From a virus (taxonomy: Duplodnaviria; Heunggongvirae; Uroviricota; Caudoviricetes), in the IMG/VR virus record IMGVR_UViG_2558860288_000010: a stretch of 52,982 bases of DNA; one strand, written 5' to 3'. Under the pieces are notes generated by a model. That model had not been told where the DNA came from. It was given only the letters and a program-made list of their open reading frames with translations, and did not search any database. The translations under genes were made by a program, and so were the position numbers. How positions within the stretch are numbered: the first letter of the stretch is position 1; every line of letters begins with the position of its first letter. This document shows, one piece after another, positions 1-52,982 of this stretch.

Positions 1-996
1 TTAAGCAGGGCTATTTTCAGCATTAGCTCTAACCACAGCTACCTCAACTGTGTCTTTCGCTATACTGTTGTAATAACTTTCTGTAAGCTCAGAAATAAGG
101 AAGTCATCCATCAATAATTTTATAAATAAATCCTTTGACACTTTCGTATCAAGAAGAATTTGAGTCCCATCTTCGGTAAATCTTATTTTACCTTTAAGCA
201 TAGGGTAGTTCTTACAGAAAATTATAATTTTGGCCGTTTCGATACCCCGCTGAATTACTGGAGAGGCTCTTGCAACTTTTGTTAATTTTCTTGCATATCT
301 TACATCTTGGATAAGCTCCGCTAATGCTTCAATATTTGAAACTATATTACGAGCCTCTATTGCAGCCATCCCAGACGTGGCCTCGCGAATAATCACTTCA
401 TGAAAACCAAATGATTTTTCTATAGTATCCAAATCAAATACAAATAACCCATCAGAGAATCTTAGCAATTGAAAGTTATCACTAATCCTAAAAAAATCAT
501 CATCAATCTTCTCGAATCTGGTTCTTGATTTTTTTAGAAAGAAATTTCTTCTTGAGAAAATATTAACGGGGGCCATGGTTTTATATAAAACCATTTGCTC
601 TCTCGCATCACCAATCTCAATAAGTAAGACCTTAATATTATTCACACCCTCTGTGGCAATATTATATAACTCATGATCATCAGTCTGTCTTACCTCATCG
701 AGAACTCTCAACTCCTCAGGTATTTCAAGATCATATTGATAGATGACCTTCACTCTCTCGTCTGATGCCGAAAGTTGTAATATTGACAATTCTTCATTTG
801 ATACAACATTGTCTCGGATATTGTCCATAAAAAGACTAATGAGCCCGCGTTGAGCATCTGGATCAATATCCATTTTTTTGGGGGTATTTGAATTTCTCGT
901 GAGTGCGTAGACAACTATTCCTAGCTGTGCTTGATTATCGATAAAATATTGAAACTTACGATCCAATGTTTCTTTATCATATATAATATCTGGCAT
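1..996 (-). CDS. Hypothetical 331-aa soluble protein, downstream partner of a membrane protein; candidate KwaB-like defense component
   Basis: Complete ORF with ATG start and AAGGG RBS 7 nt upstream. AT-rich. Sits 10 nt after the membrane-protein gene on the same strand; size and pairing fit the Kiwa architecture. No sequence-level confirmation possible here. Confidence 0.4.
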   Translation of the reverse strand: MPDIIYDKETLDRKFQYFIDNQAQLGIVVYALTRNSNTPKKMDIDPDAQRGLISLFMDNIRDNVVSNEELSILQLSASDERVKVIYQYDLEIPEELRVLDEVRQTDDHELYNIATEGVNNIKVLLIEIGDAREQMVLYKTMAPVNIFSRRNFFLKKSRTRFEKIDDDFFRISDNFQLLRFSDGLFVFDLDTIEKSFGFHEVIIREATSGMAAIEARNIVSNIEALAELIQDVRYARKLTKVARASPVIQRGIETAKIIIFCKNYPMLKGKIRFTEDGTQILLDTKVSKDLFIKLLMDDFLISELTESYYNSIAKDTVEVAVVRANAENSPA

Positions 997-1005
997 AGAA
1001 AACCC

Positions 1006-1650
1006 TTAATATCCTGAGTAGTAAACTCTATCATCAAGTTTTATATATTTTACTGAGTCGCCCATTTTAATTTTCTTCCTTGTTATAACTATAATCCCAT
1101 CTCTTTTTTCCCCTCCTTTGAAAACACCATCAAGTTTATAGATATGAAACCCCATCAACGCTAATGAAGGATTAGCATAAAAAAGATCTGTTTTAATATA
1201 AATAATCCCCATAACAACCAGCAACATAGCTAGAACAATTATGTATTTTGTTTTTTCGAAATCAAATGTTATTAATGGAATTACATAGGTTGCAAGAAAC
1301 GTTAAATGTTCATAATTTATACCTTCAACCTTCACAACTTCAAAAGGAATCTCGGTTGATTGTTTGATATCATATTTAAACTTAAAATACGCAACAATAC
1401 TATATAAAAAGAGGAGTGCACAAATAATAGCCACGACATTATTAGATATTAACTTTTCAAAACCTATAAACTTACATTTATCACCAAAACAGATTGGAAT
1501 ATCTATGGTGATAACTATAAAAAAGAAAAAAAGGAGTGATAATGAAAGAATATATAAATTAATCTTTCTGAAAATCATGCCTCCGCCACTATTCCTCATA
1601 TTGATTACTCCCATCATGAAACTATTACGATCATAACTGATATACTTCAT
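1006..1650 (-). CDS. Multi-pass membrane protein (214 aa), candidate KwaA-like
   Basis: ATG start. Translation has several long hydrophobic stretches (LYILSLSLLFFFFIVITI, VVAIICALLFLYSIVAYF, IIVLAMLLVVMGIIYI). AT-rich. Operon partner of 1..996. Confidence 0.4.
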   Translation of the reverse strand: MKYISYDRNSFMMGVINMRNSGGGMIFRKINLYILSLSLLFFFFIVITIDIPICFGDKCKFIGFEKLISNNVVAIICALLFLYSIVAYFKFKYDIKQSTEIPFEVVKVEGINYEHLTFLATYVIPLITFDFEKTKYIIVLAMLLVVMGIIYIKTDLFYANPSLALMGFHIYKLDGVFKGGEKRDGIIVITRKKIKMGDSVKYIKLDDRVYYSGY

Positions 1651-2174
1651 GTTTTAAATGCCACAAAGTAACACTATCCTACTCATAAAAATGCCATACC
1701 CAACAGATTTTATAGTAATTATACAATATTTAATAAGTTTTACTAAGCTACTGTTTTTATCTAAAAGATATCTCCTCTCAACTCCTAATGATAGACATAA
1801 AATATTCTCTCTATGACAGAAACAGCACTACACCGCACCCGCCTGCGGTTTTCATATCACTGAAGTTTTTCAGTTGGGATTTTTTACAAACGATACTTCC
1901 AGCCCGCGCCAGTGCTGGGGATGTACTGCGAGACAGGAACTGAAAAGAATGAAAGGAAATTCAGTTTTTTTCAGTTTTGCTATCCACCGATTCTGTTGCC
2001 AGAATACGCAACTCTTTGATGTTAAATGGATAATTAATTTTAGGTGTGATTTTTTATGAAGGATTGTGAAACAATAAAAACATAACACATTGAAATATAA
2101 TTATTTTATCTCTGTAGAAACTGAAATCCTATGACCAGACTCCGGGAACGGATCAACCATCCCCGGCGCACACT

Positions 2175-2447
2175 CTACCCGTTCTTTTGCGCAGCCAGCA
2201 GCAATTCTAAAGCCTTTTCCCGCCCCTCTGGTGGAATTGCATCAATCAGCTCTTTAACCCTTCCCTGCCCGTTCAGCGCGCTTGGGCTGACCGAATGGGA
2301 GAAAGCAACATTCATCACAAACGAGTGACCACACTCCACGTTAGAGCAATAGCAGTACACATCGTACAGCTGAGGGTGTTTTCTGTTTGTTTTACCGATC
2401 CGCGCGACTGCCTTACATGTTGGGCAGTACATTTTCATCATCTTCAT
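2175..2447 (-). CDS. Ogr/Delta-family zinc-finger late-gene activator (about 90 aa)
   Basis: Translation MKMMKMYCPTCKAVARIGKTNRK...YCYCSNVECGHSF has the C-x2-C...C-x4-C spacing of Ogr/Delta proteins. Start refined to the ATG at 2447 with an AAGGA RBS; the track ORF begins further upstream. Confidence 0.7.
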   Translation of the reverse strand: MKMMKMYCPTCKAVARIGKTNRKHPQLYDVYCYCSNVECGHSFVMNVAFSHSVSPSALNGQGRVKELIDAIPPEGREKALELLLAAQKNG

Positions 2448-2509
2448 CGTTTTATCCTTTTGCCCGCCAGAAAAAGGGATTCTGGTTCCCTGCCTCTTGT
2501 TCTGAACGT

Positions 2510-2697
2510 GTAACACTGGTAACACGCGTAACATCGTTGATTTAAATGAATTTAATCCGTTACCAGTTAACTAAATTAAGAGGTAACGCGTGGTAACACA
2601 CCGTTTTTTGTTACCACTGTTACCAGTACATATTTTTGACTGGTAACAGTGAAGAACCGCATCAGTAGCGGGTGTTACCTCTGTTACCAGTGTTACC
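2510..2697. repeat. Array of about 12 GGTAAC(A)/(T)GTTACC repeats in both orientations; candidate replication cis site (ori/crr-like)
   Basis: Counted directly: copies at 2510, 2518, 2528, 2559, 2582, 2592, 2610, 2619, 2642, 2674, 2683 and 2692, in the non-coding gap between the primase stop and the ogr stop. Confidence 0.6.
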
Positions 2698-2723
2698 TCA
2701 TAAAAATAAGACTCGCGCGATAA

Positions 2724-5411
2724 TTACTCGGGATCGGCGCTTCCCAGTACCTGCGTATTGAACTGATACACTCGCTTAACCCCTATTTCTGGCAGGCGTA
2801 TGCTGTTTTGTGTCCGCCCGTCCTCACCGGCTTTCAGCCAGCCCGCATCCACACACAACCTGGCCACCTTACGTGAATCAAATCCTTTACAGATTTCCTT
2901 CCAGCCGGACGGCAGCACATAAAACGTCACCACCGGTTCTGTGGTGTTGTCGCCTTTGTCCACCTTCCTGAACCCCATCATTGAAAGCGGCCGGTTTCTG
3001 TCATCGTACCAGTCTGCAAAACGGCTGAACTGGTTTCGCGTCATGAAGTCGCGTACCTGTTCAAGCGCGGTTTTGTCTTCCTGATTGGCCGCATGACCAC
3101 GATCGGCCATCCACGACGCCAGGCAGCATTCAGCCGCCCGGAATGCCTCACCTTCCGGCCAGCCGGTGATCCCGGCCTGAGTGGCCAGCTCCCCGGCCAT
3201 CGCCACCAGAGCAAAACGGGTAACCACACGGCCAACCTGATTCCCGGCATTTTCTGGTGTCAGTCTGCGGGTATATTCTTTCAGCAGGGTTTTCGCCTGG
3301 CGGGTCAGCTCAGGCAGATCCCCGGTCAGACAGTACAGCCAGTCGCGGAAAGGCGTGCCGTGATAATGCACCACCGACTGTTCCAGATGTTCTGCCAGGG
3401 TCTTCCCGCCACTGAAGCCGTGCAGCTCCTCAAACACTCCATATTTACCGGAATCGCTGGGGATCTGGATCATCCTGACCTCCACCCCGGCATAGGTTCG
3501 TTCACCGGCGTTGGCCGCATGTTCCACCAGTGACAGCTCTCCGGTGGACAGAAACAGCAGATTCCAGCGGTTGGTTTCTCTCACAGAACCATCCGTTCTG
3601 GCTCTGGCTTTCCCCTGCCCGTTCGCCAGCATATAGGCAATGTTTCCCGCCTCCCTTCCGTCAACCTCCCGGATCTCATCGAGCATCAGGGTCGCATCAT
3701 TGCGACGGCTCGCCGTTCCTTCCAGCGCATTGCCGGTAGCCCGCCACGTGTGCCAGAAGTCCGTACCACCGCAGACCGATGCGGCCACTTTCATGGTCGT
3801 GGTTTTACCGTCCGTCGATTCCCCTTTCAGGTGATAGCCGCCGCCACTCACGCCAACCAGCGTCAGCAGCGGTGCAGCAAAGGCCAGACTCACCGCAAAC
3901 GCCAGGCGGGCATTGCTGACACAATAACGCCCGATATTTTCCCGCCACTCGTCAGAAGTACCGCTGACGCGAAAATCCCGCCCCTGTACACTCGACGTCT
4001 GCAAAATAACCGACTGGGCTTCACGGCCAATCACTTCGTCCTGCAGGACATACACGCCGCCATGCCAGCCGGTTTTATTCACACAAGTGACTTTTCTGTC
4101 TGGTTTACACAGGGACAGGTATTCCATCAGGAAAGCTCTGGCCATCCCGTTGATGTTGATATAAGAAAGACCATTAACCAGTAACACGCGGCGCAGCTCT
4201 TCCCCGCTGCCGCCCAGCATTTCCATCGGCATAGCCCACTTGCGGCTGTTACCGTTTGTGTCCTCCCACTCCAGCAGACGCCCATAATTACTGCCGTCTG
4301 CATCACAGGTGATCGCAGTCACCCGCAGCGGACTGCAAATCTTGATATTGCGGATTTCCGTATCGCCATCAGACTTGTTAACCAGTTTGTCATACCACAG
4401 GTATTCCTTGGTCAGCCTGAATCCCTGCGGCAGCCGGGTCTGCCCTTTACCGTGTAGCGTCATTTCCTCGCGGAAGGCTTCACGCGCCCGATCTTTACCC
4501 ACCTCCTGCCGGTAATCATCCCAGTCCGCCTTATGGCGTACCGGGGGAAGTGTCACCCAGCCATCCACCGCTTTAGCGGCTTTCTCAGCCTGAATACGTC
4601 CGGTATTTTCCTTCCCGTCAGCCAGATCATTATCTCCGGCCAGAATGATCCGGGTCTCCGGCCAGCGCTTTCGTACTTGCTCCGTCACTTTCAGCAAATT
4701 GGTGGCCGCAACAGCCGCCACGATCCACCCTTCAGCCAGAAGGCTGACGGTCAGCGCCGTGGCATAGCCCTCCGTGATGATCACCTGTTCAGGTGTTTCA
4801 GCGGGTATATCGTTAAGGGCAATGAATGCGCCGGACAGCTGGCTGCCGGGTAGCAGGCTTTTATCACCGTCAGGGTTGATAAGCTGGCCACCGGTAATAG
4901 TCCCGGCAATATCCGTCAGTGGTAGCAGCAGCGAACCGGCAGAAAATGTCATCCCGGCCAGATTCAGAGATTGCGCCAGCAGGGGGAGTGAATACCCGTG
5001 TAAGCCCTTATTTGTCAGATAGATCGGCTCACCGTTCCGGCACTGCTGTCTGAGTCGGGTATACCGCTGCGCGCCCGTTTCTTTTCCTGCCGCCTTTTTC
5101 CTGGCGGGCAAAGCGGGTTTCTCCAGCATTTCAGGTAATGCAAGCACCTCAGATACCACATCTGCGGCTTCCTTTACCTTTCTCCCGGTCACCAGACGAA
5201 CCAGATCCAGACCATCACCATGACCGCACTGATTACAAAACCAGGTACCCCGTCCCTCTTTATCGTCGAGACGAAAGCGATCTTTGCCGCCACAGGCCGG
5301 GCAGGCTCCATGACGCCCCGCTGGCGGCACTTTGATACCTAAAGCAGACAGAATATGTGGCCAGTGCCCGACAGCAGCACCTGAAACCGCAGACACAGGT
5401 TGATTCCTCAC
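2724..5411 (-). CDS. P4 alpha-like bifunctional primase/helicase (895 aa)
   Basis: N-terminal zinc-binding motif CPACGG...FCNQCGHGDGLDLV, a central TOPRIM-like region and a C-terminal NTPase region. GTG start overlapping the stop of the upstream gene. Confidence 0.8.
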   Translation of the reverse strand: MRNQPVSAVSGAAVGHWPHILSALGIKVPPAGRHGACPACGGKDRFRLDDKEGRGTWFCNQCGHGDGLDLVRLVTGRKVKEAADVVSEVLALPEMLEKPALPARKKAAGKETGAQRYTRLRQQCRNGEPIYLTNKGLHGYSLPLLAQSLNLAGMTFSAGSLLLPLTDIAGTITGGQLINPDGDKSLLPGSQLSGAFIALNDIPAETPEQVIITEGYATALTVSLLAEGWIVAAVAATNLLKVTEQVRKRWPETRIILAGDNDLADGKENTGRIQAEKAAKAVDGWVTLPPVRHKADWDDYRQEVGKDRAREAFREEMTLHGKGQTRLPQGFRLTKEYLWYDKLVNKSDGDTEIRNIKICSPLRVTAITCDADGSNYGRLLEWEDTNGNSRKWAMPMEMLGGSGEELRRVLLVNGLSYININGMARAFLMEYLSLCKPDRKVTCVNKTGWHGGVYVLQDEVIGREAQSVILQTSSVQGRDFRVSGTSDEWRENIGRYCVSNARLAFAVSLAFAAPLLTLVGVSGGGYHLKGESTDGKTTTMKVAASVCGGTDFWHTWRATGNALEGTASRRNDATLMLDEIREVDGREAGNIAYMLANGQGKARARTDGSVRETNRWNLLFLSTGELSLVEHAANAGERTYAGVEVRMIQIPSDSGKYGVFEELHGFSGGKTLAEHLEQSVVHYHGTPFRDWLYCLTGDLPELTRQAKTLLKEYTRRLTPENAGNQVGRVVTRFALVAMAGELATQAGITGWPEGEAFRAAECCLASWMADRGHAANQEDKTALEQVRDFMTRNQFSRFADWYDDRNRPLSMMGFRKVDKGDNTTEPVVTFYVLPSGWKEICKGFDSRKVARLCVDAGWLKAGEDGRTQNSIRLPEIGVKRVYQFNTQVLGSADPE

Positions 5412-5818
5412 AGCAGTCCCCCCTGGTCTTCCGGTTTCACAAACTCAAAATCTTCAGGGAGATCTCCATCAGGGGCACCAAAAATAATATCCCGGTAAAT
5501 CTCCCGCATCTCTGTGACACCAAAAACTGACAGGTGAATATTTTCTGACATGAAGCCAGGTTTAAGCATTTTTTCCAGTTGTTCCCCGGCCAGCATGCAA
5601 CCAACTTCGGCACCAAATTCAGTCACCCACGGCATTTCAATATGATAAATAATATTGCTCACGACTTTTTCGTGGGTGAGTTCTATTCGTTCGCCATCTT
5701 CAATATAAACCGGTTCATTATGAACACGCTCCATTAAGGAAATGAATGCATCAGCAATGTAGTACCGTAAGACTGCTGTTCGTAAAGCATGCGCCTTTAA
5801 ATTTTGATTATTATTCAT
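5408..5818 (-). CDS. Hypothetical protein (about 136 aa), translationally coupled to the primase
   Basis: Track ORF 5408..5878 begins at TTG. An internal ATG at 5818 (MNNNQNLKAH...) is preceded by an AGGGAGAG RBS. Stop overlaps the primase start. Confidence 0.45.
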   Translation of the reverse strand: MNNNQNLKAHALRTAVLRYYIADAFISLMERVHNEPVYIEDGERIELTHEKVVSNIIYHIEMPWVTEFGAEVGCMLAGEQLEKMLKPGFMSENIHLSVFGVTEMREIYRDIIFGAPDGDLPEDFEFVKPEDQGGLL

Positions 5819-6047
5819 CGCGCATCTCTCCCTTAATTGTGCTGGTTTCCTTAACAACGCCATCCAGTTGTTCGGCAATACAGGCCACTAAAGCCGCAGC
5901 GCCTTCCGCTGAAACAGTTCTCGCTCCATTCACTGTGGGAACGGACAGGACCTCTGCAAGAAACTCACTGGCCAGTGCCGCCCGTAACAGACGACTCTCA
6001 CCCAGTTCGCTCAATATGCAGCCTTGCTTAAAATTCATGGATTTCAT
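5811..6047 (-). CDS. Hypothetical small protein (78 aa)
   Basis: ATG start with a strong GGGAGGTG RBS. Overlaps the neighbouring genes by a few nt at both ends. Confidence 0.45.
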   Translation of the reverse strand: MKSMNFKQGCILSELGESRLLRAALASEFLAEVLSVPTVNGARTVSAEGAAALVACIAEQLDGVVKETSTIKGEMRDE

Positions 6048-6247
6048 GCAATCACCTCCCCGGCACTTTTCACAGGGATACGGGCAGCAAAGCTCAGGAT
6101 AAATTCAGTGGCAAGTTTAAGGCGTGCAGCATGCTCGCAGTCTGCGATTACACGCACAGGACGTGGACGGGCATCACGGTCTGTACGGCGAACAGCCAGA
6201 AAGACAAAGGTAAATTCAGGGTGAGATAAAGCAGGGACTGTAGCCAT
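6044..6247 (-). CDS. Hypothetical small protein (67 aa) downstream of the structured RNA region
   Basis: ATG at 6245..6247; translation MATVPALSHPEFTFVFLAVRRTDRD.... It is the 3' part of the 196-aa track ORF 6044..6634, whose 5' part has no protein-like composition. Confidence 0.3.
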   Translation of the reverse strand: MATVPALSHPEFTFVFLAVRRTDRDARPRPVRVIADCEHAARLKLATEFILSFAARIPVKSAGEVIA

Positions 6248-6249
6248 AA

Positions 6250-6560
6250 TGGCAACCTCCGTTAGATAGCGGGTAACGCTACCACCGGAGTTCCTACGCT
6301 CATGGGTGGTAGCCCAGACGGGGGTAGGAATACCGGCTCTAACGGATACCGGCCAGCCCGAAAGCTGCCCCGCCTGGACTACCATAATTCTGATGATGTG
6401 GCGTAAAAAATAAAAACATGCAGTCAGCCACCACACCATAAATTTTAGGTGAGTCAAAGCTACGACACAAAAAAACACGCCTGGCGCGTGTTGTGTCGCC
6501 GTTAGATTACACGGGTTCCTACGCCCGGCTGCCGATTTTGCGGCAACCTTTAAACTATAT
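6250..6560 (-). ncRNA. Candidate C4/CI-type antisense RNA locus (satellite copy)
   Basis: Non-coding gap upstream of the small-gene/primase operon. Two hairpin-containing segments each carry ttcctacgc (6291..6299, 6517..6525), with a partly complementary gtaggaa segment between them (6324..6330), plus an 18-nt block tgccgattttgcggcaac (6530..6547) identical to 38449..38466. Strand inferred from the flanking genes. Confidence 0.35.
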
Positions 6561-6721
6561 CCCGCGCATTCCTGGTGAGGCAAGAAATTTATAACCGAAA
6601 ACTGAACATTGCCTGGATTAATTAACGCTGGCATGCTTAAGCCTCTGCTTAAAAATAGTTCTTCATTTTTCCTGATGCTGTAAACGAGACCCGCCTCTGA
6701 GCGGGTCTTTCTGTCGCGAAG

Positions 6722-7726
6722 TCAATCAGCAAACGTCAGGGCGCTCTCATCAACAGCCGCGTACAGTTCAGGTTCACCGAGTGCATAGCCTTCATTGCGC
6801 AGGTAGGAATGTACGTATTCACTGTTTTCATCATCAAACTCAGCACGAAACCACCGTGTTATCGCCTGAGTGTAAATATGCAGATTATCCAGCGTCGTTA
6901 CTGCCAGACGCTTACCCGGCATAAACGGGGGAATAAACGCAAAGCGGCCAGCAACAGAACTTGTAGCCATCTGTGCAGCATTCACATCAGCCGGGCGGTC
7001 TGCGGCATTAAATAACTTCAGGCGTTGATGTGCTGCCAGCTCTGCCCCAACCAGTACAACCAGACGAGGATCTTCACGAAACTGCTCAGCAATAAGCTCA
7101 GTAATCAGATGGTTGGCCAGAGCATCTATATTTTTCCAGGTGCCAGTCTCTCCCAGCATGACTGGCTCAGAGATGATTTGCTTTCCGTTCCCGTAGGCTT
7201 TCGCCAGTGCATGCCAGCCAATATTGACATCCTCGCCTTTTTTATTAATTTCCGGGTTTGTAGTATTTGCAATCGACACACCATTGAAACCGACCCGCAG
7301 CATGTCAAGCGCATATGCCTGGGCAAAAAAGCCCTCAACCGTTTTCTCAAACTCATCCGGCACGCCGGTATGGTAAATATGAGACATATCGGAATAGCTG
7401 ATCCGGGCGCAGGTATCCGTCTCGGTCAGAAAGAACTCCGTACCATTGATTGCCATTTTTTTGTGGAAACGGCCACCATCCACACGTCCGGTATGCAGTT
7501 CACTGGCACCAATATTGACGGCATTACCTGACACGGCGTTAACATCACGTAGGGTGATATTTTTAATAAGCCACCCGGATTCCAGAATTGAGGTACGCAG
7601 TATATTTTCAGTGGGTTCGCTTAATGCAAAGCGTCTGTTTGATTCTTCCTGATAGTTAGTGCCAGTGACGAATTTATTATGATAACGACGTGCTGCGTCC
7701 GGCCTTTCAGTTTTGAAGGCATACAT
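6722..7726 (-). CDS. P2 GpN-like major capsid protein homolog (334 aa)
   Basis: ATG with AAAGGTGA RBS. Motifs GFNGV, GW, EDPRLVVLVG and LDNLHIY match what I recall of P2-family capsid proteins. Needs an HMM or BLAST check. Confidence 0.45.
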   Translation of the reverse strand: MYAFKTERPDAARRYHNKFVTGTNYQEESNRRFALSEPTENILRTSILESGWLIKNITLRDVNAVSGNAVNIGASELHTGRVDGGRFHKKMAINGTEFFLTETDTCARISYSDMSHIYHTGVPDEFEKTVEGFFAQAYALDMLRVGFNGVSIANTTNPEINKKGEDVNIGWHALAKAYGNGKQIISEPVMLGETGTWKNIDALANHLITELIAEQFREDPRLVVLVGAELAAHQRLKLFNAADRPADVNAAQMATSSVAGRFAFIPPFMPGKRLAVTTLDNLHIYTQAITRWFRAEFDDENSEYVHSYLRNEGYALGEPELYAAVDESALTFAD

Positions 7727-7748
7727 AGCTTTTCACCTTTTTAAGTAT

Positions 7749-8621
7749 TTAAGAAAAGATTTTATTTTTGTACTCAGTAACCCGATTGTATTTCATTACA
7801 TGCTCAACATAATCCCGGTCACTTACGACTGAACGTAATACATTATTATCTGCTCGATAGTACTCCCTGTAAGCCATAGCTCTTGCCATTCCACCGTTAT
7901 TTAATACATAACGATCAGTTGGAACGCTACAACGGCTAATAATTTCACTCACAGAATCAGACAAAGATTTGAGTGCATCTGTAATAAATTTAATATCACG
8001 GACAACGTCACCGTCATTAAACACAGAAATAAAATCAGCAGGGATCTGGCCGGATTGAGGAAATATGTTCAGTAAACGCTTCTCAACTCCCTTACCAATG
8101 TAGTTAACTTCATCGGCCAGTACGCCCGGTAAAAGCTTGATTGTGCTCAGTCGGCTATGTTGCTCATTCAGCCGGGAAACGGCCAGATGGTAACACCGTT
8201 CAGCATCCGCTCGTTCAGCATGCCCCGTTTTATTCGTTTTGGCTTCAGCAATGCTACTGACGCCGTTTTTTGAGAATGTGCTTTTCCATGCAACTTCCGC
8301 ATTTGTCACTTCACGCTGCCGAAAAGATAACTCTTCCTCTTCCTGACGACACAACTGGGCATAACGGCTCAGGAGCAGGTTGATCTCATTCGCCACAGCT
8401 TCCGTATCAGGTACTGTTAACCCCGTAAGTGAATACAACTTTTCACCTTTAGCGCGCAGCTTATTCAGTGAATATATTTCAATAATACGCACAATACAGG
8501 CCGTGTCGCTATGAGTCTCTTTAAACGGGCTTACTTTATAGCTTCCTAACACGGAAACATATTCATTCTTAATTGGAAGGGATATGTATTGACTCCCCGC
8601 CGGTTGTAGACGGTAATTCAT
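7749..8621 (-). CDS. Hypothetical 290-aa protein immediately upstream of the capsid-like gene; possible scaffold
   Basis: ATG with GAGGAG RBS. Assignment rests only on gene order (scaffold-then-capsid as in P2 O-N); no sequence similarity recognised. Confidence 0.3.
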   Translation of the reverse strand: MNYRLQPAGSQYISLPIKNEYVSVLGSYKVSPFKETHSDTACIVRIIEIYSLNKLRAKGEKLYSLTGLTVPDTEAVANEINLLLSRYAQLCRQEEEELSFRQREVTNAEVAWKSTFSKNGVSSIAEAKTNKTGHAERADAERCYHLAVSRLNEQHSRLSTIKLLPGVLADEVNYIGKGVEKRLLNIFPQSGQIPADFISVFNDGDVVRDIKFITDALKSLSDSVSEIISRCSVPTDRYVLNNGGMARAMAYREYYRADNNVLRSVVSDRDYVEHVMKYNRVTEYKNKIFS

Positions 8622-8657
8622 ATAAACTCCTCATAAATGCCACTAATACTAATGTTT

Positions 8658-8858
8658 TTACTCTGAAGAATGACTATCACGCCAAGCATAGTAGTCACCG
8701 GCACGCCATCGAGACATACGACCTAATTTGATTGGTTTAGGAAAACGACCTAGAGAAATCAGTTTATAAATCCATTTATCAGTAAACAGACAATCAGATG
8801 TAATGAATTTCATATCAATGAGCGAGTCAGCAGAAGGACGATTATCAGTAAACCCCAT
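8658..8858 (-). CDS. alpA: AlpA-family transcriptional regulator / excisionase-like protein (66 aa)
   Basis: Translation ...KWIYKLISLGRFPKPIKLGRMSRWRAGDYYAW matches the AlpA signature (GRFPKP.KLG). ATG at 8858 with GAGAGGAA RBS; the track ORF begins at TTG. Confidence 0.75.
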   Translation of the reverse strand: MGFTDNRPSADSLIDMKFITSDCLFTDKWIYKLISLGRFPKPIKLGRMSRWRAGDYYAWRDSHSSE

Positions 8859-8965
8859 AATGAGTTCCTCTCTATGTATCAATCTATATCAACGAAGAGG
8901 ATTAAAACATCGTTCAAAAATATAAAAAAGGCGAGTAAGCAAAAAATACTTACCCACCAATAATG

Positions 8966-9763
8966 TTAATTATTTGTAAAAATTGGTTTTTTGAAAATAC
9001 TAGCAATCATTTTGCAGATTACTTCGAATGATAAGGGCGGTTCTTTCTTATCAGGCCAAAATTCGGCTGCTCGGGAAAAAACAAGCTTTGTTAGCGCTGT
9101 AGCATTGTCTTTTTTGACATTAGAGTTTTCTTTGTAAAGATAAATGGCCACACTCAAAACTTGATTTCGCTTTATTGCATGTCGCTCTTGTTGTGCAATT
9201 GATAGCGACTTATATACCTCCGAAGAAGAAACATCATTATTAATAATATTATACAGTTTTCGAACATCATCGCTTTCTATATAGCCATCATGCTCAAAAA
9301 AAAGCCCATCAGAATTTTTCCAGTCTATCTGAAAGAACTTTATCTCTTCTGAAAACACTTCCCCTGCTGGAACAAGAAGAGATGGGTATACTGGGAATTG
9401 CCCACTAAAATAAATAAAATCCTTCTGGATTCCTGGTGGGTATTTAAAATAACCTTTTATACGTAAAATAACTAAATTCTTGTCATTTTTTATCTCATGT
9501 ATTTTTATGAGACTATATTGACTAATATAACTATACCCCTCGTCATCCTTATCCAATGAATCAAGATGATTAATAAATTCATTTATACATCTAACTCGAT
9601 GCTTTGAGAAATTACCCTCCCTGCCAACAGATGCAGAGAATGAAAGTTCATTCTCTCCTGCCAGATAAAAAACATCCGCCTCTTCGCAATTTAGCATCTT
9701 AGCAACTTCTGCTACTTGATAATGCGTGCGAAATAGTTTCAAAGGAATGGTTTTATTAGCCAT
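8966..9763 (-). CDS. Hypothetical AT-rich 265-aa protein, translationally coupled to the integrase
   Basis: ATG at 9761..9763 overlaps the integrase stop by 8 nt. Markedly AT-rich compared with the integrase and primase. No recognisable motif. Confidence 0.5.
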   Translation of the reverse strand: MANKTIPLKLFRTHYQVAEVAKMLNCEEADVFYLAGENELSFSASVGREGNFSKHRVRCINEFINHLDSLDKDDEGYSYISQYSLIKIHEIKNDKNLVILRIKGYFKYPPGIQKDFIYFSGQFPVYPSLLVPAGEVFSEEIKFFQIDWKNSDGLFFEHDGYIESDDVRKLYNIINNDVSSSEVYKSLSIAQQERHAIKRNQVLSVAIYLYKENSNVKKDNATALTKLVFSRAAEFWPDKKEPPLSFEVICKMIASIFKKPIFTNN

Positions 9764-10943
9764 TACGATTCATTCCCTCAATAAAATCAGCATACCATTG
9801 CATCATTTCTCTGCGTCCTTCCAGATATTGAGCATGGTTATAAATTCCGCGAATAGAATTTTTATCTAAATGAGCAAGCTGGGTTTCAATCCATGCACTG
9901 TTAAATCCTTTCTCATGCAGAATTGTACTCATCGTATGCCTGAAACCATGCCCCGTAACACGCCCTGCATATCCAATACGTTTAAACACCTGATTAATGC
10001 TTGCTTCACTCATAAATTTGCTAGGATCGTTGCGTCCAGGGAACATCAGCGGGTAGTTCCCAGTTAGTTCTTTCAAACATTTGAGATGGGATAATGCTTG
10101 TTTTGGCAACGGGACAATATGGCTCCTACGCATTTTCATACGTTCTTTTGGGATCTCCCACACCGCATTATCAAAATCCACCTCACGCCACTCACCTGCT
10201 CTTAGTTCTCCTGTTCTTAGACCCGTCAGGATAAGTAAATGTGCCCCCAGCAATACAATTGGGCTTCCTGAATAAGCGTTAAGGGCAGTAAAGAACTCCG
10301 GCAGCTCGTTGGCTTTGAGGAATGGATAGTGGACTGCTTCATGTCCTTGCATCGCACTGGCAAGATCCGGTGCAGGATTGTAGATTGCTCTACCCGTTAC
10401 GATGGCATAGCGGAAAACTTCACCGCATCGCTGACGGACTTTCTTCGCTTTCTCCATAGCACCTCGTGCTTCTATCAACCTCAGTACTTCAAGTAGTTCA
10501 AGGGGCTGAATATCGGCTATAGGTCTGTGTCCAATATGCGGGAAAATGTCTTTCTCAAACGCCTCAATTATGTCTGAAGCATAGCCCTCAGACCATTTGG
10601 GAGATTTCATTTTGTGCCACTCTAACGCCACTTCTCTAAATGGGTTAAGTGTCTCGATCGCTGCGTTTAAAGCATGCTTCTTTGCTTTTTTCACTTCGCC
10701 AGGATCTTCACCAGCGACGAGTAGTTTCTTTGCGTCTTCGCGTTTTTGTCTGGCATCGGCGAGGGTGACTGTTGGATAGACACCAAAGGACAAGCGCTTC
10801 TCTTTACCAGCAAAACGGTACTTCATACGCCAGTAACGCGAGCCATTAGGTTCAACCTGAAGGTACAGGCCACCTCCATCAGATAGCTTATAGCTCTTCT
10901 CTTTTCCTTTAGCGGCTTCAACCTTGCGGGCATTCAGCATCAT
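9756..10943 (-). CDS. int: P4-type tyrosine integrase
   Basis: N-terminal arm-binding-like region (KSYKLSDGGGLYLQVEPNGSRYWRMKYRF) and C-terminal catalytic region with HGFRHT and a Tyr near the C-terminus. Likely ATG-ATG start at 10943; the track start at 11012 is TTG. Sits 165 bp from the tRNA-derived repeat. Confidence 0.85.
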   Translation of the reverse strand: MMLNARKVEAAKGKEKSYKLSDGGGLYLQVEPNGSRYWRMKYRFAGKEKRLSFGVYPTVTLADARQKREDAKKLLVAGEDPGEVKKAKKHALNAAIETLNPFREVALEWHKMKSPKWSEGYASDIIEAFEKDIFPHIGHRPIADIQPLELLEVLRLIEARGAMEKAKKVRQRCGEVFRYAIVTGRAIYNPAPDLASAMQGHEAVHYPFLKANELPEFFTALNAYSGSPIVLLGAHLLILTGLRTGELRAGEWREVDFDNAVWEIPKERMKMRRSHIVPLPKQALSHLKCLKELTGNYPLMFPGRNDPSKFMSEASINQVFKRIGYAGRVTGHGFRHTMSTILHEKGFNSAWIETQLAHLDKNSIRGIYNHAQYLEGRREMMQWYADFIEGMNRNG

Positions 10944-11107
10944 TGGGGGCACATTTCCTAGACCGAACAGAACATGCCCCCGATTGTGCCCCCAATTGTA
11001 TGTTGATTTCAAGAGATAGGGGTTGACGTCAAATGACGAAGAATCGCGTAATAACTATGTTTTTAAAGGGTTTTGTTGATTTGAGATGACTTGGAAATAC
11101 TAAGGGA

Positions 11108-11153
11108 TGGTGCCGATAATAGGAGTCGAACCTACGACCTTCGCATTACGAAT
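11108..11153. repeat. 46-bp exact duplicate of the tRNA-Thr 3' end (att site between the two elements)
   Basis: tggtgccgataataggagtcgaacctacgaccttcgcattacgaat is identical to 51539..51584. Confidence 0.85.
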
Positions 11154-11594
11154 CTGTAGCACCAATCATAACTATCTGTTTTAGCAAGCATTAACCGCAT
11201 TCACTAAGCTATAGTTGATGGCACAAACAGAAAGTTGATGCATGATGTTGTCATGTGTATGTCACAAATACGGCACAACGATCTTCAAACATGTAGCCAC
11301 ACATCCACAGAAGAGCGCAAAGCCTTGCAATCCAGTACAAAGCTTTGTGTGTCTCATTTTTGTCTCACCTTTTATTACGCAAAAAAAGATAAGCCTGAAA
11401 CCAAACGGCGCCATAGGCATGTTAACGGGAGAATTACCTACCAGGAACTTACAAACCGTTTAAATGATGTGGAAGTATTAACATGTAAAATCGGTAACGG
11501 CTGGAAATCATTCAATACTCGCACTATCAAAAGTTCACCAGCCAGCCGCAGCACGTTCTTGCATACGACGTGGCTGCGGCATATCACAAAACGA

Positions 11595-12179
11595 TTATTC
11601 CATGACAGGGATTACCGGCCACTCAACATCAGGTGCAGTTGATGTATCAACACGGTTCAGCAACACCCGATACTTTTTCCAGGCTTCCAGCAATGAGGTT
11701 TCTACCTCCGTTGCGATCTCAAGATCTACCGCATCCTGAAGTGGCGCAATATGCTCACTGGCTACCCGCATGAGGCTGTTTTTTGTTTCTTCCGCCTCCC
11801 GTATCCGAAACAGTTTTTCTGCTTCTGCATCTTTCACCCAGGTTGTGCCGTTCCACTTCTGATATTCCCCATCCGGCGACAACCAGGTGACATTTTCCGG
11901 TAACGGGCCGAGTTCAGAAATAAATAACGCGTCCCCTGATGCCACGTCATAGACCGTTTTTTCCCTGTGGTCTTCAACGAGATGCCATGATGTATCCTCA
12001 CTGTTAAAAACAGCCACGAAGCCAGCCGGAATATCTGGCGGTGCAATATCGGTACTATTTGCAGGCAGACCTGTATGAGGGGGAATGTATGCATCACCTT
12101 CACCAATAAATTCATTGGTTCCGGCCAGCAGATTATAAATTTTTATAGTCCGTGGTTGTTCACTCATTCTGAATGCCAT
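11595..12179 (-). CDS. tfa: Tail fiber assembly protein
   Basis: 194-aa ORF directly downstream of the tail fiber gene; typical size and position. Confidence 0.65.
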
Positions 12180-13867
12180 TATGCAAGCCTCACAATATAG
12201 TTAAATGCGATGTTTTTGACGGTGTTTTCCGCGTTACCAGCAGCGTTAACGGTGATGGTGTGTCCATGTGCACCCAGCGCCACAGTGTGTGCATGGGCAC
12301 CAATACCTACGGTGTGGTTATGCTGACCAATATCGACTGTATGGGCGTGTGCTCCGTCAGAGCTTGACACCTGGTTGGTTCCTGACACCTGAACACGTTG
12401 TTTACCCCCAATGGAGTCACCACCGTAACGACCACCGACAGTGTGCGTATGCGCTCCTGTATTGTTTGTCGTTTTTGTGCCGTGGTTAAACGTGCTGACT
12501 GTTTTTGTCCCGTAATCAAACGAACTGGTTGTTTTCGTACCCAAATCCGTACTGGATGCACTGGCACTGTGGGTATGCGATTTAATGCCGTCCTGTTCCT
12601 GAGACAATACAGCGCGACCACTGGCGGGTTTGCCCTTAATTGTCCAGCCACGCATATCAGGGATCACACCAGATGGGTAAGCTGCTGCAAGCAGGGGATA
12701 GGCAGCCTTGTCAAAAGTCTGCCCCTGCATAATCGCATAACCTTCCGGAACTATGTCCGAAGGCCAGGCTATTGGTGCCCCCACAGGAAAAGCATTAACA
12801 GGTTCAAATCCCCGTTCAAATCCATACCCATCACGGGATGAGCGGTAATAAAGCCCTCTGTTTTTATAATCCGCACGTAGCTGAAATGACCGGCAACTCC
12901 CTACACCACTAAAAAAATGAGCAACGATATATGAAGCGCCGCCGTCCATGACATTGTAAAGACCGCTTTTTGCGTTCCATGGCACCCCACCATCTGAACT
13001 CGGATACTGACCTGTACACCCAAGAGAAAAAGCATTTACATCTTCAGGTGATAACTTAATGTCAGATGACAGCGCGTGACCATTAACCTTACGTCCTGAG
13101 GGCACACGCCCGTTTGCATTGTCATTAGCAGCTTTCACTGCTTTCGGAGTCGCGGCAAGCGTTTCAGAGTCACTGTTAGTGGCGCTGCTTAACTGAACAA
13201 TCCCTTTTCGTGCCGTGGTGGCGTCCTGTGCAGTGTATTTGCCATCAGCAAGGTCATATGCTGTCTTAACCGCCTTTGATGTCGCTGCCTGTGTCTCACT
13301 GGTGCTGTTCACCGCACTGTTCAGTTGCACCAGACCTTTTTGCTTAGTCGTGGCATCCAGAACACCAAGAGACTCGCGGGATTCTTTTTGCGCGCCAGCT
13401 CCGCGCGCTTTTATTTCCTTCAGGTTCTGGTCAATGCGCAGAAAAAGTCCGTCTCCCGTTGCCACATTTAACGTGATGTTTGAGGTGTCAGATACAGCAA
13501 GCCGGAACTGCATATTGACACTGACACCGCCAACCGGTTTGTCAATCGCCGGGCAGTTCGCCACGGCATACAATTCCCCTCCATCAGTCATCAGTCCCAC
13601 TTCGCGGACTGTAAAACCTCCCGTTCCCGTTGGTAGCACAATTCTGGCCATGAGCTGTGTCGGCTGTTCCGGTGATACCACCAGCTCTGCAATATCTCCA
13701 CGGTAGGTTTCATTAACAAGCTGCGTTTGTGCCGGATCGGGTTTCAGCGGTTTGCCATTACTGTCGCCAACCACAAACTGTGTCAGAATAATCTGGCTAC
13801 CACTGGCAAGCGCTTCCGCCTCCAGTTCTTTTCCCCGGTTAGTAATAATTGAATAATATTCAGCCAT
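12179..13867 (-). CDS. Tail fiber protein
   Basis: Repeat-rich translation (...[21 protein letters not shown]... twice; C-terminal GAHxHTV repeats). ATG at 13867 with GGGGAG RBS; the track start is further upstream. Confidence 0.7.
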
Positions 13868-14423
13868 GAGACTCCCCGGCAAAAATATCCACATCGATAT
13901 GTGCTGTCGTCGCACCTGAAATATAAAAAGCGCCATCCATCCCGATATTCGCCAGAACATCTATTTTGCTCAGATGACTGCGCAGGTTTTTAGCCCGGTC
14001 AGTAAGCTGACGAATCTGGTGATACAGTGCATCGCTGACGCCCTGACTGCTGTGAACTTCAATCCGGAATGTGTAGGGTGCAGCCTGCGGTGAATCCTGC
14101 CACCACTCCACGACAGTGGTCGGCAGGTTTACCGCCCCCAGAGAACGCCTGACCGCACCCGCCGTTCCCCGGTGCTGGTGCACGTAAGCGGCGTCCTTAA
14201 TCACCTGGCGCTTTTGTGTCTCTGTCCAGCTGTCATCCCAAAAATCGACGGCATGTTCCCACGCAAGCCACGGTAAAAGATGTGCCGGGCAGCTGGCCGC
14301 ATCTTTCACCTTACGCACCATGTTGGTATCCAGTGCGATGATGTGTTCTGTCGTCGCCTGCTCCTGCGCCCGTTCTTCATGAAATGCGCCCGGCGGCAGC
14401 AGGGAGCGAAATTTATCCGTCAT
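13860..14423 (-). CDS. Baseplate/tail protein, GpI-like
   Basis: Position between the GpJ-like gene and the tail fiber, as in P2; ATG start. Confidence 0.55.
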
Positions 14424-15333
14424 GGCTGCTTACCTCCCTGCGGGTGACGTTGATGGCAGTACACCACGGTGCTTTTCCGGCTTCGGCTTCCAGATCAGCC
14501 ACGGGAGAGATCAGTCTGACGCGAACCACACCGGATTGCTGTAAAGCGGCATAGATGGCAGATAACGGCACCACGGTGTTAATCCGGTGAGACAGCATGG
14601 TGTAGGACTGCAAGGCTTCAATGGCATTGTTCAGAACTGTCGTGGCGTCCGGGCCGTCCGGGATCTCCAGTTCAGCCGTGATGGCATAATTTGTGATGGT
14701 GGCGCTCTTCACCGTCACGTAGTCTGTCAATGGACGGATTTCATCGGCATTCAGTGTGCTGTTAACTTTATCCAGCAGTGGTGCAGCTGCTGTTCCGTCT
14801 CCCGTACGGGAAAGCACATACACATCAACACACCCCGGGCGGCTGTGTGTTTCGGGGCCATAAGCTTCAGCATCCAGCACATCGGTATCCGCCGATTTCG
14901 CATGGAAGCGGTAAGCGTTGCGGGCACCCGCCGTATTTAGCTGTGCCCAGGACAACTGAATACGTTCACGAAATGCGCCGTCATCTTCCAGTTCCACTTC
15001 GACGGGGGGAACGGCATCCGGATCACCCGGTCTGATAACCTGGCGTTTAACATTGAAGGCAGCGCCAATATGATCAAGGTCTGCGCCTCTGGCGCTGGCA
15101 AGAAATACTGCCCGCACTGCATCATTGACACGCTGAAAGGCCAGCGTCAGCTGATATGCATTCACCTCTCCCTGTTTAAACGCCGGATCGGACTCTACCA
15201 GCGCATCAAACTGCGGATCCAGCTCCTGCAGACGTGCCAGCCATCGGGAGAAAATCTCTGCGGCATCCGGCACTACAAGCGCATCAGGAACAGCGAGTTC
15301 AGACAGATTGATCACATCATAACTGTTGGGCAT
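14413..15333 (-). CDS. Baseplate assembly protein, GpJ-like
   Basis: 306-aa ORF in the conserved W-J-I-H order; ATG start. Confidence 0.6.
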   Translation of the reverse strand: MPNSYDVINLSELAVPDALVVPDAAEIFSRWLARLQELDPQFDALVESDPAFKQGEVNAYQLTLAFQRVNDAVRAVFLASARGADLDHIGAAFNVKRQVIRPGDPDAVPPVEVELEDDGAFRERIQLSWAQLNTAGARNAYRFHAKSADTDVLDAEAYGPETHSRPGCVDVYVLSRTGDGTAAAPLLDKVNSTLNADEIRPLTDYVTVKSATITNYAITAELEIPDGPDATTVLNNAIEALQSYTMLSHRINTVVPLSAIYAALQQSGVVRVRLISPVADLEAEAGKAPWCTAINVTRREVSSHDG

Positions 15334-15670
15334 TTAGCGTTATTTCTCCTGTTCTGACGGGTAAGCCGTCTTCTTTTTTGATCCCTTCGATATCCAGAAC
15401 ACAGCCGGATTCGCCCGCCGGGAAGGTGACCATCACCCGCGTCACCTTTAAACGCGGCTCCCAGCGAGCCAGTGCAGTCGCTGAAGCGGCGATTATCCGC
15501 AGACGCGTCAGGTCATCCCGTGGGTTATCCAGCAACGAAAACAGTTCACTGCCATAGTCACGGATCAGCACACGACTCCCGACGGGCGTGGTCAGAATGT
15601 CCCGGACAGACTGGCGCAAATGCGCCACGCCAGACAGACGTTTGCCTGTCCGGCTGTTTACACCGTTCAT
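15317..15670 (-). CDS. Baseplate assembly protein, GpW-like
   Basis: 117-aa ORF, size and order typical of GpW/gp25-like baseplate wedge proteins. Confidence 0.55.
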   Translation of the reverse strand: MNGVNSRTGKRLSGVAHLRQSVRDILTTPVGSRVLIRDYGSELFSLLDNPRDDLTRLRIIAASATALARWEPRLKVTRVMVTFPAGESGCVLDIEGIKKEDGLPVRTGEITLNAQQL

Positions 15671-15710
15671 GATGATTTTCCGTTACAAAAGCGCCGGATG
15701 GCGCGATGGA

Positions 15711-16829
15711 TTAACCGAAGTAAGCCGGACCAGTTTTATCCTGTTGCTTCGATTTTTTTGCTGATTTTTGTGGTTTGTGAATATCCACCACCAGATTGCA
15801 GGTATAACTGAATCCGGCAGCGGTCAGTGAAAAGACCAGCGACTCAACCACCCAGGCTCTGTCTTCCCGGGTACCAAATCCTGAGGTTGCCACCCCTGCT
15901 TCTGCCGTCAGGGGAATATGCTGTGGTCGGCAGGGGCCGGTGAGCGTCATTTTCTGCTCATTCCGTCTTGCCTGTGTTTTTCGTGCTTTCGCCTGCTTCT
16001 CTGCCGTATCCTTTTCTGACTGGGTATACGGGTTGGTCATTGCCGGTCCGTCATGTTCGACCGCTGCGGTTTTTGTCCTGCCATCCACTTCATCGTAATA
16101 GCGAACCCCGATTTTCTCTTTTGCTTTACCCCCGCTTTCCGTGACTTTACCCGTGGAACTCCCCCGCTCACCTTCACTGTATGACCACGTTGTCACGTCT
16201 GCAGGCGTAATGGTGATACTGTCAATCTGTTTACCGGAAACTGTCGCTGTCGCCCCCTGCGGCAGAAAAAGCCAGTAACCACCGGAAGGTTTACTCACCG
16301 CGTTGTAGATGCGGGCAAGCCGGGACAGCAGGTTAGCATCAGATTCAGCCACCTGGTCGATGTGGTTAATGTGAATATCTTTCAGCGCGGCAGCGACTCT
16401 GGGGATCAGGCCATTATCGGTGGCCACGGTTTTCACCACATCCTCCAGACGAATGTTATCCCAGCTTCGTGTTTTCTGACTGGTGACGTCACCGGGTTGC
16501 TTCCGGGCATTCATGGGCGCTGCGGTGGCATAAATTTCAATGCGCCTCGGTGGCCCACTGCTGGCAACTCCGCTGACAACAAACCAGCCTTTATCGACAA
16601 GCTGCTCATTAAATCCCAGCGCAACCTGTAGTCGCGCCCCTCTGGGCGGAAGTGTCAGCGTTTCAGAAAGCAGGGTAATCTTCAGTTCATCGGCTCTGGC
16701 GGTCGCGCCACCGTAATCTGTCAGCGTCAGTTCAGAAAGGCATTGCTCAATTATGCGGGTAATATCTTTCCCTTCTGCCTTTATGCGGAATGCTGGCGCA
16801 TATTCAGGAGTCATCGTCTGAGAAACCAT
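15711..16829 (-). CDS. Tail protein, GpD-like
   Basis: Position after the tape measure/U/X genes; probable ATG at 16829 (track start is TTG). Confidence 0.5.
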   Translation of the reverse strand: MVSQTMTPEYAPAFRIKAEGKDITRIIEQCLSELTLTDYGGATARADELKITLLSETLTLPPRGARLQVALGFNEQLVDKGWFVVSGVASSGPPRRIEIYATAAPMNARKQPGDVTSQKTRSWDNIRLEDVVKTVATDNGLIPRVAAALKDIHINHIDQVAESDANLLSRLARIYNAVSKPSGGYWLFLPQGATATVSGKQIDSITITPADVTTWSYSEGERGSSTGKVTESGGKAKEKIGVRYYDEVDGRTKTAAVEHDGPAMTNPYTQSEKDTAEKQAKARKTQARRNEQKMTLTGPCRPQHIPLTAEAGVATSGFGTREDRAWVVESLVFSLTAAGFSYTCNLVVDIHKPQKSAKKSKQQDKTGPAYFG

Positions 16830-16830
16830 A

Positions 16831-17046
16831 TTAATCCCATAAGCTGAATGCAGACTCCACAACCGGGATCACCCGTTCCGGCAGAATAACAGACTGACCG
16901 GAGGGATATACCGCGCCACGATCAGCCAGCCCGGGATTTGCCTCCAGAACCTGGATTATCGTGTCAGCGAGATTTTCGCTGCCATAGTGCGCGGCGCAAA
17001 TCGCATCCAGCACATCACCGTCACGGGTTTGATATATCGTCGGCAT
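16831..17046 (-). CDS. Tail protein X, GpX-like
   Basis: 71 aa; ...DVLDAICAAHYG...ANPGLADRGAVYPSGQSVILPE resembles P2 GpX. Confidence 0.6.
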   Translation of the reverse strand: MPTIYQTRDGDVLDAICAAHYGSENLADTIIQVLEANPGLADRGAVYPSGQSVILPERVIPVVESAFSLWD

Positions 17047-17491
17047 AGTGTTTCAGTGTCATTGTCCAGTTTTTATTACGGTGACCACCTCCCGGCAGGA
17101 ACCGGTTAGTGGTGTCAGTAAAGTCAGTTACCACCCACCATCCCAGAACATCCCCTTCTCCACTGACCAGCTGCAGTGGCTTCGCCTGGTCGGCAAGAGC
17201 AAACAGGTCATTGACGGGGCCAACACCTTTTCGAAAAAAGGCATGGGATTCGCCTTCAAGTCTGACGGTACGCCCCGGCTTTCCAGTGTACTGGAGAAGA
17301 TCCTGCTTACCAATGCGCTCCTGTTCGCTCCAGCGCCAGGTTGCTTCGCGGGTCAGCTGGTTATAGGCTGTCGTATCAATCGAAAAAGCAAAATCTCCCA
17401 GCATCATCATCACGCGGGCGGTTCCTGCCGAACGCAGGTTTTCAGCCTGTTGCTGACCAAATTCATCAATAAAAGACATGAAATTACTCAC
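17021..17491 (-). CDS. Tail protein, GpU-like
   Basis: Contains MMMLGDFAF..., reminiscent of the P2 GpU N-terminus. Start ambiguous: GTG at 17491, ATG at 17479 or ATG at 17410. Confidence 0.45.
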   Translation of the reverse strand: MSNFMSFIDEFGQQQAENLRSAGTARVMMMLGDFAFSIDTTAYNQLTREATWRWSEQERIGKQDLLQYTGKPGRTVRLEGESHAFFRKGVGPVNDLFALADQAKPLQLVSGEGDVLGWWVVTDFTDTTNRFLPGGGHRNKNWTMTLKHYADDISNP

Positions 17492-19398
17492 CAGACCAGT
17501 CCTCCATCCGTCAGACGGTTGTCCCCGTTAAAAGCCGGATTATTTCGGGTGACCGTGGTCAGTTCATCGGCAATGGCTTTTTCATCCTGCCCGGGAGCTG
17601 CATTAATTTCGAAGTGATAATCAAACTTCCGGTTATCGATAACCTGCCTGGACGGCGGCTGTTTATCCAGTGCGTCCATTTTCTGCAGCAGGTTTTCCCA
17701 GTAGCCCCCTGTTTTGTCCTCCTGCTCTCTGGCAGAACGCGGATCCGGGGCTTGTTGTTGTCGTGAAGAAAATGTGATTTCCGGTAGAACAGCAGGAAAG
17801 ACGGGAGGTAACACATCTTTATTCCAGGCTTCGGTATTGTTCTCCGTCATTGCCGGAACGTAATGCATAAATGTGTTGTTTTCTGTCGTCGTCGGAGCGG
17901 TATGAATAACTGTGTTATTTTCCGTTGTTACCGGGGGCAACGATGCAGACTCCCGCTGGTTACGCTGTAAAGCGGTATTCCAGTTTAATAAGGATTCGTG
18001 GCTTTCCGGGGTCAGATAGTGATCAACAGACTGGTTAAATGCCTCATCATCCGAATCAAAACCCAAATAACCACGTGTCGATGCCCAGGACTGTTTCACC
18101 TTTTCCGGTAAGTCCGGATGCGCTGTTAACTGCTGTTCAAACCATTCCCCCTGTCCACTTCGCTGCGCGGTCAGTCTGGCAAAGTCAACGGAACCTCTTC
18201 TGGCGAGCGCTTTCAGCACATCACGCTGATCTTCACGCTCATCCGGTAACAGCCAGGCCAGTTTTTTAGCCAGCGCATAGACAATTTTGCCAACAAAAAC
18301 CACGCCCTGACCAAAGGTCAACACCCCGGGATAAAGATCGTTACGCAGGAAAGTGACAATACGCCTGACGCCGCCCCCTTTAAACCAGTCTGCCAGATCG
18401 TCCGTTAATCGCCGGATATCAGGTGCCAGCTCGTTACCCAGTTGCCCGGAAATCTCCGCCACCGCCGAAGAGAACACCGTGCGCAGATTACTGATAGCCT
18501 GATTACCGGCAATCGCACCTTCTGCCCCCTCCCGGGTCACCAGGTTATAACGACGCTGCTCGTCCATCAGCTCCCGGTAGCTTCTGCCCGACTGTTTGAT
18601 CAGCATCAGCAGCTTACTGGCCTCCCCGCCAAAAAGAGAGTCCAGCGCAAAAGATGCTTTTGCCTCATCCTGGAGACTGAGCGCCCGCTCAACAATTTTA
18701 TCGAACTGCGCCATATCACTGAGCCCGGCAAAATCGCCCTCTTTAAATCCCAGCGTTTCAAAGGCATCCTGCAGAGAGCCCTGTTTCCCGTTTTGCTTAT
18801 ACTCACCCGCTTTGTGCAGATACTCCTCAAAAAGGTCACCAATATTTTCGGCATTCATATCGTACTGCCGGGCCAGGGAGTCCCACGCACTGAAGGTGGC
18901 GACATCCACACCGTAGCTTTTCGCCACACTGGCGCGGGTGGCAGTTTCAGCATTCGTTGCTGCCGGGGCGATAAGCGTGCCGAGCGCTGAGGCCACCACA
19001 CCACCGCCACCAAATGCCAGTCCGGTACCGAACATACCTCCGACCTGACCGGCAATCCCCAGACCACGCCGGAACAATCCCTTCCCGGCACCTTTGAATG
19101 CCTCAATCCGCTGTGCTTTTTGCATCTGGACATTCAGTTTCTGCTGCTCTGCCTCTGCCTTGCGGATCTCTCTGGAAACTTCGCTATAACGGCGTTTCAA
19201 GTTTCCCAGACTTTCACCTGCCAGTTTCGCGCGTTTAATTTCAGCAGCCAGTTTTGTCTGCTCCTTTGTCAGACGTTCTGAACGTTTCCCGACATCATTC
19301 AGGCTCTTTTGTAAACCGTCAGCCGATCGCTTCCATGAACTGTCCAGGTTACCGCCAAACGTGATAACGGCTTTAAGATTCTGGCTTATTCCGCCCAC
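17488..19398 (-). CDS. Tail tape measure protein
   Basis: 636 aa, coiled-coil-rich N-terminus and Gly-rich segment, between the chaperone and the distal tail genes. GTG start. Confidence 0.7.
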   Translation of the reverse strand: MGGISQNLKAVITFGGNLDSSWKRSADGLQKSLNDVGKRSERLTKEQTKLAAEIKRAKLAGESLGNLKRRYSEVSREIRKAEAEQQKLNVQMQKAQRIEAFKGAGKGLFRRGLGIAGQVGGMFGTGLAFGGGGVVASALGTLIAPAATNAETATRASVAKSYGVDVATFSAWDSLARQYDMNAENIGDLFEEYLHKAGEYKQNGKQGSLQDAFETLGFKEGDFAGLSDMAQFDKIVERALSLQDEAKASFALDSLFGGEASKLLMLIKQSGRSYRELMDEQRRYNLVTREGAEGAIAGNQAISNLRTVFSSAVAEISGQLGNELAPDIRRLTDDLADWFKGGGVRRIVTFLRNDLYPGVLTFGQGVVFVGKIVYALAKKLAWLLPDEREDQRDVLKALARRGSVDFARLTAQRSGQGEWFEQQLTAHPDLPEKVKQSWASTRGYLGFDSDDEAFNQSVDHYLTPESHESLLNWNTALQRNQRESASLPPVTTENNTVIHTAPTTTENNTFMHYVPAMTENNTEAWNKDVLPPVFPAVLPEITFSSRQQQAPDPRSAREQEDKTGGYWENLLQKMDALDKQPPSRQVIDNRKFDYHFEINAAPGQDEKAIADELTTVTRNNPAFNGDNRLTDGGLVW

Positions 19399-19500
19399 AG
19401 TTCATCGTCTCCAGTTCATCAGTAAGAAAATCAGAGAAAGTGCTGAACGGCATATCCAGATAGTCCGACATCGGAAAATGCAGTCGCCGTCCAAGGAGTT

Positions 19501-19812
19501 TTATCGCCCGGAGGAGGTGTCTTTCGGACGCTTCGCGGGCGGTAGCATAAAAACATTGAAGGCATCCAGCAGTTGCGCATAGTCTGCAGCCGTCAGTTGC
19601 CAGATGTCCTTTTCACTGAGGTTGCACAACAGCGCAATCATCCGGGCTTCTTTTTCTTCTTCATTACCGCGATCTTTGGCATGAGCAATACGATCGCGCA
19701 CCAGCGGTTCACGCATCGTCACTTCCTCAAGGATCACGCCACCCTCCAGAATGACAGGGGAAAACAATCGGATAACGCGGGTTTCACCGGGAAAAGGCAT
19801 AATCACCTCCAT
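19501..19812 (-). CDS. Tail assembly chaperone (putative)
   Basis: 103-aa ORF between tube and tape measure; ATG with GGAGGTGA RBS. Confidence 0.4.
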   Translation of the reverse strand: MEVIMPFPGETRVIRLFSPVILEGGVILEEVTMREPLVRDRIAHAKDRGNEEEKEARMIALLCNLSEKDIWQLTAADYAQLLDAFNVFMLPPAKRPKDTSSGR

Positions 19813-19858
19813 TAAAAAACGGCCCGCAGGCCGTCAGGTAGTTAAAGAACGGGAATAA

Positions 19859-20365
19859 TCAGAGACGAACTTTTGCCGCCAGACCCGACAACATATCGAC
19901 ACCATTTACCCGACGGGAAAAGCGCTCGGTATCAATGGCAAACAGTTCACGACCATCCAGCGTCTGTCGGTAATAACTGACCGCAATATCGACCGTGATA
20001 GCATTTTCAGAAAGATTATCCTTACCCCGCGCATCCGGCGTGACAGCCTGAATAAACCCTTCAATTTCCTCAACAGTACCGCGAGCAGTACCGTTGCCGA
20101 GATACCCCTGGTAGGCCGTAAAGCGGGAACGACTGCCACTGACAAATCCAAAGCTGGCCAGCATATCCGTGTCCAGACCGTAAAATTTCACCTGACAGGT
20201 CAGTGCTTCCATCCCGTCATCCACGGGCGTGGGCGCATCCTGGGCACCAGTTCGCAGGTCAGTTTTCACGATTGTCAGCGATGGTGGCGTAAACTCATGC
20301 GCCCCCTGAATACGGATCCCCTGCCGGAAGAAAGTCCAGGCACGTAGTGTATTTTTATCGCTCAT
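19859..20365 (-). CDS. Contractile tail tube protein
   Basis: 168-aa ORF directly after the sheath gene; ATG start. Confidence 0.6.
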   Translation of the reverse strand: MSDKNTLRAWTFFRQGIRIQGAHEFTPPSLTIVKTDLRTGAQDAPTPVDDGMEALTCQVKFYGLDTDMLASFGFVSGSRSRFTAYQGYLGNGTARGTVEEIEGFIQAVTPDARGKDNLSENAITVDIAVSYYRQTLDGRELFAIDTERFSRRVNGVDMLSGLAAKVRL

Positions 20366-21831
20366 GCTGCCAGCATCTCCTCAAGCGCATAGTTATTATT
20401 CACCCGGACGCGCAAACTGATAAGTTCAGTCGGCGATTTCGGTCCAAAGTCATAGTTGATATACAGGACACCTGCCGCCATGCTCTCTGCGGTATTAAGT
20501 TCTTCATCCAGCCAGGCCCGACCGCCGAAGATGGCGCCCAGTCCGACCAGTTGTCGCATATAGGCATTAATGGTGCCGATAATGTCATCGGCATTTTCGC
20601 GATCCAGCGGACGGTCAACATACTCCAGCATGGTTTCCTGAATGCTGTCCTCGATAACATCTGCTGTACGTCGTACGGATTCAAAACGCCACTGCGGATC
20701 GGTTGCGCACAGACGGTTTCCCCAGTGTTTAAAGCCCGCACGACGGATAATGGTGGATACGTTCTGCATGTTGAGCAGGTTCGCATCGCAGTTTTCATCC
20801 CCGAGAATAAATTCGTCGATCTGCTCCACCCCGAGGATATTGTTGATGTCCTGGTTCGATTTGCTCCACCACCAGCCCTTTTCGTAGTCGATACGGGCAC
20901 GTAATCCGGCGGCAAAAGCAGAGTAAGGGCGATACACTAACTGGCCATCCGCATCGGCAGCCTGAACACGCGGTCGCAACAGTTCAGTACGGGCACCATA
21001 GGACTGACGGCGCTGTACCACCTCCTGCAACGTTGCACCGGAAGCACAGTCAACATAAGCCACCGCGCGTAATTTCCCGGCCACCGTTTCCAGGGCTTTC
21101 CCGACCGCATCGTCCTCACTAAATCCCGGCGCAATCACAATACGTGGCTGATACGTGGTAATGGATTTTGCTGATGACAGAAGCCCAATCCCTTTCAGTA
21201 TGGCTGCCCGTTTTTTTGCCCCGTCAGTTTCATCAGCCACCCGCACCACCACTGTCAGCGCATTACGCTGATCATTAATCTCTGTCAGCGCCTGTTTGAG
21301 AGTCCCCTTGTCTCCCAGACGATTAATGAGCGCGGTGCCCGCCACAGCCACAGGCGTATTTAACGGAAAAGGCTCATCTTCGCCCCCTTCCAGCTTTACA
21401 CTGAACGTTGCCAACAGCCCCTCGCCACTGCCTTCGGCCTGAACTTTGACGCCATCCAGCGCATTGACCACACTGACCACATCAGCAGGTCGCGCCGTGA
21501 TCACCCCCTGCTCATCACAGCCCAGTGTCACCGTCAGTTTGTGCGTAACGTCATCCCAGGATGCCGATGTGTTAACAGCCTGCGGGCTTTCCGTATCTGG
21601 TACCGCCGCCACCGCGTCCACCTGGATAACATTGCCAGCCCGGCCCCTCTCCTTTGCTGTGAAGTTCAGAACGTTATCCAGAATCGGCGTCCCGGTGGTG
21701 ACCGCTGCCGCACTCCCGGCAGACGACTCCGGTGCCGTGCCCACCAGACCGATAATAGCCGTCTGGATAGTGGTCACCGCCACAGTTCCCGAGGTCAGTT
21801 CAATTGTTTCAACACCATGTAACTGAGACAT
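20362..21831 (-). CDS. Contractile tail sheath protein
   Basis: About 490 aa, sheath-tube order. ATG at 21831 with GGAGAAAG RBS; the track ORF extends further upstream. Confidence 0.7.
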   Translation of the reverse strand: MSQLHGVETIELTSGTVAVTTIQTAIIGLVGTAPESSAGSAAAVTTGTPILDNVLNFTAKERGRAGNVIQVDAVAAVPDTESPQAVNTSASWDDVTHKLTVTLGCDEQGVITARPADVVSVVNALDGVKVQAEGSGEGLLATFSVKLEGGEDEPFPLNTPVAVAGTALINRLGDKGTLKQALTEINDQRNALTVVVRVADETDGAKKRAAILKGIGLLSSAKSITTYQPRIVIAPGFSEDDAVGKALETVAGKLRAVAYVDCASGATLQEVVQRRQSYGARTELLRPRVQAADADGQLVYRPYSAFAAGLRARIDYEKGWWWSKSNQDINNILGVEQIDEFILGDENCDANLLNMQNVSTIIRRAGFKHWGNRLCATDPQWRFESVRRTADVIEDSIQETMLEYVDRPLDRENADDIIGTINAYMRQLVGLGAIFGGRAWLDEELNTAESMAAGVLYINYDFGPKSPTELISLRVRVNNNYALEEMLAA

Positions 21832-21868
21832 GTCTTTCTCCAGCCATAAAAAAACCTGCCGCAGCAGG

Positions 21869-22486
21869 TCACATTTTCTGATTAGGTTTATCCGTACTCC
21901 CGCCACTGTCGCCGGGGTGGTTGTGCTCGTTAAAGATGTTGCGGATCCCGCTCATACTGCCGGTTTTGTCGGTAATTTCTGCAGAGGCACCAATATTACC
22001 CTTCACCGTCGTATCGGCGTTAATCTGCGTTTTCCCCTGTACAGTCAGGGTATCGGTGATTTCAACCGGACCATCAAGCGTACCCTTACCGGTGATTTTG
22101 TAAGTGCCTCCTTCGGTCAGGGTGATCGTCAGGGCATGAGCTGCCCGGTCATACCGGATCTCTGTGCCGTCGCTGTAACGGGTAATATGTTCGCTGTCGC
22201 TGCCCTCCGGCACGGGTAATTTCCCGGTGTTCCAGCCAGGAAACACCCGCCCGTTGTTTAACTCTCCGGCCTCCGACAACACTGTCACCGCATCACCGAC
22301 GGCATAAGGATTCGAATCAGCCCGGTTTGCGCCAGAAAAACCCTGACACAGCGGCAGCCAGGTCGTGATGATATCGCCCAGATCAACCCGGCATTTGGGG
22401 ATACCATCATGCCGGACAGAATGAATCACACCGCGTCGTACCAGATTTGCCAGTCTGCGTTGCAAATCCCCTGTAATGTCACTCAT
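21869..22486 (-). CDS. Baseplate spike protein, GpV-like
   Basis: C-terminal NEHNHPGDSGGSTDKP matches the P2 GpV signature (H.HPGDSGG.T). ATG at 22486. Confidence 0.6.
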   Translation of the reverse strand: MSDITGDLQRRLANLVRRGVIHSVRHDGIPKCRVDLGDIITTWLPLCQGFSGANRADSNPYAVGDAVTVLSEAGELNNGRVFPGWNTGKLPVPEGSDSEHITRYSDGTEIRYDRAAHALTITLTEGGTYKITGKGTLDGPVEITDTLTVQGKTQINADTTVKGNIGASAEITDKTGSMSGIRNIFNEHNHPGDSGGSTDKPNQKM

Positions 22487-23030
22487 CAGCTCCTGCCTCC
22501 AGGATAAGGTAATAGTCGTCCACATGCTGCCGCCCCGTATCCGGTGCTACTCCCAGCCAGACCTGACTCAGTGGCATAGCGGTGCGGGCGAACGGATCCA
22601 CGCCAAAAGCTGCCTCCTGGGTAAACGACACCCGCCACACCAGGTAGTCATCCATGCGAGGATCAAATTCGTCACGCTCTGCAGCAGTGAATACGGCGGG
22701 TGAAATGTGAGTCAGACCAAACTGTTGCCCGTCAATCCACTGCGTAATATCTGCTGCCGCTGTTCGCAGGAAGATTTCCGGACAACTGAGACCAGACGCG
22801 GCATCAACCACCACATAAAGATCGCACGAGAGTTCAACATTGAGTTGCCCCTCATTGCCGCCGTTCTGCTCCCAGCTGTTAATGGTGAAATACACGGCAG
22901 GCGTCACCAGCCCGGTGAAACGGGGAATATTTTTTTCAGGATAAGCTCCGGCATCACTTACCCACGTTATCTGCTTCAGCGCACTGATAACCGCATCGTG
23001 GTATCGGGCCAGAGATAAAGGTTCAGCCAT
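22479..23030 (-). CDS. Virion-associated hypothetical protein (183 aa)
   Basis: ATG start, within the head-to-tail gene block. Confidence 0.35.
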   Translation of the reverse strand: MAEPLSLARYHDAVISALKQITWVSDAGAYPEKNIPRFTGLVTPAVYFTINSWEQNGGNEGQLNVELSCDLYVVVDAASGLSCPEIFLRTAAADITQWIDGQQFGLTHISPAVFTAAERDEFDPRMDDYLVWRVSFTQEAAFGVDPFARTAMPLSQVWLGVAPDTGRQHVDDYYLILEAGADE

Positions 23031-23040
23031 TGTGATGACC

Positions 23041-23697
23041 TCATACCGATATCCTGGCTTTCACCCGCCCACGGATATCTGTTTCAAAATGGTGCATGAA
23101 AATGTCCATTGCTTCGGCAAAGGCGTTATCTTCAATGTAATTGAGCATCGGTTCATAAATATCCACCTCAGCTTCCCGGGTACGCCGGGTTTGCGGATCA
23201 CGAATAACCACCGTTCGCCGGTTCTCTCGTTTTGAGCGGGCGACTTCGCCATTTTCGAAGGTCAGTGTCGAAAGCAGACTGCCTTTAGGCGTAAACCCGG
23301 CATTTTTTACCTGTCGACGAGCTTTGATAAAACGCCCCGTGGATTTATCCCGCAGGGTATGGCGCGGGCGTAGCCGCCCGTTAATTCGCCCTTTCAGGTC
23401 TTTAACCTTAATGGCGTTGAGACCAAACCAGATCCTGAAATTATCCAGCCGGGAGCCTCTGTCGAGGCGAAAAGAGAGCAGACGGCGGCGTACCAGCCCG
23501 ATACTGCGCGGCGCCAGCCCGTCTTTCAGATCAGCCAGCGCTTTTTTGCGCAGGGTGGCAGCAGTTCGTCTGAGCGCCCGGGAGTAGGCTGCCCGAAACT
23601 GTTTTTGTGTGGCACCGATACTGTCCGCAATCTGCCAGATAGCATCCACATCAATATCGATCGGTAAATCCCGTCGCAGTCTGAATCCTCGCGCCAT
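23041..23697 (-). CDS. Virion morphogenesis / head-tail adaptor protein (putative)
   Basis: Arg/Lys-rich 218-aa ORF after the head completion gene. ATG at 23697; the track start is further upstream. Confidence 0.35.
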   Translation of the reverse strand: MARGFRLRRDLPIDIDVDAIWQIADSIGATQKQFRAAYSRALRRTAATLRKKALADLKDGLAPRSIGLVRRRLLSFRLDRGSRLDNFRIWFGLNAIKVKDLKGRINGRLRPRHTLRDKSTGRFIKARRQVKNAGFTPKGSLLSTLTFENGEVARSKRENRRTVVIRDPQTRRTREAEVDIYEPMLNYIEDNAFAEAMDIFMHHFETDIRGRVKARISV

Positions 23698-23698
23698 A

Positions 23699-24055
23699 TC
23701 AGCTCCATTGTTCAATCGGTGGCTGAACGTTTCCCGGTGCGCCATACGCCAGCGTGACACGGGTGCGCCCGGCTTCGTTCGCACCGACATGCGTTACCCG
23801 GTAGCGAATATTGTTCACCACCACCTCATCATGCCTGGACAGTCCGACAATATCCGTCGTCATCGCACTGAATGCCGGGGCGTGATTGCTGATTTCTCCG
23901 CCACCCGGAACACTGACCGGAGCATCCGGCGTTTCAAAAATCACATTCACCTGACGACATTCATTACCGATGTACAACACTGCGGGGTATGGCTGCGCAA
24001 AAAGTCGCGTTATGCGGGCCTCTGCCCGCATCAGCCGTTCATGGAAATTGCCCAT
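23699..24055 (-). CDS. Head completion / head-tail connector protein (putative)
   Basis: About 118 aa, ATG at 24055, downstream of the capsid gene. Confidence 0.35.
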   Translation of the reverse strand: MGNFHERLMRAEARITRLFAQPYPAVLYIGNECRQVNVIFETPDAPVSVPGGGEISNHAPAFSAMTTDIVGLSRHDEVVVNNIRYRVTHVGANEAGRTRVTLAYGAPGNVQPPIEQWS

Positions 24056-24384
24056 CAGTAACCGAGACGCACACACACGGTAGCATCGCTGGTTTCTGCC
24101 GCTGCCCATACGGTTCCCACCAGCGCATTGCCCGATTCTGTTGCTGTCAGCGTGGCAGTATCAGACCTGAGATATACCCGTTTTCCCTGTGTCAGTTCTT
24201 CAGCTTCTTTGGGTAATGCAAAAATCCCCGTGGTATGCAAAACACCTGAGCCATCCTGCAGAATATCCGCATGCGCCACCCCGATCAGATTGTCTTTAAC
24301 GACCAGTTCCCCGGATAAGACTGTTTTACCGCTATCGTTCACCCATTCAACGGTCGTACCGTCCTGAACATAATTTTTTGACAT
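24055..24384 (-). CDS. Small head-associated protein (109 aa)
   Basis: ATG with GGAGGT RBS, immediately after the capsid gene. Confidence 0.35.
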   Translation of the reverse strand: MSKNYVQDGTTVEWVNDSGKTVLSGELVVKDNLIGVAHADILQDGSGVLHTTGIFALPKEAEELTQGKRVYLRSDTATLTATESGNALVGTVWAAAETSDATVCVRLGY

Positions 24385-24455
24385 TTTTACCTCCGGTATA
24401 AGCGGCTCCCGACGGTGCCGCCTGAGTAAAAAAAACCGCCTGACGCGGCGGTGAA

Positions 24456-26534
24456 TTACTGTTTTTTGACTTTAACCATGCCACGCCAGTCAAGCGGTGC
24501 GACCCCGGCATCAATGCGCACTTTGAATGCGGCCCCGTCAACGGTAAAGCCCTGCTGCTGTTCCAGATACGGAGTATCGATACCGTCAAGATAAGCCACT
24601 TCAATCGTGTCACGCCCCTGTGCCGCCACCAGGTAATAATCGGTCGGGCTGCTGTCATCCAGACGGGCTTCTGACAGAACGGTGGCAAAGTTCTGGATCG
24701 GGTTAACAATGCCGCTGTTGGCATCTGCCCCCGGTACACTGGAAGATTTAATTAACTGACTTGCCCGGGATTCAATGGCAACAGGTGTCAGCATAAAGGC
24801 CGGACGAATATTCAGGCGGCGGCTACCGGACTTTTGCAGCAACATGGCTTTACGCCCTGCATCCAGTCCTTCAATGGACAGATCCGCAGTCACCAGGTTG
24901 CCGTGATCGGCATGGAACAACGGTTTACCATCAGACATTTTCGGGTTGCTGGTCAGTACGGCCCAGACAAGATCGCCCACTGTGGTACGCGCTGCTGCTC
25001 CCATTGCCATCGGAATACGGGTCAGCATATCCAGGTCATCGTTAATGATGGTCTGGCGATCAATGCTGAAGAGTTCGCCATACGTAGCCAGCGCAATGGG
25101 CTCACCGCGATCTTTAAGGGTTACATACTTATATTCAGCGCCCGGCTGAACCTGTCGCAGGGTCGGGAAAGCCTCCAGCCCCACACGGTGGGCAGTTTTA
25201 AAATCTGACAGCGTGCCCTTGCGGGTCCACTGGTCAAACGTTTCACTGGCGCTGCCCCAGCCCTGCAGTGCCGCTTTGTGAGCAACATCCATCAGGATAT
25301 TGCCAAAGTCACTGCCACTGTGGGTGAATGCCAGCCCCACCATTGCCATCGGTGCGGCATGTCCGGAAATTCCGATGCCGCGATCCACCAGTGAGGCACG
25401 CGCCAGTTCGCGTAGCGTAAAGCCGTTATAGGCATTGTCTTTTTCGGCTTCGCTGTACCCTGCGCGAGCCATCACTGCTGCACGGATGGAATCACCCACC
25501 AGATTGCCGTTTCCTGCGTAAATGTGTGCTGCTCCCGGCCCGGCACAGGGCGTGGTACCCGCCGCCAGCGCCTGCAGCAGTCGTTCACGGGCTTTTTCAG
25601 CCGAGCAGGTGAAATCGCTCAGGCATTCCGCTTTCAGCGAGGCGAATGCCGGAAATGCGTCGAACACGGCAGAGACGGCGTTCACGCGTTCCGCATTGGC
25701 AGCCTGCATCTGCTGCTGTAGCTGAGTGGCCAGCGCGGCAATATCTACGGCGCCTGGCTGCGGTGTGTCCTGAGATACCTGTGGTGCCGGAGGCTGGCTG
25801 GCCTGCAGTGGGGTAACCTGAGTTTCTGCACGCGGAGCAAAAAGAGCATTAACCTGTTCTGGCATATTCTGATAATCCTTCAGTTTATTTTGGTTCACAC
25901 AGGCCGCAGCCTGTAATTCGGGTTCGAGGGAGTCTGCAAAGCCCTTTTCCACAGCTTCAGCGCCGCTGAGCCAGGTTTCCGATTTCAGCATGGCCTCCAG
26001 CTCCTCCTGCCCCAGTCCGGTTTTATTCATGTAGGCAGACAGCATCAGCGCCTCGTTGCGATCCAGCCAGTCGGCATAATCACGCATATCATCGGAATCA
26101 CCGGCGATCCCGCCCCAGGGCTTATGCACCATAATCCAGGCGTTTTCAGGCATATGTACTGTGGCTCCGGGAAGGCAGACGATCATCGATGCCATACTGG
26201 CAGCGACACCATCCACCCAGATATCCACCTTCGCTTTCAGGCGTGACAGCGTGTTAAAGATGGCAAAGCCCTGCATCACATCACCGCCCGGGCTGTGGAT
26301 ATGCAGATCAATGGCGCTGGCCTCAAACACCCCCGCATCTTTACAGTCAGTGATAAACTGCTGCGCGGTGATGCCCCATCCACCAATCACGTCATAGAGG
26401 AAAATTTCCACCCGTCCGGTTGCCTGTGCACGGATTTCGTACCAGCACTGACCGTTTGCGGCATCGACACCCGCAAGGCTGGCGCGGGGATTAATCGTCA
26501 TCCCGCGACAGGGCGGGCTTATCATTTGCTGCAT
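24456..26534 (-). CDS. Fused head maturation protease / scaffold / major capsid protein
   Basis: N-terminal ClpP/S49-like protease region (...IHSPGGDVMQGFAIFN...), a Gln/Ala-rich linker and a C-terminal capsid-like region. Start uncertain among ATGs at 26534, 26525 and 26501. Confidence 0.6.
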   Translation of the reverse strand: MQQMISPPCRGMTINPRASLAGVDAANGQCWYEIRAQATGRVEIFLYDVIGGWGITAQQFITDCKDAGVFEASAIDLHIHSPGGDVMQGFAIFNTLSRLKAKVDIWVDGVAASMASMIVCLPGATVHMPENAWIMVHKPWGGIAGDSDDMRDYADWLDRNEALMLSAYMNKTGLGQEELEAMLKSETWLSGAEAVEKGFADSLEPELQAAACVNQNKLKDYQNMPEQVNALFAPRAETQVTPLQASQPPAPQVSQDTPQPGAVDIAALATQLQQQMQAANAERVNAVSAVFDAFPAFASLKAECLSDFTCSAEKARERLLQALAAGTTPCAGPGAAHIYAGNGNLVGDSIRAAVMARAGYSEAEKDNAYNGFTLRELARASLVDRGIGISGHAAPMAMVGLAFTHSGSDFGNILMDVAHKAALQGWGSASETFDQWTRKGTLSDFKTAHRVGLEAFPTLRQVQPGAEYKYVTLKDRGEPIALATYGELFSIDRQTIINDDLDMLTRIPMAMGAAARTTVGDLVWAVLTSNPKMSDGKPLFHADHGNLVTADLSIEGLDAGRKAMLLQKSGSRRLNIRPAFMLTPVAIESRASQLIKSSSVPGADANSGIVNPIQNFATVLSEARLDDSSPTDYYLVAAQGRDTIEVAYLDGIDTPYLEQQQGFTVDGAAFKVRIDAGVAPLDWRGMVKVKKQ

Positions 26535-28002
26535 CAGGGAGCACTCCTTTATCGTTGGCGGCGTCAGAATCGAACACCAGCCCGTTTTGTCGGTTAAATT
26601 CGGTTTCACGCATTCGCTGGCGTTTGACCTCCTGCGGTGACTGCCCTCTGGCACGGATCCACTCGGCTTCCGTTCCTGCACCACCACGAAGAATGGCCCG
26701 CCATGCTGCAGCCTCTTTGACGGGGTCAATCCACGGCATCACCGGACCAAGATAGGTCGCGTTAAAAAGCGTGGTTTTGTCGATATCAGGCGGGATATCC
26801 ATGTCAAGCAACGCCATTGCCAGCCAGGCGCGGTACACCGGACGGCTGAACTGCCCCACAAACCATTGCTGCAGGACGTTATAACCTTCGTAACTTTCCA
26901 CCAGTTCCTGACGTTGTGCGCTGTAGGTGCCGTTATAGTCACGGGCAATACTGGAATAGCTGCCGCGACTCCCGGCGGCAACCGCCCGCAGTTGCCCGTT
27001 ACGAAACTCATGGAGGTGGACGTTCGGACGGTTTGACTCAACCATGCCCAGATCTTCCCCCGGCGCCAGGTCGTCGAAAATCATGCCTGGCGCAATATCA
27101 AAGTGGCGGTACTTTTGTCCTGAGGGTTTCCAGTCTTCATCCGCCGGAAAGCTGGCGGCATCACCACGCTTGATGTAGAAGCCCAGCGCGGCAGCAATGC
27201 GGGCAGCCACACGTTCGCTCTCTTCGTAGTCCTTAATGTCACCCAGACGGCGGATCACCCCATGAAGCAGACTTATGCCACGTAACTGGTGAAGGCGTTT
27301 ACGCTGGGCAAGGTGCAGCATGTTCTCTGCCGCAATGGTTTTCAGTTCAGCGCTGAAGCGCGTCATACTGGCCGGGTGATATTTGTAAACCCGGTAACCA
27401 ACAGGACGCCCCCAGTCGTTAACGATAATGCCCTGGCGGATCTGCTGCCCCGATGTGCTGTTAAGACTGAACGGGACAAAATCAGCTTCCAGCAGTTCCA
27501 GTGAAAACGGCACTCGGGTTGCGTGCGTCAGTCCGGCAACCGGGCCCCGCACCAGCTGCGTGAACATCTCACCATCACGCAGTGCTGAACGCAGCGCCAG
27601 TCGCTCGGCTTCCGGACGGGTAAACACCCCCGTCACCTCCGGACGCACCGACCATTCCGACCAGAGTGCAGATATCTGTGCTGCAAATTCTTCATGCAGC
27701 TTACCGTCCAGACTGAGCGGTTGCGGCTCCACCTGGATCCCCTGCGCACCAATAACACGTTCTTCCAGCTTATCCAGCAGACCAATCACTATGTCATGGT
27801 CTTCATCCAGTGCCCGTGCCTGCTCACGCAGAGATACGCCAGCCACACCCACCGCAGTATCTGCCGCCCGACTCTCACGTTTTGTTTTGTTCACTCTGGA
27901 GGGGTGCGCCGCCTCGTAGGCGCGAAGAAGCATTCTGTTTCTGGCGCGCGAAACAGCCCACCCTGGCGCAATCGCGCCAAGTGCCCTGTCAAAAATGCCC
28001 AT
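26491..28002 (-). CDS. Portal protein
   Basis: 503 aa, ATG start, between the gpW-like and capsid genes. Confidence 0.75.
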   Translation of the reverse strand: MGIFDRALGAIAPGWAVSRARNRMLLRAYEAAHPSRVNKTKRESRAADTAVGVAGVSLREQARALDEDHDIVIGLLDKLEERVIGAQGIQVEPQPLSLDGKLHEEFAAQISALWSEWSVRPEVTGVFTRPEAERLALRSALRDGEMFTQLVRGPVAGLTHATRVPFSLELLEADFVPFSLNSTSGQQIRQGIIVNDWGRPVGYRVYKYHPASMTRFSAELKTIAAENMLHLAQRKRLHQLRGISLLHGVIRRLGDIKDYEESERVAARIAAALGFYIKRGDAASFPADEDWKPSGQKYRHFDIAPGMIFDDLAPGEDLGMVESNRPNVHLHEFRNGQLRAVAAGSRGSYSSIARDYNGTYSAQRQELVESYEGYNVLQQWFVGQFSRPVYRAWLAMALLDMDIPPDIDKTTLFNATYLGPVMPWIDPVKEAAAWRAILRGGAGTEAEWIRARGQSPQEVKRQRMRETEFNRQNGLVFDSDAANDKGVLPDAANDKPALSRDDD

Positions 28003-28010
28003 GAATGACC

Positions 28011-28226
28011 TTACAGAAAGTTAGCGAGTTTGAAGTTGGTGCCGCGACCGTTGACGGCCTGCCAGCGTTTTTCCCAGTATTCAAGCTCTTTACGAAGTGC
28101 GACGGGATCATGGTTGGTAATGGCGCGCCCATTCACGCCAGTAAAAGACACGCTTTTCCCGTCCAGAGAATCACGATACGCCTGGCGTACCGTGACCAGC
28201 ATCTGCTGGATTTCAGATTTCGTCAT
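28011..28226 (-). CDS. Head-tail joining protein, gpW-like
   Basis: 71-aa ORF between terminase large subunit and portal, as in lambda. ATG with GGAGG RBS. Confidence 0.5.
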   Translation of the reverse strand: MTKSEIQQMLVTVRQAYRDSLDGKSVSFTGVNGRAITNHDPVALRKELEYWEKRWQAVNGRGTNFKLANFL

Positions 28227-30340
28227 AGCCAGCCTCCGTTACCACTGACCCCCAGCCAGCCGCCAGACAGTGGGCTGGCCTGTTCGGTGACGGCAACCGG
28301 AGATGAACGAGCGGATATCGCTTTTTTCACTCCCCTCTCCCCGGGGCGTTCCCCGTCAATAATGTCCGGATTTGTGTCCTGAGATGCCGCCCAGGCAGGC
28401 GGCTGCTCCCAGTCTCGGATTTTTTCGTAACCACGCAGAATAGCGACGGCATGGGCATAGCAGAACAGGTCGAATGCTTCGTTGTTCCCTTTACCTGGCT
28501 TGCGCCATTTTCCGTCGCTGCCCCGCTCCTCATAAGTCAGCTCCTCGTAAAACCACTCACCGAGCCAGTCGGGAAAATGGATATACCCGGCCCCCGGGGT
28601 TTCACGCTCCAGATTATTGCTGAGTTGATCTTTGAGCAGATCGGTCTGCAGCAGATATACCGGTACTTCGCCGCGGGCATCAGCCCGGCGATCGCTTCGT
28701 CCGGTATTATCAGGGTGTGTTCGGGTGATCACTTTCTGGCGACGGGTACTGTCACCTTTTATCAGGTATACCCGTTTTCCCAGACCATCACGGCGGCATG
28801 TGCGCCAGAACTTATACGCATTATCCGTCACACCATCCTCACCCCCACTGTCCACAGCCATAGCCAGCACGGGCATACGGCGGGAAGGATTTGACTGGAG
28901 AGGGTATGTTTTCTCCAGCACATCCGTGATCAGCAACTGCCAGTCCTCAGGGTAAGAGCCCGGATGAATCGTCAGTGCCTCGCCGTTTTCATCACAGCGC
29001 AGGGACTGACGAATGTTATAGCGATCCACCAGCCAGCGTTCGCCGTTCTCACCGTAACCGATAATCTGCACCACAAAACGACGTTTCTTCCCGCCCTGTA
29101 CATCCACCGATGCCAGCAGAAAACGCACCTTCGGTGGTACCAGACGTTTACCGTAGTCCTCCGCCCGCTGCATCAGTACATCAGCCCTGCGCTGTTCGGT
29201 CGCCGCGCGTGGCAGATAAGGTAAGCCCCAGTCAGTGTTGATCACCGTTTTCAGTGTTTCTTCACTGCCTGTGGTTTCATAGTCCTGCTCTGCCGTCAGT
29301 AATTTGTAAACCAGCTGTGCCCAGGTCTGGTAAGCCGCGGCGGGACCTTCCATCCAGAAGGACGCGATGCGGGAACGACGGGCATCACCCGATATATTCC
29401 CGGCTTTATCAATGCTCTGACCTTCCCTGAGCCAGACGCCACGTCCGTTAAGCTCCCGCTTTTTACCAGCTGTGATCACCCCGTTACAGTGCGGGCAGAC
29501 GATATGTGCCGCTTCACTGGCTTTTACCGGATCGGCAATATCGCGGTAACCGGTCATCGCCTCCATAGCAGGCTGAAAGTACCCACCACAGTGCGGACAG
29601 GGCCAGTACCAGCGACGGCGATCACCGCGATTATATAAAGCCAGAATACCGGTAGTGGGTGGCGCTTCATGGGGTGATTTTCGTCGCCATTTGGTATTGG
29701 TGATTTCCCGCCCTGGCGAGCTCTCCACCAGGGTCATGCCCGCCGACATAAATGTGGTGGTTCGTTTTGAGGCCAGCGAAAAACCATCGCCTTCCCCGTC
29801 GATATCCTCCGGAAAACGGTCGTAATCCGTCAGTGCAACGCATTTAAAATCCGAGGATGACATGATGTTGACGGAGGGCCAGCCAATCTTGAGGTAGTTT
29901 CCGGCAAGAAACGTGCGGTCATGAACGTTGTTATCGTTACGCGACGGACTCAGCCTGCATGCCACTTCCGGGCTGACGCGAAATGTTCTGGCCAGACGTT
30001 TTTTGGAGTGTTCACGCGCTTTTTCTTCCGTCATCTGGACGATAAGCATATCCGACGGGTCACACACCACGTTGTACACCACCCAGCCGTCAATCAGCCC
30101 AATTGTTTTACCTGTTCGGGCCGGACCAACAAAAATAACAGCATCATACTCACGTGATGCCAGGCAGTTCATCGGCTCCACGACATAGGGGGCGAGTTGC
30201 GGATCCCATTCGACGGAGTTTCCGACGCCCACGGGAACCCGCATGTACTTATGAACGGCCTCGGCAACAGGCATCCGACGCGGTGCCTTTATGATCCCGG
30301 CGGTATTCTTTCTGACTTCCGCCGCCGTGGCCTGTCGCAT
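28223..30340 (-). CDS. Terminase large subunit
   Basis: 705 aa with an ATPase P-loop-like VGPARTGKT motif; ATG start. Confidence 0.8.
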   Translation of the reverse strand: MRQATAAEVRKNTAGIIKAPRRMPVAEAVHKYMRVPVGVGNSVEWDPQLAPYVVEPMNCLASREYDAVIFVGPARTGKTIGLIDGWVVYNVVCDPSDMLIVQMTEEKAREHSKKRLARTFRVSPEVACRLSPSRNDNNVHDRTFLAGNYLKIGWPSVNIMSSSDFKCVALTDYDRFPEDIDGEGDGFSLASKRTTTFMSAGMTLVESSPGREITNTKWRRKSPHEAPPTTGILALYNRGDRRRWYWPCPHCGGYFQPAMEAMTGYRDIADPVKASEAAHIVCPHCNGVITAGKKRELNGRGVWLREGQSIDKAGNISGDARRSRIASFWMEGPAAAYQTWAQLVYKLLTAEQDYETTGSEETLKTVINTDWGLPYLPRAATEQRRADVLMQRAEDYGKRLVPPKVRFLLASVDVQGGKKRRFVVQIIGYGENGERWLVDRYNIRQSLRCDENGEALTIHPGSYPEDWQLLITDVLEKTYPLQSNPSRRMPVLAMAVDSGGEDGVTDNAYKFWRTCRRDGLGKRVYLIKGDSTRRQKVITRTHPDNTGRSDRRADARGEVPVYLLQTDLLKDQLSNNLERETPGAGYIHFPDWLGEWFYEELTYEERGSDGKWRKPGKGNNEAFDLFCYAHAVAILRGYEKIRDWEQPPAWAASQDTNPDIIDGERPGERGVKKAISARSSPVAVTEQASPLSGGWLGVSGNGGWL

Positions 30341-30343
30341 GGC

Positions 30344-30850
30344 TTACTCCTCTTGTGACAAACTGTCCTCCTGTTCTGGCGACTCTGCCAGCTCAACCTT
30401 CATGGCAATCTGATCCCGCAGGTCATCTATGACTTTTTGCACCCTGACGACGGCTGACGGTGTCATTGCACAGTCACGCTCGAGAATATCCGGTAGCGTT
30501 TCCAGTACCTGAACGACAGCTTTTGCCATTGAGGCAAACTCCCGGCTGACTTCTGAGGCCGGGATAAGCTCTCCGGTCTCCTGCTGAAACTTGAGGCGCT
30601 CCCGCTCAGACTGAAACCACGCCTTTCGATCCGGCGGTGTCATTTTGTCAACAGCAACCAGCTCCGGCGTCGTAGTCCTGCCCAGTAATTCCCTGAGAAT
30701 ATCCAGAACCGAATACAGCTTGAGGCGGGAGTTACTTCCGGGGGCAGGCTCAACATTGCTCAGTCTACTTGCGACGGTCTGACGATGCAGATTAGTCAGC
30801 GCCGCCAGCTGGTTAATATTGAGGCGAAGATTTTTCAGTTCGTTATCCAT
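30344..30850 (-). CDS. Terminase small subunit (HTH DNA-binding)
   Basis: N-terminal HTH-like LNINQLAALTNLHRQTVASRL, immediately upstream of the large subunit. ATG at 30850. Confidence 0.55.
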   Translation of the reverse strand: MDNELKNLRLNINQLAALTNLHRQTVASRLSNVEPAPGSNSRLKLYSVLDILRELLGRTTTPELVAVDKMTPPDRKAWFQSERERLKFQQETGELIPASEVSREFASMAKAVVQVLETLPDILERDCAMTPSAVVRVQKVIDDLRDQIAMKVELAESPEQEDSLSQEE

Positions 30851-31442
30851 GATGGTGAACAATATTTAAGCGAATCGACATCATGAATAATTTCACAACT
30901 GAAATATCAACAGGTTAGATAAAAGATGATGATGCCGATAAAATGCAAAAAACCAGCCGTTTTCCGCGTGTCCGCAGCCCCCCGGTGTTTCAAATCGCCA
31001 GGAGGACCCGCCAACCGCTCTGGTTTACTCCGCAAAACGAATGAAAATCTGAACGACCACGGTCGCACAGACTAGAATACATGTCCTGTTTCTTCCCCCC
31101 CACACAGAACTTGCGAGCATGAGGGACAAACCCGCGAATAATTAGCGCGGTAAAAACCCGGTGTGCATCGTTTTTGATTATTTCCGCACACTCGCGCAGA
31201 GGAGTTCCCCGTCGGGCTACGGTCATTGTTAATGCGGGAATACGGCGACGATACAGCGCAGCTAAAAGGGTAAAGGACAGATAGAGCGGTTTATTTCATT
31301 CCACAGGATTCTGAATGTCCCCAACTCCCTCCAATAGTCTGAGCGTCCACCTGTGTAGTTTTAATTTTCATCAATTCATTTAACTATCGTTTAATTGTTG
31401 TCACATAGGATTCTGCCGTTTTTAACAATGCAGGATAATAAG

Positions 31443-31736
31443 ATGAAAAAAATGTTGTTTTCTGCCGCTCTGGCAATGCTTATTACAGGATGTGCTCAAC
31501 AGACGTTTACTGTTGGAAACAAACCGACAGCAGTAACACCAAAGGAAACCATCACCCATCACTTCTTCGTTTCGGGAATTGGACAGGAGAAAACTGTTGA
31601 TGCAGCCAAAATTTGTGGCGGCGCAGAAAATGTTGTTAAAACAGAAACCCAGCAAACATTCGTAAATGGATTGCTCGGTTTCATCACTTTTGGCATTTAT
31701 ACTCCGCTGGAAGCACGGGTATATTGCTCACAATAA
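31443..31736 (+). CDS. bor: Bor lipoprotein (serum-resistance lysogenic conversion protein)
   Basis: Translation MKKMLFSAALAMLITGCAQQTFTV...EARVYCSQ is near-identical to lambda Bor. ATG at 31443; the track start is TTG. Confidence 0.85.
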   Translation: MKKMLFSAALAMLITGCAQQTFTVGNKPTAVTPKETITHHFFVSGIGQEKTVDAAKICGGAENVVKTETQQTFVNGLLGFITFGIYTPLEARVYCSQ

Positions 31737-31767
31737 TTGCATGAGTTGCCCATCGATATGGTCAGCT

Positions 31768-32229
31768 CTATCTGCACTGTTCCTTAATATACTGCTGAGT
31801 CCCTTCCAGTTGTTTCTGCATTATTATCAGTCTATCTCTGAGGGTGAAATAATTCCGTTCAGCGGTGTCTGCCAGTCGGGGGGAGGCTGCATTATCCACG
31901 CCGGAGGCGGTGGTGGATTCACGCACGGACGGACAGACTGCTTTGATGCGCAACCGACGACGACCAGCGGCAACATCATCACGCAGAGCATCATTTTCAG
32001 ATTTCGCATCATCTAACTCCTTCGTGTATTTTGCATCGAGCGCAGCAACATCACGCTGGCGAAGCTGCATATCAGTAATTGTCGAGTTCGCCAGCTTCAG
32101 TTCACTGGCCTTGTTATCGCGCTGCTCTTTGTAGGCGATTGCGTTATCACGGTAATGATTAACAGCCCATGACAGGCAGACGATGATGCAGATAACCAGA
32201 GCGGAGATAATCGCGGTTACTCTGTTCAT
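31768..32229 (-). CDS. Rz i-spanin
   Basis: N-terminal TM helix and coiled-coil body. ATG at 32229 overlaps the endolysin stop (ATGA). Confidence 0.8.
31827..32012 (-). CDS. Rz1 o-spanin lipoprotein, embedded in the +1 frame of Rz
   Basis: Lipobox LVVVGC and proline-rich body ([15 protein letters not shown]); lies entirely within Rz on the same strand. Confidence 0.8.
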
Positions 32230-32723
32230 TGCTGACCCCACAAACAGATTTCACGCTCAATCTCACGACGAGTCATCAGGCCTTTCCATTGCTTACCGCC
32301 AGCGTATGTCCAGCGACGCAGCTGATCACATGCGCCTTTGATATCGCCCTGGTTTATTTTGCGAAGAAGCGTCGATGTTCTAAAATTGCCAGCACCCACG
32401 TTGTAAACGAATGAGTAAAGAGCGCCGCGCGTTGTTTCCGGTATATCGACTTTGATATACGGGTTAATTTGTCTGGCGACAGTGGCAAGGTCTTTATTCA
32501 AGAGTGCTTTGCATTCTGCTTTGGTATACGTTTTACCGAGCATGATGTCTTTTCCGGTGTGTCCGTGACATACAGTCCATACACCAACAATATCTTTGTA
32601 TGGTATGTAGCTGACACCTTCCAGACCATCGTTACCACTTGGGCCAGTGATTAACACTGATGCTATAGCAATTGCTCCGCCACCAATAGCAGCAGCAACG
32701 GCTTTTCGTAATGATGGAGGCAT
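32226..32723 (-). CDS. SAR endolysin (lysozyme)
   Basis: N-terminal signal-anchor-release segment [16 protein letters not shown] followed by a lysozyme-like domain; ATG start overlaps the holin stop. Confidence 0.8.
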
Positions 32724-32938
32724 TATTCACCTCTCGCAGCCTTGCGCTTATCTTCTTTAATCTTGAAATAAAGGTTTGTCAGGTACGTCAGCAGGCCAAA
32801 TACCAGGCTACCCAGCACACCTATTGCTGCCCACTGTGAGGGAGTGACTTTATCGAGCAGCTGTAAAAACCAGTAACCGGCACTACCTGCTGAGGTGCCA
32901 TAGGCGACTCCAGTTGTTAACTTATCCATGAATTTCAT
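32723..32938 (-). CDS. Pinholin (S21-type) with dual-start motif
   Basis: [26 protein letters not shown]...KRKAARGE is near-identical to the phage-21 / DLP12 pinholin as recalled. ATG at 32938 with GAGGTGGGG RBS. Confidence 0.8.
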
Positions 32939-33526
32939 AACCCCACCTCGCAGACAAAGCGGGTGTAAATTGAGGGAATACAACGTATCGCAAAAAAGCA
33001 GAAACGTAACTGACTCCGAGTCAGTGAATAACTCAGGTATTGAGTTATCAGCTAATATCGAGACTCAAAAAATGGAAAAACCAGCTCGACGGCGGGTTTA
33101 AGCTGTGTGACGAAGTAACCACTCTTAACAGCATAACCAATTTTTTACGTACGTAAACCACTGAATGATATTTATGAGAATGCTACCGAGTGTTCAAAAC
33201 ATCACCACAAATACATAAGAAAACTTCAACAAATAAACAATAAATAATTTCCAGTGTTATTTTTAGCTGGTTTAAATTAAACAGACGAATTATAGAACCA
33301 CCATAAATAACAGCCATTAATATAAATTAGCTAATAGGTTTATTTTTGTTCAAATAAGAGCCATAAATAGGTTTCGATAGAAAAAGTTCAGATAAAAATA
33401 GAGATCTACTTCACAAATTAAATGAGAAACTAAAACTTACATCTTGAAATAATCACATTGATTAGATGAATATTTATCGCGCAGTGACATCATTTTTTAA
33501 TAATAGTTCAAAAAAAAGGGCTCACG

Positions 33527-34624
33527 ATGAAAAAATTAACAGTGGCAATTTCTGCTGTAGCTGCATCAGTACTGATGGCGATGTCTGCTCAGGCAGCTGA
33601 AATTTATAATAAAGACAGTAACAAGCTGGATCTGTACGGGAAAGTTAATGCCAAGCACTACTTTTCCTCTAACGATGCAGATGATGGTGATACTACTTAT
33701 GTTCGTCTGGGCTTCAAAGGCGAAACCCAAATCAACGATCAGCTGACTGGTTTCGGTCAGTGGGAATATGAATTCAAAGGCAACCGCGCTGAATCTCAAG
33801 GTTCCTCCAAAGACAAAACCCGTCTTGCATTTGCAGGCCTGAAATTCGGTGACTACGGCTCAATCGATTACGGCCGTAACTACGGTGTAGCATACGACAT
33901 CGGTGCGTGGACTGACGTTCTGCCAGAATTCGGTGGCGATACCTGGACCCAAACAGATGTGTTCATGACTGGTCGCACCACTGGTGTTGCAACCTATCGT
34001 AACAACGACTTCTTTGGTCTGGTTGATGGTCTGAACTTTGCTGCTCAGTACCAAGGCAAAAACGATCGTAGCGATTTCGATAACTACACCGAAGGTAACG
34101 GTGATGGCTTCGGTTTCTCTGCTACCTATGAATACGAAGGATTCGGTATCGGTGCAACTTATGCGAAATCTGATCGTACCGACACTCAAGTTAATGCAGG
34201 GAAAGTTCTTCCTGAAGTATTTGCTTCCGGTAAAAATGCAGAAGTTTGGGCCGCAGGTCTGAAATATGACGCTAACAACATTTACCTGGCCACTACCTAT
34301 TCTGAAACCCAGAATATGACTGTATTTGCTGATCACTTCGTTGCTAATAAAGCTCAAAACTTCGAAGCTGTTGCACAATATCAGTTCGATTTCGGTCTGC
34401 GTCCGTCCGTTGCTTACCTGCAATCTAAAGGTAAGGATCTTGGAGTATGGGGCGATCAGGACTTAGTCAAATATGTTGATGTAGGTGCAACCTATTACTT
34501 CAACAAAAATATGTCTACTTTCGTTGATTACAAAATCAACCTGCTTGACAAAAATGACTTCACTAAAGCACTCGGTGTAAGCACTGATGACATCGTTGCT
34601 GTAGGTCTGGTTTACCAGTTCTAA
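33527..34624 (+). CDS. nmpC: OmpC/OmpF-family outer-membrane porin (nmpC/ompD-like), intact
   Basis: 365 aa with signal peptide [23 protein letters not shown] and a porin C-terminus ending ...GLVYQF. Lies between Q and the holin, as nmpC does in DLP12. Confidence 0.85.
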
Positions 34625-34640
34625 TCTGATTACGAAAAAG

Positions 34641-34674
34641 ATATGTTGCGGGAGGCGTTGCCTCCCCAACATAT
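34641..34674. terminator. Long hairpin downstream of the porin gene (candidate terminator)
   Basis: atatgttgcgggaggc-gtt-gcctccccaacatat near-perfect inverted repeat, with a T-run on the minus-strand side. Confidence 0.4.
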
Positions 34675-34762
34675 AAGTGGCTCCCTCAAGCCACTTCCTT
34701 TAGGAGCACAACCTTGCTTCTAACTATATAAACCTTCTGTTATATATTACCCTTTATTTTTG

Positions 34763-34790
34763 GGGGCGTTGCAACGCCCCATTTTTAATA
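34763..34790 (+). terminator. Rho-independent terminator-like palindrome
   Basis: Perfect 18-nt palindrome GGGGCGTTGCAACGCCCC followed by ATTTTTAATA on the plus strand. Confidence 0.5.
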
Positions 34791-34813
34791 ACTTTCAGTA
34801 AACAATTGGCATA

Positions 34814-35197
34814 TTAATTAGAGTTATTAACAACGATATCCATCTCTAACCGGATATCTAATGCCATTAACATCCCTTCAATTATGCCCTCAGCCTTCTG
34901 TAACCTTTTCCCGATATAACCATCAGAGCAGCAATGCTTACCTGCCAGTGACATGAATGTCATACCGACTACATAATAATCTACTAATAAATCGTGCAAA
35001 TCGCTGTTGTTCTTTTTCAGACGGGCCATGCACCCGCAAATGATCATCGCGTCATCGTCACAACATTGCGGGCGAGATTTTACTTTTGAAGGAATTAATC
35101 CCTTAAAACCGGCGGCAATGGACGACCAGGTCACATCTTCATGATTATTAGCCGCCCACGCTCCCCAACGCTCAAGAACCATCTGAATATCACGCAT
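34814..35197 (-). CDS. quuD: Late-gene antiterminator Q (QuuD-like)
   Basis: [24 protein letters not shown]... matches the DLP12 QuuD N-terminus as recalled. ATG at 35197; the track start is TTG. Confidence 0.8.
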
Positions 35198-35419
35198 CAA
35201 CTTACTCCACAAAAATCAGACCAGAACGCCAATTACAAGCAAAAATCAGCAAAACAGTATTAGTTGATTGTTATCTCTGACTTCATACTCCTGCTCCTGT
35301 CAGTGTTTTGGCGTAATTCTTCAGTATCCGGTAATCGGTCAAAACAGAACCGGGGAAACGATATAAGCGCAGGCGCATCCAGCGGTGGCGAAGACGTTCT
35401 GCCATATAAGACTCAAACA

Positions 35420-35782
35420 TCATTCATTCCCCATTTCGGTGATGGTCAGTTCCAGCCTCCCACCTTTGGTAACAGGCATCTTCACAACGCGGTAATCAAC
35501 GACCTGAGCATCATCCAGCCAGAAACCTGCTTTAGTGAGTGCGTCAAAAGCGGCTTTTTGCAGATTATCCAGGTCACGGCGACGGCGATCCGGCATGTGG
35601 CACTCAATGCGGATTTTCACAGGCATAGCCAGGCCGATATCCAGCATTGCGTTTTTAATGATTCGGGCGACGTTATCGCGGTATGCCTGCCCCTCTGCGC
35701 TGACGTGCGTGCGCCCGCGATTATGGCGGTAATAGCGATTATTGCTCGGAGGCCAGGGTAATGTGATGCTGTAGGTATTCAC
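35420..35782 (-). CDS. rusA: RusA Holliday-junction resolvase
   Basis: [38 protein letters not shown]... matches E. coli RusA as recalled; GTG start. Confidence 0.9.
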
Positions 35783-36069
35783 GCCTTAATAACCCCCTCT
35801 TTCAGCCAGATAACCTGTGTTCTCGCCATACCTTCCAGCGCGCATTCTTTTGCATATGCAGCATCGACAAAATGTGTGCGGCGGTCGATTTCGTCGTGGC
35901 AGGCAGAACATGCAATGGTGGCAATCAGGTCTGGCGGTTTGGTACCGGTGCCGCACAATCCAGTCAGCCGGATATGTGCCAGTACAGACGTTTCAGGGTT
36001 GCCATTGCATACGCCAGGGATTCTTACCTGGCATTCGCGACCACGCGCTGCTTTTCTCAAATCAGCCAT
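35779..36069 (-). CDS. ybcO: YbcO-like putative nuclease (Cys-rich)
   Basis: [23 protein letters not shown]...[13 protein letters not shown]; ATG at 36069 with AAGGAGGAAT RBS. Confidence 0.7.
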
Positions 36070-36232
36070 GATTCCTCCTTGCTGCCAGTCGCAACCATTT
36101 TTTATCAACCAGGCTGGCGGTATATCCGAGCAGTGTTGGTATTTCGGATGGTTTTAGCTCAGGCTTACGCTTACGACGATTTGGTACTTTGTAGATGTGT
36201 CCGTTCATGACACGAATAAGCGGTGTAGCCAT
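36062..36232 (-). CDS. ninE: NinE (56 aa), not in the ORF track
   Basis: Hand translation gives [59 protein letters not shown] at 36232 overlaps the ybcN stop; the stop overlaps the ybcO start. Confidence 0.65.
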   Translation of the reverse strand: MATPLIRVMNGHIYKVPNRRKRKPELKPSEIPTLLGYTASLVDKKWLRLAARRNHG

Positions 36233-36687
36233 TACGCCTCCTGTTTGTCGCGGAGCTGCTGGAACTCGCAGCTCTGCGGAATAGTCAGGTGGCAGCCAAT
36301 ATTCATCGCCCAGGCTTCAACCTTACACAGGAAGATATACATCTCTCCGGTATCAAGATCGGAGGTATGGCGTAACGACTGGATAGTGGTGATCTCACCG
36401 GTTACGACATCAACCAGGTCTTTGGTTTCATAACCGAGATATGTGTGTTTGAGAGCATCTTTTACCCAAGCTGGAGTGGCGAACGTTTTACCCCTGCTGA
36501 TGAGGTATTCACTGATTTCGCTGTACCACATGTGGCTGAGTGCATTCTGGGAAAGACTGCGTTTCTCACGCCACGGTTTAAGCACCATGCGAAAGCATTT
36601 GCCTTCCTCCAGATAAGGCTGGATCTGCTGACCGATAGCAGTGAAGTTACCACGATGCAATTTGATGCCGTCTTGTGGGAGGTTCAC
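36232..36687 (-). CDS. ybcN: YbcN / NinB-family protein
   Basis: 151 aa with a REKRSLSQN motif, at the head of the nin gene block; GTG start. Confidence 0.6.
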
Positions 36688-36720
36688 GCTTCACCTCCGC
36701 AGAGGTCAAACGCTGGATGC

Positions 36721-36869
36721 AAAAAATCGCAGGTGCATCTCTGCATCTGTGAAGGGAGAAGAGAGTTTGGATTGTATGTGCGCATAAACGTCCCCGTTTA
36801 GCGCAGAAGTCACCGGAGTTGTTCAAGCTCCAATGGCATGATTATGGCTGGTTGATTATTGGAAATCAA
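36721..36869. repeat. 149-bp direct repeat, copy A (about 90% identical to 38664..38812)
   Basis: Base-by-base comparison of the two segments; contains hairpin-forming segments (gcgcataaacg / gtttagcgc). Confidence 0.85.
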
Positions 36870-36881
36870 ATGTGCTGAAAA

Positions 36882-37391
36882 TTAGTCTGCCAAGTCTTCC
36901 TCAGTCGCAACTGGGTAATTCCAAATATCAAAAAAAGCTATAGCCTCCTGCCATTTGCTCCATAAGTTATCAAGTACTTGTGTAGGTTCCGTACTTTTAA
37001 AAACAGAATCAGCCGCATCACCGTTATGAACTTCCTCGTACAGTTCCATTATTAGCAGATTAACAAAGTACTGTTTCAACATTAATGCCTGATTACCTTC
37101 TTTCTGCTGGCTATCCTGCTTGATGATCTCCATCGCCCGTACTAGGCACCTGATGATATCCGCTGCATCATTAACGCTCCATTCAGATCCGCGCTTATCT
37201 TTAGCTGATGAATTGGCTCTCTCAGCGCAAGCCTTTAAAGACTCATAAAGGTAAACTCTATTTTGTAGCTGCAGCGCTTTTTTTGACGTGTACCAACTTG
37301 CAAGCGCCGACCCCGCTGCGGCTAATGTGCCAAACGCAGAAATGCCTGCTGCTATTGCACTTAAGTCGGCACTGTCAAAGTTCCACATCAT
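36882..37391 (-). CDS. Hypothetical protein (169 aa) with an N-terminal hydrophobic segment
   Basis: ATG start; AIAAGISAFGTLAAAGSALASW looks like a signal or TM segment. Confidence 0.4.
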   Translation of the reverse strand: MMWNFDSADLSAIAAGISAFGTLAAAGSALASWYTSKKALQLQNRVYLYESLKACAERANSSAKDKRGSEWSVNDAADIIRCLVRAMEIIKQDSQQKEGNQALMLKQYFVNLLIMELYEEVHNGDAADSVFKSTEPTQVLDNLWSKWQEAIAFFDIWNYPVATEEDLAD

Positions 37392-37626
37392 CGTTACACC
37401 TTATATAAACACCCCTCAGTAATATCCAATAAGGTATGTGAACAATCAATATAATTTATATCCGTATCGGCACATAGCGATTTTAATGCTACTGATAATG
37501 GTATCTTTTAGATTATATCGTCCAGTTCCAGTACCCGTATTTTATGAAATGGACTCGCACATTACCAAAAAAAATGCCAGCACTTCCGTCATCGCAGAAT
37601 GCTGGCAGTATTTCTAACTAGTGACT

Positions 37627-38235
37627 TTATTGCAACAGATTCTGACGGAAATATGGTAACACACGACTCCACTTATCATCCTGCCACGGTTGGAATTTTA
37701 CATGCGCCGTTTCTCTGGCAAGGATTTCTCGCGCCCTGTTGAGTATCCGAGGATATTCTTGTTCGATTGAAGTGAATCTACCTGCTTCGCGATGCTCTGC
37801 GACCTGAAGAAGGGGCGTAACGTTCTGGCAGGCGGTTAACATCGTATCACTTGCTCGCCATAACCAGGCGAGTGTGCAAAGTTCGTTATCAGTGAATTGT
37901 TTTGTGATTGGGGATTGTTGAACTTCTCGATCGAGAATATCCAGAACCCAGCGGCGGAATTCTTTGGCCACAGGAGTACGAGCAAACATGGCGATCAAAT
38001 GGGCTCCGCGAAGGCTAAATACTCGAGACTCCTGCATTCCACGAGGGGTGGTCACTTTGACCACCCTTGTCATCATATCTGTGAATTCATCTGAGTGCCG
38101 AGAGTAAATGCGCTGAACTGCTTTATCGTCCGCATATTCCAGTGCTAAACCAACTTCAGTGGCAGTAAGCCAAATTCTGTTATTGTGGCAAATCGGGGTA
38201 AACGTCGTTTTGTGGAATGCTAATTGAGTAGTCAT
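37627..38235 (-). CDS. Phage antirepressor-like protein (putative)
   Basis: 202 aa; N-terminus resembles antirepressor/Bro-N-type proteins as recalled, and the gene sits directly downstream of the C4-like structured region (P1 c4-ant arrangement). Confidence 0.45.
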   Translation of the reverse strand: MTTQLAFHKTTFTPICHNNRIWLTATEVGLALEYADDKAVQRIYSRHSDEFTDMMTRVVKVTTPRGMQESRVFSLRGAHLIAMFARTPVAKEFRRWVLDILDREVQQSPITKQFTDNELCTLAWLWRASDTMLTACQNVTPLLQVAEHREAGRFTSIEQEYPRILNRAREILARETAHVKFQPWQDDKWSRVLPYFRQNLLQ

Positions 38236-38239
38236 AGTA

Positions 38240-38480
38240 TCACCTCATCAGGTTAACCATCACCACCAACGACGCCAATCGACTGGTGGTGAACTGTGTA
38301 AGGTTGGCGTAACCGGCTACTCAAACCCGGCGCTTCCGAAGAAGCCCTCACACAGCCCACCATAATTTGGGCATAGCCGTGCTTAGCGCACAAAAAAACC
38401 GCTTAACGCGGTATGCGTTGAGTAGTATCCCGGGACGCCAATCCCGTGTGCCGATTTTGCGGCAACGCACAGAATATAGC
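38240..38480 (-). ncRNA. Candidate C4/CI-type antisense RNA locus (prophage copy)
   Basis: Non-coding leader upstream of the antirepressor-like gene. Two hairpin-containing segments each carry acgccaat (38272..38279, 38435..38442), with a partly complementary ttggcgt segment between them (38304..38310), plus the shared 18-nt block at 38449..38466. Confidence 0.35.
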
Positions 38481-38663
38481 GCCGGATAAATCATGTCGTC
38501 AACCCCAGTAAATGGACACCATGATGATCACAGCCATAGCTGCTACAACAGTTACAACTACCTCAGGCCAAAACATAACGATTTCCATATCACCTTTAGC
38601 CGCCAGACGAATAGAGACTCCCAATTCTGGCTGTCGAAGTAAAACACCGAATGTAAAAAATCG

Positions 38664-38812
38664 TAGGTGCATTTCTGCATCTGTGAATGGAGATGAGAGT
38701 TTGGATTGTGTGTGCGCATAAACGTCCCCGTTTAGCGCAGAAGTCACCGGAGTTTTTTAGGCTCCGATGACATGATTATGGCGAGTTGATTATGATGAAT
38801 CAATAGGTTCTT
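38664..38812. repeat. 149-bp direct repeat, copy B
   Basis: About 90% identical to 36721..36869. Confidence 0.85.
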
Positions 38813-38895
38813 ATGTCAAATGAACACTAGATCCAAAGGAGGGTAACAATTATCATAGCCAATGAGATTAATCTCATTTTTAATAAGGAAATTTC

Positions 38896-40017
38896 ATGAA
38901 ATATTTCTCAACTGGTTTTTATGTTTCAAACTCCACATCTCTAGCTGAGATCTTTAATGAATGTTTTTCTTGGGTAAACGACTCACCACATACAACTTTT
39001 ATTCCAGCACAATTAGTATGTGATTATAAAAGCGAGGAGTACTTCATAGAGTCTAAAAATGAAAGAATTGATATAATAACTTATAAAAACAAAGATACTA
39101 GTTTAGGCTGTTTTAGGTATTCGAAAATATCTGAGCCACACAAATGGGTAACAGATATTTCAATTAATAAAAATCTCAAAACTGATACCATGTGGATTCA
39201 GGTGGAATCTAGCGTTGTAAGCCAAGATGCAGCTTATCTAGCCCCGCAACCTAAGAAACCATTAGTTGTTATGAGATTGATTGATAAATTTTCTGGTGGT
39301 CTTGATGATATTTTCAAGGTGTCAGTCGAACCTCATTCCTTAGATGATACTGATGAACATTTAAATATAGCAGCTAAAGTTATAAATGGTGAAACTGACA
39401 ACAGACTACCAATAATATACGTTAGCTCCAAGTATTTTTTTAATGAACATGCTCACAATATCATCCCAGAACGCCTTGCAAGAAAGGTATGCGGATTAGC
39501 ACATGTATTAATTGAGCCTAGCAATAGACTATTTTCTATTAAGCTAAAAAATGAGACAAATGCTAAAAATGCCTATGCTGGTGCTGTTGGTATCTATTGG
39601 CCACGGGGTCAAAATATCAGTTTTTATCGCCGTGGTGAGAAAACCGCAAAAGAATTTGAAGATGAGTTATTTGATGATGTTGTAAGAGCTACGACTACAA
39701 TGGCTCCTGTCTCAGATAGTGGATGGAGTGAGATACAAACCAGAAAAACGAAAGACTCTATTAACTCACTCAAAGAAAGAGGAGAATACACACGCGAACT
39801 GATGGCGCTTTACGAAGCCGATAATGTTGCGAAAGATGACCAAATAGAAGATCTTAAGCATAAGATCTCCTCTTTAGAGCACAGAGTACGCACTCTTCAA
39901 TCACAAGCTTCAGCCCAAGGAAGCATTGTGCTTAATGCTGGTGAAGAGACTGATTTTTTTGATGGAGAAATCAAAAATATAATTATTGACGCACTAAAAA
40001 CTGCCATAAAAAAATAA
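38896..40017 (+). CDS. Hypothetical AT-rich 373-aa protein in reverse orientation to the surrounding early genes; possibly truncated
   Basis: ATG with AAGGAA RBS; C-terminal coiled-coil-like region. The stop follows a run of seven A's (40008..40014). Confidence 0.55.
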   Translation: MKYFSTGFYVSNSTSLAEIFNECFSWVNDSPHTTFIPAQLVCDYKSEEYFIESKNERIDIITYKNKDTSLGCFRYSKISEPHKWVTDISINKNLKTDTMWIQVESSVVSQDAAYLAPQPKKPLVVMRLIDKFSGGLDDIFKVSVEPHSLDDTDEHLNIAAKVINGETDNRLPIIYVSSKYFFNEHAHNIIPERLARKVCGLAHVLIEPSNRLFSIKLKNETNAKNAYAGAVGIYWPRGQNISFYRRGEKTAKEFEDELFDDVVRATTTMAPVSDSGWSEIQTRKTKDSINSLKERGEYTRELMALYEADNVAKDDQIEDLKHKISSLEHRVRTLQSQASAQGSIVLNAGEETDFFDGEIKNIIIDALKTAIKK

Positions 40018-40315
40018 AAATGAATTTGGTAGAAGCTACCATATCTTATCATCCCTAATTGCCAATAATGAATACAATAAAGAAACCGAGAGTCGCCGCC
40101 AATTACTTAAAAGGACTTTAACAGGTTACAGAAGCATGGATAGCGCAACACAAAGAAATTTAAAGGACTTAGGTTTCAGTGCGTCAAGCGATGGAAAACA
40201 CTGGAAGTTAACATATAATGAAGACCCTCGATATTCCTATATTTTACCTAAAACAGGAAGTGACCACAGAGGTTCTTTAAATGCTATCTCGGATATAGCA
40301 AACATTATTTTCTAA
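40016..40315 (+). pseudogene. Out-of-frame downstream continuation (about 100 codons) of the 373-aa gene
   Basis: Open frame from 40016 to the TAA at 40313..40315, with no ATG until 40135 and no RBS; a 1-nt change in the A7 run would fuse it to the upstream gene. Confidence 0.3.
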
Positions 40316-40323
40316 TAAATTTC

Positions 40324-40349
40324 AATAGCACTCACAAATGAGTGCTATT
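40324..40349. terminator. Hairpin between convergent genes
   Basis: aatagcactc-acaaat-gagtgctatt, a perfect 10-bp stem. Confidence 0.4.
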
Positions 40350-40366
40350 GTTGCCACTGAATTACT

Positions 40367-40621
40367 CTATTTAAATTCAACTTTTATCCCTTTGTTTAGC
40401 AGGGCATCAGAAACTGCCTTTTTTGTAACATTTATCCCTGCAAGCAATGCTTTATGCATTGGTCCCTTAAAAATTTCTACTTCTTCTTCAGTGAGTTTAG
40501 GCAATGTAATATAAATAACATCTTTCATCTGCTTGTTTTTATAGCATGAGCTTCTTGTGTGCTTACAATCGATATTTTCTTTATTTCCCAAAACATCATC
40601 CCCTTTATAATTCAGTTCCAC
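40367..40621 (-). CDS. Hypothetical small AT-rich protein
   Basis: ORF with alternative start and no clear RBS; lies between ren and the inserted reverse-oriented gene. Confidence 0.25.
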   Translation of the reverse strand: MELNYKGDDVLGNKENIDCKHTRSSCYKNKQMKDVIYITLPKLTEEEVEIFKGPMHKALLAGINVTKKAVSDALLNKGIKVEFK

Positions 40622-40685
40622 ACATCAATTATTTAGTTATCACGAATGTCGTAAAACTAAAATTAGTAACAATAATTGCTCATAC

Positions 40686-40973
40686 CTACTCTCTTCCATA
40701 TAAAGCCAACACCCGCTTCATCGCGGCACTTTGACGACACTCCTTAAAAATCAGATTCGTGCTCACCTTTCCTTCCCGTTCTTCTCTGGTAGCGAACCGG
40801 TAATACACCGTTCGCCAGACCTTACCATCAACGACCAGGATTCCTGACCGCGCCATTTTAGCCGCAGCCTGATTTATGCTGGTTACGGTTGCGCCTGTTA
40901 CCGCGGCAACGTCCTGCGCACAGAAGTTCTTATGAGTCCCCAGGTAATGAATAATTGCCTCTTTGCCCGTCAT
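40686..40973 (-). CDS. ren: Ren protein
   Basis: MTGKEAIIHYLGTHKNFCAQDVAAVTGATVTSINQAAAKMAR... is near-identical to lambda Ren as recalled. Confidence 0.85.
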   Translation of the reverse strand: MTGKEAIIHYLGTHKNFCAQDVAAVTGATVTSINQAAAKMARSGILVVDGKVWRTVYYRFATREEREGKVSTNLIFKECRQSAAMKRVLALYGRE

Positions 40974-41671
40974 ACACTTGCTCCTTTCAGCCCAAACTTA
41001 GCTTTGATTTCTGCGATCTTCGCCAGAGCCTGTGCACGATTTAGAGGTCTACCGCCCATAACAGGAAGTTGTTTTACTGGTTCAGGTATCGTCTCACCAC
41101 GGTTAATTCGCGCTGTCATACAGGTCAGTTCATCGGCAGCCTTGCGCCGTAATTCCGCGTCAGTCAGCGCATTGGCTCGCATGTTCTGGTACAGGTTGGT
41201 AACCAGCCAGTAGTGCGCGTTTGATTTCCACGGATAAGACTCTGCATCCGGATACAGCCCGCGCTTCCGGCAATACTCGTAAACCATATCAACCAGCTCG
41301 CTGGCGTTTGGCAGCCCGGCGGTAACGGATGCTTCTTCCCGGCACCAGGCGACAAACTGCCCGGGTGATGGCAGGAATGGTCGATTCTGCCGACGGGCTA
41401 CGCGCATTCCTGCGTTAACCTGTTCCATTGTGGTGATCCCGTTTTCCCGGAAAGCCAGAACCCACTGGCGGCGGATTTCGTTCAGTTCATTCTGGTCACG
41501 GTTAGCCAGGCTCGCCGGGAAAGTTGCCAGTAACTGGCTGAACACACCGTTGATGATCTGCGCTACCTGCTGTACCTGCGGCTTTTCGTCGTACTGTTCC
41601 GGCATGTTGTTGGCGATCCGACGCATCTGCTCACGGTCAAAGTTAACCATCTGTGCGGCGATGTTTTTCAT
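40970..41671 (-). CDS. P: Replication protein P (helicase loader)
   Basis: 233 aa, MKNIAAQMVNFDREQMRRIANNMPEQYDEKPQVQQVAQ... is near-identical to lambda P as recalled. Confidence 0.9.
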   Translation of the reverse strand: MKNIAAQMVNFDREQMRRIANNMPEQYDEKPQVQQVAQIINGVFSQLLATFPASLANRDQNELNEIRRQWVLAFRENGITTMEQVNAGMRVARRQNRPFLPSPGQFVAWCREEASVTAGLPNASELVDMVYEYCRKRGLYPDAESYPWKSNAHYWLVTNLYQNMRANALTDAELRRKAADELTCMTARINRGETIPEPVKQLPVMGGRPLNRAQALAKIAEIKAKFGLKGASV

Positions 41672-42597
41672 AAATCCACCCCGTAAATCCAGTCAGTGTT
41701 TGTCAGGTCGAGTTTTGGTTTGCTGGCTATCATGCCTGCCTGTTGCTTGTTACGGTTGATTTCGAGCTGGGTCCACTTGTCGCGGAGTTTGGCCGGACTC
41801 AGCACGTTACCGGACCAGAAGTTGTCCTGGCATGCCCAGCGGAACAGTACACACATGTCGCGGTGGTTACGTCCGTCACGTTCACGCATCAGGCGGATAT
41901 CGTTAGCCCACCCTGCAAAATTCGGTTTTCTGGCTGATGGCGCGATGGTCTTCACCATGTCAAACATCCACTCTGCGGCGGTCAGGTCTTCTGCTGTCCC
42001 CCACTTGCTGCCGCTCTGAATTGCAGCATCCGGTTTCACCACAGGAAGATCGTTTTCTGGTTGGTCAGAGGATTCGCCAGAATTCTCGGACGAAAAAGGT
42101 TTTATATTGTCTTTTGTTAGTTTGTCTTTTGTGTTTACCTGATTCGGGTAAACGCCTTTACCTGATTTGGGTAAACTTTTTTTACCTGATTCAGGTAAAT
42201 TTACCTCTTTCAGGTAAACTTTATTTTTCTTACCTGATTCGGGTAATGTTGACCATTCACTGACCACATTATTAATGCCGGTATTCCGCCCGCTCTGAAT
42301 AAAAATCCCACGCTTTACCAGAACACTTTTTGCAGCAGAACACTTGTGCGGCAATATCCCGGTTAACTCGGAAAGTTGCTCGTTGCTCACCCAATCCAGT
42401 TTTTTATTAAAGCCATATGTTTTGCGCATGACAGCCAGGAAGACCAGAAGCTGGTGCTGTGTTAATCCGGCCAGCATTACAGCTTCCAGCAACTCATTTG
42501 CAATGCGCGTATAACCATCATCGAGATCTGCCACGCGCGGCTCCTTTTGTGCCACATCCGGCACTGGAAAATTGAATATCTCAGCAGTGTTTGCCAT
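41668..42597 (-). CDS. O: Replication initiator, O-like, with ori iterons inside the coding sequence
   Basis: N-terminus ...RVADLDDGYTRIANELLEA...LLVFLAVMRKTYGFNKK resembles lambda O. Probable ATG at 42597; the track ORF extends to 42687. Confidence 0.7.
   Translation of the reverse strand: MANTAEIFNFPVPDVAQKEPRVADLDDGYTRIANELLEAVMLAGLTQHQLLVFLAVMRKTYGFNKKLDWVSNEQLSELTGILPHKCSAAKSVLVKRGIFIQSGRNTGINNVVSEWSTLPESGKKNKVYLKEVNLPESGKKSLPKSGKGVYPNQVNTKDKLTKDNIKPFSSENSGESSDQPENDLPVVKPDAAIQSGSKWGTAEDLTAAEWMFDMVKTIAPSARKPNFAGWANDIRLMRERDGRNHRDMCVLFRWACQDNFWSGNVLSPAKLRDKWTQLEINRNKQQAGMIASKPKLDLTNTDWIYGVDL
42135..42247. repeat. Origin iterons: five copies of about 19 bp TTACCTGATTCGGGTAAAC
   Basis: Counted directly at 42135, 42158, 42181, 42201 and 42229; each unit is itself an inverted repeat (TTACC...GGTAA). 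An AT-rich tract lies at 42100..42134. Confidence 0.7.
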
Positions 42598-42683
42598 AAT
42601 TCCTCCCGCAATGAGTGCGTTACGATTTGCACCTGAAAGTCGGCTCTGTTCCCGCAGACCGGCTTTCGCCATTTTTGAACCTG

Positions 42684-43229
42684 TCATATTGCCCCCAGCA
42701 TGGCGGTGACCATCGCCATCAATGGACCAGCCAGATCCGGGTCCACTCGAAACATCGACACAATGCCTTCACTCATCTCCTTCAGTTTCTGGTGGCGTGG
42801 TGCGTTGAGAATGACCGCCTGCTTTGCCTCACAGAGTTCCTTTTCCATTTCAGCCAGCCGAGCCATGAAGCTATCCTGCTCAACCAGGTGGCCGCGATAT
42901 TCCAGCGGTAGTACCGCCAGAATTGCCGGGGTCAGTTCACGCACGTTATTTCGGTATTTTTCAGAATCGAATTTGTTATCGAGGAAGCGGAACAGCTTCT
43001 GGCGTGCACGGCTGACATCATCAGGGAAATCGATAGTGCCGCCGCCCTGCTCCCGATACTCATTCACAATGAGTGTGGCAACGACATCCTGATTATCTTC
43101 AGCCGACCAGGCGCGGACGGCATCACGGATTTTTTCGTGGCCTGGCACCTGTTTTGTTTGAGAACGATTTATCACCGCAGTCGGGCTAAATCCGCTAGTC
43201 TGTTGGTATGTAAGTGGTTGCATAGTCAT
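42684..43229 (-). CDS. CII-like / YdaT-like early regulatory protein (putative)
   Basis: 181-aa ORF in the cII position between cro and O; ATG start. Confidence 0.35.
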   Translation of the reverse strand: MTMQPLTYQQTSGFSPTAVINRSQTKQVPGHEKIRDAVRAWSAEDNQDVVATLIVNEYREQGGGTIDFPDDVSRARQKLFRFLDNKFDSEKYRNNVRELTPAILAVLPLEYRGHLVEQDSFMARLAEMEKELCEAKQAVILNAPRHQKLKEMSEGIVSMFRVDPDLAGPLMAMVTAMLGAI

Positions 43230-43253
43230 TGCCTTATCAGTTAACGCCGCAGA

Positions 43254-43481
43254 TTAGGCGGCAGAATTACTCGCGTTAAACAATGGTGCGAGGTCGGGAC
43301 GAATATCTGCTGGTTTAATCTTTCCACCAGTGGCTGAGACAATTTTCATTACATAGCGGGCATCAATTCCGCCACCGTGTAGCCAACGCCAAACAGTGGG
43401 CTGGGCTACACCGCATAGATCTGCCAGTCGTTTTTGACTACCTGTAATACTGATTGCGAGTTGAATGGTTTGATTTGTCAT
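43254..43481 (-). CDS. cro: Cro-like HTH repressor
   Basis: MTNQTIQLAISITGSQKRLADLCGVAQPTVWRWL... is an HTH, divergent from cI. ATG at 43481. Confidence 0.6.
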   Translation of the reverse strand: MTNQTIQLAISITGSQKRLADLCGVAQPTVWRWLHGGGIDARYVMKIVSATGGKIKPADIRPDLAPLFNASNSAA

Positions 43482-43514
43482 TATCAATTCCTATTGGTAT
43501 TACAATGAATAAAT

Positions 43515-43579
43515 AATAGCAATACGTATTAACCATAACAATAGCAAAACGTGTTTTGACCATCAATACGCAAGCGTAT
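43515..43579. promoter_or_regulatory. Divergent cI/cro operator-promoter region
   Basis: Three dyad-symmetric sites: AATACGTATT (43521..43530), AAAACGTGTTTT (43546..43557) and ATACGCAAGCGTAT (43566..43579), with ATAGCAA(T/A)A half-site-like motifs. Confidence 0.5.
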
Positions 43580-43591
43580 AAATTAAAACTT

Positions 43592-44284
43592 ATGAAAAAA
43601 GAAACTCTTGCTGATCGCTTAAACCTAGCGATGGAACAATCTGGAATGTCTCAAGGCGCTCTTGCAAAGGCGTCTGGCGTAGCTCAACCCACAATCTGGA
43701 GACTGACAAGCGGCAACGCGCGCGGCTCAACAAAAATTGTTGAAATAGCTAATGCATTGGGTGTTCGAACAGAGTGGCTCTCATCAGGCATAGGCCCGAT
43801 GAGAAATGACGGTCAACAATTAGGGAAGCCTACTGCCAACCATCCCAAATACTTCAAGATTGACGTTCTTGACATAGAAGTAAGCGCTGGTCCTGGTGTC
43901 ATTAACCGCGAATTCGTAGAAGTTCTACGTTCAGTTGAGTACTCCCAGGACGATGCTCGCCATATGTTCGATGGCAGGAAGGCGGAAAATATCCGCATCA
44001 TTAACGTGCGCGGTGACAGTATGTCAGGGACGATCGAACCTGGTGACCTGCTGTTCGTTGATATCACAGTTAAATCTTTCGATGGCGATGGTATCTATGC
44101 GTTCCTGTACGACGACACAGCCCATGTTAAGCGCCTACAAATGATGAAGGACAAGCTATTGGTTATCTCTGATAACAAGAGCTACTCACCGTGGGACCCG
44201 ATCGAGAAAGACGAGATGAACCGGGTGTTTATCTTCGGGAAAGTCATTGGAAGCATGCCGCAGACGTATAGGAAGCATGGGTAG
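43592..44284 (+). CDS. cI: CI-type prophage repressor (HTH plus S24 LexA-like peptidase domain)
   Basis: N-terminal HTH (MSQGALAKASGVAQPTIWRL) and C-terminal autocleavage region with GDSM. ATG at 43592, with no obvious RBS, lies 13 nt after the last operator palindrome. The track start at 43556 is TTG inside the operators. Confidence 0.8.
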   Translation: MKKETLADRLNLAMEQSGMSQGALAKASGVAQPTIWRLTSGNARGSTKIVEIANALGVRTEWLSSGIGPMRNDGQQLGKPTANHPKYFKIDVLDIEVSAGPGVINREFVEVLRSVEYSQDDARHMFDGRKAENIRIINVRGDSMSGTIEPGDLLFVDITVKSFDGDGIYAFLYDDTAHVKRLQMMKDKLLVISDNKSYSPWDPIEKDEMNRVFIFGKVIGSMPQTYRKHG

Positions 44285-44386
44285 TTTTATTGCTAATGTT
44301 ATGTGTTTGTGAGATAGGCCAAATATAGTTGGCCACGGGACAAATTGTATGAGCGTATATTTATAGGAAAAACGGAAGCCATTACA

Positions 44387-44803
44387 ATGAATGGAAATAT
44401 ACATGCTGATTATTTTAAGTGGTGGTGTGGGACAGTTATAGTTGGTGCGATCCCAATTATAATTAGATTGATTTCATTCATGATTATAAAAAAAGACATT
44501 GAGCTTTTTAATATTACTGAGTTAGTATGCTTTGGTTTCGCCATACAAATATCAAGCATTTACTTTGGCATTGGTAAACCGAGTTTCAAAAGTGAAAATA
44601 AATTCATAGTAAATACAACCTTCTCCATTATTTTTATAGTGATTTTCTCTACTATATACATAATAAGCATGTTGGCAGAGGAACTTTTGGATTTAACATT
44701 CACCAAGATACTAGTAATAATTACATGCTTAATATCGCTATATATTGGACAAAACTCCGTTCAATGTGCTATTATAAATAATGATATTTTAACCAAGGAG
44801 TGA
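44387..44803 (+). CDS. Four-pass membrane protein (138 aa), first gene of the rex-slot cassette
   Basis: ATG at 44387. Hydrophobic segments VIVGAIPIIIRLISFMII, LVCFGFAIQISSIYFGI, TFSIIFIVIFSTIYIISML and ILVIITCLISLYIG. Very AT-rich. Confidence 0.5.
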   Translation: MNGNIHADYFKWWCGTVIVGAIPIIIRLISFMIIKKDIELFNITELVCFGFAIQISSIYFGIGKPSFKSENKFIVNTTFSIIFIVIFSTIYIISMLAEELLDLTFTKILVIITCLISLYIGQNSVQCAIINNDILTKE

Positions 44804-44805
44804 TT

Positions 44806-44982
44806 ATGTATTATTTAATGATCTTGCTCTTTATAATAACAGTTATCATTCCTGTATATCTTGCATTTCTCTCAAGAAATAACCTCAAAAAATATAAAGA
44901 CGCACTAGCGTCCATTGAAAACATAAGAAAGAAAAATAGTGAGCATTTTGCCGAGAAAGCAAAAGCACTTAGATATCGATAA
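44806..44982 (+). CDS. Small single-pass membrane protein (58 aa)
   Basis: ATG at 44806 with a strong AAGGAG RBS; translation MYYLMILLFIITVIIPVYLAFL then a charged tail. Confidence 0.45.
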   Translation: MYYLMILLFIITVIIPVYLAFLSRNNLKKYKDALASIENIRKKNSEHFAEKAKALRYR

Positions 44983-44993
44983 CAGGTATTACT

Positions 44994-45896
44994 ATGTCGT
45001 TAAAAAATATAATTTACATTGATTACGAAAAAGTTTACTCCCTCAGTTCACAGTTATTCGAAGGAGTTGTTCAATCAGCCGTAGAAGAGCAGGCATCAAC
45101 GCTATCAAACTCTGATGCGGTCGAGGTCAAAACGCAGACAAAATCTAGTAATACTAGTGATACAAATAAGCTATCGACTGTTATAAACCCGCATGACTAC
45201 CATTACTTGAAATTTGAAAAAGAACTGTTTCATAGAGGACTCATCAAATCAATCTCCTCTGGGGATTTTTATCCAGAGGAGATTGAATCAGGACAATTCG
45301 TAAAAATAAAATGTGCTATTGAAATTAATGATTATAAAAAACTAAAAGATACCACTAAAAATTTTACTGACCTTGGATATGCTATTCATTATGTTCACAA
45401 ACATGATGAATTAGAAAATATTGACATCTTGATTTCTGATAAGACAGCAAAGCCAAATGTAAAAAAAGATTTAAAAATACTTCGCGATAATTTATTAGAA
45501 CAAATAAAAGAAAGTGCCATGAAAAACAAAAAAGCTTTCTTTGACAACCTATCAATTGTTTTAAATTATGCTTATGGAGATGAGCTTGAAATATCACAAA
45601 AAATTAATGATTACAAATTTACATCTTTCTTAATTCGGGGATTTTTAAAGCTAACGCCAGAAATGTTAGTGAAACTATACTCCAGAAAAACGACCAGAGA
45701 ATTTACTATTGTTGGTATAGTAACGCAATCAGGTAAAGATACAATCAATAATACAGACTCAGAAAGAGCAATGATTGATATACGAAGTGCAGCATGGAAC
45801 ATGAATGATGCATTAGCAAATATCGAGTCAACGTTCTGTAAACCAACAGAAAATGAGTTTTTCATAGAACCTATCGCGTTGTACTCAGAAATTTAA
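44994..45896 (+). CDS. Hypothetical soluble protein (300 aa), third gene of the rex-slot cassette
   Basis: ATG start; AT-rich; no motif recognised; followed by a terminator. Confidence 0.55.
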   Translation: MSLKNIIYIDYEKVYSLSSQLFEGVVQSAVEEQASTLSNSDAVEVKTQTKSSNTSDTNKLSTVINPHDYHYLKFEKELFHRGLIKSISSGDFYPEEIESGQFVKIKCAIEINDYKKLKDTTKNFTDLGYAIHYVHKHDELENIDILISDKTAKPNVKKDLKILRDNLLEQIKESAMKNKKAFFDNLSIVLNYAYGDELEISQKINDYKFTSFLIRGFLKLTPEMLVKLYSRKTTREFTIVGIVTQSGKDTINNTDSERAMIDIRSAAWNMNDALANIESTFCKPTENEFFIEPIALYSEI

Positions 45897-45905
45897 TCAT
45901 TTGCA

Positions 45906-45932
45906 CCCGGCCACCGCGCCGGGTTTTCTTTT
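45906..45932 (+). terminator. Rho-independent terminator after the cassette
   Basis: cccggc-caccgc-gccggg stem-loop followed by ttttctttt. Confidence 0.6.
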
Positions 45933-46055
45933 GTTCCCTCCCCTCATCACACAAACCGTTCGAAAAACCACCACAACCTCCCTTCAGTTATCGCTATGCG
46001 ATGCAAGTCACAAAATTAATTCTTTTTGCTATCAAACAGTTAATATCAAAACACA

Positions 46056-46100
46056 TCAATCAATAGCAATAAGTATTGATACAACCATAGCAATAGCTAT
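46056..46100. promoter_or_regulatory. Candidate OL/pL operator region
   Basis: Dyads TCAATAgcaataagTATTGA (46060..46079) and ATAGCaataGCTAT (46087..46100) carry the same ATAGCAATA motif as the cI/cro operators; positioned upstream of the kil-gam-bet-exo block. Confidence 0.35.
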
Positions 46101-46296
46101 TATCACCATGTCGCAACAACACAACGATACGGCAACCACCTGATTCACCGTTGCGATGACCGCTTAGATCCGCAGCTTGAATTTCAGCAGGCTCCGGGGA
46201 GTGCGAGGGGTGAAGCGGACGCGTGAACGTCGGTGTGACCAGCTGAAATCAACTCAACACTTCATACCTTAGTCGCTTCAACGAGGCGGCTTAGTT

Positions 46297-46587
46297 ATGA
46301 CAACCGGCGGCCATCCACCGCCTGAATACGCGCAGAAGTCTCTATATGTTCAGCAGCCCAGCTTACGGGCAGGAGTTTTTATGGTTCATCAACATTACGG
46401 AACGCAGACCGTTAATCGAGGTGCGGTCATGCCAGGAATGCTGGTCAAACACAAAGATGGTACCTGGACTGCATCAGCTAATTTACGCGGACGGCTATAT
46501 CTGCATCGCGGCATCGAGCGCACTTATACCCGTGATTTGCTCGTGGAAGTTTTTCTCGACGGACGCGGTAACGGCCTGAATCACTAA
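46297..46587 (+). CDS. Hypothetical protein upstream of gam (kil/cIII position)
   Basis: 96-aa ORF; an overlapping 77-aa ORF in another frame (46346..46579) means the correct frame is uncertain. Confidence 0.25.
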
Positions 46588-46662
46588 TCCCCTTTCCTGT
46601 TTTCCTAATCAGCCTGGCATTTCGCGGGCGATATTTTCACAGCCATTTTCAGGAGTTCAGCC

Positions 46663-46959
46663 ATGAACGCTTATTACATTCAGGATCGTCTTGAGGCTCA
46701 GAGCTGGGCACGTCACTACCAGCAGATCGCCCGTGAAGAGAAAGAGGCAGAACTGGCAGACAACATGGAAAAAGGTCTTCCACAGCACCTGTTTGAATCA
46801 CTCTGCATCGATCATTTGCAACGCTGCGGGGCCAGCAAAAAAGCCATTACCCGTGCGTTTGATGACGATGTTGAGTTTCAGGAGCGCATGGCAGAACACA
46901 TCCGGTACATGGTTGAAACCATTGCTCACCACCAGGTTGATATTGATTCAGAGGTATAA
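46663..46959 (+). CDS. gam: Gam (RecBCD inhibitor), short form
   Basis: [33 protein letters not shown]...[10 protein letters not shown] is near-identical to lambda GamS as recalled. Confidence 0.9.
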
Positions 46960-46964
46960 AACGG

Positions 46965-47750
46965 ATGAGTACAGCACTCGCAACGCTGGCAGGGAAGCTG
47001 GCTGAACGTGTCGGCATGGATTCTGTCGACCCACAGGAACTGATCACCACTCTTCGCCAGACGGCATTTAAAGGTGATGCCAGCGATGCGCAGTTCATCG
47101 CATTGTTGATCGTCGCCAACCAGTACGGCCTTAATCCGTGGACGAAAGAAATTTACGCCTTCCCTGATAAGCAGAACGGCATCGTTCCTGTGGTGGGCGT
47201 TGATGGCTGGTCCCGCATCATCAATGAAAACCAGCAGTTTGATGGCATGGACTTTGAGCAGGACAATGAATCCTGTACATGCCGGATTTACCGCAAGGAC
47301 CGTAATCATCCGATCTGCGTTACCGAATGGATGGATGAATGCCGCCGCGAACCATTCAAAACTCGCGAAGGCAGAGAAATCACGGGGCCGTGGCAGTCGC
47401 ATCCCAAACGGATGTTACGGCATAAAGCCATGATTCAGTGTGCCCGTCTGGCCTTCGGATTTGCTGGTATCTATGACAAGGATGAAGCCGAGCGCATTGT
47501 CGAAAATACCGCATACACTGCAGAACGTCAGCCGGAACGCGACATCACTCCGGTTAACGATGAAACCATGCAGGAGATTAACACTCTGCTGATCGCCCTG
47601 GATAAAACATGGGATGACGACTTATTGCCGCTCTGTTCCCAGATATTTCGCCGCGACATTCGCGCATCGTCAGAACTGACACAGGCCGAAGCAGTGAAAG
47701 CTCTTGGATTCCTGAAACAGAAAGCCACTGAGCAGAAGGTGGCAGCATGA
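46965..47750 (+). CDS. bet: Bet (Red-beta single-strand annealing protein)
   Basis: [48 protein letters not shown]... matches lambda Bet as recalled. Confidence 0.9.
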
Positions 47751-48427
47751 CACCGGACATTATACTGCAGCGTACCGGGATCGACGTGAGAGCTGTCGAA
47801 CAGGGGGATGATGCATGGCACAAATTACGGCTCGGCGTCATCACCGCTTCAGAAGTTCACAATGTGATAGCAAAGCCCCGCTCAGGAAAGAAGTGGCCTG
47901 ACATGAAAATGTCCTACTTCCACACCCTGCTGGCTGAGGTTTGCACCGGTGTGGCTCCGGAAGTTAATGCTAAGGCGCTGGCCTGGGGAAAACAGTACGA
48001 GAACGACGCCAGGGCCCTGTTTGAGTTTACTTCCGGCGTGAATGTTACTGAATCCCCGATCATCTATCGCGACGAAAGTATGCGTACCGCCTGCTCTCCA
48101 GATGGTTTATGCAGTGATGGCAACGGCCTTGAACTGAAATGCCCGTTTACCTCCCGGGATTTCATGAAATTCCGGCTCGGTGGTTTCGAGGCCATAAAGT
48201 CGGCTTACATGGCCCAGGTGCAGTACAGCATGTGGGTGACGCGAAAAGATGCCTGGTACTTTGCCAACTATGACCCGCGAATGAAGCGTGAAGGCCTGCA
48301 TTATGTCGTGGTTGAGCGGGATGAAAAGTACATGGCGAGTTTTGACGAGATGGTGCCGGAGTTCATCGAAAAAATGGACGAGGCACTGGCTGAAATTGGT
48401 TTTGTATTTGGGGAGCAATGGCGATGA
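47747..48427 (+). CDS. exo: Exo (Red-alpha 5'-3' exonuclease)
   Basis: [40 protein letters not shown]... matches lambda Exo as recalled. Confidence 0.9.
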
Positions 48428-48580
48428 AGCATACTCACGATAATATCCGGGTAGGCGCGATCACTTTCGTCTACTCCGTTACAAAGCGAGGCTGGGTATT
48501 TCCCGGCCTTTCTGTTATCCGAAATCCACTGAAAGCCCAGCGGCTGGCTGAGGAGATAAATAATAAACGGGGGGCTGTAT
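48425..48580 (+). CDS. Small hypothetical protein (51 aa), not in the ORF track
   Basis: ATG at 48425 overlapping the exo stop; its stop overlaps the methyltransferase start. Confidence 0.3.
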
Positions 48581-49136
48581 GACTGATTTCACCGGAAGCA
48601 ATACTCCTGCAGAACATCGCGACAGCTGGTGCACACCACCAGAGATTTTTGCTGCGCTTAATGCAGAGTTCGTTTTTCAACTTGATGCTGCAGCCAGTGA
48701 AAAAAACCGACTATGTCGGCTTTTTATCTCACAGGAGCAGAACACATTAACCACTTCATGGCCTGAAGCAATGGGATATGCCTCTGGTTATGTCTGGCTG
48801 AATCCACCATACAGCAATATTTCCCCTTTTGTTAAAAAGGCAGCCACTGAAAACAAATTCAGTAGTGTGGGATGTGTAATGTTATTGCCTGCTGACACGT
48901 CTGTCGGATGGTTTCATGAAGCGATACAAACCGCCAGTGAGGTCAGATTCATCACGGCAGGACGACTGGCATTTATTAACCCACTCACCGGGAAACCCGT
49001 CAGTGGAAATAATAAAGGCTCGATGCTCATTATCTGGCACCCATACCCCCGTACACACTGCCACTTTACGACCGTTGATCGTGGAGAGTTGATAGCGTTC
49101 GGCTCAAGGATTCTTGCCCGTCGGGAGGCCGCATGA
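48579..49136 (+). CDS. Phage N6-adenine DNA methyltransferase (Dam-like)
   Basis: Catalytic motif WLNPPYSN (the NPPY/DPPY signature of N6-adenine methyltransferases); ATG start. Confidence 0.75.
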   Translation: MTDFTGSNTPAEHRDSWCTPPEIFAALNAEFVFQLDAAASEKNRLCRLFISQEQNTLTTSWPEAMGYASGYVWLNPPYSNISPFVKKAATENKFSSVGCVMLLPADTSVGWFHEAIQTASEVRFITAGRLAFINPLTGKPVSGNNKGSMLIIWHPYPRTHCHFTTVDRGELIAFGSRILARREAA

Positions 49137-49212
49137 CAACAACAGAATGCATTTTTCTGGCTGCGGGATTCATATTCTGTGTGCTTATGCTTGCCGACAT
49201 GGGACTTGTTCA

Positions 49213-49428
49213 GTGACACCTCAGCAGGAAAACGCCCTTCGCAGCATTGCCCGTCAGGCTAATGCTGAAATCAAAAAAGCCAGGCAGCAGTTTCCGGATA
49301 AAAACGTCGATGACATTTGCCGTAGCGTACTGAAGAAGCACCGCGAAACGGTAACGCTGATGGGATTCACACCGACTCATTTAAGCCTGGCGATCGGCAT
49401 GTTAAACGGCGTCTTTAAGGAGCGGTGA
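49213..49428 (+). CDS. Hypothetical protein (about 71 aa)
   Basis: Probable GTG start at 49213 overlapping the stop of a 27-codon hydrophobic micro-ORF (49133..49216); the track ORF begins at a TTG at 49114 inside the methyltransferase gene. Confidence 0.3.
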   Translation: MTPQQENALRSIARQANAEIKKARQQFPDKNVDDICRSVLKKHRETVTLMGFTPTHLSLAIGMLNGVFKER

Positions 49429-49526
49429 GCATGAAAAACAAAATCATCATGGAGCTACAGGCTCCTTTTTTATTATTCGCATTCACCCTCAAGCGTATTG
49501 ACCAACAATTCAGGGATTAATGAAAG

Positions 49527-49745
49527 ATGGCAGACATCATTGATTCAGCATCAGAAATTGAAGAATTACAGCGCAACACAGCAATAAAAATGCGCCGCCT
49601 GAACCACCAGGCTATATCTGCCACTCATTGTTGTGAGTGTGGCGATCCGATAGATGAACGAAGACGCCTGGCCGTTCAGGGTTGTCGGACTTGTGCAAGT
49701 TGCCAGGAGGAGATCGAACTTAAGAACAAACAATGGGGACTGTGA
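49527..49745 (+). CDS. TraR/DksA-family C4 zinc-finger protein
   Basis: Four Cys in CCECGDPIDERRRLAVQGCRTCASC and the small size typical of phage TraR-like proteins. Confidence 0.6.
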   Translation: MADIIDSASEIEELQRNTAIKMRRLNHQAISATHCCECGDPIDERRRLAVQGCRTCASCQEEIELKNKQWGL

Positions 49746-49792
49746 TGGCCTCAAAGCAGCAAATTTCAACATCGTCCAATTGAGGTGTAAAA

Positions 49793-50071
49793 ATGTTCAG
49801 AATCATTTTTCCTAACACCTGGTACGTCGATCACCACGGCACTCCCTGCAAAATCCTGCGTTCTACCCACAACAAAGTTCACTACATCCGAAAAGGCAGA
49901 ACATGTATCGCCAGCATGTTCCGATTTAATCATGACTTTGAACCTGTGAATAAAGCTGATGCAGATCGGATAGCAGAAGAGATCGAAACGGCAGAACACA
50001 TTAAGAAGTTACGTGACATGCGTTCAAAAAGCAGAGGTAACTATGGAATCATACAGCCTCACACTCGATGA
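49793..50071 (+). CDS. Hypothetical protein (92 aa)
   Basis: ATG with GAGGTG RBS. Confidence 0.35.
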   Translation: MFRIIFPNTWYVDHHGTPCKILRSTHNKVHYIRKGRTCIASMFRFNHDFEPVNKADADRIAEEIETAEHIKKLRDMRSKSRGNYGIIQPHTR

Positions 50072-50487
50072 GGCCTGCCAGCTTCTCAAGATATCCAGAC
50101 CTACAGCAATCATGTCAATCCAATAAATGGAGACTCCAAGTGGAAGAAGAAATCTTCACTCGTGAAGAGGCTGCGTCGTATCTGAAGGTAGACAAAGGCA
50201 CTATCACGCAGTGGATACGAAGTGGACGACTTCAAGCCGCAAAGATAAATCCAGATAAACCTAAAAGCCCATATCGCATTTGCAAATCAGACTGCATTGC
50301 GGCGCTTAAGTCTGTGAGACACAATAGCGCGGTGAATGCGGTTGATGTGCAGGAGGTTAAAGCATGTCAATCAAACTGCGCGGTGGCACATGGCACTGCG
50401 ATTTCGTCGCGCCAGATGGATCAAGAGTTAGACGCTCTCTTGAAACATCGGACAAGAGGCAAGCGCAAGAACTTCACGATCGTCTGA
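50068..50487 (+). CDS. xis: Excisionase-like HTH protein (putative Xis)
   Basis: Central segment REEAASYLKVDKGTITQWIRSGRLQAAKI is a typical excisionase-type HTH. Start uncertain (ATG 50068 or GTG 50140); the 3' end overlaps int by 124 nt. Confidence 0.45.
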   Translation: MRPASFSRYPDLQQSCQSNKWRLQVEEEIFTREEAASYLKVDKGTITQWIRSGRLQAAKINPDKPKSPYRICKSDCIAALKSVRHNSAVNAVDVQEVKACQSNCAVAHGTAISSRQMDQELDALLKHRTRGKRKNFTIV

Positions 50488-51524
50488 AAGCAGAAGCGTG
50501 GAGAGTAAAAAATCTCGGTGAATCACCGAAAAAGCTATTCAAGGAAGCCTGCATACGGTGGCTGCGAGAGAAAGCGGATAAGAAGTCCATTGATGATGAC
50601 AAGAGCATTATATCGTTCTGGATGTTGCACTTCAGAGAAACCATTCTCTCTGACATAACAACAGAAAAAATAATGGAGGCGGTAGACGGGATGGAAAACC
50701 GCCGCCATCGCCTGAACTGGGAGATGAGCCGGGATAGGTGTTTGCGGCTTGGCAAGCCAGTGCCGGAGTATAAACCAAAGCTGGCAAGCAAAGGAACGAA
50801 GACGCGGCATCTGGCAATACTTCGCGCTATTCTCAATATGGCTGTTGAATGGGGATGGCTTGACAGGGCGCCCAAAATATCAACACCACGCGTTAAGAAT
50901 GGACGAATCAGATGGCTTACAGAGGAGGAATCGAAGCGCCTGTTTGCAGAAATTGCTCCTCATTTCTTCCCTGTGGTCATGTTTGCAATCACGACAGGCC
51001 TTCGTCGTTCCAACGTTACAGACCTTGAGTGGTCACAGGTCGATCTGGATAAGAAAATGGCATGGATGCACCCTGATGAAACAAAAGCTGGCAATGCGAT
51101 CGGAGTTCCTCTTAACGAAACCGCATGCCAGATATTAAGAAAACAGCAGGGGCTCCATAAGAGATGGGTATTTGTCCACACCAAACCTGCCTACCGAAGC
51201 GACGGAACAAAAACAGCAGCGGTAAGGAAGATGAGAACCGACAGCAACAAGGCATGGAAGGGAGCGTTAAAGCGGGCAGGCATTAGCAACTTCCGCTTCC
51301 ATGACCTGAGGCATACCTGGGCAAGCTGGCTGGTTCAGTCCGGTGTCTCTCTTCTTGCACTTAAAGAGATGGGAGGATGGGAAACTCTCGAAATGGTTCA
51401 AAGATACGCCCACCTTTCAGCTGGGCATCTCACCGAGCACGCGAGCAAAATCGATGCGATTATAAGTCGCAATGGCACAAATACGGCACAAGAGGAGAAC
51501 GTAGTTTACTTAAATGCGAGGTAA
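50364..51524 (+). CDS. int: Tyrosine integrase (lambda-type)
   Basis: ATG with AGGAGG RBS; catalytic HDLRHTWAS and Tyr in VQRYAHL; ends 15 bp from the tRNA 3' end. Confidence 0.85.
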   Translation: MSIKLRGGTWHCDFVAPDGSRVRRSLETSDKRQAQELHDRLKAEAWRVKNLGESPKKLFKEACIRWLREKADKKSIDDDKSIISFWMLHFRETILSDITTEKIMEAVDGMENRRHRLNWEMSRDRCLRLGKPVPEYKPKLASKGTKTRHLAILRAILNMAVEWGWLDRAPKISTPRVKNGRIRWLTEEESKRLFAEIAPHFFPVVMFAITTGLRRSNVTDLEWSQVDLDKKMAWMHPDETKAGNAIGVPLNETACQILRKQQGLHKRWVFVHTKPAYRSDGTKTAAVRKMRTDSNKAWKGALKRAGISNFRFHDLRHTWASWLVQSGVSLLALKEMGGWETLEMVQRYAHLSAGHLTEHASKIDAIISRNGTNTAQEENVVYLNAR

Positions 51525-51538
51525 CTTATTGATTTAGA

Positions 51539-51614
51539 TGGTGCCGATAATAGGAGTCGAACCTACGACCTTCGCATTACGAATGCGCTGCTCTACCAAC
51601 TGAGCTATATCGGC
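51539..51614 (-). tRNA. thrW: tRNA-Thr (thrW-type), integration target
   Basis: Reverse complement reads GCCGATATAGCTCAGTTGGTAGAGCAGCGCATTCGTAATGCGAAGGTCGTAGGTTCGACTCCTATTATCGGCACCA (76 nt); its 3' 46 nt are duplicated at 11108..11153. Confidence 0.9.
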
Positions 51615-51728
51615 CCTGAAAGGACATGTTCACGAACGTGAATCACGGTGGGCAAGGTTAAAACTAACCGGGCGATGCGTCAATGGCCTTGTGAATCAAA
51701 TGGCTACTTTTGCATCACCCGGTTTTAT

Positions 51729-52982
51729 TTACGCACGAATGGTGTAATCACCAATGCCGATCCACTTGTAAGTGGTCAGTGCTTCCAGCCCCATTGGGCC
51801 ACGCGCGTGGAGTTTTTGTGTGCTTACCGCCACTTCCGCACCCAGACCAAACTGGCCGCCGTCGGTAAAACGCGTAGAGGCGTTAACGTAAACAGCGGAC
51901 GAATCCACTTCGTTAACAAAACGCTGGGCGTTGCGCATATCGCGGGTCAGGATCGCATCGGAGTGTTGTGTGCCGTGTTCACGAATATGGGCGATGGCAT
52001 CGTCAAGATCGCTGACGATTTTGACGTTCAAATCTAATGACAGAAACTCATCGTCATACTCTTCGGCTTTAACAGCAACCACCTTCGCAGGGCCTGCCTG
52101 CAACTGCGCCAGTGCAGCTGCATCTGCGTGTAATGTCACGCCGCTTTCCGCCATTTGTTTGCTTAATGCGGGCAGGAAGCTATCGGCGATGTTTTTATTC
52201 ACCAGCAACGTTTCAACCGTATTACATGTGCTCGGACGCTGAGTTTTCGCGTTGACGATCACTTTTAATGCTTCAGCGATCTCTACACTTTCATCAACGT
52301 AAATATGGCATACGCCTATACCACCTGTGATCACCGGGATTGTCGACTGTTCACGGCACAGTTTATGCAAACCAGCGCCACCACGCGGGATCAGCATGTC
52401 GATGTATTTATCCATACGCAGCATTTCACTGACCAGCGCACGGTCAGGATTATCAATCGCCTGCACGGCACCCGCCGGTAAGCCGCAGGATTTCAGGGCG
52501 TCCTGAATCACCGCCACCGTTGCAGCGTTAGTGCGACACGTTTCTTTGCCACCGCGCAGGATCACCGCATTACCGGTTTTCAGGCACAGCGAAGCGACAT
52601 CAACCGTCACGTTCGGGCGCGCTTCATAAATCACGCCAATAACCCCCAGCGGTACGCGACGACGCTCAAGACGCAGGCCGCTGTCCAGTACGCCGCCATC
52701 GATTACCTGCCCCACCGGATCGGCGAGGTTGCACACCTGACGTACATCGTCGGCAATGCCTTTCAGCCGTGCGGGCGTCAGTGCCAGACGGTCAAGCATC
52801 GCTTCGCTAAGGCCATTGGCTCGCGCGTCAGCAACATCCTGGGCGTTAGCGTTGAGGATGATTTCGCTTTGTGCTTCCAGTTCATCGGCGATTTTTTCCA
52901 GCACGCGATTTTTTTCGCGGCTGGAGAGTTGCGCTAATTTATACGAGGCTTGCTTCGCGGCAATGCCCATTTGTTCCAGCAT
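51729..52982 (-). CDS. proA: Gamma-glutamyl phosphate reductase
   Basis: 417-aa translation matches E. coli ProA as recalled; the ATG is at the very end of the window (52980..52982). Confidence 0.95.

Follow-up and report, generated by a model that had tools for sequence, protein, structure and literature searches.

Kiwa was reportedly defined as a defence system by Doron in 2018. According to PMC11785009, 1,713 E. coli genomes encode Kiwa systems. Their mechanism has been studied in alleles other than the one described here, with E. coli O55:H7 RM12579, ECOR8, ECOR12 and ECOR49 providing the closest described systems (Zhang, Todeschini et al., PMC11785009; PDB 9mrg, 9mrr, 9mrx and 9o0i). In these other alleles both kwaA and kwaB are required for defence, and the five Kiwa systems tested all differ in phage specificity (PMC11785009). 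Mutations in ECOR49 and O55:H7 identified interface residues that are needed, namely K75/N77 and Y181/F183 of KwaA and R21/R35/Y157 and P100/N101/Q103 of KwaB (PMC11785009); these published residues are a property of one subgroup rather than a definition of the family. Rousset et al. 2022 (PMC9122126) and Domainator cluster 11 (PMC11754643) also include Kiwa in the cargo of P4-like satellite hotspots.

We analysed a 52,982-nt stretch of viral DNA (IMG/VR record IMGVR_UViG_2558860288_000010), hereafter referred to as the window, whose first base coincides exactly with the end of the kwaB stop codon (Table 1). The two minus-strand open reading frames that the preliminary description had placed in positions 1-1650 are present (331 aa, 1..996; 214 aa, 1006..1650) and lie beyond the Ogr/Delta gene. 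They are AT-rich, as had been noted, with a GC content of 0.28 for kwaA, 0.35 for kwaB and 0.32 for the cassette vs 0.48 in the remainder of the satellite, a base composition that marks the cassette as foreign. Profile matches far above their thresholds for both proteins make it almost certain that the locus is Kiwa, an identity first guessed from architecture alone. The intact kwaA-kwaB operon is very probably exchangeable cargo of a cos-adjacent hotspot in a P4-like satellite at a tRNA-Thr of E. coli. The finding as such is already known, in that Kiwa has been characterised, the two proteins are named in RefSeq (WP_023568589.1, 'anti-phage protein KwaB'; WP_023568590.1, KwaA) and Kiwa in P4-like hotspots has been published.

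Table 1. Features of the Kiwa cassette and its carrier satellite (window coordinates)
Feature	Position	Strand	Description and support
kwaB	1..996	minus	331 aa; ATG 996-994; TAA stop = window bases 3-1
KwaB protein			Soluble Kiwa effector with N-terminal Rossmann-like region and C-terminal DUF4868/KwaB DNA-binding domain, predicted from homology
kwaA-kwaB spacer	997..1005	minus	9 nt, GGGTTTTCT, read from the sequence
kwaA	1006..1578	minus	Most likely 190 aa from Met25 (ATG 1578-1576); stop codon 1008-1006; ORF and RefSeq model reach 1650 (214 aa)
Cassette leader	1579..1812	minus	AT-rich; presumed to hold the cassette's own promoter
cos core	1825..1843	minus	19 nt, GGCGGGTGCGGTGTAGTGC; conserved flank to ~1980; marks the cargo hotspot boundary
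Ogr/Delta-like zinc-finger late activator	2175..2447	minus	PF04606, E = 1.3e-13; phrog_603; WP_023568591.1
Primase, Zn-ribbon/Toprim/DUF927	2724-5411		Profile matches
C4 antisense RNA	6302-6389		81 bits, Rfam
isrK RNA	6470-6547		71.8 bits, Rfam
P2-family major capsid homologue	6722-7726		PF05125, E = 1e-66
Integrase	9756-10943		Profile match
att core	11107..11124	plus	18 nt, ATGGTGCCGATAATAGGA; integrase end of the satellite
att core, second copy	51538-51555		Inside tRNA-Thr; repeats the tRNA-Thr 3' end

The assignment of the 331-aa protein is carried by Pfam PF16162 (KwaB, DUF4868 family; aa 119-305, E = 1.2e-40), by the PADLOC KwaB model PDLC00233, which matched it near full-length (aa 7-320 of 331, E = 1.5e-125), and by the NCBIfam equivalog NF041623 (346.8 bits; cut-off 200). 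For the membrane protein, the PADLOC KwaA model PDLC00219 also gave a near full-length match (aa 26-212, E = 2.4e-83) and the NCBIfam equivalog NF041622 reached 233.7 bits (cut-off 100); a Pfam search of KwaA returned no family. These were among the checks that the preliminary description had proposed, namely the larger protein against a DUF4868/KwaB model, the membrane protein against KwaA and both against defence-system models, and each supported the call. Hydropathy analysis (19-aa windows, Kyte-Doolittle) detected no TM-like segment in KwaB (maximum 0.86), and the protein is predicted to be soluble, as had been proposed, because it has no strongly hydrophobic segment. KwaA contains three 19-aa segments with a mean above 2.3 (~aa 31-55, 70-90 and 134-155) and a fourth, weaker segment at ~aa 114-130, consistent with its description as a multi-TM protein.

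We further compared the pair with the solved Kiwa of E. coli O55:H7, which shares its kwaA-kwaB order and gene sizes. KwaA aligned to 9mrg_A over 184 aa without a gap (E = 2.1e-42), spanning all four TM helices as well as the C-terminal domain, so that KwaA is probably a membrane sensor with the topology of the solved protein, in which four TM helices are followed by a cytoplasmic C-terminal beta-barrel. The alignment of KwaB to chains 9o0i_H/9mrx_K (E ~1e-31; aa 11-317, 307 aa) covers both domains. PDLC00233 and PDLC00219, the best PADLOC sub-models for this pair, are also the best for the solved O55:H7 proteins; membership of the present pair in a different sub-model was considered and rejected on these scores. 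However, identity to the O55:H7 system is only 41% for KwaA and 28% for KwaB. Two of the six predicted DNA-contact residues in the channel of the KwaB dimer (R142, R167, K187, R233, N134 and D169 in O55:H7) are kept, R167 and R233, whose equivalents here, R170 and R236, are invariant in the 25 KwaB homologues, whereas the other four positions differ or fall in gaps, the loop alignment being unreliable at 28% identity. The C-terminal DUF4868 motif FIKLLMDDFL.SELT...AKD is invariant in the KwaB subfamily and common to the solved KwaB. As for the interface residues mutated or highlighted in PMC11785009, two of nine are kept in KwaA (K75 as K96 and Y181 as Y202) and none of seven in KwaB, where the loop alignment is again unreliable at this identity and interface residues co-vary. 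From the alignments, we read the lack of conservation of most published interface residues as subgroup divergence, not as evidence against Kiwa membership.

Identical copies and closer relatives were found outside the solved systems. Window positions 1-2600 are 100% identical at the DNA level in two RefSeq E. coli chromosomes, NCTC9100 and BCE049. Among 5426 complete E. coli genomes, only two had this kwaAB allele, and Kiwa was detectable at 60-80% DNA identity in 21 others. A scan of one genome per species yielded 25 loci with KwaB relatives, and a KwaA homologue lay directly upstream on the same strand at all 24 loci with upstream DNA (9-75 nt between aligned ends). The closest orthologue, in Budvicia diplopodorum D9 (NZ_WOYF01000018.1), is 87% (KwaB) and 86% (KwaA) identical at the amino acid level and 82% identical in DNA across the entire cassette, and its KwaA has the same start, giving 190 aa; the remaining KwaB relatives are 50-58% identical and come mostly from diverse gamma- and beta-proteobacteria, with a few from other lineages. 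Unlike the satellite-borne copy studied here, the Budvicia copy sits amid ordinary chromosomal and housekeeping genes, and its placement in the same satellite was rejected since no satellite protein matches were found within 6 kb. It keeps a decayed cos-like remnant together with the cargo-side leader upstream of kwaA. Comparison with the Budvicia pair gave dN/dS values of ~0.05 for kwaB and ~0.06 for kwaA (dS > 1), which indicates strong purifying selection on the kwaAB pair. Both genes are real, given their full-length family matches and these low dN/dS values.

The length of 214 aa first given for the membrane protein did not hold up: the frame is probably over-extended, and the likely gene starts at Met25, giving 190 aa, because all 24 homologue N-termini begin at the equivalent methionine and the Budvicia kwaA frame is closed upstream of it. 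Met1, the RefSeq start, was rejected from the homologue alignment, so the RefSeq KwaA model looks 24 codons too long; Met18 (ATG at 1599) is a minor alternative start. The spacing between the Shine-Dalgarno sequence and the ATG at Met25 is only 1 nt. The gap between the two genes had been given as 10 nt and is one nucleotide shorter, and a spacer of this size implies co-transcription or coupled translation of kwaA and kwaB. Sister satellites with different cargo do not share the leader, and the Budvicia cassette is homologous again from window position 1625. A sigma-70 promoter scan of positions 1-2700 returned 7 sites vs 9.4 expected, which is at chance level, as is the match of the promoter-like hexamers at 1658-1630. 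No Ogr/Delta-type TGT-N12-ACA late-promoter dyad was found in the kwaA leader stretch, and an Rfam scan of positions 1-11200 found no RNA family in or adjoining the Kiwa cassette, its only matches being C4 and isrK deeper in the satellite.

The carrier is a P4-like satellite of ~11.3 kb that extends from about -176 to 11124, limits that were drawn because att cores flank both the kwaB side and the integrase side. The att core has two exact matches in the window vs 0 expected, and a third copy lies outside it, 160-177 nt beyond the kwaB stop, where it was seen in the identical RefSeq copies (13824-13841 in locus L001); this position confirms that the pair occupies the distal end of the satellite. 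The NCTC9100 and BCE049 genomes diverge exactly at the att core downstream of kwaB. The satellite encodes a P4-like core set comprising an integrase, an alpha-type primase-helicase, delta/Ogr, an Ash/Icd-like protein (Phage_ASH), an AlpA-like helix-turn-helix protein whose score of 20.3 bits does not reach the Pfam gathering threshold of 21, and a C4-type RNA. Psu had no match in any satellite ORF (Pfam and PHROGs); Sid was not found either, and since there is no public Sid profile its absence is unproven. Two further satellite proteins of 290 and 265 aa had no match in Pfam, PHROGs or NCBIfam.

Towards cos and the cargo, the conserved satellite genes end with Ogr/Delta. The intergenic sequence that separates ogr from kwaA matches the genome ends of ESSI-2-type peduoviruses. 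In the record of Cronobacter phage ESSI-2, 15 nt of the core, GCGGGTGCGGTGTAG, are repeated at both ends, and the junction of these ends is identical to window positions 1843-1825 on the minus strand. The exact core also occurs in sister satellites (L003-L005, L036 and L037) and in an ESSI2-like E. coli prophage (L038). We take the cos core of the satellite to be of the ESSI-2 type rather than a P2/P4 cos sequence. The adjacent 40-kb prophage (11125-51555) was rejected as a helper: it is a Chris1-like lambdoid myovirus, not P2-like, and the satellite cos and intergenic sequence found only chance 11-13-mers in it.

Kiwa occupies the whole stretch between cos and att, and the low-GC cassette (1-1812) begins ~12 nt past the cos core; in the identical copies it runs on for ~160 nt after kwaB, up to the tRNA-Thr att repeat. 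A related satellite is present in ~450 of the 5426 complete E. coli genomes. The similarity of sister satellites to the window ends ~10-12 nt beyond the cos core, and in the same slot they carry sce7725/sce7726, a PARIS-like pair of an AAA ATPase and a DUF4435 protein, or a reverse transcriptase with a SLATT protein. Four different cargos thus start within ~12 nt of the cos core in these elements. We regard the cos-adjacent slot as a defence hotspot because the sister satellites hold other defence cargo there, in agreement with the earlier remark that P4-like satellites are carriers of such genes.

This slot corresponds to the cos-adjacent hotspot between psu and int in canonical P4-like satellites (PMC9122126; PMC8628076; PMC13586616), in which Kiwa is likewise exchangeable cargo beside cos, between the integrase and the delta module when the element is circular. 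In contrast to canonical P4-like satellites, neither Psu nor Sid was detected in the carrier described here, which has a P2-family capsid homologue of its own and a cos core matching that of ESSI-2. Here attP separates int from the cargo, which places Kiwa at the prophage end away from the integrase; the sister elements have their attP on the opposite flank of int. Circular elements always have their cargo between int and the cos/delta side. Surveys anchored on psu, as in PMC9122126 and PMC11754643, would presumably miss the hotspot of this lineage.

By analogy with the alleles studied in PMC11785009, this allele likely works as published. Inner-membrane KwaA tetramers would bind KwaB dimers to form a fence-like, membrane-associated supercomplex, and distortion of the membrane at a site of phage attachment and DNA ejection, or of conjugation, would be sensed through KwaA. 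KwaB would then bind the entering DNA via DUF4868 without cutting it, and this binding would stall replication forks and block phage late transcription and virion production, with the cell expected to survive infection. DNA mimics of the lambda Gam type would be expected to inhibit KwaB. The cassette would shield the lysogen against non-helper phages and in this way protect the satellite too. The phage specificity of this allele is probably different from that of the tested systems, because those five all differed from one another.

An improbable alternative is that the locus is genuine Kiwa but a diverged variant that acts differently, either with the KwaA tetramer serving as a channel that leads to depolarisation and abortive infection, or mainly limiting conjugation, rival satellites or helper phages over lytic phages. 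The sparse conservation of the published interface and DNA-contact residues would fit such a variant, as would the hourglass, TMEM16A-like shape of KwaA, the differing specificities of the five systems and the anti-conjugation activity (PMC11785009), and in the view of Rousset et al. the cargo of satellites is adapted to competition between elements (PMC9122126). However, the tested Kiwa systems gave no abortive infection (PMC11785009), the DUF4868 core motifs and the two DNA-contact arginines are invariant in the subfamily, and the pair shares its PADLOC sub-models with the Kiwa that has been studied.

Less probable still is a silent or non-functional hitch-hiking remnant that is unexpressed or no longer protective. 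The chance-level promoter scan, the short Shine-Dalgarno spacing at Met25, the rarity of the allele and the decay of the NCTC9100 satellite, whose primase carries a deletion, would agree with this reading. Against it, both ORFs are intact and full-length relative to the family models, the dN/dS of ~0.05 was obtained at dS > 1, and three independent strains, the primase-deleted NCTC9100 among them, have the cassette at 100% identity. That the locus might be not Kiwa but another or new membrane-associated two-gene system of like architecture, an alternative that the preliminary description had allowed for, is an a priori possibility to which only the missing Pfam family of KwaA lends anything, and it is virtually excluded by the matches of KwaB in four independent profile libraries and PDB sequences and of KwaA in PADLOC, NCBIfam and PDB, far beyond threshold. 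Published-type Kiwa activity is thus the reading that we prefer.

The call of a defence system from architecture proved correct, and the biological addition is small. Beyond it, the analysis corrects the kwaA start to 190 aa rather than 214, places the cargo boundary to the base pair beside a cos core matching ESSI-2 genome ends, and adds a Psu-less, capsid-gene-bearing lineage with the same kind of defence hotspot (Kiwa, PARIS-like pair, RT plus SLATT, and sce7725/7726). The less-explored aspects are those of the carrier lineage, with no detectable Psu, its own capsid homologue and a cos matching ESSI-2 ends. The diverged Kiwa allele is usable to probe which interface and DNA-contact residues matter. 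A joint reading, which we consider rather unlikely as a whole, would combine a Psu- and Sid-less P4-like lineage (~450 of 5426 genomes) that has its own capsid homologue, an ESSI-2-type cos and a hotspot missed by psu-anchored searches with a Kiwa range that spares the helper and a Budvicia remnant left by a moved 'cos + Kiwa' module. If this is true, the allele with its diverged KwaA-KwaB interface would have a distinct phage range sparing an ESSI-2-type helper, and the decayed cos remnant in Budvicia would document a whole 'cos + Kiwa' module moving from a satellite or phage into the chromosome.

The element that carries kwaA and kwaB was classed as a P4-like satellite on the basis of its C4 RNA, isrK, Ash/Icd, a primase with Zn-ribbon, Toprim and DUF927 domains, Ogr/Delta, an AlpA-like protein and an integrase. 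It stands in tandem with a second prophage, which lies between the satellite and the tRNA-Thr gene (51539-51614) and whose head and tail genes are approximately 80% identical to those of Citrobacter phage Chris1; no cos is shared between the two elements.

Features of the carrier satellite and the tandem prophage (window coordinates)
Feature	Position	Strand	Remarks
P4-like carrier satellite, less Kiwa cargo	1813-11124		
19-nt cos core GGCGGGTGCGGTGTAGTGC	1825-1843, flanks to ~1980	-	matches ESSI-2 genome ends
P2-family major capsid homologue, satellite-encoded	6722-7726		PF05125, E=1e-66
290-aa satellite protein	7749-8621		neighbour of capsid homologue
265-aa satellite protein	8966-9763		neighbour of capsid homologue
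Second prophage, 40.4 kb	11125-51555		same 18-nt att core at bounds
Integrase of 40.4-kb prophage	50364-51524		

ESSI-2, whose genome ends match the cos core, is a Cronobacter phage of the Peduoviridae (Seongnamvirus), and the core is also carried by an ESSI2-like E. coli prophage. This shared sequence points to ESSI-2-type phages, rather than P2 itself, as the helpers of the satellite. Separately, the 7841-nt record OR850886.1 ('Salmonella phage S.Kent 1-2-1'), a short, unannotated and unverified 'phage' contig, is 75% identical to the cos-flanking region of the satellite and may be a packaged satellite genome itself.

When 5426 complete genomes of E. coli were surveyed, ~450 contained relatives of the satellite, inserted mostly at tRNA-Arg (argW), where all five sister satellites compared are located. 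In these sisters the slot beside cos holds the sce7725/sce7726 family, which is common (e.g., in ST131-type strains), a reverse transcriptase with SLATT, or an AAA ATPase with DUF4435, a pair that is PARIS-like; attP in these elements is on the far side of the integrase, which places the integrase beside the cargo. Regarding other copies of the Kiwa-carrying satellite, that of NCTC9100 has a ~2 kb internal deletion in the primase gene (L001, 16724-17759), while that of BCE049 is intact. The BCE049 copy is flanked by different chromosomal genes on both sides (vat/IS1 at one end, glaH-lhgO-gabD at the other), which implies a rearrangement at the element.

Across the kwaA homologues the start corresponds to Met25 in 24/24, and the RefSeq model (WP_023568590.1, 214 aa) appears to begin 24 codons too early (window 1579-1650). 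The closest Kiwa orthologue lies among housekeeping genes in Budvicia diplopodorum D9, where a decayed cos-like sequence and cargo-side leader upstream of kwaA (L011, 5110-5235) are 71% identical to window 1748-1875; their retention suggests that the cassette was once captured along with a cos junction.

Psu was not detectable in the carrier satellite (window 1813-11124), and the 290-aa and 265-aa proteins had no matches in Pfam, PHROGs or NCBIfam. This gene content, with the P2-family capsid homologue adjoining the two proteins, could represent an alternative means of capsid redirection.

Follow-up and report, generated by a model that had tools for sequence, protein, structure and literature searches.

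A candidate iteron origin of the SaPI/PICI type after the primase-helicase gene of a P4-like satellite

Phage P4 requires two separated regions, ori and crr, in cis, and its alpha protein carries an SF3 helicase together with its own origin-binding domain. In the GenBank record of P4, crr (4291-4590) is annotated directly 3' of the alpha gene (4636-6969) and ori upstream of sid; both regions are built from a type-1 repeat, TGTTCACC / GGTGAACA, and the six GGTGAACA repeats of ori are laid out in the orientations >>> < >>. The SaPI elements use Rep proteins that are self-loading helicases, whose C-terminal winged helix binds short iterons, and SaPI origins place 6-12 iterons directly 3' of rep, in opposed sets that flank an AT-rich centre (PMC9371898). 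In PICIs of Escherichia coli the origin is organised in this way too, and one of them, EcCICFT073, has yielded a pri-rep-ori fragment that replicates autonomously (PMC6092414).

Here we describe an array of twelve short repeats in an ~11-kb P4-like integrative satellite, which is best explained as an iteron origin of the SaPI/PICI type. Putting together sequence comparison, structural models and analogy with described systems, we consider it highly probable that the array is the replication origin of the element and that it is recognised by the C-terminus of the primase. The kind of origin is already known, from SaPI/PICI and from P4; what is new is the array in the family of DUF927-type P4-like satellites, on whose origin we found no paper in the literature searched.

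An array of twelve iterons in a P4-like satellite

The window, i.e. the whole stretch of DNA that we analysed, is 52,982 nucleotides long, and its positions 1 to ~11,100 are a small integrative element. We class this element as a P4-like satellite because it combines a C4/CI-RNA region, an Icd/Ash-like gene and ogr/delta; all of its genes lie on the minus strand (Table 1). The rest of the window is a separate ~40-kb lambdoid prophage that ends beside tRNA-Thr (51539-51614).

Table 1. Features of the satellite and of its repeat array, in window coordinates
Feature	Position	Strand	Basis or detail
KwaB	1-996	-	Pfam KwaB; RefSeq annotation
KwaA	1006-1650	-	RefSeq annotation of identical element
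Ogr/Delta-like zinc-finger gene, 3' of array	2175-2447	-	Pfam Ogr_Delta 7e-14; RefSeq annotation in L001
Conserved TTCTGGCGGGC block, between array and ogr start	2462-2472	-	
Terminator-like hairpin, between array and ogr start	2475-2491	-	
Iteron triple S1-S3, ogr-proximal	2509-2533	+	Direct repeats, 9-bp spacing: tGTAACA 2509-2515, GGTAACA 2518-2524, cGTAACA 2527-2533
Main AT-rich stretch, candidate unwinding region	2534-2581		GC 23-33%; composition profile
Conserved TTGATTTA(A/T)A block adjoining S1-S3	in 2534-2581		Alignment consensus 'T.TAAAtCAA'
Single inverted iteron S4, inside main AT-rich stretch	2558-2564		GTTACC
Iteron pair S5-S6	2582-2598	+	GGTAACg 2582-2588, GGTAACA 2592-2598
Dyad centre (~2603), T6 tract	2599-2608		
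Iteron pair S7-S8	2609-2624	-	TGTTACC at 2609-2615, 2618-2624
Second AT-rich spacer	2625-2641		
Single iteron S9	2642-2648	+	GGTAACA
Iteron triple S10-S12, primase-proximal	2673-2697	-	9-bp spacing; TGTTACC at 2673, 2682, 2691
Primase-helicase, 895 aa	2724-5411	-	Pfam; PHROG DNA primase
Domains of primase-helicase	residues 32-68 (Zn-ribbon), 210-307 (Toprim), 331-614 (DUF927 helicase)		Pfam
C-terminal winged-helix domain, residues 781-895	2727-3071	-	Putative iteron-binding domain
Small ORF	5408-5878	-	
Ash/Icd-like ORF	6044-6634	-	Overlaps Rfam C4 antisense RNA, isrK, c4-a1b1
P2-family major capsid gene	6722-7726	-	Pfam Phage_cap_P2 1e-66; PHROG major head protein
Two ORFs without functional assignment	7749-8621 (290 aa), 8966-9763	-	
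Tyrosine integrase	9756-11012	-	

Between the stop codon of the primase (2724) and the start of ogr (2447) lies a non-coding gap of 276 bp (2448-2723), and 189 bp of it are taken up by the array, whose first iteron stands 27 bp past the stop codon. The original prediction had reported about a dozen GGTAAC/GTTACC "heptamers" at 2510-2697, in both orientations and often as closely spaced pairs, in a 190-bp gap just 3' of the primase gene. Its account of place and orientation was right, and the length that it gave is that of the array, not of the gap; the string that it quoted is a hexamer, with 10 exact copies within 2518-2697, and two one-mismatch variants (tGTAACA and cGTAACA) complete the set. 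Allowing at most one mismatch from GGTAACA, 2509-2697 holds exactly 12 sites, six per strand, and their alignment gives the consensus (T)GGTAACA(C/G) and a conserved unit of 7-9 bp. The close spacing is likewise real, with the difference that the sites form triples as well as pairs, spaced by 9 bp inside the triples and by 9-10 bp inside the pairs, and that the whole is strictly dyad-symmetric. On the plus strand the orientations read >>> < >> / << > <<<, i.e. two mirror halves of 3-1-2 / 2-1-3, and all six mirror pairs of sites are centred on 2603-2603.5. In 2530-2580 and 2610-2650, GC drops to 23-33%. Two features of the layout weigh against its being an origin. One is the 9-bp spacing in the triples, which does not match the helical repeat; the other is that the two long spacers are unequal, the ogr-proximal one being AT-rich and the primase-proximal one GC-rich, so that the array is not a simple symmetric origin.

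The clustering of the motif is far beyond what the window would yield by chance. For example, outside the array the window (52.8 kb) has 34 copies of GGTAAC, sites in the array are ~20 times as dense as the background, and at the background rate a stretch of 188 bp would have 10 or more copies with a Poisson probability of 1.7e-16. Among all 200-bp windows of the 53 kb, the array has the highest count of any single 6-mer, and over the whole window GGTAAC occurs 44 times, vs a mean of 18 +/- 4 and a maximum of 28 in shuffled sequences. The check that the original prediction had proposed, enrichment relative to the rest of the window, thus came out in its favour, and the motif is not equally frequent elsewhere. 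In the element itself (1-11.1 kb) there is no second cluster of the motif, even allowing one mismatch.

An Rfam scan of 1-11,500 at E<=1 returned no known RNA family in the gap (2448-2723), its only matches being C4, isrK and c4-a1b1 at 6302-6560. Two ORFs overlap the array, one at 2387-2545 on the plus strand and the other an upstream extension of ogr to 2534; neither is supported as coding, and indels of all lengths occur in the region among relatives.

Linkage of the array to the primase gene

Scanning with the primase protein, with one genome per species, gave 58 loci, and viral contigs gave 64 further loci (L numbers below refer to individual loci). At almost all of the 37 genome loci that were tabulated, the array starts 21-45 bp past the primase stop, and the layout common to them is '>9>9> 31 < 24 >9> 17 <10< 24 > 31 <9<9<'. 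Altogether, ~76 distinct homologous arrays occupy this same place after the primase gene, and the positions of S1-S3 are kept in them. The genera that bear such arrays are Citrobacter, Enterobacter, Franconibacter, Kosakonia, Pectobacterium, Brenneria, Xenorhabdus, Yersinia, Rahnella, Proteus, Morganella, Rouxiella, Serratia and Pantoea; arrays are also found in Accumulibacter and Paraburkholderia, where the primase proteins are only 33-35% identical. Within E. coli, the array region is present in 449 of 5,426 complete genomes (~8%), always on the chromosome, with the element lying, for example, at tRNA-Thr in NCTC9100 and at tRNA-Arg in an ST131 strain. The ST131 array has 11 sites with at most one mismatch, and its twelfth (S3, TGTAACG) retains the GTAAC core. 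A megablast search of phage records gave no match to 2100-5900. Across 10 representative loci, pairwise identity is 90.5% in iteron columns vs 43.3% in spacer columns, a pattern that points to selection on the repeat sites, with the iterons conserved while the spacers drift.

What lies downstream of the array is far less constant. Some arrays are followed by unrelated genes (L032, L033, L042, L045), others by a sid-like gene and then a distant delta-like gene (L022, L023, L025, L026), and in other relatives ogr comes directly after the array. Because the downstream genes vary between elements, the array is tied to the primase gene and not to ogr; the ogr/delta-like gene is a neighbour that lies outside the origin. 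These observations weigh against a reading in which the repeats are operators, bound by Ogr/Delta, AlpA or a helper-phage protein, that serve ogr or the late promoter and have no role in replication. Such a reading draws on the position of the array, 60-250 bp upstream of the ogr start, and on a TGT-N12-ACA element (2498-2515) that overlaps the last iteron and that we take to be a site of the P2/P4 late-promoter activator type. We nevertheless consider it very improbable, since the array accompanies the primase gene even at loci where ogr is not directly next, its motif covaries with the primase C-terminus (see below), a promoter scan of 2100-3000 returned no sigma-70-like promoter, and a terminator-like hairpin stands between array and ogr. 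The TGT-N12-ACA element is itself present in only 17 of the 76 distinct arrays, essentially one clade, and it therefore fails to explain why the array is conserved. In that clade there may be a secondary regulatory effect on ogr, and the array, being upstream of ogr, may additionally act in transcription.

Short repeats in both orientations are also possible for packaging sites (cos or pac), centromere-like partition sites and clusters of integrase arm sites, and a reading of the array along any of these lines would have to contend with several features of the element. Neither terminase nor par genes are among its genes; no copy of the P2/P4 cos 19-mer occurs in the window, even allowing 3 mismatches; the integrase and the element ends are at least 7 kb off, and the distance between array and integrase varies between elements. 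The link to the primase C-terminus would, moreover, be left unexplained, and we find this reading barely credible. The linkage and conservation of the array instead agree with that part of the original prediction which had made it a replication cis element bound by the primase.

Two further words recur near primase genes. CAAGG lies ~62-68 bp past the stop codon, in the first long spacer, in 33 of the 76 distinct arrays (e.g. L045 at ~6204, L042 at ~5725 and L010 at ~6729); the Paraburkholderia array is among those that carry it at this near-fixed offset, in Accumulibacter it lies ~44 bp past the stop and is mirrored in the opposite spacer, and the array of the window itself does not have it. 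At L043-L059, which have only the N-terminal primase domain in common (~50% identity), the word is a different one, AAGTGG, with 4-6 copies per 200 bp; these clusters (at ~6000-6280 in each) lie ~2 kb past the match to the primase domain, by our estimate near the 3' end of the primase gene. The AAGTGG clusters suggest that iterons after the primase gene are general for these satellites.

Most P4-like relatives, those with ogr next as well as those with a sid-like gene next, also have a conserved block, CTT.TTTCTGGCGGGC, ~35-65 bp past the last iteron triple; in the window it is the TTCTGGCGGGC block of 2462-2472, and P4 (L060, 9448-9470) has a similar TTTTCCTGGCTTGCCGG ~45 bp past its last ori iteron. 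The block may be part of a late promoter or a leader.

A mosaic candidate initiator and its covariation with the iterons

The protein encoded beside the array is a fusion of a P4-alpha-type primase domain with a SaPI-Rep/Cch-type helicase. Its N-terminal primase domain (residues 6-317) is 41% identical to residues 5-311 of P4 alpha (E 3e-54); beyond residue ~317, no sequence similarity to P4 alpha was detected, and hhalign gave the two C-termini a probability of 0.07%. The helicase domain instead finds sequence matches in SCCmec Cch (5DGK, E 1.4e-12) and staphylococcal pathogenicity-island Rep (8TCH, E 1.3e-11). AlphaFold models of the C-terminus are confident (pLDDT 87.6 for the last 210 residues, 88.8 for the last 115), and SaPIbov1 Rep and Cch are the only PDB entries that they match significantly in Foldseek. 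Among structural matches to the C-terminus Cch ranks third, and below it come many winged helices of the MarR type and the WH domain of MCM8; the origin-binding domain of P4 is absent among these matches. By sequence and by predicted fold, then, the helicase and DNA-binding parts belong to the SaPI Rep / SCCmec Cch family.

The iteron sequence differs between lineages. At most loci the motif is TGGTAACA, with GGGTAACA at L018, L025 and L026, GGTGTAACA at L013, L019, L022, L023, L032, L088, L092, L102 and L118, and GGTGGAACA at L033 and L093-L115. Rarer variants are GGTGGTACA (L119), GGATACA (L008), GGGGATACA (L042), GGTTACA (L007, where it is mixed with others), GGGGTTACA (L124) and GGTGACA (L045). 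Near-identical primases with unlike motifs (L010/L013, L018/L019 and L020/L007/L008) allow protein and DNA to be compared side by side: these proteins are 95-100% identical over most of their length, and their differences are almost confined to the last ~50 residues.

The substitutions lie within the segment G-[RK]-x-Q-x3-R-x-P-E-x3-K-[RW]-V-Y, where residues R866/T867 and K879/R880 of the wing covary with the iteron sequence. An arginine at 866 pairs with TGGTAACA, and a lysine there pairs with GGTGTAACA, GGGTAACA and GGTGGAACA, i.e. motifs of the GGTG-, GGGG- and GGTGG-types; residue 867 (P, M or T) separates GGGTAACA from GGTGTAACA; and a change of K-R to K-W at 879-880 (R880W) pairs with GGATACA and GGTTACA. 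In the 115-residue model, the covarying residues are predicted to lie just before and within a two-stranded wing, whose strands (89-93 and 97-104) correspond to protein residues 869-873 and 877-884. Such covariation would be expected if the 5' half of the iteron, which varies, were read by this segment, and the tracking of motif switches by wing residues in several near-identical protein pairs may reflect a cognate pairing of specificities.

One array does not settle on a single motif. That of L007 (Pectobacterium polonicum, 6686-6900) mixes GGATACA, GGTTACA and GGTGACA, with the same variant at most mirror positions, and the differences between the L007 primase and that of L020, whose iterons are GGTAACA throughout, are nearly all in the last 50 residues. 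The L007 array may be a relaxed-specificity or a recombinant origin.

Described origins, a proposed mechanism and other features of the element

Among the described systems, the likeness is greatest to the SaPI/PICI origins (SaPI1, SaPIbov1, SaPI5 PriRep and EcCICFT073). As in these, the array lies directly 3' of the initiator gene; its 12 sites fall within the range of 6-12 iterons in opposed sets around AT-rich DNA (here 2534-2581 and 2625-2641); and the initiator is, from its sequence and models, a probable Rep-type self-loading hexameric helicase with a C-terminal winged helix. Both the helicase and the C-terminal domain match SaPI Rep, by sequence and by fold, and primase and Rep are fused in SaPI5 PriRep5 as they are here. 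The array thus has all the sequence-level features by which the SaPI/PICI origin type is defined. The differences lie elsewhere: the host element is P4-like (CI/C4 RNA, Icd/Ash, ogr/delta) and not a PICI, the primase domain is of the P4-alpha Zn-ribbon/Toprim type, the iteron is 7-9 bp vs 5-6 bp, and the layout, a fixed 3-1-2 / 2-1-3 palindrome, has two AT-rich tracts in place of a single central one. SCCmec Cch has the DUF927 helicase family and the fold of the C-terminal domain (5DGK) in common with our protein, but Cch has no fused Toprim primase and its element is of a different type.

The comparison with P4 is more mixed. The element is P4-like (C4/isrK RNAs, Ash/Icd-like gene, Ogr/Delta) and has its iteron cluster directly 3' of the primase gene, as crr is; the N-terminal primase domains are homologous (41% identity); the >>> < >> layout of P4 ori is exactly one half of the array, which is not the layout of crr; and each has a similar TTTCCTGGC..CCGG block past its last iteron. 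Against these likenesses stand three differences. The exact type-1 octamer is not present, the motif here (TGTTACC/GGTAACA) being one base shorter; the initiator is not of the alpha type, homology being limited to residues 6-317 and the helicase here being DUF927; and instead of two separated iteron regions there is one 12-site palindromic array in 1-11.1 kb. Because P4 features are lacking on all three counts, i.e. octamer, alpha helicase/origin-binding domain and two cis regions, we assign the array to the SaPI/PICI origin type. The original prediction had noted that the motif differs from the P4 octamer, and so it does, by one base only: P4 GGTGAACA is one base longer than GGTAACA and sits between the variants of our relatives such as GGTGTAACA and GGTGGAACA. 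In modelling its replication element on P4, on the other hand, that prediction chose the less apt parallel; covariation, like linkage, is consistent with the primase-bound element that it proposed, and the closest described origin is SaPI/PICI, not P4 crr, because the helicase and DNA-binding parts are those of the SaPI Rep/Cch family.

Could the array nonetheless be a crr-like auxiliary site, i.e. an enhancer, handcuffing or copy-control site for the same initiator, with initiation at a different site? Its place directly 3' of the primase gene is that of P4 crr, and P4 needs both ori and crr in cis. We judge this improbable, in that the motif forms a single cluster in 1-11.1 kb even at one mismatch, the parts of a complete SaPI/PICI origin, AT-rich tracts and opposed sets of iterons, are all present in the array, and the layout that half of it copies is that of P4 ori and not of crr. 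Besides an origin in the array, the element may have a less obvious second cis element.

Lambda-type origins resemble the array in that their iterons are bound by the element's own initiator, but these iterons are palindromes of ~19 bp within the coding sequence of the initiator, which has no helicase and recruits that of the host. The prophage in the window has a second iteron cluster of its own (42128-42250), ~5 copies of a ~19-bp palindrome, TTTACCTGATTCGGGTAAA, inside a 339-aa ORF (41668-42687, minus strand), which looks like a lambda-type origin in an O-like initiator gene.

For the array of the satellite, we propose that replication would proceed as follows. Derepression of the element would lead to production of the 895-aa primase-helicase, whose C-terminal winged helix would recognise the twelve (T)GGTAACA(C/G) iterons; the array, being made of two mirrored halves of six sites each, would bring two helicase rings together head to head. 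The AT-rich spacers, chiefly 2534-2581, would melt, the DUF927 helicase (Cch/SaPI-Rep type, MCM-like) would load itself, the Zn-ribbon/Toprim domain would lay primers for extension by a host polymerase, and replication would be bidirectional. An origin directly after the initiator gene would keep each specificity variant linked to its own sites.

More speculatively, the 3-1-2 / 2-1-3 palindrome may be a one-site-per-subunit template that places two MCM-like primase-helicase hexamers head to head, and a small "wing code" (R/K at 866, residue 867, R/W at 880) may set specificity, which could be re-programmable by one or two substitutions. As for the P4-ori-like motif and half-layout beside an unrelated helicase, the architecture of the origin may have been kept while the helicase module was swapped, or the winged helices may share an ancestor that is no longer detectable. 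Jointly, the 12-site double-hexamer template, the wing code and the kept architecture (or a winged-helix ancestor in common with P4) make up a proposal that we put forward tentatively, doubting that it holds in full.

The element is a mosaic: its primase domain is of P4 type, its helicase and DNA-binding domain are of SaPI-Rep type, and the repeats of its array have P4-like words and stand where those of a SaPI would. P4-like satellites are on this evidence mosaic in their replication module, in which a P4-type primase domain is combined with a helicase and origin of SaPI-Rep type. The array offers a concrete candidate origin and a cognate initiator domain for a satellite family that extends across the Enterobacterales and, in E. 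coli, occurs in ~8% of complete genomes, ST131 among them. The series of motif variants paired with winged-helix changes of 1-3 residues is a natural system for the evolution of initiator-origin specificity, with possible use for orthogonal replicons, and, for structural study of how a self-loading helicase is loaded as a double hexamer, the symmetric layout of 12 sites provides a compact substrate. The value of the locus lies in this clean 12-site palindrome, natural specificity series and mosaic initiator rather than in any new principle.

Several other features of the element deserve mention. On the minus strand, Rfam matches to C4 antisense RNA (81 bits), isrK (72 bits) and the c4 a1b1 target, at 6302-6389, 6470-6547 and 6508-6560, cluster within the Ash/Icd-like ORF and are a P4-type CI-RNA immunity region. 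The satellite and the lambdoid prophage are arranged in tandem and have separate integrase genes (window 9756-11012 and 50364-51614), and in NCTC9100 the satellite is alone at tRNA-Thr. No sid or psu gene is recognisable in the satellite; its P2-family capsid gene is full-length and preceded by the 290-aa ORF, the pair is kept beside the primase module in many genera, and a capsid protein of its own is unusual in a P4-like satellite. Finally, the element end beside ogr (1-1650) holds the Kiwa defence genes KwaA and KwaB here and sce7725/sce7726-family genes in the ST131 relative, and this end is therefore a hotspot for variable cargo.

Follow-up and report, generated by a model that had tools for sequence, protein, structure and literature searches.

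The minus-strand stretch 6583..6247 of the window, by which we mean the whole 52,982-nucleotide piece of viral DNA that was analysed, is very probably the full immunity cassette that a P4-type satellite prophage carries, and its homologue in phage P4 is the PLE-seqA-cI-seqC-kil/eta region. The locus is an ordinary and clear-cut representative of a well-studied RNA family, with recognition sequences of its own. An earlier note on this DNA had proposed a C4/CI-type RNA in a target-antisense-target arrangement, and this reading holds: the Rfam C4 model matches at 81 bits and the P4 region is matched by the same set of models, in identical order. The parts of the cassette are given below in transcript order, followed by the operon that it would control.

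6554..6583, minus strand: predicted PLE-like sigma-70 promoter (TTGCCT, 18-nt spacer, TATAGT), from a consensus scan
6547..6470, minus strand: leader of the isrK/seqA type, 78 nt (RF01394), closing with an intrinsic terminator
6528..6547, minus strand: leader hairpin 1 (GUUGCCG-CAAAAU-CGGCAGC), with which both the isrK and the c4-a1b1 match begin
6512..6527, minus strand: leader hairpin 2, whose loop shows target b1 GUAGGAA (6522..6516), from the isrK match and complementarity
6499..6506, minus strand: target a1 UCUAACGG in a single-stranded leader linker, a perfect 8-nt complement of loop a'
6467..6492, minus strand: predicted intrinsic terminator, a 7-bp G+C-rich stem followed by U7, from a terminator scan
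after the terminator, minus strand: spacer leading to the C4 RNA
6302..6389, minus strand: C4/CI-type antisense RNA of 88 nt (RF01695), with a 17-bp closing stem and two hairpins
6345..6338, minus strand: loop a' CCGUUAGA, the loop of the second C4 hairpin
6330..6324, minus strand: junction b' UUCCUAC, an unpaired C4 junction
6291..6299, minus strand: target b2 GCGUAGGAA, the loop of a 3-bp hairpin, starting 3 nt past C4
6265..6283, minus strand: hairpin between b2 and a2 (GGUAGCG-UUACC-CGCUAUC), from the MFE fold
6266..6259 (9 nt with A6258), minus strand: target a2 UCUAACGG, overlapping the Shine-Dalgarno sequence GGAGG (6260..6256)
6044..6247, minus strand: Icd/Kil-like gene of 67 aa, the operon's first translated gene, with its AUG at 6247
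6044..6634, minus strand: eta-like 196-aa ORF, which holds promoter, leader, C4 and kil within one frame
2724..6047, minus strand: putatively controlled operon of orf78, orf156 and an alpha-like primase

Membership in the family comes from an Rfam scan of all 52,982 bases at curated thresholds. The C4 model (RF01695) matches 6302..6389 on the minus strand with 81.0 bits (gathering score 45, E = 2e-14) and is covered from position 1 to position 87 of its 87 positions, and isrK (RF01394) matches 6470..6547 on the same strand with 71.8 bits against a cut-off of 50. An additional permissive scan placed c4-a1b1 (RF03163, "a1, b1 targets of C4") at 6508..6560 with 43.7 bits, slightly below its cut-off of 46.7, so the family membership of the leader rests on the isrK model. 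As a positive control, the P4 immunity region (NC_001609), known from experiment, gave C4 with 74.9 bits (8420..8507), isrK with 60.8 and c4-a1b1 with 44.1, in an order and on a strand identical to those of the satellite locus; the P4 leader itself also falls below the c4-a1b1 cut-off. By BLAST, the stretch from leader to kil is ~71 % identical over 363 nt to P4 8318..8707, a segment annotated cI. The C4 covariance-model search that the earlier note had proposed returns a match at each of its two suspected loci, 6302..6389 (81 bits) and 38282..38367 (74.8 bits), each with an isrK match just upstream.

The structural evidence agrees with the model matches. Folding of the 310-nt minus-strand transcript, likewise suggested beforehand, gives z = -5.95 with the C4 fold present in the MFE structure, and all 27 model pairs of the C4 RNA are canonical. 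The hexamers of the predicted promoter, a site inside the eta-like ORF, align with the same hexamers 5′ of the P4 leader, and the isrK model has the terminator as its 3′ hairpin, which 16/16 aligned P4-type units keep. RNAs of the C4 type are processed, by RNase P in the case of P1 and P4, from a longer transcript to a stable RNA of ~77-90 nt. Directly 3′ of the C4 closing stem the satellite copy has a CC(C)A-like motif, and both P4 and a second copy of the RNA in the window, described below, have CCA there.

Two antisense/target sets can be read from the satellite cassette: junction b' UUCCUAC pairs with GUAGGAA, and loop a' CCGUUAGA pairs with UCUAACGG. The earlier note had the b module right and missed the a module altogether. 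The repeated motif from which it started, TTCCTACGC, has two copies in the window and no more, at 6291..6299 and at 6516..6524, the second copy having been placed one position off at 6517..6525, and GTAGGAA lies between the two copies at 6324..6330 as had been reported. Both copies do sit in hairpins, namely in small minus-strand hairpin loops, CGGG-CGUAGGAA-CCCG in the leader and GAG-CGUAGGAA-CUC downstream. The a' targets lie at 6506..6499 and 6266..6259. Perfect complements reach 8 nt at a1, 9 at a2 and 7 at each of b1 and b2, and complementarity of at least 7 nt at all four target sites arose in 0 of 5000 shuffled loops. The target-antisense-target layout is therefore far beyond chance. 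The overlap of a2 with GGAGG places the downstream target at the translation start region of the Icd-like gene. A search of the window for other targets of the satellite RNA found none, paired b and a targets being present solely at the two cassette sites; one apparent target on the plus strand was discarded as the C4 gene's own complement.

Relatives were collected by scanning viral contigs with a 14-mer anchor in leader hairpin 1. The anchor lies outside every recognition element, and the loops and targets had no part in the selection. The scan gave 119 loci, which were filtered with a covariance model derived from P4 plus both copies in the window; 27 non-identical loci, including the satellite copy and P4, have a C4 match and the remainder are mostly chance. 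As leader hairpin 1 served as the anchor, its conservation cannot be judged from these 27 loci. Both loops have perfect 6-10-nt complements at both target copies in all 27, at fixed positions: in the leader the start of b1 precedes a1 by 13-16 nt (the longest a1 match lies elsewhere in one locus), while b2 follows C4 by 1-4 nt and a2 by 31-50 nt. In the P4-type relatives a2 lies 35-36 nt past C4, directly 5′ of a start codon at +53/+54. Matches average 7.0-8.5 nt for cognate combinations versus 4.4-4.8 nt for non-cognate ones, with 16 distinct strings among the a' loops and 7 among the b' junctions (~13 and ~5 core motifs). Pairing of the motifs in related sequences, on which the earlier note had made its proposal depend, is thus seen in 27/27 loci and is accompanied by compensatory changes.

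For a formal count of covariation, 16 P4-type units were aligned. The 15 loop-to-leader pairs are all intact, in 100 % of the cells, and 12 of them changed on both sides; for b'-b1, 7/7 pairs are kept in 16/16 sequences with 6 changed on both sides, and for a'-a1, 8/8 pairs are kept in 16/16 sequences, again with 6 changed on both sides. This covariation was equalled by 0/500 shuffles, a control that exaggerates independence since the 16 units are interrelated, and registers slid along the alignment, a control free of that weakness, pair in merely 33-51 % of cells. The C4 stems are 100 % paired in the 16 sequences, with both-side changes in 6 stem pairs, and the b'-b2 helix is 100 % paired with compensatory changes in 6/7 pairs. 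Under the loop-to-downstream scheme the entire scored structure is 97.8 % paired, the shortfall arising because MAFFT put three sequences 1 nt off register at a2; in a direct complement comparison these three have perfect 9-nt a2 matches. The stem letters of the hairpin at 6265..6283 also vary in matching fashion across the relatives, as judged by inspection of the alignment. Duplex energies separate cognate from non-cognate combinations moderately (-17.0 to -19.6 versus -6.6 to -17.0 kcal/mol), short G+C-rich junctions finding spurious partners in hairpin stems and so weakening the discrimination of this matrix, and they are not counted as main evidence.

The modules do not always travel together. 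One relative, L065, combines the satellite's a' (CCGUUAGA) with the b' of P4, and the telomere phages PY54 and phiKO2 (see below) have the satellite's b' without its a', from which we infer that modules reassort. Across the collected relatives the two recognition modules vary and reassort independently of each other.

The region also carries a long reading frame, although the earlier note had seen no credible one. An ORF of 196 aa with an ATG start (6044..6634, minus strand) extends across all of it, in frame with the small downstream gene. In 15/16 P4-type loci the kil frame is open for 309-606 nt 5′ of the AUG, the 309-nt case meeting a contig end, and it runs through C4, terminator, leader and promoter; the two remaining frames are closed by stops after 12-135 nt. 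In most of these loci the variable spacer differs in total length by multiples of three. The window ORF starts MPAL..., like the P4 ORF when read from the Met that yields 197 codons, and its start lies 5′ of the predicted promoter 6583..6554, the arrangement expected of an eta-type ORF in frame with kil. The 196-aa ORF corresponds to P4 eta. The 67-aa gene at 6044..6247 matches NCBIfam NF033153 (phage_ICD_like) with 69.7 bits and is clearly homologous to P4 Kil, and within the 196-aa ORF this model covers residues 141-188 alone. In identical E. coli copies, RefSeq/PGAP labels the whole 196-aa ORF "Icd-like protein" with no RNA gene there, so the annotation misses the main feature. An old 'cI protein' annotation of the same stretch in P4 has been superseded by the CI RNA.

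The genes around the cassette fit a P4-type satellite.

5811..6047, minus strand: orf78, operon member
5408..5878, minus strand: orf156, with a weak DUF5375 match (phrog_5991)
2724..5411, minus strand: alpha-like primase of 895 aa (Pfam DUF927, Toprim_3, Zn_Ribbon_Prim)
9756..11012: tyrosine integrase, in the satellite flank
2175..2534: Ogr/Delta zinc finger, in the satellite flank
after Ogr/Delta: Kiwa defence pair kwaA and kwaB

The gene order of the operon is that of the P4 left operon, and an identical copy in RefSeq has an HTH regulator annotated. Searches of the satellite with Pfam, NCBIfam and PHROGs recognised no sid, psu or epsilon gene. Of 5426 complete E. coli genomes, 448 carry the 501-nt stretch 6200..6700 with a coverage of 80 % or more, and most best matches reach an identity of at least 95 %. 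Strains BCE049 and NCTC9100 are among the carriers, each with a copy that is 100 % identical. The satellite-prophage junction as it stands in the window was found in no complete E. coli genome record, the best match covering 50 % of the query.

A second cassette of the family lies ~32 kb from the first, in a lambdoid prophage.

38224..38464, minus strand: prophage cassette
38464..38392, minus strand: isrK-type leader (RF01394 match)
within 38441..38418, minus strand: leader targets b1 and a1, UUGGCGU followed by CUACUCAA
38367..38282, minus strand: C4 RNA (RF01695, 74.8 bits), with loops UUUGAGUAG and ACGCCAA
within 38278..38224, minus strand: downstream targets b2 and a2, UUGGCGU and CUACUCAA
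38235..37627, minus strand: Bro-N/P22_AR_C antirepressor gene, with the prophage a2 in codons 2-4

Direct cross-talk between the two C4 RNAs was considered and rejected, as the best cross-matches span 3-6 nt versus 7-9 nt for cognate pairs. With cross-complementarity of at most 6 nt, the two cassettes should be heteroimmune, and for this pair the data speak against direct cross-talk. The earlier note had pointed to an 18-nt block as a hint of a link between the loci. The block, TGCCGATTTTGCGGCAAC, is indeed identical at 6530..6547 and 38449..38466 and is the longest common to both loci, yet it is leader hairpin 1, a family-conserved element found in the Rfam isrK/c4-a1b1 consensus and in P4, and it was discarded as a specific connection. 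PY54 and phiKO2 keep the same hairpin with compensatory stem changes and a loop reading CAAAAUC or CAAAUUC.

The closest well-known system is P4, in which the order of parts is the same from the promoter through the downstream Shine-Dalgarno target, the Kil-like gene, the nested eta-like ORF and the operon of the alpha-type primase. Rfam C4 and isrK profiles are known to detect such RNAs in satellites (PMC10111431), and IsrK and C4 have been described as structural homologues of seqA and CI in P4-like prophages (PMC3632133). PMC4825925 has the CI RNA pairing with seqA and seqC and causing transcription termination, and PMC10111431 describes, with reference to Forti et al. (1999), a constitutive promoter inside eta as well as the eta/kil logic. 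The two elements differ in both modules: P4 has CCUGUGAA and UUCUCAC where the satellite has CCGUUAGA and UUCCUAC, and the P4 targets UUCACAGG and GUGAGAA are replaced by UCUAACGG and GUAGGAA, with matching changes at every target copy. Between terminator and C4 the satellite has 27 nt less spacer than P4. A P2-family capsid homologue lies just upstream of eta in the satellite, in the place of the alpA/vis-like orf88 of P4, and compared with P4 the satellite lacks recognised sid and psu genes and carries the Kiwa system after Ogr/Delta. Since P4 and the co-resident lambdoid prophage each have other loop sequences, the satellite should be heteroimmune to both.

The c4 RNA of P1 and P7 (immI: c4 - icd - ant) belongs to the same Rfam family, RF01695, which is named for it. 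Background on the P1 c4 RNA is reportedly given in work by Citron and Schuster from 1990. The logic in P1 is like that of the satellite, the RNA being co-transcribed with its targets and having a' and b' sequences, with a1/b1 upstream, a2/b2 at the ribosome binding site and an Icd-like first gene (for P1 c4 background see PMC8201110). P1, which we compare here by description, controls Ant, the antirepressor of the C1 repressor, whereas the satellite, as P4, would control its own replication operon.

The prophage locus at 38224..38464 is of the Salmonella Gifsy-1 type (IsrK - STnc1160 - orf45 - anrP), with which it has in common an isrK leader, a C4-like RNA and a Bro-N/P22_AR_C antirepressor. 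The satellite leader also matches the isrK model, as in the Gifsy-1 type. In contrast to this lambdoid type, the satellite cassette precedes, and would control, a Kil and primase operon and has a long eta frame; the lambdoid type is without an eta-like frame, being open merely 9 nt 5′ of the AUG.

The closest phage nucleotide matches are the N15-like telomere phages PY54 and phiKO2, with 83-86 % identity over leader and C4. Both have b' UUCCUAC with GUAGGAA targets as in the satellite, followed by an icd gene, and their a' loops are unlike that of the satellite (CCGUUGGG in PY54, GCUGAUUG-type in phiKO2). Downstream genes are annotated antirepressor in phiKO2, and in PY54 icd is followed by the protelomerase gene. 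Full cross-immunity with either phage was rejected despite the 83-86 % identity, because b' alone is common.

By analogy with work on P4, P1 and Gifsy-1, the cassette may operate as follows. The constitutive promoter predicted at 6583..6554 (minus strand) would start a transcript with a structured leader that displays b1 (GUAGGAA) and a1 (UCUAACGG) and stops at the intrinsic terminator. In transcripts that read through, the 88-nt C4/CI RNA (6389..6302) would be cut out as a stable small RNA, whose loop a' (CCGUUAGA) and junction b' (UUCCUAC) could pair with a1/b1 of the leader and with b2/a2 just downstream. Such pairing would block translation of the Icd/Kil-like gene, a2 overlapping its Shine-Dalgarno sequence, and would promote premature termination. 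The primase operon would then stay off, and the satellite would remain a lysogen that resists superinfection by elements sharing its specificity; both CI-dependent termination and superinfection immunity are inferred from P4. On induction, an upstream late promoter would have the long eta-like ORF translated through the region, making transcripts insensitive to the RNA. A trans-activating or decoy role of the short leader RNA in the style of IsrK is a possible extra layer, not favoured as the main function.

If IsrK-type activation were instead the main activity, besides or in place of repression, the leader RNA acting in trans, or titration of C4 through a1/b1, would open the ribosome binding site. 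The isrK match of the leader at 71.8 bits, with its own predicted terminator, gives this idea some basis; the leader holds exact complements of both C4 loops, so decoy action is possible, and the short IsrK of Gifsy-1 activates translation of orf45-anrP (PMC4825925). In P4, however, the closest homologue, seqA is reported to be needed to establish immunity and is a target of CI-dependent termination (PMC3632133, PMC4825925). In Gifsy-1 itself the decoy test was unsupportive, co-expression of STnc1160 giving stronger growth arrest (PMC4825925), and the downstream genes of the satellite are P4-type, with no antirepressor among them. We consider activation as the main activity unlikely.

Much less credit goes to two simpler accounts. 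The cassette could be a non-functional relic in a decaying, defective satellite, a thought suggested by the unrecognised sid and psu and by the lack of a visible P2-type helper in the window. Yet the four target sites and the 27/27 C4 pairs are intact, the frames of integrase, primase, Ogr/Delta, kil and eta are all open, and the region recurs, mostly at or above 95 % identity, in the 448 E. coli genomes counted above; decay is therefore highly improbable. A shade less probable still, and scarcely credible, is that the region simply codes for a 196-aa Icd-like protein and that its RNA-like features are incidental. PGAP does call this ORF in identical E. coli copies, and the frame is conserved in 15/16 relatives. 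But the Icd-like model fits residues 141-188 only, the predicted promoter sits within the ORF, and the N-terminal part holds the U7 terminator and two covariance-model matches well over threshold. Variation in this part obeys RNA pairing rules, with compensatory changes between sites ~200 nt apart for which coding gives no explanation, and in P4 the protein annotation of the stretch has already given way to the CI RNA. The open frame is better explained as an eta-type regulatory ORF that coexists with the RNA, as in the immunity cassette that we favour.

The RNA family, its mechanism and its occurrence in P4-like satellites and lambdoid prophages were already established (RF01695, RF01394, PMC3632133, PMC4825925, PMC10111431). 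What is new is one more member, of distinct specificity, carried by an E. coli satellite that is common though uncharacterised. The discovery value is small, and the useful yield consists of a corrected anatomy, an annotation point and covariation data. The window is also a clean natural example of heteroimmunity, with two C4 cassettes of different loop/target sets, one in a satellite and the other, ~32 kb away, in a lambdoid prophage.

The b' of the satellite, UUCCUAC, is found in PY54, in phiKO2 and in several satellites. A speculation that we hold to be rather doubtful is that the two modules form a combinatorial, recombining specificity code common to unrelated mobile elements. If one matching module suffices to repress in part, partial cross-immunity would connect satellites with telomere phages and lambdoid prophages. 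Such a network, if real, could affect which elements coexist or are induced together, and it would be relevant to a suggestion made in PMC3632133, namely that IsrK-C4 systems carried by phages interfere with satellites.

Comparison of the sequences indicates that the recognition modules of the C4 antisense RNA, the loop element a' and the junction element b' that pair with the leader and downstream targets, reassort among related loci. Three C4 loci show this:

L065, 4813..4900
L122 (PY54), 1600..1687
L123 (phiKO2), 1598..1685

The first of these has the a' of the window satellite together with the b' of P4, while PY54 and phiKO2 have the b' of the satellite and different a' loops. In PY54 the pairing of the a' loop with its targets contains a single central U-U mismatch.

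At its 5' edge, the C4 stem carries an AUG (AUUAUGG) that is conserved in the Rfam consensus. In the satellite this AUG (6385, minus) is in the same frame as kil and eta. At the prophage locus it starts a 36-codon ORF (38363..38253, minus) ending 18 nt upstream of the antirepressor AUG. This ORF possibly corresponds to the Gifsy-1 gene orf45, which is translationally coupled to anrP. At 9067..9657 of E. coli BCE049 (NZ_CP042250), corresponding to window 6044..6634, RefSeq/PGAP labels the full 196-aa ORF 'host cell division inhibitor Icd-like protein' and has no RNA gene, and the ORF so labelled covers the promoter, the leader and the C4 RNA. The equivalent ORF in the P4 reference record is still named cI, a 'transcriptional repressor' protein.

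An Rfam match to IS009 (RF02111; 208.6 bits; 11638..11836, minus) lies wholly within the following gene, and this 'sRNA' family may here simply follow conserved coding sequence:

11595..12179, tail-fibre-assembly gene (phrog_105)

An exact direct repeat of 48 nt, at 11106..11153 and 51537..51584, corresponds to the 3' part of a tRNA-Thr gene, and the satellite and the lambdoid prophage therefore appear, from this sequence match, to be integrated in tandem and to share one tRNA-Thr attachment site:

before position 1 to about 11105, satellite
about 11154..51536, lambdoid prophage (roughly 40 kb)
51539..51614, minus, tRNA-Thr(CGU)

The satellite-prophage junction was absent from all complete E. 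coli genomes in the collection, where a 4.5-kb query spanning it was matched over 50% of its length at best.

Directly upstream of the eta/C4 cassette, at the position occupied in P4 by orf88, the satellite instead carries two ORFs:

6722..7726, minus, divergent P2-family major capsid homologue
7749..8621, minus, 290-aa ORF preceding it

The capsid homologue matches Pfam PF05125 (1e-66) and phrog_70, and scores 200 bits against TIGR01551, under the cut-off of 219.65; searches with the 290-aa ORF gave no informative match. Neither sid nor psu was recognised in the satellite. The capsid homologue could serve a capsid-related hijacking or decoy function. Downstream of its Ogr/Delta gene the satellite also carries a defence system:

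1..1650, minus, Kiwa anti-phage system (kwaA 1006..1650, kwaB 1..996)

This placement agrees with the defence hotspots already known in P4-like satellites.

Follow-up and report, generated by a model that had tools for sequence, protein, structure and literature searches.

Genetic context of the capsid gene pair

The window analysed here is a stretch of 52,982 nucleotides from a Caudoviricetes record (IMG/VR IMGVR_UViG_2558860288_000010). It carries an integrated element of ~11.1-11.3 kb, as measured between att repeats, at a tRNA-Thr gene (Table 1). An earlier note, made from the sequence alone, had claimed adjacent genes of 290 and 334 aa within a satellite; both ORFs were verified at their coordinates, on the minus strand and 22 nt apart. 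We refer to the 334-aa product as N' and to the 290-aa product as the partner. The partner-then-N' order is the O-then-N arrangement of P2 and ESSI2_ev015, in agreement with the P2-like order, upstream gene then capsid gene, that had been proposed.

Table 1. Features of the satellite element, in window coordinates
Feature	Position	Strand	Remarks
Kiwa defence cargo	1..1650 (kwaB 1-996, kwaA 1006-1650)	-	cos-adjacent hotspot
cos region	1815..1977	-	15-nt core GCGGGTGCGGTGTAG at 1828-1842
Ogr/Delta-type zinc-finger late activator	2175..2534	-	Pfam PF04606 51 bits; weak likeness to P4 delta
Primase/replicase	2724..5411	-	Pfam Zn_Ribbon_Prim, Toprim_3, DUF927
P4 orf106-like (DUF5375-like) protein	5408..5878	-	PHROG 5991 122 bits; weak DUF5375 match
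Ash/Icd-like ORF	6044..6634	-	Pfam Phage_ASH 118 bits; NCBIfam Icd-like domain; 5' part overlaps the RNA genes
P4-type immunity RNAs	6302..6547	-	IsrK 6470-6547, C4/CI RNA 6302-6389
GC-rich hairpin GACCCGCTCAGAGGCGGGTC	6687..6706	-	just 3' of the N' stop codon; weak T-tract; read directly
Capsid-protein homolog N'	6722..7726	-	334 aa, ATG start; P2-family, HK97 fold
Partner protein	7749..8621	-	290 aa, ATG, GAGGAG Shine-Dalgarno; all-helical orphan; candidate scaffold/size determinant
AlpA/Vis-like regulator	8658..8858	-	leads the alpA-partner-N' unit; PGAP 'helix-turn-helix transcriptional regulator'
Intrinsic terminator	8930..8958	-	12-bp stem and T-run; between int-orf265 and the alpA-partner-N' unit
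265-aa protein (orf265)	8966..9763	-	co-transcribed with int
Tyrosine integrase	9756..11012	-	Pfam Arm-DNA-bind_3, Phage_int_M, Phage_integrase; BLASTP 43% to P4 Int
att repeat	11106..11153	.	int-proximal satellite end; exact copy of the 3' 48 nt of tRNA-Thr (51537-51584)

The surroundings of the pair bear out the satellite context, with an integrase, an AlpA/Vis-like regulator, C4 and IsrK RNAs, a primase, an Ogr/Delta protein, a cos region and an att repeat, beyond which identity with the BCE049 copy of the element stops (position 11153). The core of P4-like satellites has seven components, Int, Psu, Delta, Sid, AlpA, Ash/epsilon and Alpha (PMC10085698, PMC13586616). Present here are Int, an AlpA-type regulator, the Ash region, an Alpha primase and Delta, the AlpA and Delta matches being weak. 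The AlpA/Vis-like gene falls just under the Pfam Phage_AlpA cutoff (E=5e-4), and relatives have a clear Phage_AlpA gene in the same position. The N-terminal part of the primase is P4 alpha-like (41% identity over 320 aa) and its C-terminal half is DUF927. Both immunity RNAs score above the Rfam gathering thresholds (RF01394, 71.8 bits; RF01695, 81 bits), in a region with 84-87% nucleotide identity to P4 8428-8690. NCBIfam profiles identify KwaA (234 bits) and KwaB (347 bits), and PADLOC also finds KwaA. The orf265 product matched no family in four libraries, PADLOC among them, and has homologs in several related satellites. The hairpin downstream of N' did not satisfy the T-run rule of our terminator scan.

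No ORF of at least 50 aa, in the window element or in related loci, gave a phmmer match to P4 Sid or Psu, nor was there any Pfam Psu match. As sid and psu are absent, the element is not a canonical P4-type satellite; what stands of the "P4-type satellite" suggested earlier is the P4-like backbone. Homologs of portal, terL, terS and gpL were likewise absent from the element, whose larger ORFs are all accounted for. Apart from the capsid pair it has no head or packaging gene and no head-completion gene. The capsid gene is indeed carried by the satellite itself, and the description "capsid-forming", in the sense used for cf-PICIs, does not apply, portal, adaptors and terminase being absent.

The TGT-N12-ACA motif of the Ogr/Delta box was found neither upstream of alpA in the window nor as a conserved feature across 28 satellites, and its counts across the window do not exceed chance. 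Helper-coupled late expression of the operon is therefore an assumption in what follows.

N' is a P2-family capsid protein

N' is a full-length P2-family capsid protein with the HK97 fold. It matches Pfam PF05125 (Phage_cap_P2) with 225.5 bits against a gathering cutoff of 27 (E=1.2e-66), covering positions 16-325 of the 327 in the profile, and PHROG 70 'major head protein' with 287 bits. With NCBIfam TIGR01551 (major_capsid_P2), an equivalog model that implies the same function as phage GpN, it scores 200.1 bits, under the cutoff of 219.65. The motifs from which the capsid assignment had first been made are present as RVGFNGVSIA, REDPRLVVLVGAEL and TTLDNLHIYTQ, and they line up with GFNGV, EDPDLVVIVG and LENLSIY in P2 GpN. 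PGAP likewise labels N' a 'P2 family phage major capsid protein', among neighbours labelled hypothetical proteins.

The HK97 fold is supported by sequence matches to two solved capsids in the PDB, 7oz4 and 7jw1, and by Foldseek, in which the best match to the AF2 model of N' is GpN in the P4 procapsid (E=5e-15, TM 0.59-0.65), the model itself being of moderate confidence only (pLDDT 62). The SaPIbov5 procapsid is also among the Foldseek matches. The earlier note had named a lack of capsid-family or HK97-fold support as what would speak against its claim, and both kinds of support were found. Its wording "P2 GpN-like" is right as to family and not as to closest relative, because N' is 25% identical to P2 GpN and 48-50% identical to the capsid proteins of ESSI-2-like peduoviruses.

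The 25 distinct satellite capsid sequences form a single clade, sister to the ESSI-2-like phage capsids and apart from all phage capsids. The two groups are collinear, with 105 common conserved columns against 21 fixed differences; the satellite proteins differ over the N-terminal ~30 residues and do not have the C-terminal tail of the phage proteins. The context of the GpO cleavage site, x-R-x-F↓S/A, is retained in 24 of the 25 sequences, as is its F; N' reads RRF↓A where P2 has KKF↓T. N' may be cleaved at this site during maturation.

Both genes of the pair are under purifying selection (dN/dS 0.07-0.18 for N' and 0.11-0.61 for the partner). N' is thus a selectively maintained capsid protein. 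Within the same elements, the capsid module has diverged more than the primase.

The partner protein

The partner had no match in Pfam, NCBIfam, PADLOC or the PDB, and its sole PHROG match (phrog_6880, E 6e-4) is weak and probably spurious. Its AF2 model is confident (pLDDT 87, pTM 0.79) and all-helical, with long helices, and a fold search returned generic coiled-coil proteins only. The "scaffold-like" label first attached to this gene found no counterpart in the comparisons made. Against GpO there was no Pfam match (PF05929), BLASTP to P2 GpO gave E=0.5 and hhalign to the ESSI2 scaffold a probability of 0.8%; against Sid and Psu there was no similarity in sequence, profile or fold; and no phage homolog, or relation to any scaffold, was detected. 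The likeness between the C-termini of the partner and of GpO is a short motif only, which we take as a lead and not as evidence. As neither sequence nor fold resembles a scaffold, "scaffold-like" is an inference rather than an observation.

Nonetheless the partner, which is fast-evolving, always accompanies N'. It is the gene immediately before N' in all satellite loci that are complete enough to show it, and its homologs hold this place in Serratia, Providencia and Salmonella elements. This position, the helical fold, the strict co-occurrence and the split GpO of relatives (see below) make it a candidate scaffold or size determinant.

Distribution of the module

The partner-N' module was found on a P4-like backbone in about 27 genomes across Enterobacterales, its monophyly and fixed synteny spanning at least three families. 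Of 80 loci surveyed, 28, from about 24 genomes, have the two genes linked, as do 3 further elements. None of the satellite loci with the pair has portal, terL, terS, gpL, sid or psu. The 52 phage-type loci all have GpO, most with portal and terminase within reach, and none has the partner.

In 14 satellite loci, all from relatives of the element described here, a GpO fragment of 173-177 aa follows the pair. It matches only the protease part of Pfam Phage_GPO, and the positions aligned to D19, H48 and S107 of P2 GpO are invariant. The fragment being protease only, the partner is left in the place of the scaffold. The E. coli lineage to which the window belongs has no GpO protease of its own. 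In that species the module is present in 8.3% of complete genomes, compared with about 0.5% for ESSI-2-like head modules, and it shows at least 95% nucleotide identity across 450 genomes.

The cos region and the candidate helpers

For the P2/P4 cos core, taken here as the 19-mer GGCGAGGCGGGGAAAGCAC, neither the window nor BCE049 has a site with 3 or fewer mismatches, and the search therefore turned to the cos of ESSI-2. The cos region of the element is 73-77% identical to those of ESSI-2 and ESSI2_ev015. Its 15-nt core is the terminal repeat found at both ends of NC_047854, and this exact ESSI-2 15-mer sits within ~160 nt of flank homology. A 15-mer is expected to match by chance, which makes a raw scan of viral contigs insufficient by itself; requiring homology in the flanks kept 67 of 80 loci. 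Among the 26 satellite loci that reach the position, 25 have the exact core and one has a single mismatch. In E. coli TK3887, the satellite and a resident ESSI-2-like prophage have identical cores. LR778142/146/152 also harbour both elements.

The presence of an ESSI-2 cohesive-end sequence in the satellite thus points to ESSI-2-like peduoviruses, rather than P2, as the likely helpers. These phages have genomes of 28.8-30.9 kb. The prophage next to the element was considered as a helper and rejected, given its lambda-family portal, GpA terminase and ClpP-capsid fusion; it is a tandem neighbour at thrW only.

A possible private capsid module

Taken together, a diverged copy of the helper capsid protein, a helical partner and the absence of sid and psu suggest that the satellite makes or remodels its own small capsids. 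We give about even weight to the reading that the pair is the capsid module of a P4-related satellite which parasitises ESSI-2-like peduoviruses and forms small capsids with a private scaffold. Upon helper infection or induction, the alpA-led unit would express the partner and N'. The partner would serve as scaffold and size determinant, in place of the C-terminal scaffolding domain of GpO, and steer N' into small, roughly T=4-sized procapsids on the helper portal. N' would be trimmed at the conserved GpO cleavage site, by the GpO of the helper in the E. coli lineage and by the satellite's own protease-only fragment in the relatives from Yersiniaceae, Pectobacteriaceae and Morganellaceae. The helper terminase would then package one satellite genome from the common cos, after which the helper would supply head-completion proteins, tail and lysis. 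GpO is known to be dispensable for shell assembly if another scaffold (Sid) is present (PMC7552001). A shell of N' would need to fit the portal, head-completion protein and terminase of the helper.

A capsid homolog does not by itself guarantee size redirection, since that of the E. coli PICI EcCICFT073 is not responsible for interference and the capsids that carry this island are of full size (PMC6092414, PMC6893505). N' could also co-assemble with the helper capsid protein, for example at pentameric vertices, and so bias assembly towards small capsids, the partner stabilising or targeting N'. The one satellite capsid homolog that has been solved by experiment is of this kind, Ccm being located in the pentamers of T=4 SaPIbov5 procapsids (PMC8569155), and this procapsid is among the structures that N' resembles. 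N' keeps most of the capsid-conserved positions common to the helper clade (the 105 columns), and the E. coli lineage is without its own protease and its own portal. We nevertheless consider such mixed shells unlikely, because Ccm needs no dedicated partner whereas that of N' is always linked, because the satellite capsids are one deep clade that evolves independently and does not track local helper capsids, and because relatives with a protease of their own suggest a more self-sufficient module.

Interference with the helper is common among satellites (PMC6893505), and N' with its partner might be only an anti-helper or anti-phage decoy, poisoning or sequestering the assembly of helper capsids, with the satellite itself travelling in helper-made heads of which N' is no structural part. 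This seems improbable to us: neither protein matches PADLOC; a decoy requires no cleavage site, no full set of capsid-conserved residues and no intact protease (as found in relatives); and without a size-redirection gene, the 11-kb genome could enter 30-kb heads only as multimers. It would nonetheless fit the frequency of the module relative to ESSI-2-like head modules in E. coli, its divergence, faster than that of the primase as an arms race would predict, and the Kiwa system on the same element. That the pair is functionless head-gene debris of a degraded P2-like prophage, as the PGAP label beside hypothetical proteins and the score under the equivalog cutoff might suggest, is very improbable and effectively refuted by the intact ORFs under purifying selection, the monophyly and fixed synteny across families, the high identity across 450 E. 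coli genomes and a partner that has no phage homolog.

Returning to the private capsid module, a fuller version, which we hold tentatively and at somewhat under even confidence, is that a P4-derived lineage swapped Sid and Psu for an assembly system of its own, namely its own capsid protein and a new helical scaffold without relatives, joined in some lineages by a protease of the satellite. It would build complete small shells and borrow only the portal, terminase, head-completion proteins and tail from ESSI-2-like peduoviruses. In the literature searched, consisting mostly of work outside subscription journals, no account of a P4-like satellite with a GpN homolog came to light.

If true, a P4-type backbone has moved to another helper group by a swap of capsid module and cos, and the partner is a candidate for a new class of capsid size determinant. 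An orthogonal capsid-scaffold pair could moreover serve in engineered small transducing particles. A detection scheme that looks for psu and sid would probably overlook this lineage or rank it low, though its module occurs in roughly one of every twelve complete E. coli genomes, so that counts of satellites and surveys of hotspots may be too low.

Comparison with known systems

The element resembles P4 in its integrase (43%), Vis/AlpA-like regulator, C4/CI-RNA immunity region, orf106-like gene, primase N-terminal domain (41%), Ogr/Delta-type activator, cos-adjacent defence hotspot, size of ~11 kb and a probable peduovirus helper whose cos is copied. P4 has Sid as external scaffold, Psu as decoration protein and P2 as helper; here, in contrast, there is no sid or psu, and genes for a capsid homolog and an orphan helical protein have been inserted in the interval from alpA/vis to the immunity region. 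Delta comes after the primase, whose C-terminal half is DUF927, and the cos is of the ESSI-2 type.

Like SaPIbov5, whose Ccm redirects phi12 capsids (PMC8569155), the element encodes a diverged HK97-fold homolog of the helper capsid protein and is cos-packaged without terminase or portal of its own. Ccm, from a Gram-positive host, is of another capsid lineage, goes without an obligate partner gene and is ~23% identical to the helper capsid protein (PMC6893505), compared with ~49% for N'; its function has been demonstrated, whereas that of N' is putative.

The int-alpA-primase island with its own major capsid protein and dependence on helper tails and lysis recalls cf-PICIs (PMC10085698). Those islands encode portal, protease, head-tail adaptor and connector, TerS and often TerL, whereas the element has none of these, and the capsid lineages differ. 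Gram-negative PICIs such as EcCICFT073 (c1499) and PmCI172 share the int-alpA-pri layout and a single capsid-like gene whose role is unproven; PmCI172, which forms small capsids, has a gene for a capsid homolog (PMC6092414, PMC6893505). They use lambdoid or Mu-like helpers and redirect packaging through TerS or Rpp-type proteins, unlike the present element with its P4 immunity RNAs, Ogr/Delta protein, peduovirus cos and P2-family capsid with a dedicated partner.

With the gpO-gpN modules of P2, ESSI-2 and ESSI2_ev015 the pair shares gene order, capsid family and cleavage-site context, to which relatives add a GpO protease domain. It differs in an upstream gene unrelated to gpO, in a GpO fragment that, if present, lies after the capsid gene and is without the scaffolding domain, and in a capsid protein whose N-arm and C-terminus depart from those of the phage clade. 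The usual division of satellites is between those that steal and reshape helper capsid protein (P4, SaPI1, PLE) and those with genes for an entire head (cf-PICIs). If the reading favoured here is true, this lineage falls between P4, in which Sid reshapes a stolen capsid, and the cf-PICIs with their whole head, as a natural intermediate.

Capsid gene and partner

The satellite carries two adjacent genes separated by 22 nt, each with a plausible ribosome-binding site, which encode a 290-aa protein (the partner) and a 334-aa capsid homolog (N'). An earlier note on this DNA had placed both ORFs exactly, and the motifs by which it assigned the 334-aa product to the P2-family capsids (GFNGV, EDPRLVVLVG and LDNLHIY) are indeed found there, aligned to the matching stretches of P2 GpN. 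N' gives a full-length match to Pfam Phage_cap_P2 (225.5 bits, E=1.2e-66) and scores 287 bits against PHROG 70 "major head protein", although it falls below the NCBI equivalog cutoff (200 vs 219.65 bits). Sequence-only searches of the PDB returned the capsid of the P2-like phage phiRSA1 (7oz4, E=7e-21) and GpN of the P4 procapsid (7jw1, E=1e-15). Foldseek, run on a moderately confident AlphaFold model (pLDDT 62), ranked 7jw1 first and 7oz4 next, followed by the SaPIbov5/Ccm procapsid and other HK97-fold shells. N' therefore survives the refuting condition set by the earlier note (no capsid-family or HK97-fold support), and at the protein-family level the earlier interpretation was largely right.

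The partner, judged by its sequence, is an orphan family. Searches of Pfam, NCBIfam, PADLOC and PDB sequences yielded nothing, its sole PHROG match is weak and probably spurious (E 6e-4), and no homologs were found among 50,697 phage records. An exhaustive profile search retrieved only 54 proteins among 1.84 billion representatives; about one third are short fragments, two long proteins match weakly and full-length relatives measure 276-308 aa. True homologs by hhalign occur in Serratia (99.7% probability), Providencia (99.1%) and a second Salmonella clade (96.7%). The gene had been called scaffold-like, yet BLASTP and profile comparisons gave no similarity to P2 GpO, the ESSI2 scaffold, P4 Sid or P4 Psu; the partner belongs to neither the GpO nor the Sid/Psu family, and "scaffold-like" is an unproven hypothesis rather than an observation. 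Partner C-termini, compared between the window (about 7749-7775) and three surveyed loci (L033, L034, L006), read K-x-K-[IL]-F-S, or K-L-N-[FY]-M in Xenorhabdus, loosely like the G-K-F-[KN]-[FY]-[LI] with which ESSI-2-like GpO scaffolds end. Such a C-terminus may mimic the capsid-binding tail, but so short a motif is not evidence.

Element layout and neighbouring prophage

The partner-N' pair interrupts an otherwise P4-like "left operon" between vis/alpA and the immunity region, in an element where neither sid nor psu was found.

Features of the satellite and its surroundings
Feature	Position	Strand	Remarks
tRNA-Thr (thrW) region	51537-51614		
Prophage	about 11.2-51.5 kb		~40 kb
Int-proximal boundary	11106-11153		exact 48-nt copy of tRNA-Thr 3' end (51537-51584)
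Integrase	9756-11012	minus	
265-aa ORF	8966-9763	minus	no known family; strong terminator after
AlpA/Vis-like regulator	8658-8858	minus	
Partner	7749-8621	minus	290 aa
N'	6722-7726	minus	334 aa
IsrK RNA	6470-6547	minus	Rfam, above gathering
C4/CI-type RNA	6302-6389	minus	Rfam, above gathering
Ash/Icd-like ORF	6044-6634	minus	196 aa
P4 orf106-like gene		minus	
Primase	2724-5411	minus	N-terminal ~320 aa 41% identical to P4 alpha
Ogr/Delta zinc-finger protein		minus	
cos region	1815-1977		
15-nt repeat	1828-1842		exact
Kiwa (kwaA, kwaB)	1-1650		complete; cos-adjacent hotspot

The immunity region is 84-87% identical to that of P4, and the 5' half of the Ash/Icd-like ORF is probably non-coding because it overlaps the bona fide IsrK and C4/CI RNA genes. 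The 265-aa ORF, which overlaps the integrase stop codon and runs up to the terminator, could be assigned to no entry of Pfam, PHROGs, NCBIfam or PADLOC; only some related satellites have a homolog. The primase is chimeric, its likeness to P4 alpha being limited to the N-terminal zinc ribbon and Toprim, while its C-terminal half is DUF927. No conserved Ogr/Delta box was found upstream of the operon. Kiwa occupies the same position in Providencia relatives, and further relatives have other cargo; this lineage has therefore kept a P4-style defence hotspot despite lacking sid and psu. Identity to a second copy of the element (E. coli BCE049) ends at 11153, and the att repeats give a size of ~11.3 kb in the window and 11.1 kb in E. 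coli TK3887.

An unrelated prophage lies in tandem with the satellite at the thrW tRNA-Thr site adjoining proA, the junction being marked by the exact 48-nt tRNA copy. It encodes a lambda-family portal, GpA terminase, a ClpP-capsid fusion and a contractile tail. Its lambda-type portal and terminase and its ClpP-capsid fusion make it implausible as the helper.

Likely helper

The capsids of ESSI-2-like peduoviruses (Seongnamvirus ESSI-2; Quadragintavirus ESSI2_ev015, ev040 and ev129; Yersinia vB_YenM_324) have 48-50% identity to N', and P2 GpN has only 25%. The P2/P4 cos 19-mer is absent. The cos region has 73-77% identity with that of ESSI-2 and ESSI2_ev015, and it includes the 15-nt repeat GCGGGTGCGGTGTAG, which stands at both ends of the ESSI-2 record and is taken to be its cohesive end. 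All 26 related satellite loci that extend to this position have the 15-mer, 25 of them exactly and one with a single mismatch. It invariably follows the delta gene at a distance of 330-500 nt, and the genera range from Escherichia to Xenorhabdus and Proteus. Flanking homology was seen in 67 of 80 viral contigs with the 15-mer, most of them 27-34 kb. The cos core of the TK3887 satellite is identical to that of an ESSI-2-like prophage resident in the same strain. Capsid likeness and cos are therefore two independent pointers to the same phage group, making ESSI-2-like peduoviruses the likely helper; the helper type implied by the earlier note was wrong.

The ESSI2_ev015 record (NC_049395) starts, at bases ~17-48, with TCGTCGGCAGCGTCAGATGTGTATAAGAGACAG, presumably a Nextera transposase adapter remnant. 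Three cos-core bases are missing where the adapter joins, and the record therefore lacks clean termini.

Conservation and evolution

One genome per species was scanned, and the best 80 loci were classed by their neighbouring genes. Satellite loci numbered 28 (about 24 genomes), with N', partner, alpha-type primase, delta and ash; none has portal, terL, terS, gpL, sid or psu. The other 52 are phage loci, with GpO in all and portal, terL, terS and gpL in most (a few are truncated), and none has the partner. Three loci bear Firmicutes labels, L031 ("Vagococcus sp. WN89Y") and the "Bacillota" and "Bacillales" MAGs L052 and L070, but their sequences are typical of enterobacterial satellites or ESSI-2-like phages, L052 being near-identical to ESSI2_ev015; contamination or mis-binning is most likely.

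A neighbour-joining tree with P2 as root puts the satellite capsids in one clade, sister to those of ESSI-2-like phages. Selection on N' and the partner is purifying, with dN/dS values of 0.07-0.18 and 0.11-0.61, respectively. Between the window and the surveyed locus L014, identity is 99% for the primase, 91% for N' and 79% for the partner; against L014, L015 and others, dS is 0.62-0.66 for the partner/capsid module and 0.08 for the primase. Since the module is much more diverged than the primase in the same element pairs, these sequences suggest that it was swapped between satellite backbones.

The pair occurs at ≥95% identity in 450 of 5,426 complete E. coli genomes (8.3%), the ESSI-2-like head module (at least 80% query coverage) in only 29, and both together in at least four E. 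coli genomes.

GpO protease fragments

Just downstream of N', 14 satellite loci from Yersiniaceae, Pectobacteriaceae and Morganellaceae (L006-L008, L026-L030, L032-L036, L092) have a gene for a 173-177 aa protein that covers the protease part of Pfam Phage_GPO only (profile positions 3-178 of 268), the scaffolding domain being missing. Its positions aligned to P2 GpO D19, H48 and S107, which Chang et al. in 2009 reportedly found necessary for protease activity, are invariant. A W-x-S/A-A-I-S-x-G motif is conserved at the C-terminus. From the E. coli lineage of the window the gene has been lost. In the elements that bear it, the two functions of GpO appear to be separated, with the protease domain kept and the scaffolding domain gone, and the partner lies where the scaffold would be, upstream of the capsid gene. 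Shell assembly without GpO is possible given the alternative scaffold Sid (PMC7552001). The GpO cleavage-site context is retained in the alignment (KKF↓T in P2, RYF↓S in ESSI2 and, as a predicted cleavage point, RRF↓A in N'), with F conserved in 24 of 25 satellite capsid sequences. N' is collinear with helper-type capsids, having 105 conserved columns in common and only 21 fixed differences; its N-terminal ~30 residues are unlike the phage clade, whose short C-terminal tail it lacks. In P2, the first ~30 capsid residues belong to the N-arm, where they face the inside of the procapsid until GpO cuts them off (PMC7552001).

Proposed function

With family, fold, linkage, selection, the lack of other head genes, a common cos and element size established, we hold at about even confidence that the partner-N' pair is a private capsid-assembly module. 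We infer when the genes are expressed, what the partner does, that the proteins assemble and how large the capsids are: the partner would serve as scaffold or size determinant, N' would form the shell, and the two would make small capsids that fit the 11-kb genome (helper genomes are 28.8-30.9 kb). The helper would supply portal, terminase, head completion, tail and lysis and, in the window's E. coli lineage, the protease as well. The missing Ogr/Delta box is one caution; another is that size redirection has not been demonstrated for the capsid homolog carried by the PICI EcCICFT073 (PMC6092414, PMC6893505).

A less probable reading is that N' co-assembles with the helper capsid protein, as Ccm does. 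That the pair serves in interference only is doubtful. A non-functional remnant is effectively excluded by conservation across satellite loci, the single capsid clade and purifying selection.

Comparison with known systems

The observation of this gene pair in a satellite is real. Surveys of P4-like satellites and hotspots, which detect them through psu, sid and other core genes, make no reference to any capsid homolog (PMC8628076, PMC10085698, PMC9122126, PMC13586616), and no published description of this lineage was found in the literature searched, whose coverage was incomplete. Enterobacterial PICIs, however, are known to include a "capsid morphogenesis" gene among their components. The label of P4-type satellite holds for the P4-like backbone only: sid, psu and a P2-type cos were all tested for and are absent, so the element is not a canonical P4-like satellite. 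Nor is it a capsid-forming PICI, because the portal, adaptor, connector and terminase of those elements are all missing. Closest in its presumed working is Ccm of SaPIbov5, where the satellite likewise has its own version of its helper's capsid protein (PMC8569155); the partner beside N' resembles P4 Sid in being a dedicated second protein.

Follow-up and report, generated by a model that had tools for sequence, protein, structure and literature searches.

Tandem integration at the threonine tRNA gene thrW has been shown experimentally with SfI and SfX, the newcomer being located next to the tRNA (PMC3306764), and tandem arrays at tRNA genes (tDNA arrays) are catalogued in Islander. The use of different sublocations of one tRNA gene by different integrase subfamilies is an established pattern as well (bioRxiv 2020.11.02.365908; Islander statistics). 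At thrW, the att core ATTCGTAATGCGAAGGTCGTAGGTTCGACTCCTATTATCGGCACCA is common to SfI, SfII, SfV, SfX, and P22 (PMC3636060). As to satellites, the P4-like elements have a cargo hotspot that adjoins cos, and Kiwa is one of its reported cargoes (PMC9122126). SatelliteFinder defines the P4-like type by an integrase plus Psu, Delta, Sid, AlpA, epsilon, and alpha, of which at most two may be missing. Here, we compare with these systems a stretch of DNA of 52,982 nucleotides from a Caudoviricetes virus record (the window, by which the whole analyzed stretch is meant), in which a P4-related satellite and a lambdoid prophage lie side by side at one thrW gene. The array is very likely explained by successive integration of the two elements at thrW, which made them neighbors by virtue of their common target.

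ARAGORN detected one tRNA gene in the window, an intact tRNA-Thr(CGT) on the minus strand at 51539–51614, which also gave an Rfam tRNA match. Its right-hand neighbor is proA (51729–52982, minus strand; annotated as such in matching genomes), a conserved chromosomal flank, and the tRNA is therefore thrW; proA is found directly right of thrW in the same arrangement in ~5,400 Escherichia coli genomes, and the DNA of the window is that of E. coli. The original prediction of an exact 46-bp copy of the tRNA 3′ end far from the intact gene was confirmed. The 46-mer TGGTGCCGATAATAGGAGTCGAACCTACGACCTTCGCATTACGAAT occurs exactly twice in the window, at 51539–51584 within thrW and at 11108–11153 as a displaced 3′ fragment, and 100 shuffles yielded no match by chance. 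The identity ends on the right with C at 11154 versus G at 51585. When written on the sense strand of the tRNA (the reverse complement of 11108–11153), the repeat agrees in every letter with the 46-nt att core published for the SfI/SfII/SfV/SfX/P22 group and given above. No third copy of the tRNA 3′ end was found inside the window. The 46-bp fragment is the distal att junction of the prophage, and the intact thrW was regenerated by the 46 bp that the prophage brought.

The DNA between the two copies (11154–51538) is a 40.4-kb lambdoid prophage with a contractile tail, as assigned by Pfam, PHROGs, and attP reconstruction. Its early and regulatory genes (CI, CII, O/P, NinB, Bet/Exo, Ant, Q, xis, and int; Pfam and PHROGs), its head genes (gpA-type terminase, lambda-family portal, and ClpP–capsid fusion), and its tail and lysis genes (tail fiber and baseplate genes, the sheath of the contractile tail, and a lysis cassette) give mosaic matches to lambdoid phages. 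All modules appear intact, and the element looks like a complete lambdoid mosaic. The integrase gene (50364–51524, plus strand; Pfam Phage_integrase only) lies beside the intact tRNA, as had been predicted, with 14 bp separating the end of its ORF from the tRNA 3′ end. The product is identical to HK542 Int at 385 of 386 residues (99.7%). An excisionase-like ORF (50068–50487, plus strand; NCBIfam TIGR01764, E 2e-7) overlaps int on the upstream side, and the same xis–int layout is found in HK542. The reconstructed attP (int side, 46 bp, and tail-fiber side) is present as a contiguous sequence (~97%) in HK75, HK542, mEpX2, HK446, and ECP1, and several phage records label the matching attP as “attP, similar to thrW and ptwF.” The attP is of the thrW/P22/SfV/SfX/HK type, and the prophage clearly belongs to the HK542/SfX/P22 group of thrW-integrating phages. 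The att junctions are flanked by two exact copies of the 15-mer CACAAATACGGCACA, one in the P′ arm (11263–11277, plus strand) and the other in the P arm (51476–51490), which is a candidate arm-type Int-binding site.

Several other features of the prophage were observed. A strong Rfam IS009 match (208.6 bits; 11638–11836, minus strand) overlaps the tail-fiber assembly gene at the left end. Three ORFs of low GC content (0.34–0.39) run on the strand opposite to that of their neighbors and look like morons. At the place of the first (33527–34624, plus strand), an OmpD/NmpC-type porin is annotated in matching lambdoid phages; the second (38896–40017, plus strand) gave a weak PADLOC match to HEC-07 (E 5e-10), and the third (44994–45896, plus strand) had no match.

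The DNA to the left of the 46-bp fragment is a P4-related satellite of ~11.3 kb on the minus strand, which covers 1–11107 and continues for 159 bp beyond the left edge of the window. Its limits were set by identity to BCE049, NCTC9100, and the source contig. Positions 1–11153 are 100% identical to the BCE049 locus and 99.9% identical to the NCTC9100 locus, and in NCTC9100 the satellite lies directly against intact thrW–proA without a prophage. The far end of the NCTC9100 satellite carries the 17-bp tRNA 3′ repeat TGGTGCCGATAATAGGA (17/17; locus 8825–8841). The source contig AASIGM020000016.1 (GCA_012360825.2) is identical to the window over the 19,763 shared bp and provides a further 1,035 bp to its left. 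In this added sequence, the distal repeat reads TGGTGC-GATAATAGGA (16/17, one base deleted) at window coordinates -175 to -160. The original prediction had placed such a repeat beyond the left edge and would have taken its absence as the mark of a decayed remnant; the repeat was sought and found. All thrW-derived fragments (the 46-bp fragment and the distal repeats) are on the same strand. The order of the source locus is paoD, lysR′, ~70 bp of an older int remnant, the 16/17-bp repeat, the satellite, the 46-bp repeat, the prophage, thrW, and proA.

The satellite integrase (9756–10943, minus strand) is of the P4 type, with Arm-DNA-bind_3, Phage_int_M, and Phage_integrase domains, and is 43% identical to P4 Int over the full length (E 6e-113). 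It starts 165 bp from the repeat, exactly the distance predicted, and the corresponding core-to-int spacing in P4 is 152 bp. The identity between the two integrases of the window is 22%, and the catalytic fold is all that they share; both give full catalytic-domain Pfam matches, and Arm-DNA-bind_3 and Phage_int_M are found in the satellite Int alone. They belong to distinct tyrosine recombinase subfamilies, in agreement with the prediction that they are of different kinds. The further claim that both elements occupy the same tRNA holds for a stack in direct orientation and is refined in one respect: their cores are nested. As an att core, the full 46-bp repeat serves the prophage alone; the satellite uses the first 17 bp of the fragment (11108–11124) as its tRNA-proximal core. 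The two integrases use different sublocations of thrW, the prophage enzyme the segment spanning anticodon loop to 3′ end and the satellite enzyme that spanning T-loop to 3′ end.

All the features by which Islander recognizes a tandem tDNA array are present, namely, an intact tRNA at one end and, for each element, its own integrase and its own tDNA fragment in direct orientation. The two-element array was thus found as predicted, each integrase being located at the tRNA-proximal end of its element. The SfI + SfX arrays share with the window the tRNA, the 46-nt att core, the int–xis module, the location of the intact tRNA beside int, and the displaced 46 bp between the elements. In contrast to these arrays, the second element of the window is a P4-related satellite with an integrase of another subfamily and a shorter, nested core, and the prophage of the window has no gtr/oac serotype-conversion genes beside attP. 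CP4-6/ptwF and the vat island occupy the same site and have also left thrW-derived fragments, but their cargo is different, and neither of them is present in the window.

Here, we propose a course of events for the formation of the array. The satellite would have integrated earlier by means of its own P4-type integrase and the nested 17-bp core, which extends from the T-loop to the CCA end. A lambdoid phage with an HK542/SfX/P22-type integrase would then have recombined its attP with thrW and displaced the 46-bp 3′ piece; this old 3′ end of thrW would already have been joined to the satellite. As each integration restores a complete target, the site can be reused again and again by different integrase subfamilies, and older residents are moved outward. 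The 17-bp satellite core lies within the 46-bp fragment, and the map therefore fits either order of arrival. The prophage may instead have arrived first, followed by the satellite, which would have entered the displaced fragment. With the full satellite core inside that fragment, this order would end in the same map; in addition, the identity of the satellite to the BCE049 copy makes it appear recently mobile. However, the only experimental precedent at thrW has the newcomer at the tRNA-proximal junction (PMC3306764). NCTC9100, with the same left flank as the source, carries the satellite on thrW without the prophage, and one later prophage insertion is the simpler account. The reverse order is conceivable and somewhat doubtful. 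Because the SfI/SfX precedent puts the newcomer at the tRNA and NCTC9100 has the satellite alone, we favor with modest confidence the order in which the satellite came first and the prophage second.

The left block could also be regarded as a decaying, immobile remnant and not as an active satellite. Its distal att repeat has the 1-bp deletion, which might harm excision, and its relatives are degraded: the primase and capsid genes are pseudogenes in NCTC9100, and the DX6 copy is truncated by IS1. However, all 12 ORFs of the satellite are intact. Its size (~11.3 kb) is P4-like, and none of cos, iterons, immunity RNAs, and int is missing. In BCE049, a copy without a single difference over 11,153 bp bears the same deletion (locus 8826–8841) beside another left flank (the vat island), and NCTC9100 has the source-type left flank with an intact 17-mer. 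This distribution suggests that the deletion belongs to the satellite attP and that identical copies integrated independently, which would imply recent mobility. A decaying remnant is unlikely, and the satellite and the prophage are presumably both mobile at present.

The flanks of the satellite point to a longer history of the site. About 70 bp immediately left of the distal repeat, in both the source contig and NCTC9100, match the 3′ end of the prophage int gene at ~80%, including the 15-mer. This segment lies at window coordinates of about -245 to -176 (NCTC9100 locus 8755–8824) and adjoins a truncated LysR gene and paoD. It is the scar of an older SfX/HK-type prophage at thrW. At the same position, BCE049 has a truncated P4-type integrase and the vat island. 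Since either the int remnant or the P4-type int/vat flank lies outside the satellite, thrW has been hit at least three times in these strains. In BCE049 (locus 1–9000 and 20154–29153), the vat autotransporter island is distal to the satellite, and on the other side a short P′ arm comes after the 46-bp fragment and leads to the glaH–lhgO–gabDTP operon, which is normally far from thrW. This strain has likely undergone a large rearrangement that had one breakpoint at the thrW array.

Repeated use of the site is evident across the species. With a 76-bp thrW query, 5,410 complete E. coli genomes gave 8,001 places, ~5,385 of them intact genes; extra thrW fragments of at least 28 bp number ~2,600 across the 5,410 genomes, and a single genome has up to four places. 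The right end of the satellite together with the 46 bp was found in 82 complete E. coli genomes, of which 52 have it joined without a break to intact thrW–proA; in the other ~30, it is displaced from thrW by another prophage. In AH04, for example, an intact satellite with Kiwa precedes a Mu-tail-type prophage, and in DX6 the IS1-truncated satellite precedes another myovirus. The three displaced comparators have a common P′ arm, which is unlike the HK542-type arm of the window. The exact satellite–prophage junction of the window is absent among 5,426 complete E. coli genomes. The particular pairing of satellite and prophage is new, and the architecture is already known and common.

The gene content of the satellite resembles that of P4 in part. 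An alpha-like primase–helicase with DUF927 (2724–5411, minus strand; Zn_Ribbon_Prim, Toprim_3, and DUF927) is 41% identical to P4 alpha in its N-terminal 320 residues. An Ogr/Delta-type zinc-finger late-gene activator (2175–2447, minus strand; Pfam Ogr_Delta) is 53% identical to the portal-adjacent regulator of ESSI2_ev015, as compared with 21% to P4 Delta. A dense cluster of GTTACC/GGTAAC iterons (2490–2711; repeat families D1 and D13, inverted repeats I1, I2, I5, and I9) lies downstream of the primase gene, between it and the Ogr gene, and is probably the replication origin or a crr-like region, judged from the position of crr in P4. At the left end, kwaB (1–996, minus strand; PADLOC KwaB, E 1.5e-125) and kwaA (1006–1650, minus strand; PADLOC KwaA, E 2.4e-83) are adjacent with 9 bp between them, which identifies a Kiwa system; at 1–1650, it sits in the cos-adjacent cargo hotspot. 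A P2-family (gpN-like) major capsid protein is encoded at 6722–7726 (minus strand; Pfam PF05125, E 1.2e-66; PHROG 70; gpN chains of PDB 7oz4 and 7jw1). The capsids of ESSI-2-like phages form the closest group to this protein (49% identical). A 290-residue protein (7749–8621, minus strand) is encoded immediately upstream of the capsid gene, at the place usual for a scaffold gene. It had no match in Pfam, NCBIfam, PADLOC, or PDB and showed no similarity to P4 Sid or Psu or to the ev015 scaffold. A 265-residue orphan protein adjoins the satellite int (8966–9763, minus strand) and was likewise without a match to any family, PDB entry, Sid/Psu, or scaffold. Matches to the core genes of the satellite at ~90% identity are found in many complete E. 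coli genomes.

Like P4, the satellite has a P4-type Int and an att core at the extreme 3′ end of the tRNA, ~150–165 bp from the int start. The alpha-like primase N terminus, a DUF5375 ORF, a CI/C4-type RNA region, and an activator of the Ogr/Delta family are further points of likeness, as are the size (~11 kb) and the defense hotspot beside cos, here with Kiwa. Unlike P4, the satellite lacks Sid, Psu, and Epsilon and has its own P2-family capsid protein; moreover, its cos differs from the P2/P4 cos, its Ogr is nearer to the ESSI-2-like regulators, and all genes lie on one strand. BLASTP at E ≤ 1 gave no match for P4 Sid, Psu, or Epsilon in the satellite, where the unassigned ORFs have no Pfam match. 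A 66-residue helix–turn–helix protein scored 20.3 bits against the Phage_AlpA cut-off of 21 and is weakly similar to P4 orf88 (E 3e-4). In terms of the SatelliteFinder components, the integrase, the alpha primase, and a Delta-type activator are present, and Sid, Psu, and Epsilon are absent. The satellite works like P4, but with three of the seven components missing, which exceeds the tolerance, it is outside the P4-like definition.

The provision of its own capsid protein, beyond mere remodeling of the helper capsid, is a likeness to the cfPICIs. The cfPICIs, however, carry genes for a complete HK97-type head module (capsid, protease, portal, adaptors, and small terminase) and use helper tails only, whereas the satellite has a single gpN-type capsid gene and neither a portal nor a terminase, so that the two are alike in function only. 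The searchable literature yielded no account of a P4 relative that encodes a capsid protein, which is not proof of novelty. We tentatively suggest that the satellite may represent an undescribed lineage of P4-related satellites on ESSI-2-like Peduoviridae (Seongnamvirus/Quadragintavirus), which would redirect capsid assembly by means of its own divergent gpN-family protein, only ~49% identical to that of the helper, and the 290-residue partner instead of an external Sid/Psu scaffold.

The cos region of the satellite gives an indication of its helper and points to a group other than P2/186. The non-coding block at 1815–1978 (minus strand) is 75–79% identical to the termini of ESSI-2-like phage records, and its core (1825–1846) is the exact 22-mer GCAGGCGGGTGCGGTGTAGTGC, which has a single copy in the window. 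At this site, 15 nt are terminally redundant in the ESSI-2 record, and it is also where the independent assembly of ESSI2_ev015 breaks off, its contig end being fused to an adapter. Positions 1–48 of the latter record (NC_049395.1) are the Illumina Nextera adapter TCGTCGGCAGCGTCAGATGTGTATAAGAGACAG joined to the genome end, a contamination of the deposited sequence. As the ESSI-2 records end between the int-side cargo and a gpD-like gene, an att site was considered for this block and was ruled out by the topology of the ESSI-2-like prophage of TK3887. There, the 22-mer is single and internal (locus 4568–4589), and the att repeat is a different 17-mer located at the two chromosomal junctions; consequently, the block is taken as cos and not att. 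On the evidence of the record termini and the prophage topology, 1815–1978 is assigned as a predicted cos of the ESSI-2 type, and this assignment is consistent with the report that the P4-like defense hotspot adjoins cos (PMC9122126). A P2/P4 cos was also sought in the satellite and rejected: the 19-mer GGCGAGGCGGGGAAAGCAC (checked on the P4 record) is absent from the window within three mismatches, and neither a degenerate 12-mer nor BLAST with the P4 cos region gave a match in the window. Nothing relevant on the cohesive ends of ESSI-2 was found in the searchable literature.

Since the cos 22-mer, the capsid protein, and Ogr all match ESSI-2-like phages, the helper is probably ESSI-2-like, and the lambdoid neighbor is a co-tenant. 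ESSI-2-like prophages are present in 29 of 5,426 complete E. coli genomes. They occur in four of the 25 best satellite-bearing genomes, as compared with 0.13 expected; the naive P value is ~8e-6 and becomes ~0.006 when three possibly clonal isolates are collapsed. BCE049, NCTC9100, AH04, and DX6 have the satellite without an ESSI-2-like prophage. From these sequence comparisons, we consider it quite likely that the helper is an ESSI-2-like phage of the P2 family.

The original prediction had left the helper role of the neighboring prophage as one that could not be judged from sequence; cos, the capsid, and Ogr give a negative answer for this neighbor. If the prophage were the helper, the tandem placement would be functional, for example, in co-induction or in situ co-packaging. 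Their physical adjacency, the intact look of both, and their common class of C4/isrK immunity RNA module speak for this reading. In the satellite, a C4/CI-type antisense RNA (6302–6389, minus strand) and an isrK-like RNA (6470–6547, minus strand) were detected by Rfam inside an Ash/Icd-like ORF region (6302–6547; RF01695, 81 bits; RF01394, 71.8 bits), and this immunity region is ~80% identical to the P4 cI region at the nucleotide level. In the prophage, a C4 RNA (38282–38367, minus strand) and an isrK RNA (38392–38464, minus strand), also from Rfam, are located upstream of the Ant antirepressor gene (37627–38235, minus strand; PHROG anti-repressor Ant). However, the specificity loop of the satellite C4 differs from that of the prophage C4, and no antisense match of at least 9 nt was found between the two elements. 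This cross-talk was assessed by exact antisense k-mers; whole-molecule RNAduplex energies were dropped because the targets contain C4 hairpins, which makes the energies uninformative. The elements have no protein in common, and the DNA that they share is the 24-nt conserved isrK stem alone. The satellite cos 22-mer is absent from the prophage. The packaging and control systems are also of different kinds: the prophage has a lambda gpA-type terminase, a lambda-family portal, a ClpP-fused HK97-type capsid, and Q control, as opposed to the P2 gpN-family capsid and Ogr-type activator of the satellite. Elsewhere, this satellite occurs without any neighbor or has been pushed away from thrW by unrelated prophages. 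A helper role of the adjacent prophage is thus highly improbable, and the two elements are adjacent through their common target gene, not through cooperation.

The significance of the array itself is small: it is a clean, fully delimited case of stacked mobile elements at a tRNA gene, in which nested cores of 46 and 17 bp let two integrase subfamilies use one tRNA. For annotation, the 46-mer marks the boundary of the prophage and the nested 17-mer that of the satellite, and adjacency in such arrays should not be taken as a helper–satellite relationship. As a by-product, a sequence-based helper assignment was obtained for a common, apparently uncatalogued, capsid-encoding relative of P4. As an element outside the SatelliteFinder definition, it would be missed by current censuses. 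If confirmed, the use of its own capsid protein would be a second strategy of capsid redirection in the P2/P4 paradigm, and the census of E. coli satellites would become larger.

Follow-up and report, generated by a model that had tools for sequence, protein, structure and literature searches.

The element closest to the repeats described here has been recorded in phage 82 as the leader of orf33 (X92588), where a putative -35, a -10, an inverted repeat, an RBS and an orf33 overlapping orf151 are marked, and in Escherichia coli K-12 as an ORF before ybcN in prophage DLP12. Both are the same element as the one analysed here, which we call E. These records present it as a hypothetical small gene; they hold neither a three-helix RNA nor a terminator-like hairpin, and neither the spread through the Enterobacteriaceae nor a duplication around cargo. 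In phage lambda the same position, immediately before the first nin gene, is occupied by tR2, which like the third hairpin of E is a stem-loop followed by a U tract. However, the two have no sequence similarity, a model built from copies of E (CM R1) finds nothing in lambda, and the 73-bp ren-ninB gap of lambda holds a plain GC-rich hairpin with no promoter-like site, extra hairpins or uORF.

Other described systems resemble parts of the locus. In the pyrBI attenuator, the terminator hairpin is kept from forming by a ribosome that follows RNA polymerase closely along the leader. Attenuators of this type share with E a short uORF in the 5′ leader that runs through a terminator-like hairpin and whose peptide is unconstrained while the frame is kept. 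They differ from E, in which the uORF is also predicted to be coupled to the next gene by the overlap of stop and start, and we identified no regulatory codons or pause signals and no covarying antiterminator. Morons in lambdoid phages were reportedly described by Juhala et al. in 2000, and modular theory is said to speak of 'boundary sequences' between modules. As in morons and module junctions, the cargo at our locus has predicted signals of its own and lies between genes that are adjacent in relatives, and the junctions are short, conserved and diverged homologies; unlike in those cases, the junction is a structured regulatory cassette that is duplicated on both sides of the cargo. The immunity I region of P1/P7 (c4-icd-ant) and the isrK-orf45-anrP region of Salmonella Gifsy-1 resemble the cargo between the repeats, in which C4 and isrK matches above Rfam gathering scores are followed by an antirepressor, and not the repeats themselves. 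We know of no counterpart of E in either system.

The repeats lie in a 52,982-nt stretch of DNA from a virus of the Caudoviricetes (IMGVR_UViG_2558860288_000010), referred to as the window. A repeat search of the window delimits a direct repeat of 168 nt, with copy A at 36702–36869, directly upstream of ninB/ybcN, and copy B at 38636–38803, upstream of an antirepressor block (87% identity, spacing 1934 nt). BLAST of the copies against each other aligns 158 nt at 88.6% (E = 5e-55), and the copies share an identical stretch of about 42 nt. The first-pass annotation had reported a two-copy direct repeat of 149 bp, and the repeat itself stands. Its copy A (36721–36869) falls inside the true copy, and its copy B (38664–38812) was shifted by +9 nt, which leaves 9-nt overhangs at both ends when it is aligned with copy A; homology extends 19 nt beyond its limits at the low-coordinate end. 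The hairpin-forming segments that it placed in each copy are borne out by folding z-scores of -3.4 and -4.4 and by pairs that covary. We read both repeats as diverged versions of a single regulatory cassette, found at the head of the nin operon in lambdoid phages of the phage 82/DLP12/phi80 type. BLAST aligns the phage 82 record X92588 with copy A at 91% over about 230 nt and with copy B at 90%. CM R1 matches copy A at 36716–36840 (155.4 bits) and copy B at 38650–38774 (150.6 bits); it was built from nine E copies of the same length including both window copies, and the window scores (155 and 151 bits) are therefore partly by construction. The genes at the locus and E read on the minus strand, as do all features given below unless stated otherwise.

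Each E consists of a predicted sigma-70-like promoter, hairpins 1 and 2, an unpaired linker of about 28 nt, and hairpin 3 with a U tract, and the start of a uORF lies inside hairpin 2. By consensus scan, the predicted promoter-like site is TTGATT-17-CATAAT in both copies (36841–36869 in copy A, 38775–38803 in copy B). The site is promoter-like in 98 of 102 unique E copies, with a 17-nt spacer in 90 of them; in this set of 102, conservation is ≤0.4 bits up to the -35 hexamer and rises to 2.0 bits precisely where the hexamer begins. The promoter region of copy B is identical to that of the single E in genomes with an empty site. In copy A the promoter-like site contains the inverted repeat TTGAT-N8-ATCAA. 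Half-sites in the FNR consensus are spaced by N4, and we rejected FNR binding to the TTGAT/ATCAA half-sites on the grounds of their N8 spacing.

Hairpin 1 of copy A (36810–36836) folds from CAUUGGAG and CUCCGGUG around the loop CUUGAACAA, and it corresponds to the 'possible regulator-binding site' of X92588 and to IR4 of phi80. Double compensatory changes are found in eight of its nine pairs, and many pairs are U-G on the minus strand. Phages of various types have this loop conserved; in the corresponding fold of copy B (38744–38770) it is changed to CCUAAAAAA from the consensus CCUGAACAA. A reading of this hairpin as the boxB of a nut site was rejected, since no other hairpin in the 53-kb window has its loop motif. 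Hairpin 2 of copy A (36780–36804, by folding; GCGCUAAACG-GGGA-CGUUUAUGCGC) presents an SD-like GGGGA in its loop and holds the AUG of the uORF within its 3′ arm. Eight of its ten pairs have double changes, and compensatory sequence versions were found. Its counterpart in copy B (38714–38738, by CM R1 and folding) includes the AUG of orf53 at 38719.

Hairpin 3 of copy A (36721–36752; UCACAGAUGCA-GAGA-UGCACCUGCGA followed by U6) lies inside the uORF and is predicted to be terminator-like by a terminator scan. In both window copies its stem spans 11 positions, two of them conserved A-C mismatches, and is closed by a GNRA loop and followed by U6; in copy B (38655–38686) one stem pair is broken, with CCUACG in place of CCUGCG. 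Two further copy-B lineages bear other changes in this hairpin, and the K-12 allele of the region reads AAUUCUUUG. Comparison with Klebsiella phages reveals three double compensatory pairs in hairpin 3, with a GAAA loop and both A-C mismatches retained, and the same comparison changes the encoded peptide from SQMQKCTCDFL to SPMAKATGDFL. The U tract is interrupted in many homologues (GATTTTCTG, GATATTTTG, AATTCTTTG), and for this reason termination at hairpin 3 may be weak or beside the point. A candidate antiterminator pairing between GAUGCAGAAA and the U tract is present in E. coli copies but has no compensatory change in the Klebsiella phages. Because this sequestering of the U tract has no support from covariation, we did not retain a classical terminator/antiterminator switch.

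Over the whole structure, 96.4% of cells are paired compared with 82.5% in shuffles, and double changes occur in 21 of 28 pairs, compared with 10.2 in shuffles and 4–7 when partners are slid; these counts come from a CM-fitted alignment that is biased towards structure and includes three spurious low-score rows. The covariation fits the sense (minus) strand of E. In a MAFFT alignment of 35 diverse copies, hairpins 1 and 2 are out of register between versions, and pair counts were therefore not taken from it. Most homologues were retrieved by a pattern inside hairpin 3, and the invariance of this hairpin is thus partly by construction.

The uORF of copy A (36684–36785) has 33 codons, and its TGA overlaps the GTG start of ninB in the sequence GTGA. 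It is the orf33 of phage 82 and the 102-nt 'hypothetical protein' CDS before ybcN in K-12, which we take to be ylcH. In general, the uORFs of E have 31–33 codons, and their stop shares bases with the start codon of the gene that follows (GTGA or ATGA). Of 105 unique E copies, 96 preserve this frame together with the TGA/start overlap, and among them we distinguish at least five N-terminal and three C-terminal sequence classes. Variant sites are spread over the three codon positions as 16/15/17 and 11/12/12, with no codon-position bias; the reading frame is maintained without constraint on the peptide. The uORF spans hairpin 3, and its predicted start codon is buried in the stem of hairpin 2, which should inhibit initiation. 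The first nin gene, ninB/ybcN (36232–36687), is predicted from the stop/start overlap to be translationally coupled to the uORF of copy A. The corresponding frame of copy B, orf53 (38558–38719), has its first 24 or so codons in common with orf33 and then runs on to 53 codons, with a stop that overlaps no downstream start. It thus falls outside the 31–33-codon, overlapping form typical of E, to which copy A conforms.

The 1766 bp between the copies (36870–38635) hold the C4-like leader, the antirepressor-like gene and the 169-aa gene that were first annotated there, the first two with Rfam C4/isrK and Bro-N/P22_AR_C matches. The immunity-I-like leader (38282–38502) comprises an isrK/c4-a1b1 target region and a C4 antisense RNA (Rfam C4, 74.8 bits; isrK, 58.7 bits; c4-a1b1, 39.6 bits), with a promoter-like TTGACG-18-TATATT (38473–38502) predicted by consensus scan. 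It is followed by the antirepressor-like gene (37627–38235; 202 aa), which has Bro-N and P22_AR_C domains in Pfam. Directly after this gene the sequence has a strong hairpin with U8 (37567–37609; ACUGCCAGCA...UGCUGGCA UUUUUUUU), which is also what a below-threshold Rfam match to mir-725 reflects (23.1 bits; gathering score 76). The 169-aa ORF (36882–37391) belongs to phrog_1779 (PHROGs E = 1e-102), and its slot is one of variable cargo, with HEPN- or BstA-domain genes there in other genomes. The block also holds a 29-aa hydrophobic ORF that was absent from the first-pass annotation (38499–38588; MEIVMFWPEVVVTVVAAMAVIIMVSIYWG; SD AGGTGA; phrog_4612, E = 1.7e-16). It is linked to copy B in 8 of 8 two-copy loci, is still a hydrophobic ORF in a variant with 77% identity, and is interrupted by a stop at another locus.

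The block lies between ren and the nin genes, as had been noted, although not directly beside ren: 1.9 kb of opposite-strand cargo separates ren from copy B. This cargo is a HEC-07-like gene on the plus strand (38896–40315; PADLOC HEC-07, E = 5e-10) that is split into a 373-aa and a 59-aa ORF. Over 372 aa, its product matches a 472-aa protein of the empty-site strain TUM9868 at 100% identity.

E is found in 2886 of 5426 complete E. coli genomes (3444 places in total), at a median of one place per genome and usually directly before ninB/ybcN. At least 80% of the two-copy block is covered in 112 genomes, and another 21 genomes have a single 868-bp match that spans the upstream cargo gene of the window, a lone E and ybcN. 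The block is therefore present or absent between the same flanks in near-identical, collinear phages, as expected of a moron, and it has consensus-level, predicted signals of its own in the promoter-like sites of copy B and of the immunity-I-like leader and in the hairpin with U8. In TUM9868, the closest of the empty-site genomes, the single E resembles copy B in its 5′ part and copy A in its 3′ part, with a crossover inside AATCCAAACTCTC, as a single exchange between the repeats would produce. Its hairpin 1 loop is the consensus one, whereas copy B of the window has two extra changes there, so TUM9868 did not arise directly by deletion from this exact sequence. Because the single E of this genome joins a B-type 5′ part to an A-type 3′ part, the sequences indicate that the antirepressor block is an insertion/deletion polymorphism, in either direction, arising by recombination inside E. 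More generally, sequence blocks of E reassort: the four-gamete test failed on both sides of hairpin 2, and EFF60 and S1-INA carry mosaic copies. At two other loci (L115 and L050) the isrK/C4/ant module is found right after ren with no copy B. Two E copies seemed to surround an alpha/beta-hydrolase or BstA gene in ST131 and JNEC-KY180, and direct BLAST reduced these cases to one E each. Phage Rad52-like recombinases are able to recombine sequences that are 12% diverged with a penalty of only about 100-fold, and in phage crosses such diverged homologies are efficient substrates (PMC3945230).

The first-pass annotation had offered two accounts of the repeats, entry of the block by recombination through a repeated regulatory element, and repeated use of one promoter/terminator unit ahead of two transcription units. 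The single-copy sites and the hybrid E of TUM9868 support the former, and the latter agrees with the promoter-like site, three hairpins and U tract kept by both copies; both appear to be right, with no conflict between them. It had also proposed a search for empty sites with one copy, and just this arrangement, one copy directly before ybcN, is present in phage 82, in the DLP12 prophage of K-12 and in most of the 2886 E. coli genomes with E. The opposite pattern, two copies around unrelated cargo and no single-copy sites, is not what we see, as a single copy is the norm. Two copies around unrelated cargo do occur in another phage, at locus L101, where the cargo is a bacteriocin cassette. Taken purely as a repeat, the locus is a case of ordinary phage mosaicism.

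The explanation we favor, and as a whole regard as reasonably probable, is that of a duplicated E cassette that acts as attenuator and insulator and borders a block joined by recombination. A unit composed of E copy B, the 29-aa ORF, the isrK/C4 leader, the antirepressor gene and orf169 would have been joined to a unit of E copy A and ninB through homologous recombination inside the cassette. This homology would also permit precise loss of the block, and each copy of E would then head its own transcription unit. We infer the regulatory mode of E, attenuator or small RNA. As a translation-sensitive attenuator and insulator, E could stop both upstream-derived transcripts and its own at hairpin 3, and stopping its own would yield a short transcript of roughly 110 nt. 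Ribosomes that translate the uORF through hairpin 3 would instead allow read-through and coupled translation of ninB. More tentatively, we entertain a wider role in which E might be a widespread cis-regulatory RNA of enterobacterial lambdoid phages, with a palindrome-regulated promoter, a structured leader and a uORF-dependent attenuator. It might then gate the whole nin-Q arm in prophages and insulate cargo, and its terminated product might also be a phage small RNA.

One rival explanation, which overlaps with attenuation and is compatible with it, sees in E chiefly the gene of a trans-acting small RNA some 105–115 nt long. The window would then hold two paralogous small RNA genes, and the uORF and its coupling would be secondary. 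The promoter-like site, three hairpins and U tract do have the layout of such a gene: hairpins 1 and 2 would be its 5′ and second stem-loops, the unpaired C/A/U-rich stretch its seed, and hairpin 3 its terminator with a U tail. Covariation of the structure is on the sense strand, the peptide is unconstrained, and the neighboring isrK family offers a precedent, as the isrK RNA is said from work on Gifsy-1 to be both a small RNA and an mRNA leader. A small RNA alone would have no need of the frame and stop/start overlap kept in most copies, however, and the presumed seed, the linker between hairpins 2 and 3, is the least conserved part of E; the U tract, too, is often interrupted. It also counts against a small RNA that Rfam (release 15) has no match on either copy at E ≤ 1 in a 10-kb scan, with only chance-level matches of ≤17 bits on copy A at E ≤ 10, and that a paper on Hfq-bound prophage small RNAs of EHEC has no match to E in its text or two supplements. 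K-12 transcriptomics scored ylcH RNA separately, as its own unit without ybcN, and 2.03-fold up under microaerobic conditions (PMC8910356), which is a hint of expression of E and fits a small RNA gene. Overall we consider it unlikely that E is mainly a small RNA gene. In the literature we found no description of E, and ylcH only as a mention in an expression table; E is an unannotated RNA leader with no family in Rfam, widespread but undescribed.

The remaining explanations concern the repeat itself, and each is far less probable. If the leader of ninB had been duplicated in place, by slippage or unequal exchange, and later split by the antirepressor block, copy B would be a decaying remnant, and its two changes in the conserved loop of hairpin 1, its broken pair in hairpin 3 and the lost downstream coupling of its uORF would fit. 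Such an in-place origin is very doubtful, given that the copies differ by 12–13% while flanking DNA is 98–100% identical between strains, that copy B agrees fully in its 5′ part with the single E of empty-site genomes, and that copy-B-type 3′ ends (tail plus 29-aa ORF) constitute a separate lineage, common to phages that differ in copy A and in their upstream cargo. At the sequence level, this pattern points to exchange between already diverged E alleles and suggests that copies A and B from one genome would fall apart in a tree of E copies. It is equally improbable that E is a mere recombination linker between phage modules with no regulatory role. Its sequence blocks reassort freely, and there are two independent cases of cargo bracketing (this window and the L101 bacteriocin cassette), but neutrality would not lead one to expect compensatory changes in three helices, a kept frame with stop/start overlap, or a conservation edge exactly at the -35 hexamer. 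Direct repeats that bracket a block present in some genomes and absent from others could also be the target-site duplication or attL/attR of a mobile element or integrated island. We rejected this transposon or att reading, which we find hardly credible, because the block has no integrase or transposase in its gene list or Pfam matches and no terminal inverted repeats at its ends by repeat search. Moreover, repeats of 168 nt with only 87% identity are unlike a target duplication, and E is a conserved cassette present once in thousands of genomes.

On the explanation we favor, the antirepressor block would be a recently exchanged cargo unit bordered by two alleles of one regulatory cassette, with precise loss possible. 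The locus then illustrates, in concrete sequence, an exchange of cargo among lambdoid phages that takes place at a short, conserved and functional element between ren and ninB, in a slot that in relatives gathers defence-type genes such as PD-lambda-1, HEC-07-like, HEPN and BstA. The RNA leader is possibly a more useful by-product of this analysis than the repeat, and can be tested directly in K-12, in which the 'gene' ylcH resembles a leader ORF within an RNA of three covarying hairpins. Because E sits where lambda has tR2, it probably influences the transcription that reaches the recombination genes and Q in many prophages. If this is true, about half of complete E. coli genomes, including K-12 with its DLP12 prophage, would carry a cis-regulatory E.

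The direct repeats that the first-pass annotation had placed around the antirepressor module are borne out by a repeat search and by BLAST. The repeat search returned one family of 168 nt (36702-36869 versus 38636-38803, 87% identity, spacing 1934 nt), and BLAST aligned the copies over 158 nt at 88.6% identity (E value = 5e-55); they share an identical run of 42 nt. Both copies exist, but copy B had been set 9 nt out of register, as seen from the 9-nt overhangs left at both ends when those coordinates are aligned, and the homology is 19 nt longer. Genes in this region read on the minus strand, in the order O, P and ren (ren, 40686-40973), then copy B, a 53-codon ORF, a 29-codon hydrophobic ORF, an isrK/C4-type leader, the antirepressor gene (37627-38235), a 169-aa ORF encoding a phrog_1779 protein (36882-37391), copy A and, directly after it, ninB/ybcN (36232-36687), with the remaining nin genes and Q following. 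Cargo on the opposite strand (38896-40315, +) lies between ren and copy B. An OmpC/NmpC-type porin gene (33527-34624, +; 365 aa) is located downstream of Q, as in DLP12-type prophages, and related loci are annotated ompC or porin.

The repeated cassette, here termed E, is a conserved structured leader whose sole annotation to date is as a hypothetical 33-aa gene. It comprises a promoter-like site, three RNA hairpins, the last terminator-like, and a small upstream ORF (uORF). The same 102-nt CDS as the copy A uORF precedes ybcN in K-12 DLP12, and we take this CDS to be ylcH. Copy A shares 91% identity with the phage 82 stretch upstream of orf151 (ninB), where the features annotated in GenBank are a putative -35, a -10, an RBS, a 'possible regulator-binding site' in the form of an inverted repeat, and orf33, which has 33 codons and overlaps orf151. 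No Rfam family matching E was found.

A 9-nt loop (CCUGAACAA) is conserved in hairpin 1, and the loop of hairpin 2 is GGGA or GGGGA, with the uORF start codon within that hairpin's 3' arm. Hairpin 3 follows about 28 unpaired nt and consists of UCACAGAUGCA, a GARA loop, UGCACCUGCGA and a U tract. A covariance model with this three-hairpin structure, built from nine same-length copies including the window's own two, matches the window at two places only (36716-36840 and 38650-38774) and does not match lambda, where the intrinsic terminator tR2 occupies the position of hairpin 3, just before ninB. In a model-based alignment of 72 distinct sequences, which is fitted to the structure and includes three spurious low-score rows, standard pairs fill 96.4% of cells versus 82.5% in shuffles, and both sides change in 21 of 28 pairs, versus 10.2 in shuffles and 4-7 with partners slid by 1-3 columns. 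Such double changes affect 8 of 9 pairs in hairpin 1 and 8 of 10 in hairpin 2. U-G pairs are frequent on the nin-sense strand (30/70 at one position, for example) and correspond to C-A mismatches on the other strand, so it is the sense RNA that folds. Single-sequence folds return the same three hairpins (z-scores -3.4, -4.4 and -2.8). In Klebsiella phages, CACAGAUGCA-GAAA-UGCACCUGCG of hairpin 3 becomes CACCGAUGGC-GAAA-GCCACCGGCG, and the loop and both A-C mismatches are unchanged despite three compensated neighbouring pairs; these double changes are independent comparative support for the predicted hairpin. The two A-C mismatches, present in the stem in copy A (36727-36752, -), are kept in homologues, which suggests tuned stability or a recognition feature.

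Hairpin 3 lies inside the uORF, which starts with AUG, or GUG in one sequence version. Among 105 unique copies of E, 96 keep a uORF of 31-33 codons whose TGA shares bases with the start codon of the long ORF that follows (GTGA or ATGA), and no copy has a start that is frameshifted relative to the conserved core. Frame and overlap persist across at least five N-terminal and at least three C-terminal classes that differ by three-nucleotide indels. Variant sites show no preference for any codon position (16/15/17 and 11/12/12), the synonymous share lies only slightly above random (0.35 versus 0.25 expected, and 0.31 versus 0.22), and the peptide changes where hairpin 3 covaries. Judged by these substitution patterns, the peptide itself is free of constraint, and the signature is that of a predicted leader ORF, for which translation and coupling matter and the product does not.

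Upstream, in an alignment of 102 unique copies, conservation is at most 0.4 bits and reaches 2.0 bits exactly from the TTGAT of the -35 hexamer. A promoter-like hexamer pair, mostly TTGATT and CATAAT, occurs in 98 of these copies, with a 17-nt spacer in 90. A TTGAT-N8-ATCAA inverted repeat covers the -35 hexamer and spacer in 69 of 98-102 unique copies, including both in the window (36852-36869 and 38786-38803, -), and some copies have another palindrome, ATCATTTTTCAAAAGTGAT, at this position. These palindromes point to a candidate DNA-binding regulator. The half-sites are those of FNR, although they are not spaced as in an FNR site.

Among 5426 complete E. coli genomes, 2886 carry E, and a single copy is the norm (median one place per genome). 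It also occurs in phages and genomes of Klebsiella, Enterobacter, Citrobacter, Leclercia, Lelliottia, Trabulsiella, Scandinavium, Huaxiibacter and Pseudescherichia. The following gene is usually a ybcN-type or lambda-type NinB, and Q or another gene in single cases. Outside Enterobacteriaceae, pattern matches were not confirmed by the covariance model except on two short contigs. These full-score matches are on a 1.1-kb scaffold labelled Kocuria sabuli (L143) and a 3.2-kb contig labelled Oxalobacter MAG (L173), whose labels look misassigned, likely through contamination or misbinning.

All eight two-copy loci of this kind, window included, share one order: copy B, the 29-aa ORF segment, isrK/C4, the antirepressor, variable cargo, copy A and ninB. 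The whole 2.3-kb block is present at 80% coverage or more in 112 E. coli genomes, and the copy-B-linked segment occurs in 299. The first-pass annotation had proposed that the block was inserted, or could be lost, by recombination through the repeat, and this is supported by empty sites and a hybrid E. A synthetic 'deletion product' of 868 nt (upstream cargo flank, one E and ninB) matched 21 genomes in a single piece over its whole length, at 95-97.6% identity. In the closest, TUM9868, the cargo protein is 100% identical to that of the window over 372 residues, indicating close relatives that differ by the antirepressor block. The 5' part of its single E is that of copy B (flank, promoter spacer, hairpin 1 arm and ACACAC), and from CTCTTC onward it is copy A, rare GAGA loop included; the crossover falls inside AATCCAAACTCTC. 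Two further empty-site genomes share this 5' part but differ in their hairpin 2 version, and their 3' part is A-type. Across all copies, every combination of hairpin 1, hairpin 2 and 3' blocks is seen, and recombination within E is thus frequent. Phage Rad52-like recombinases can recombine 12%-diverged sequences with a penalty of only ~100-fold (PMC3945230).

Either the window gained the antirepressor block or the empty sites lost it. The hairpin 1 loop is consensus in TUM9868 and has two extra changes in copy B (38752-38760, -), which reads CCUAAAAAA instead of the near-invariant sequence; in the empty-site genomes and locus L120, the promoter and hairpin 1 arm are identical to copy B and the consensus loop is kept. 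Duplication of E is not required for the isrK/C4/ant module, since in two loci (L115 and L050) the module directly follows ren and copy A is alone. E also brackets cargo in an independent second case, an IMG/VR contig (L101, 6847-11919) whose two copies enclose a bacteriocin cassette encoding a tail-fibre-like domain protein, a pyocin_S and cytotoxic-domain protein and a cloacin-type immunity protein. There, a ninB remnant follows the first E and the second lies directly before Q. A LexA-box-like sequence, CTGTATAAATACACAG, occurs upstream. As a repeat, the two copies of E in the window are ordinary lambdoid mosaicism.

The cargo gene separating ren from copy B has a match to HEC-07, a candidate defence protein in PADLOC (E value = 5e-10). 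The protein has 373 aa in the window versus 472 aa in TUM9868, so the window gene looks frameshifted or truncated, and the 59-aa 'HicA-like' ORF that follows (40136-40315, +) may represent the displaced C-terminus. The 29-aa hydrophobic ORF (MEIVMFWPEVVVTVVAAMAVIIMVSIYWG; 38499-38588, -) has a good SD and a phrog_4612 match, remains hydrophobic and open in a 77%-identical variant and is stop-interrupted in another locus; it could encode a small membrane protein or a toxin. The slot between antirepressor and copy A holds phrog_1779 in the window (36882-37391, -) and a HEPN-domain pair or BstA-domain gene elsewhere (loci compared: L128, 5460-6256; L129, 4510-5439), and PD-lambda-1 is present in PhiR26_1. 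At least two slots between ren and ninB thus hold variable cargo of a defence type.

We propose that E's own promoter would start a transcript, that hairpin 3 would stop part of both incoming and own transcription, and that ribosomes on the uORF would melt hairpin 3 and then hand over to ninB. In the window, the 29-aa ORF and antirepressor block would form one unit, headed by copy B, and the nin genes another, headed by copy A. Copy B retains the promoter-like site, three hairpins and U6, and its uORF is extended to 53 codons and uncoupled from any downstream start. In hairpin 3, each of three copy-B lineages has a different single change (CCUACG, AUACACC and GAUGUAG), whereas the core is kept in A-type copies (seven E. 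coli loci and named phages, fetched without reference to hairpin 3) except for a stem-strengthening C-to-U in PhiR5_1. Either constraint is relaxed in copy B, or weaker termination before the antirepressor unit has been selected for. The only expression sign for E is a hint, the separate listing of ylcH RNA, without ybcN, as 2.03-fold up in microaerobic growth (PMC8910356). The E RNA could possibly act in trans as a small RNA. As a structured leader, E is of moderate interest and can be tested directly in K-12.
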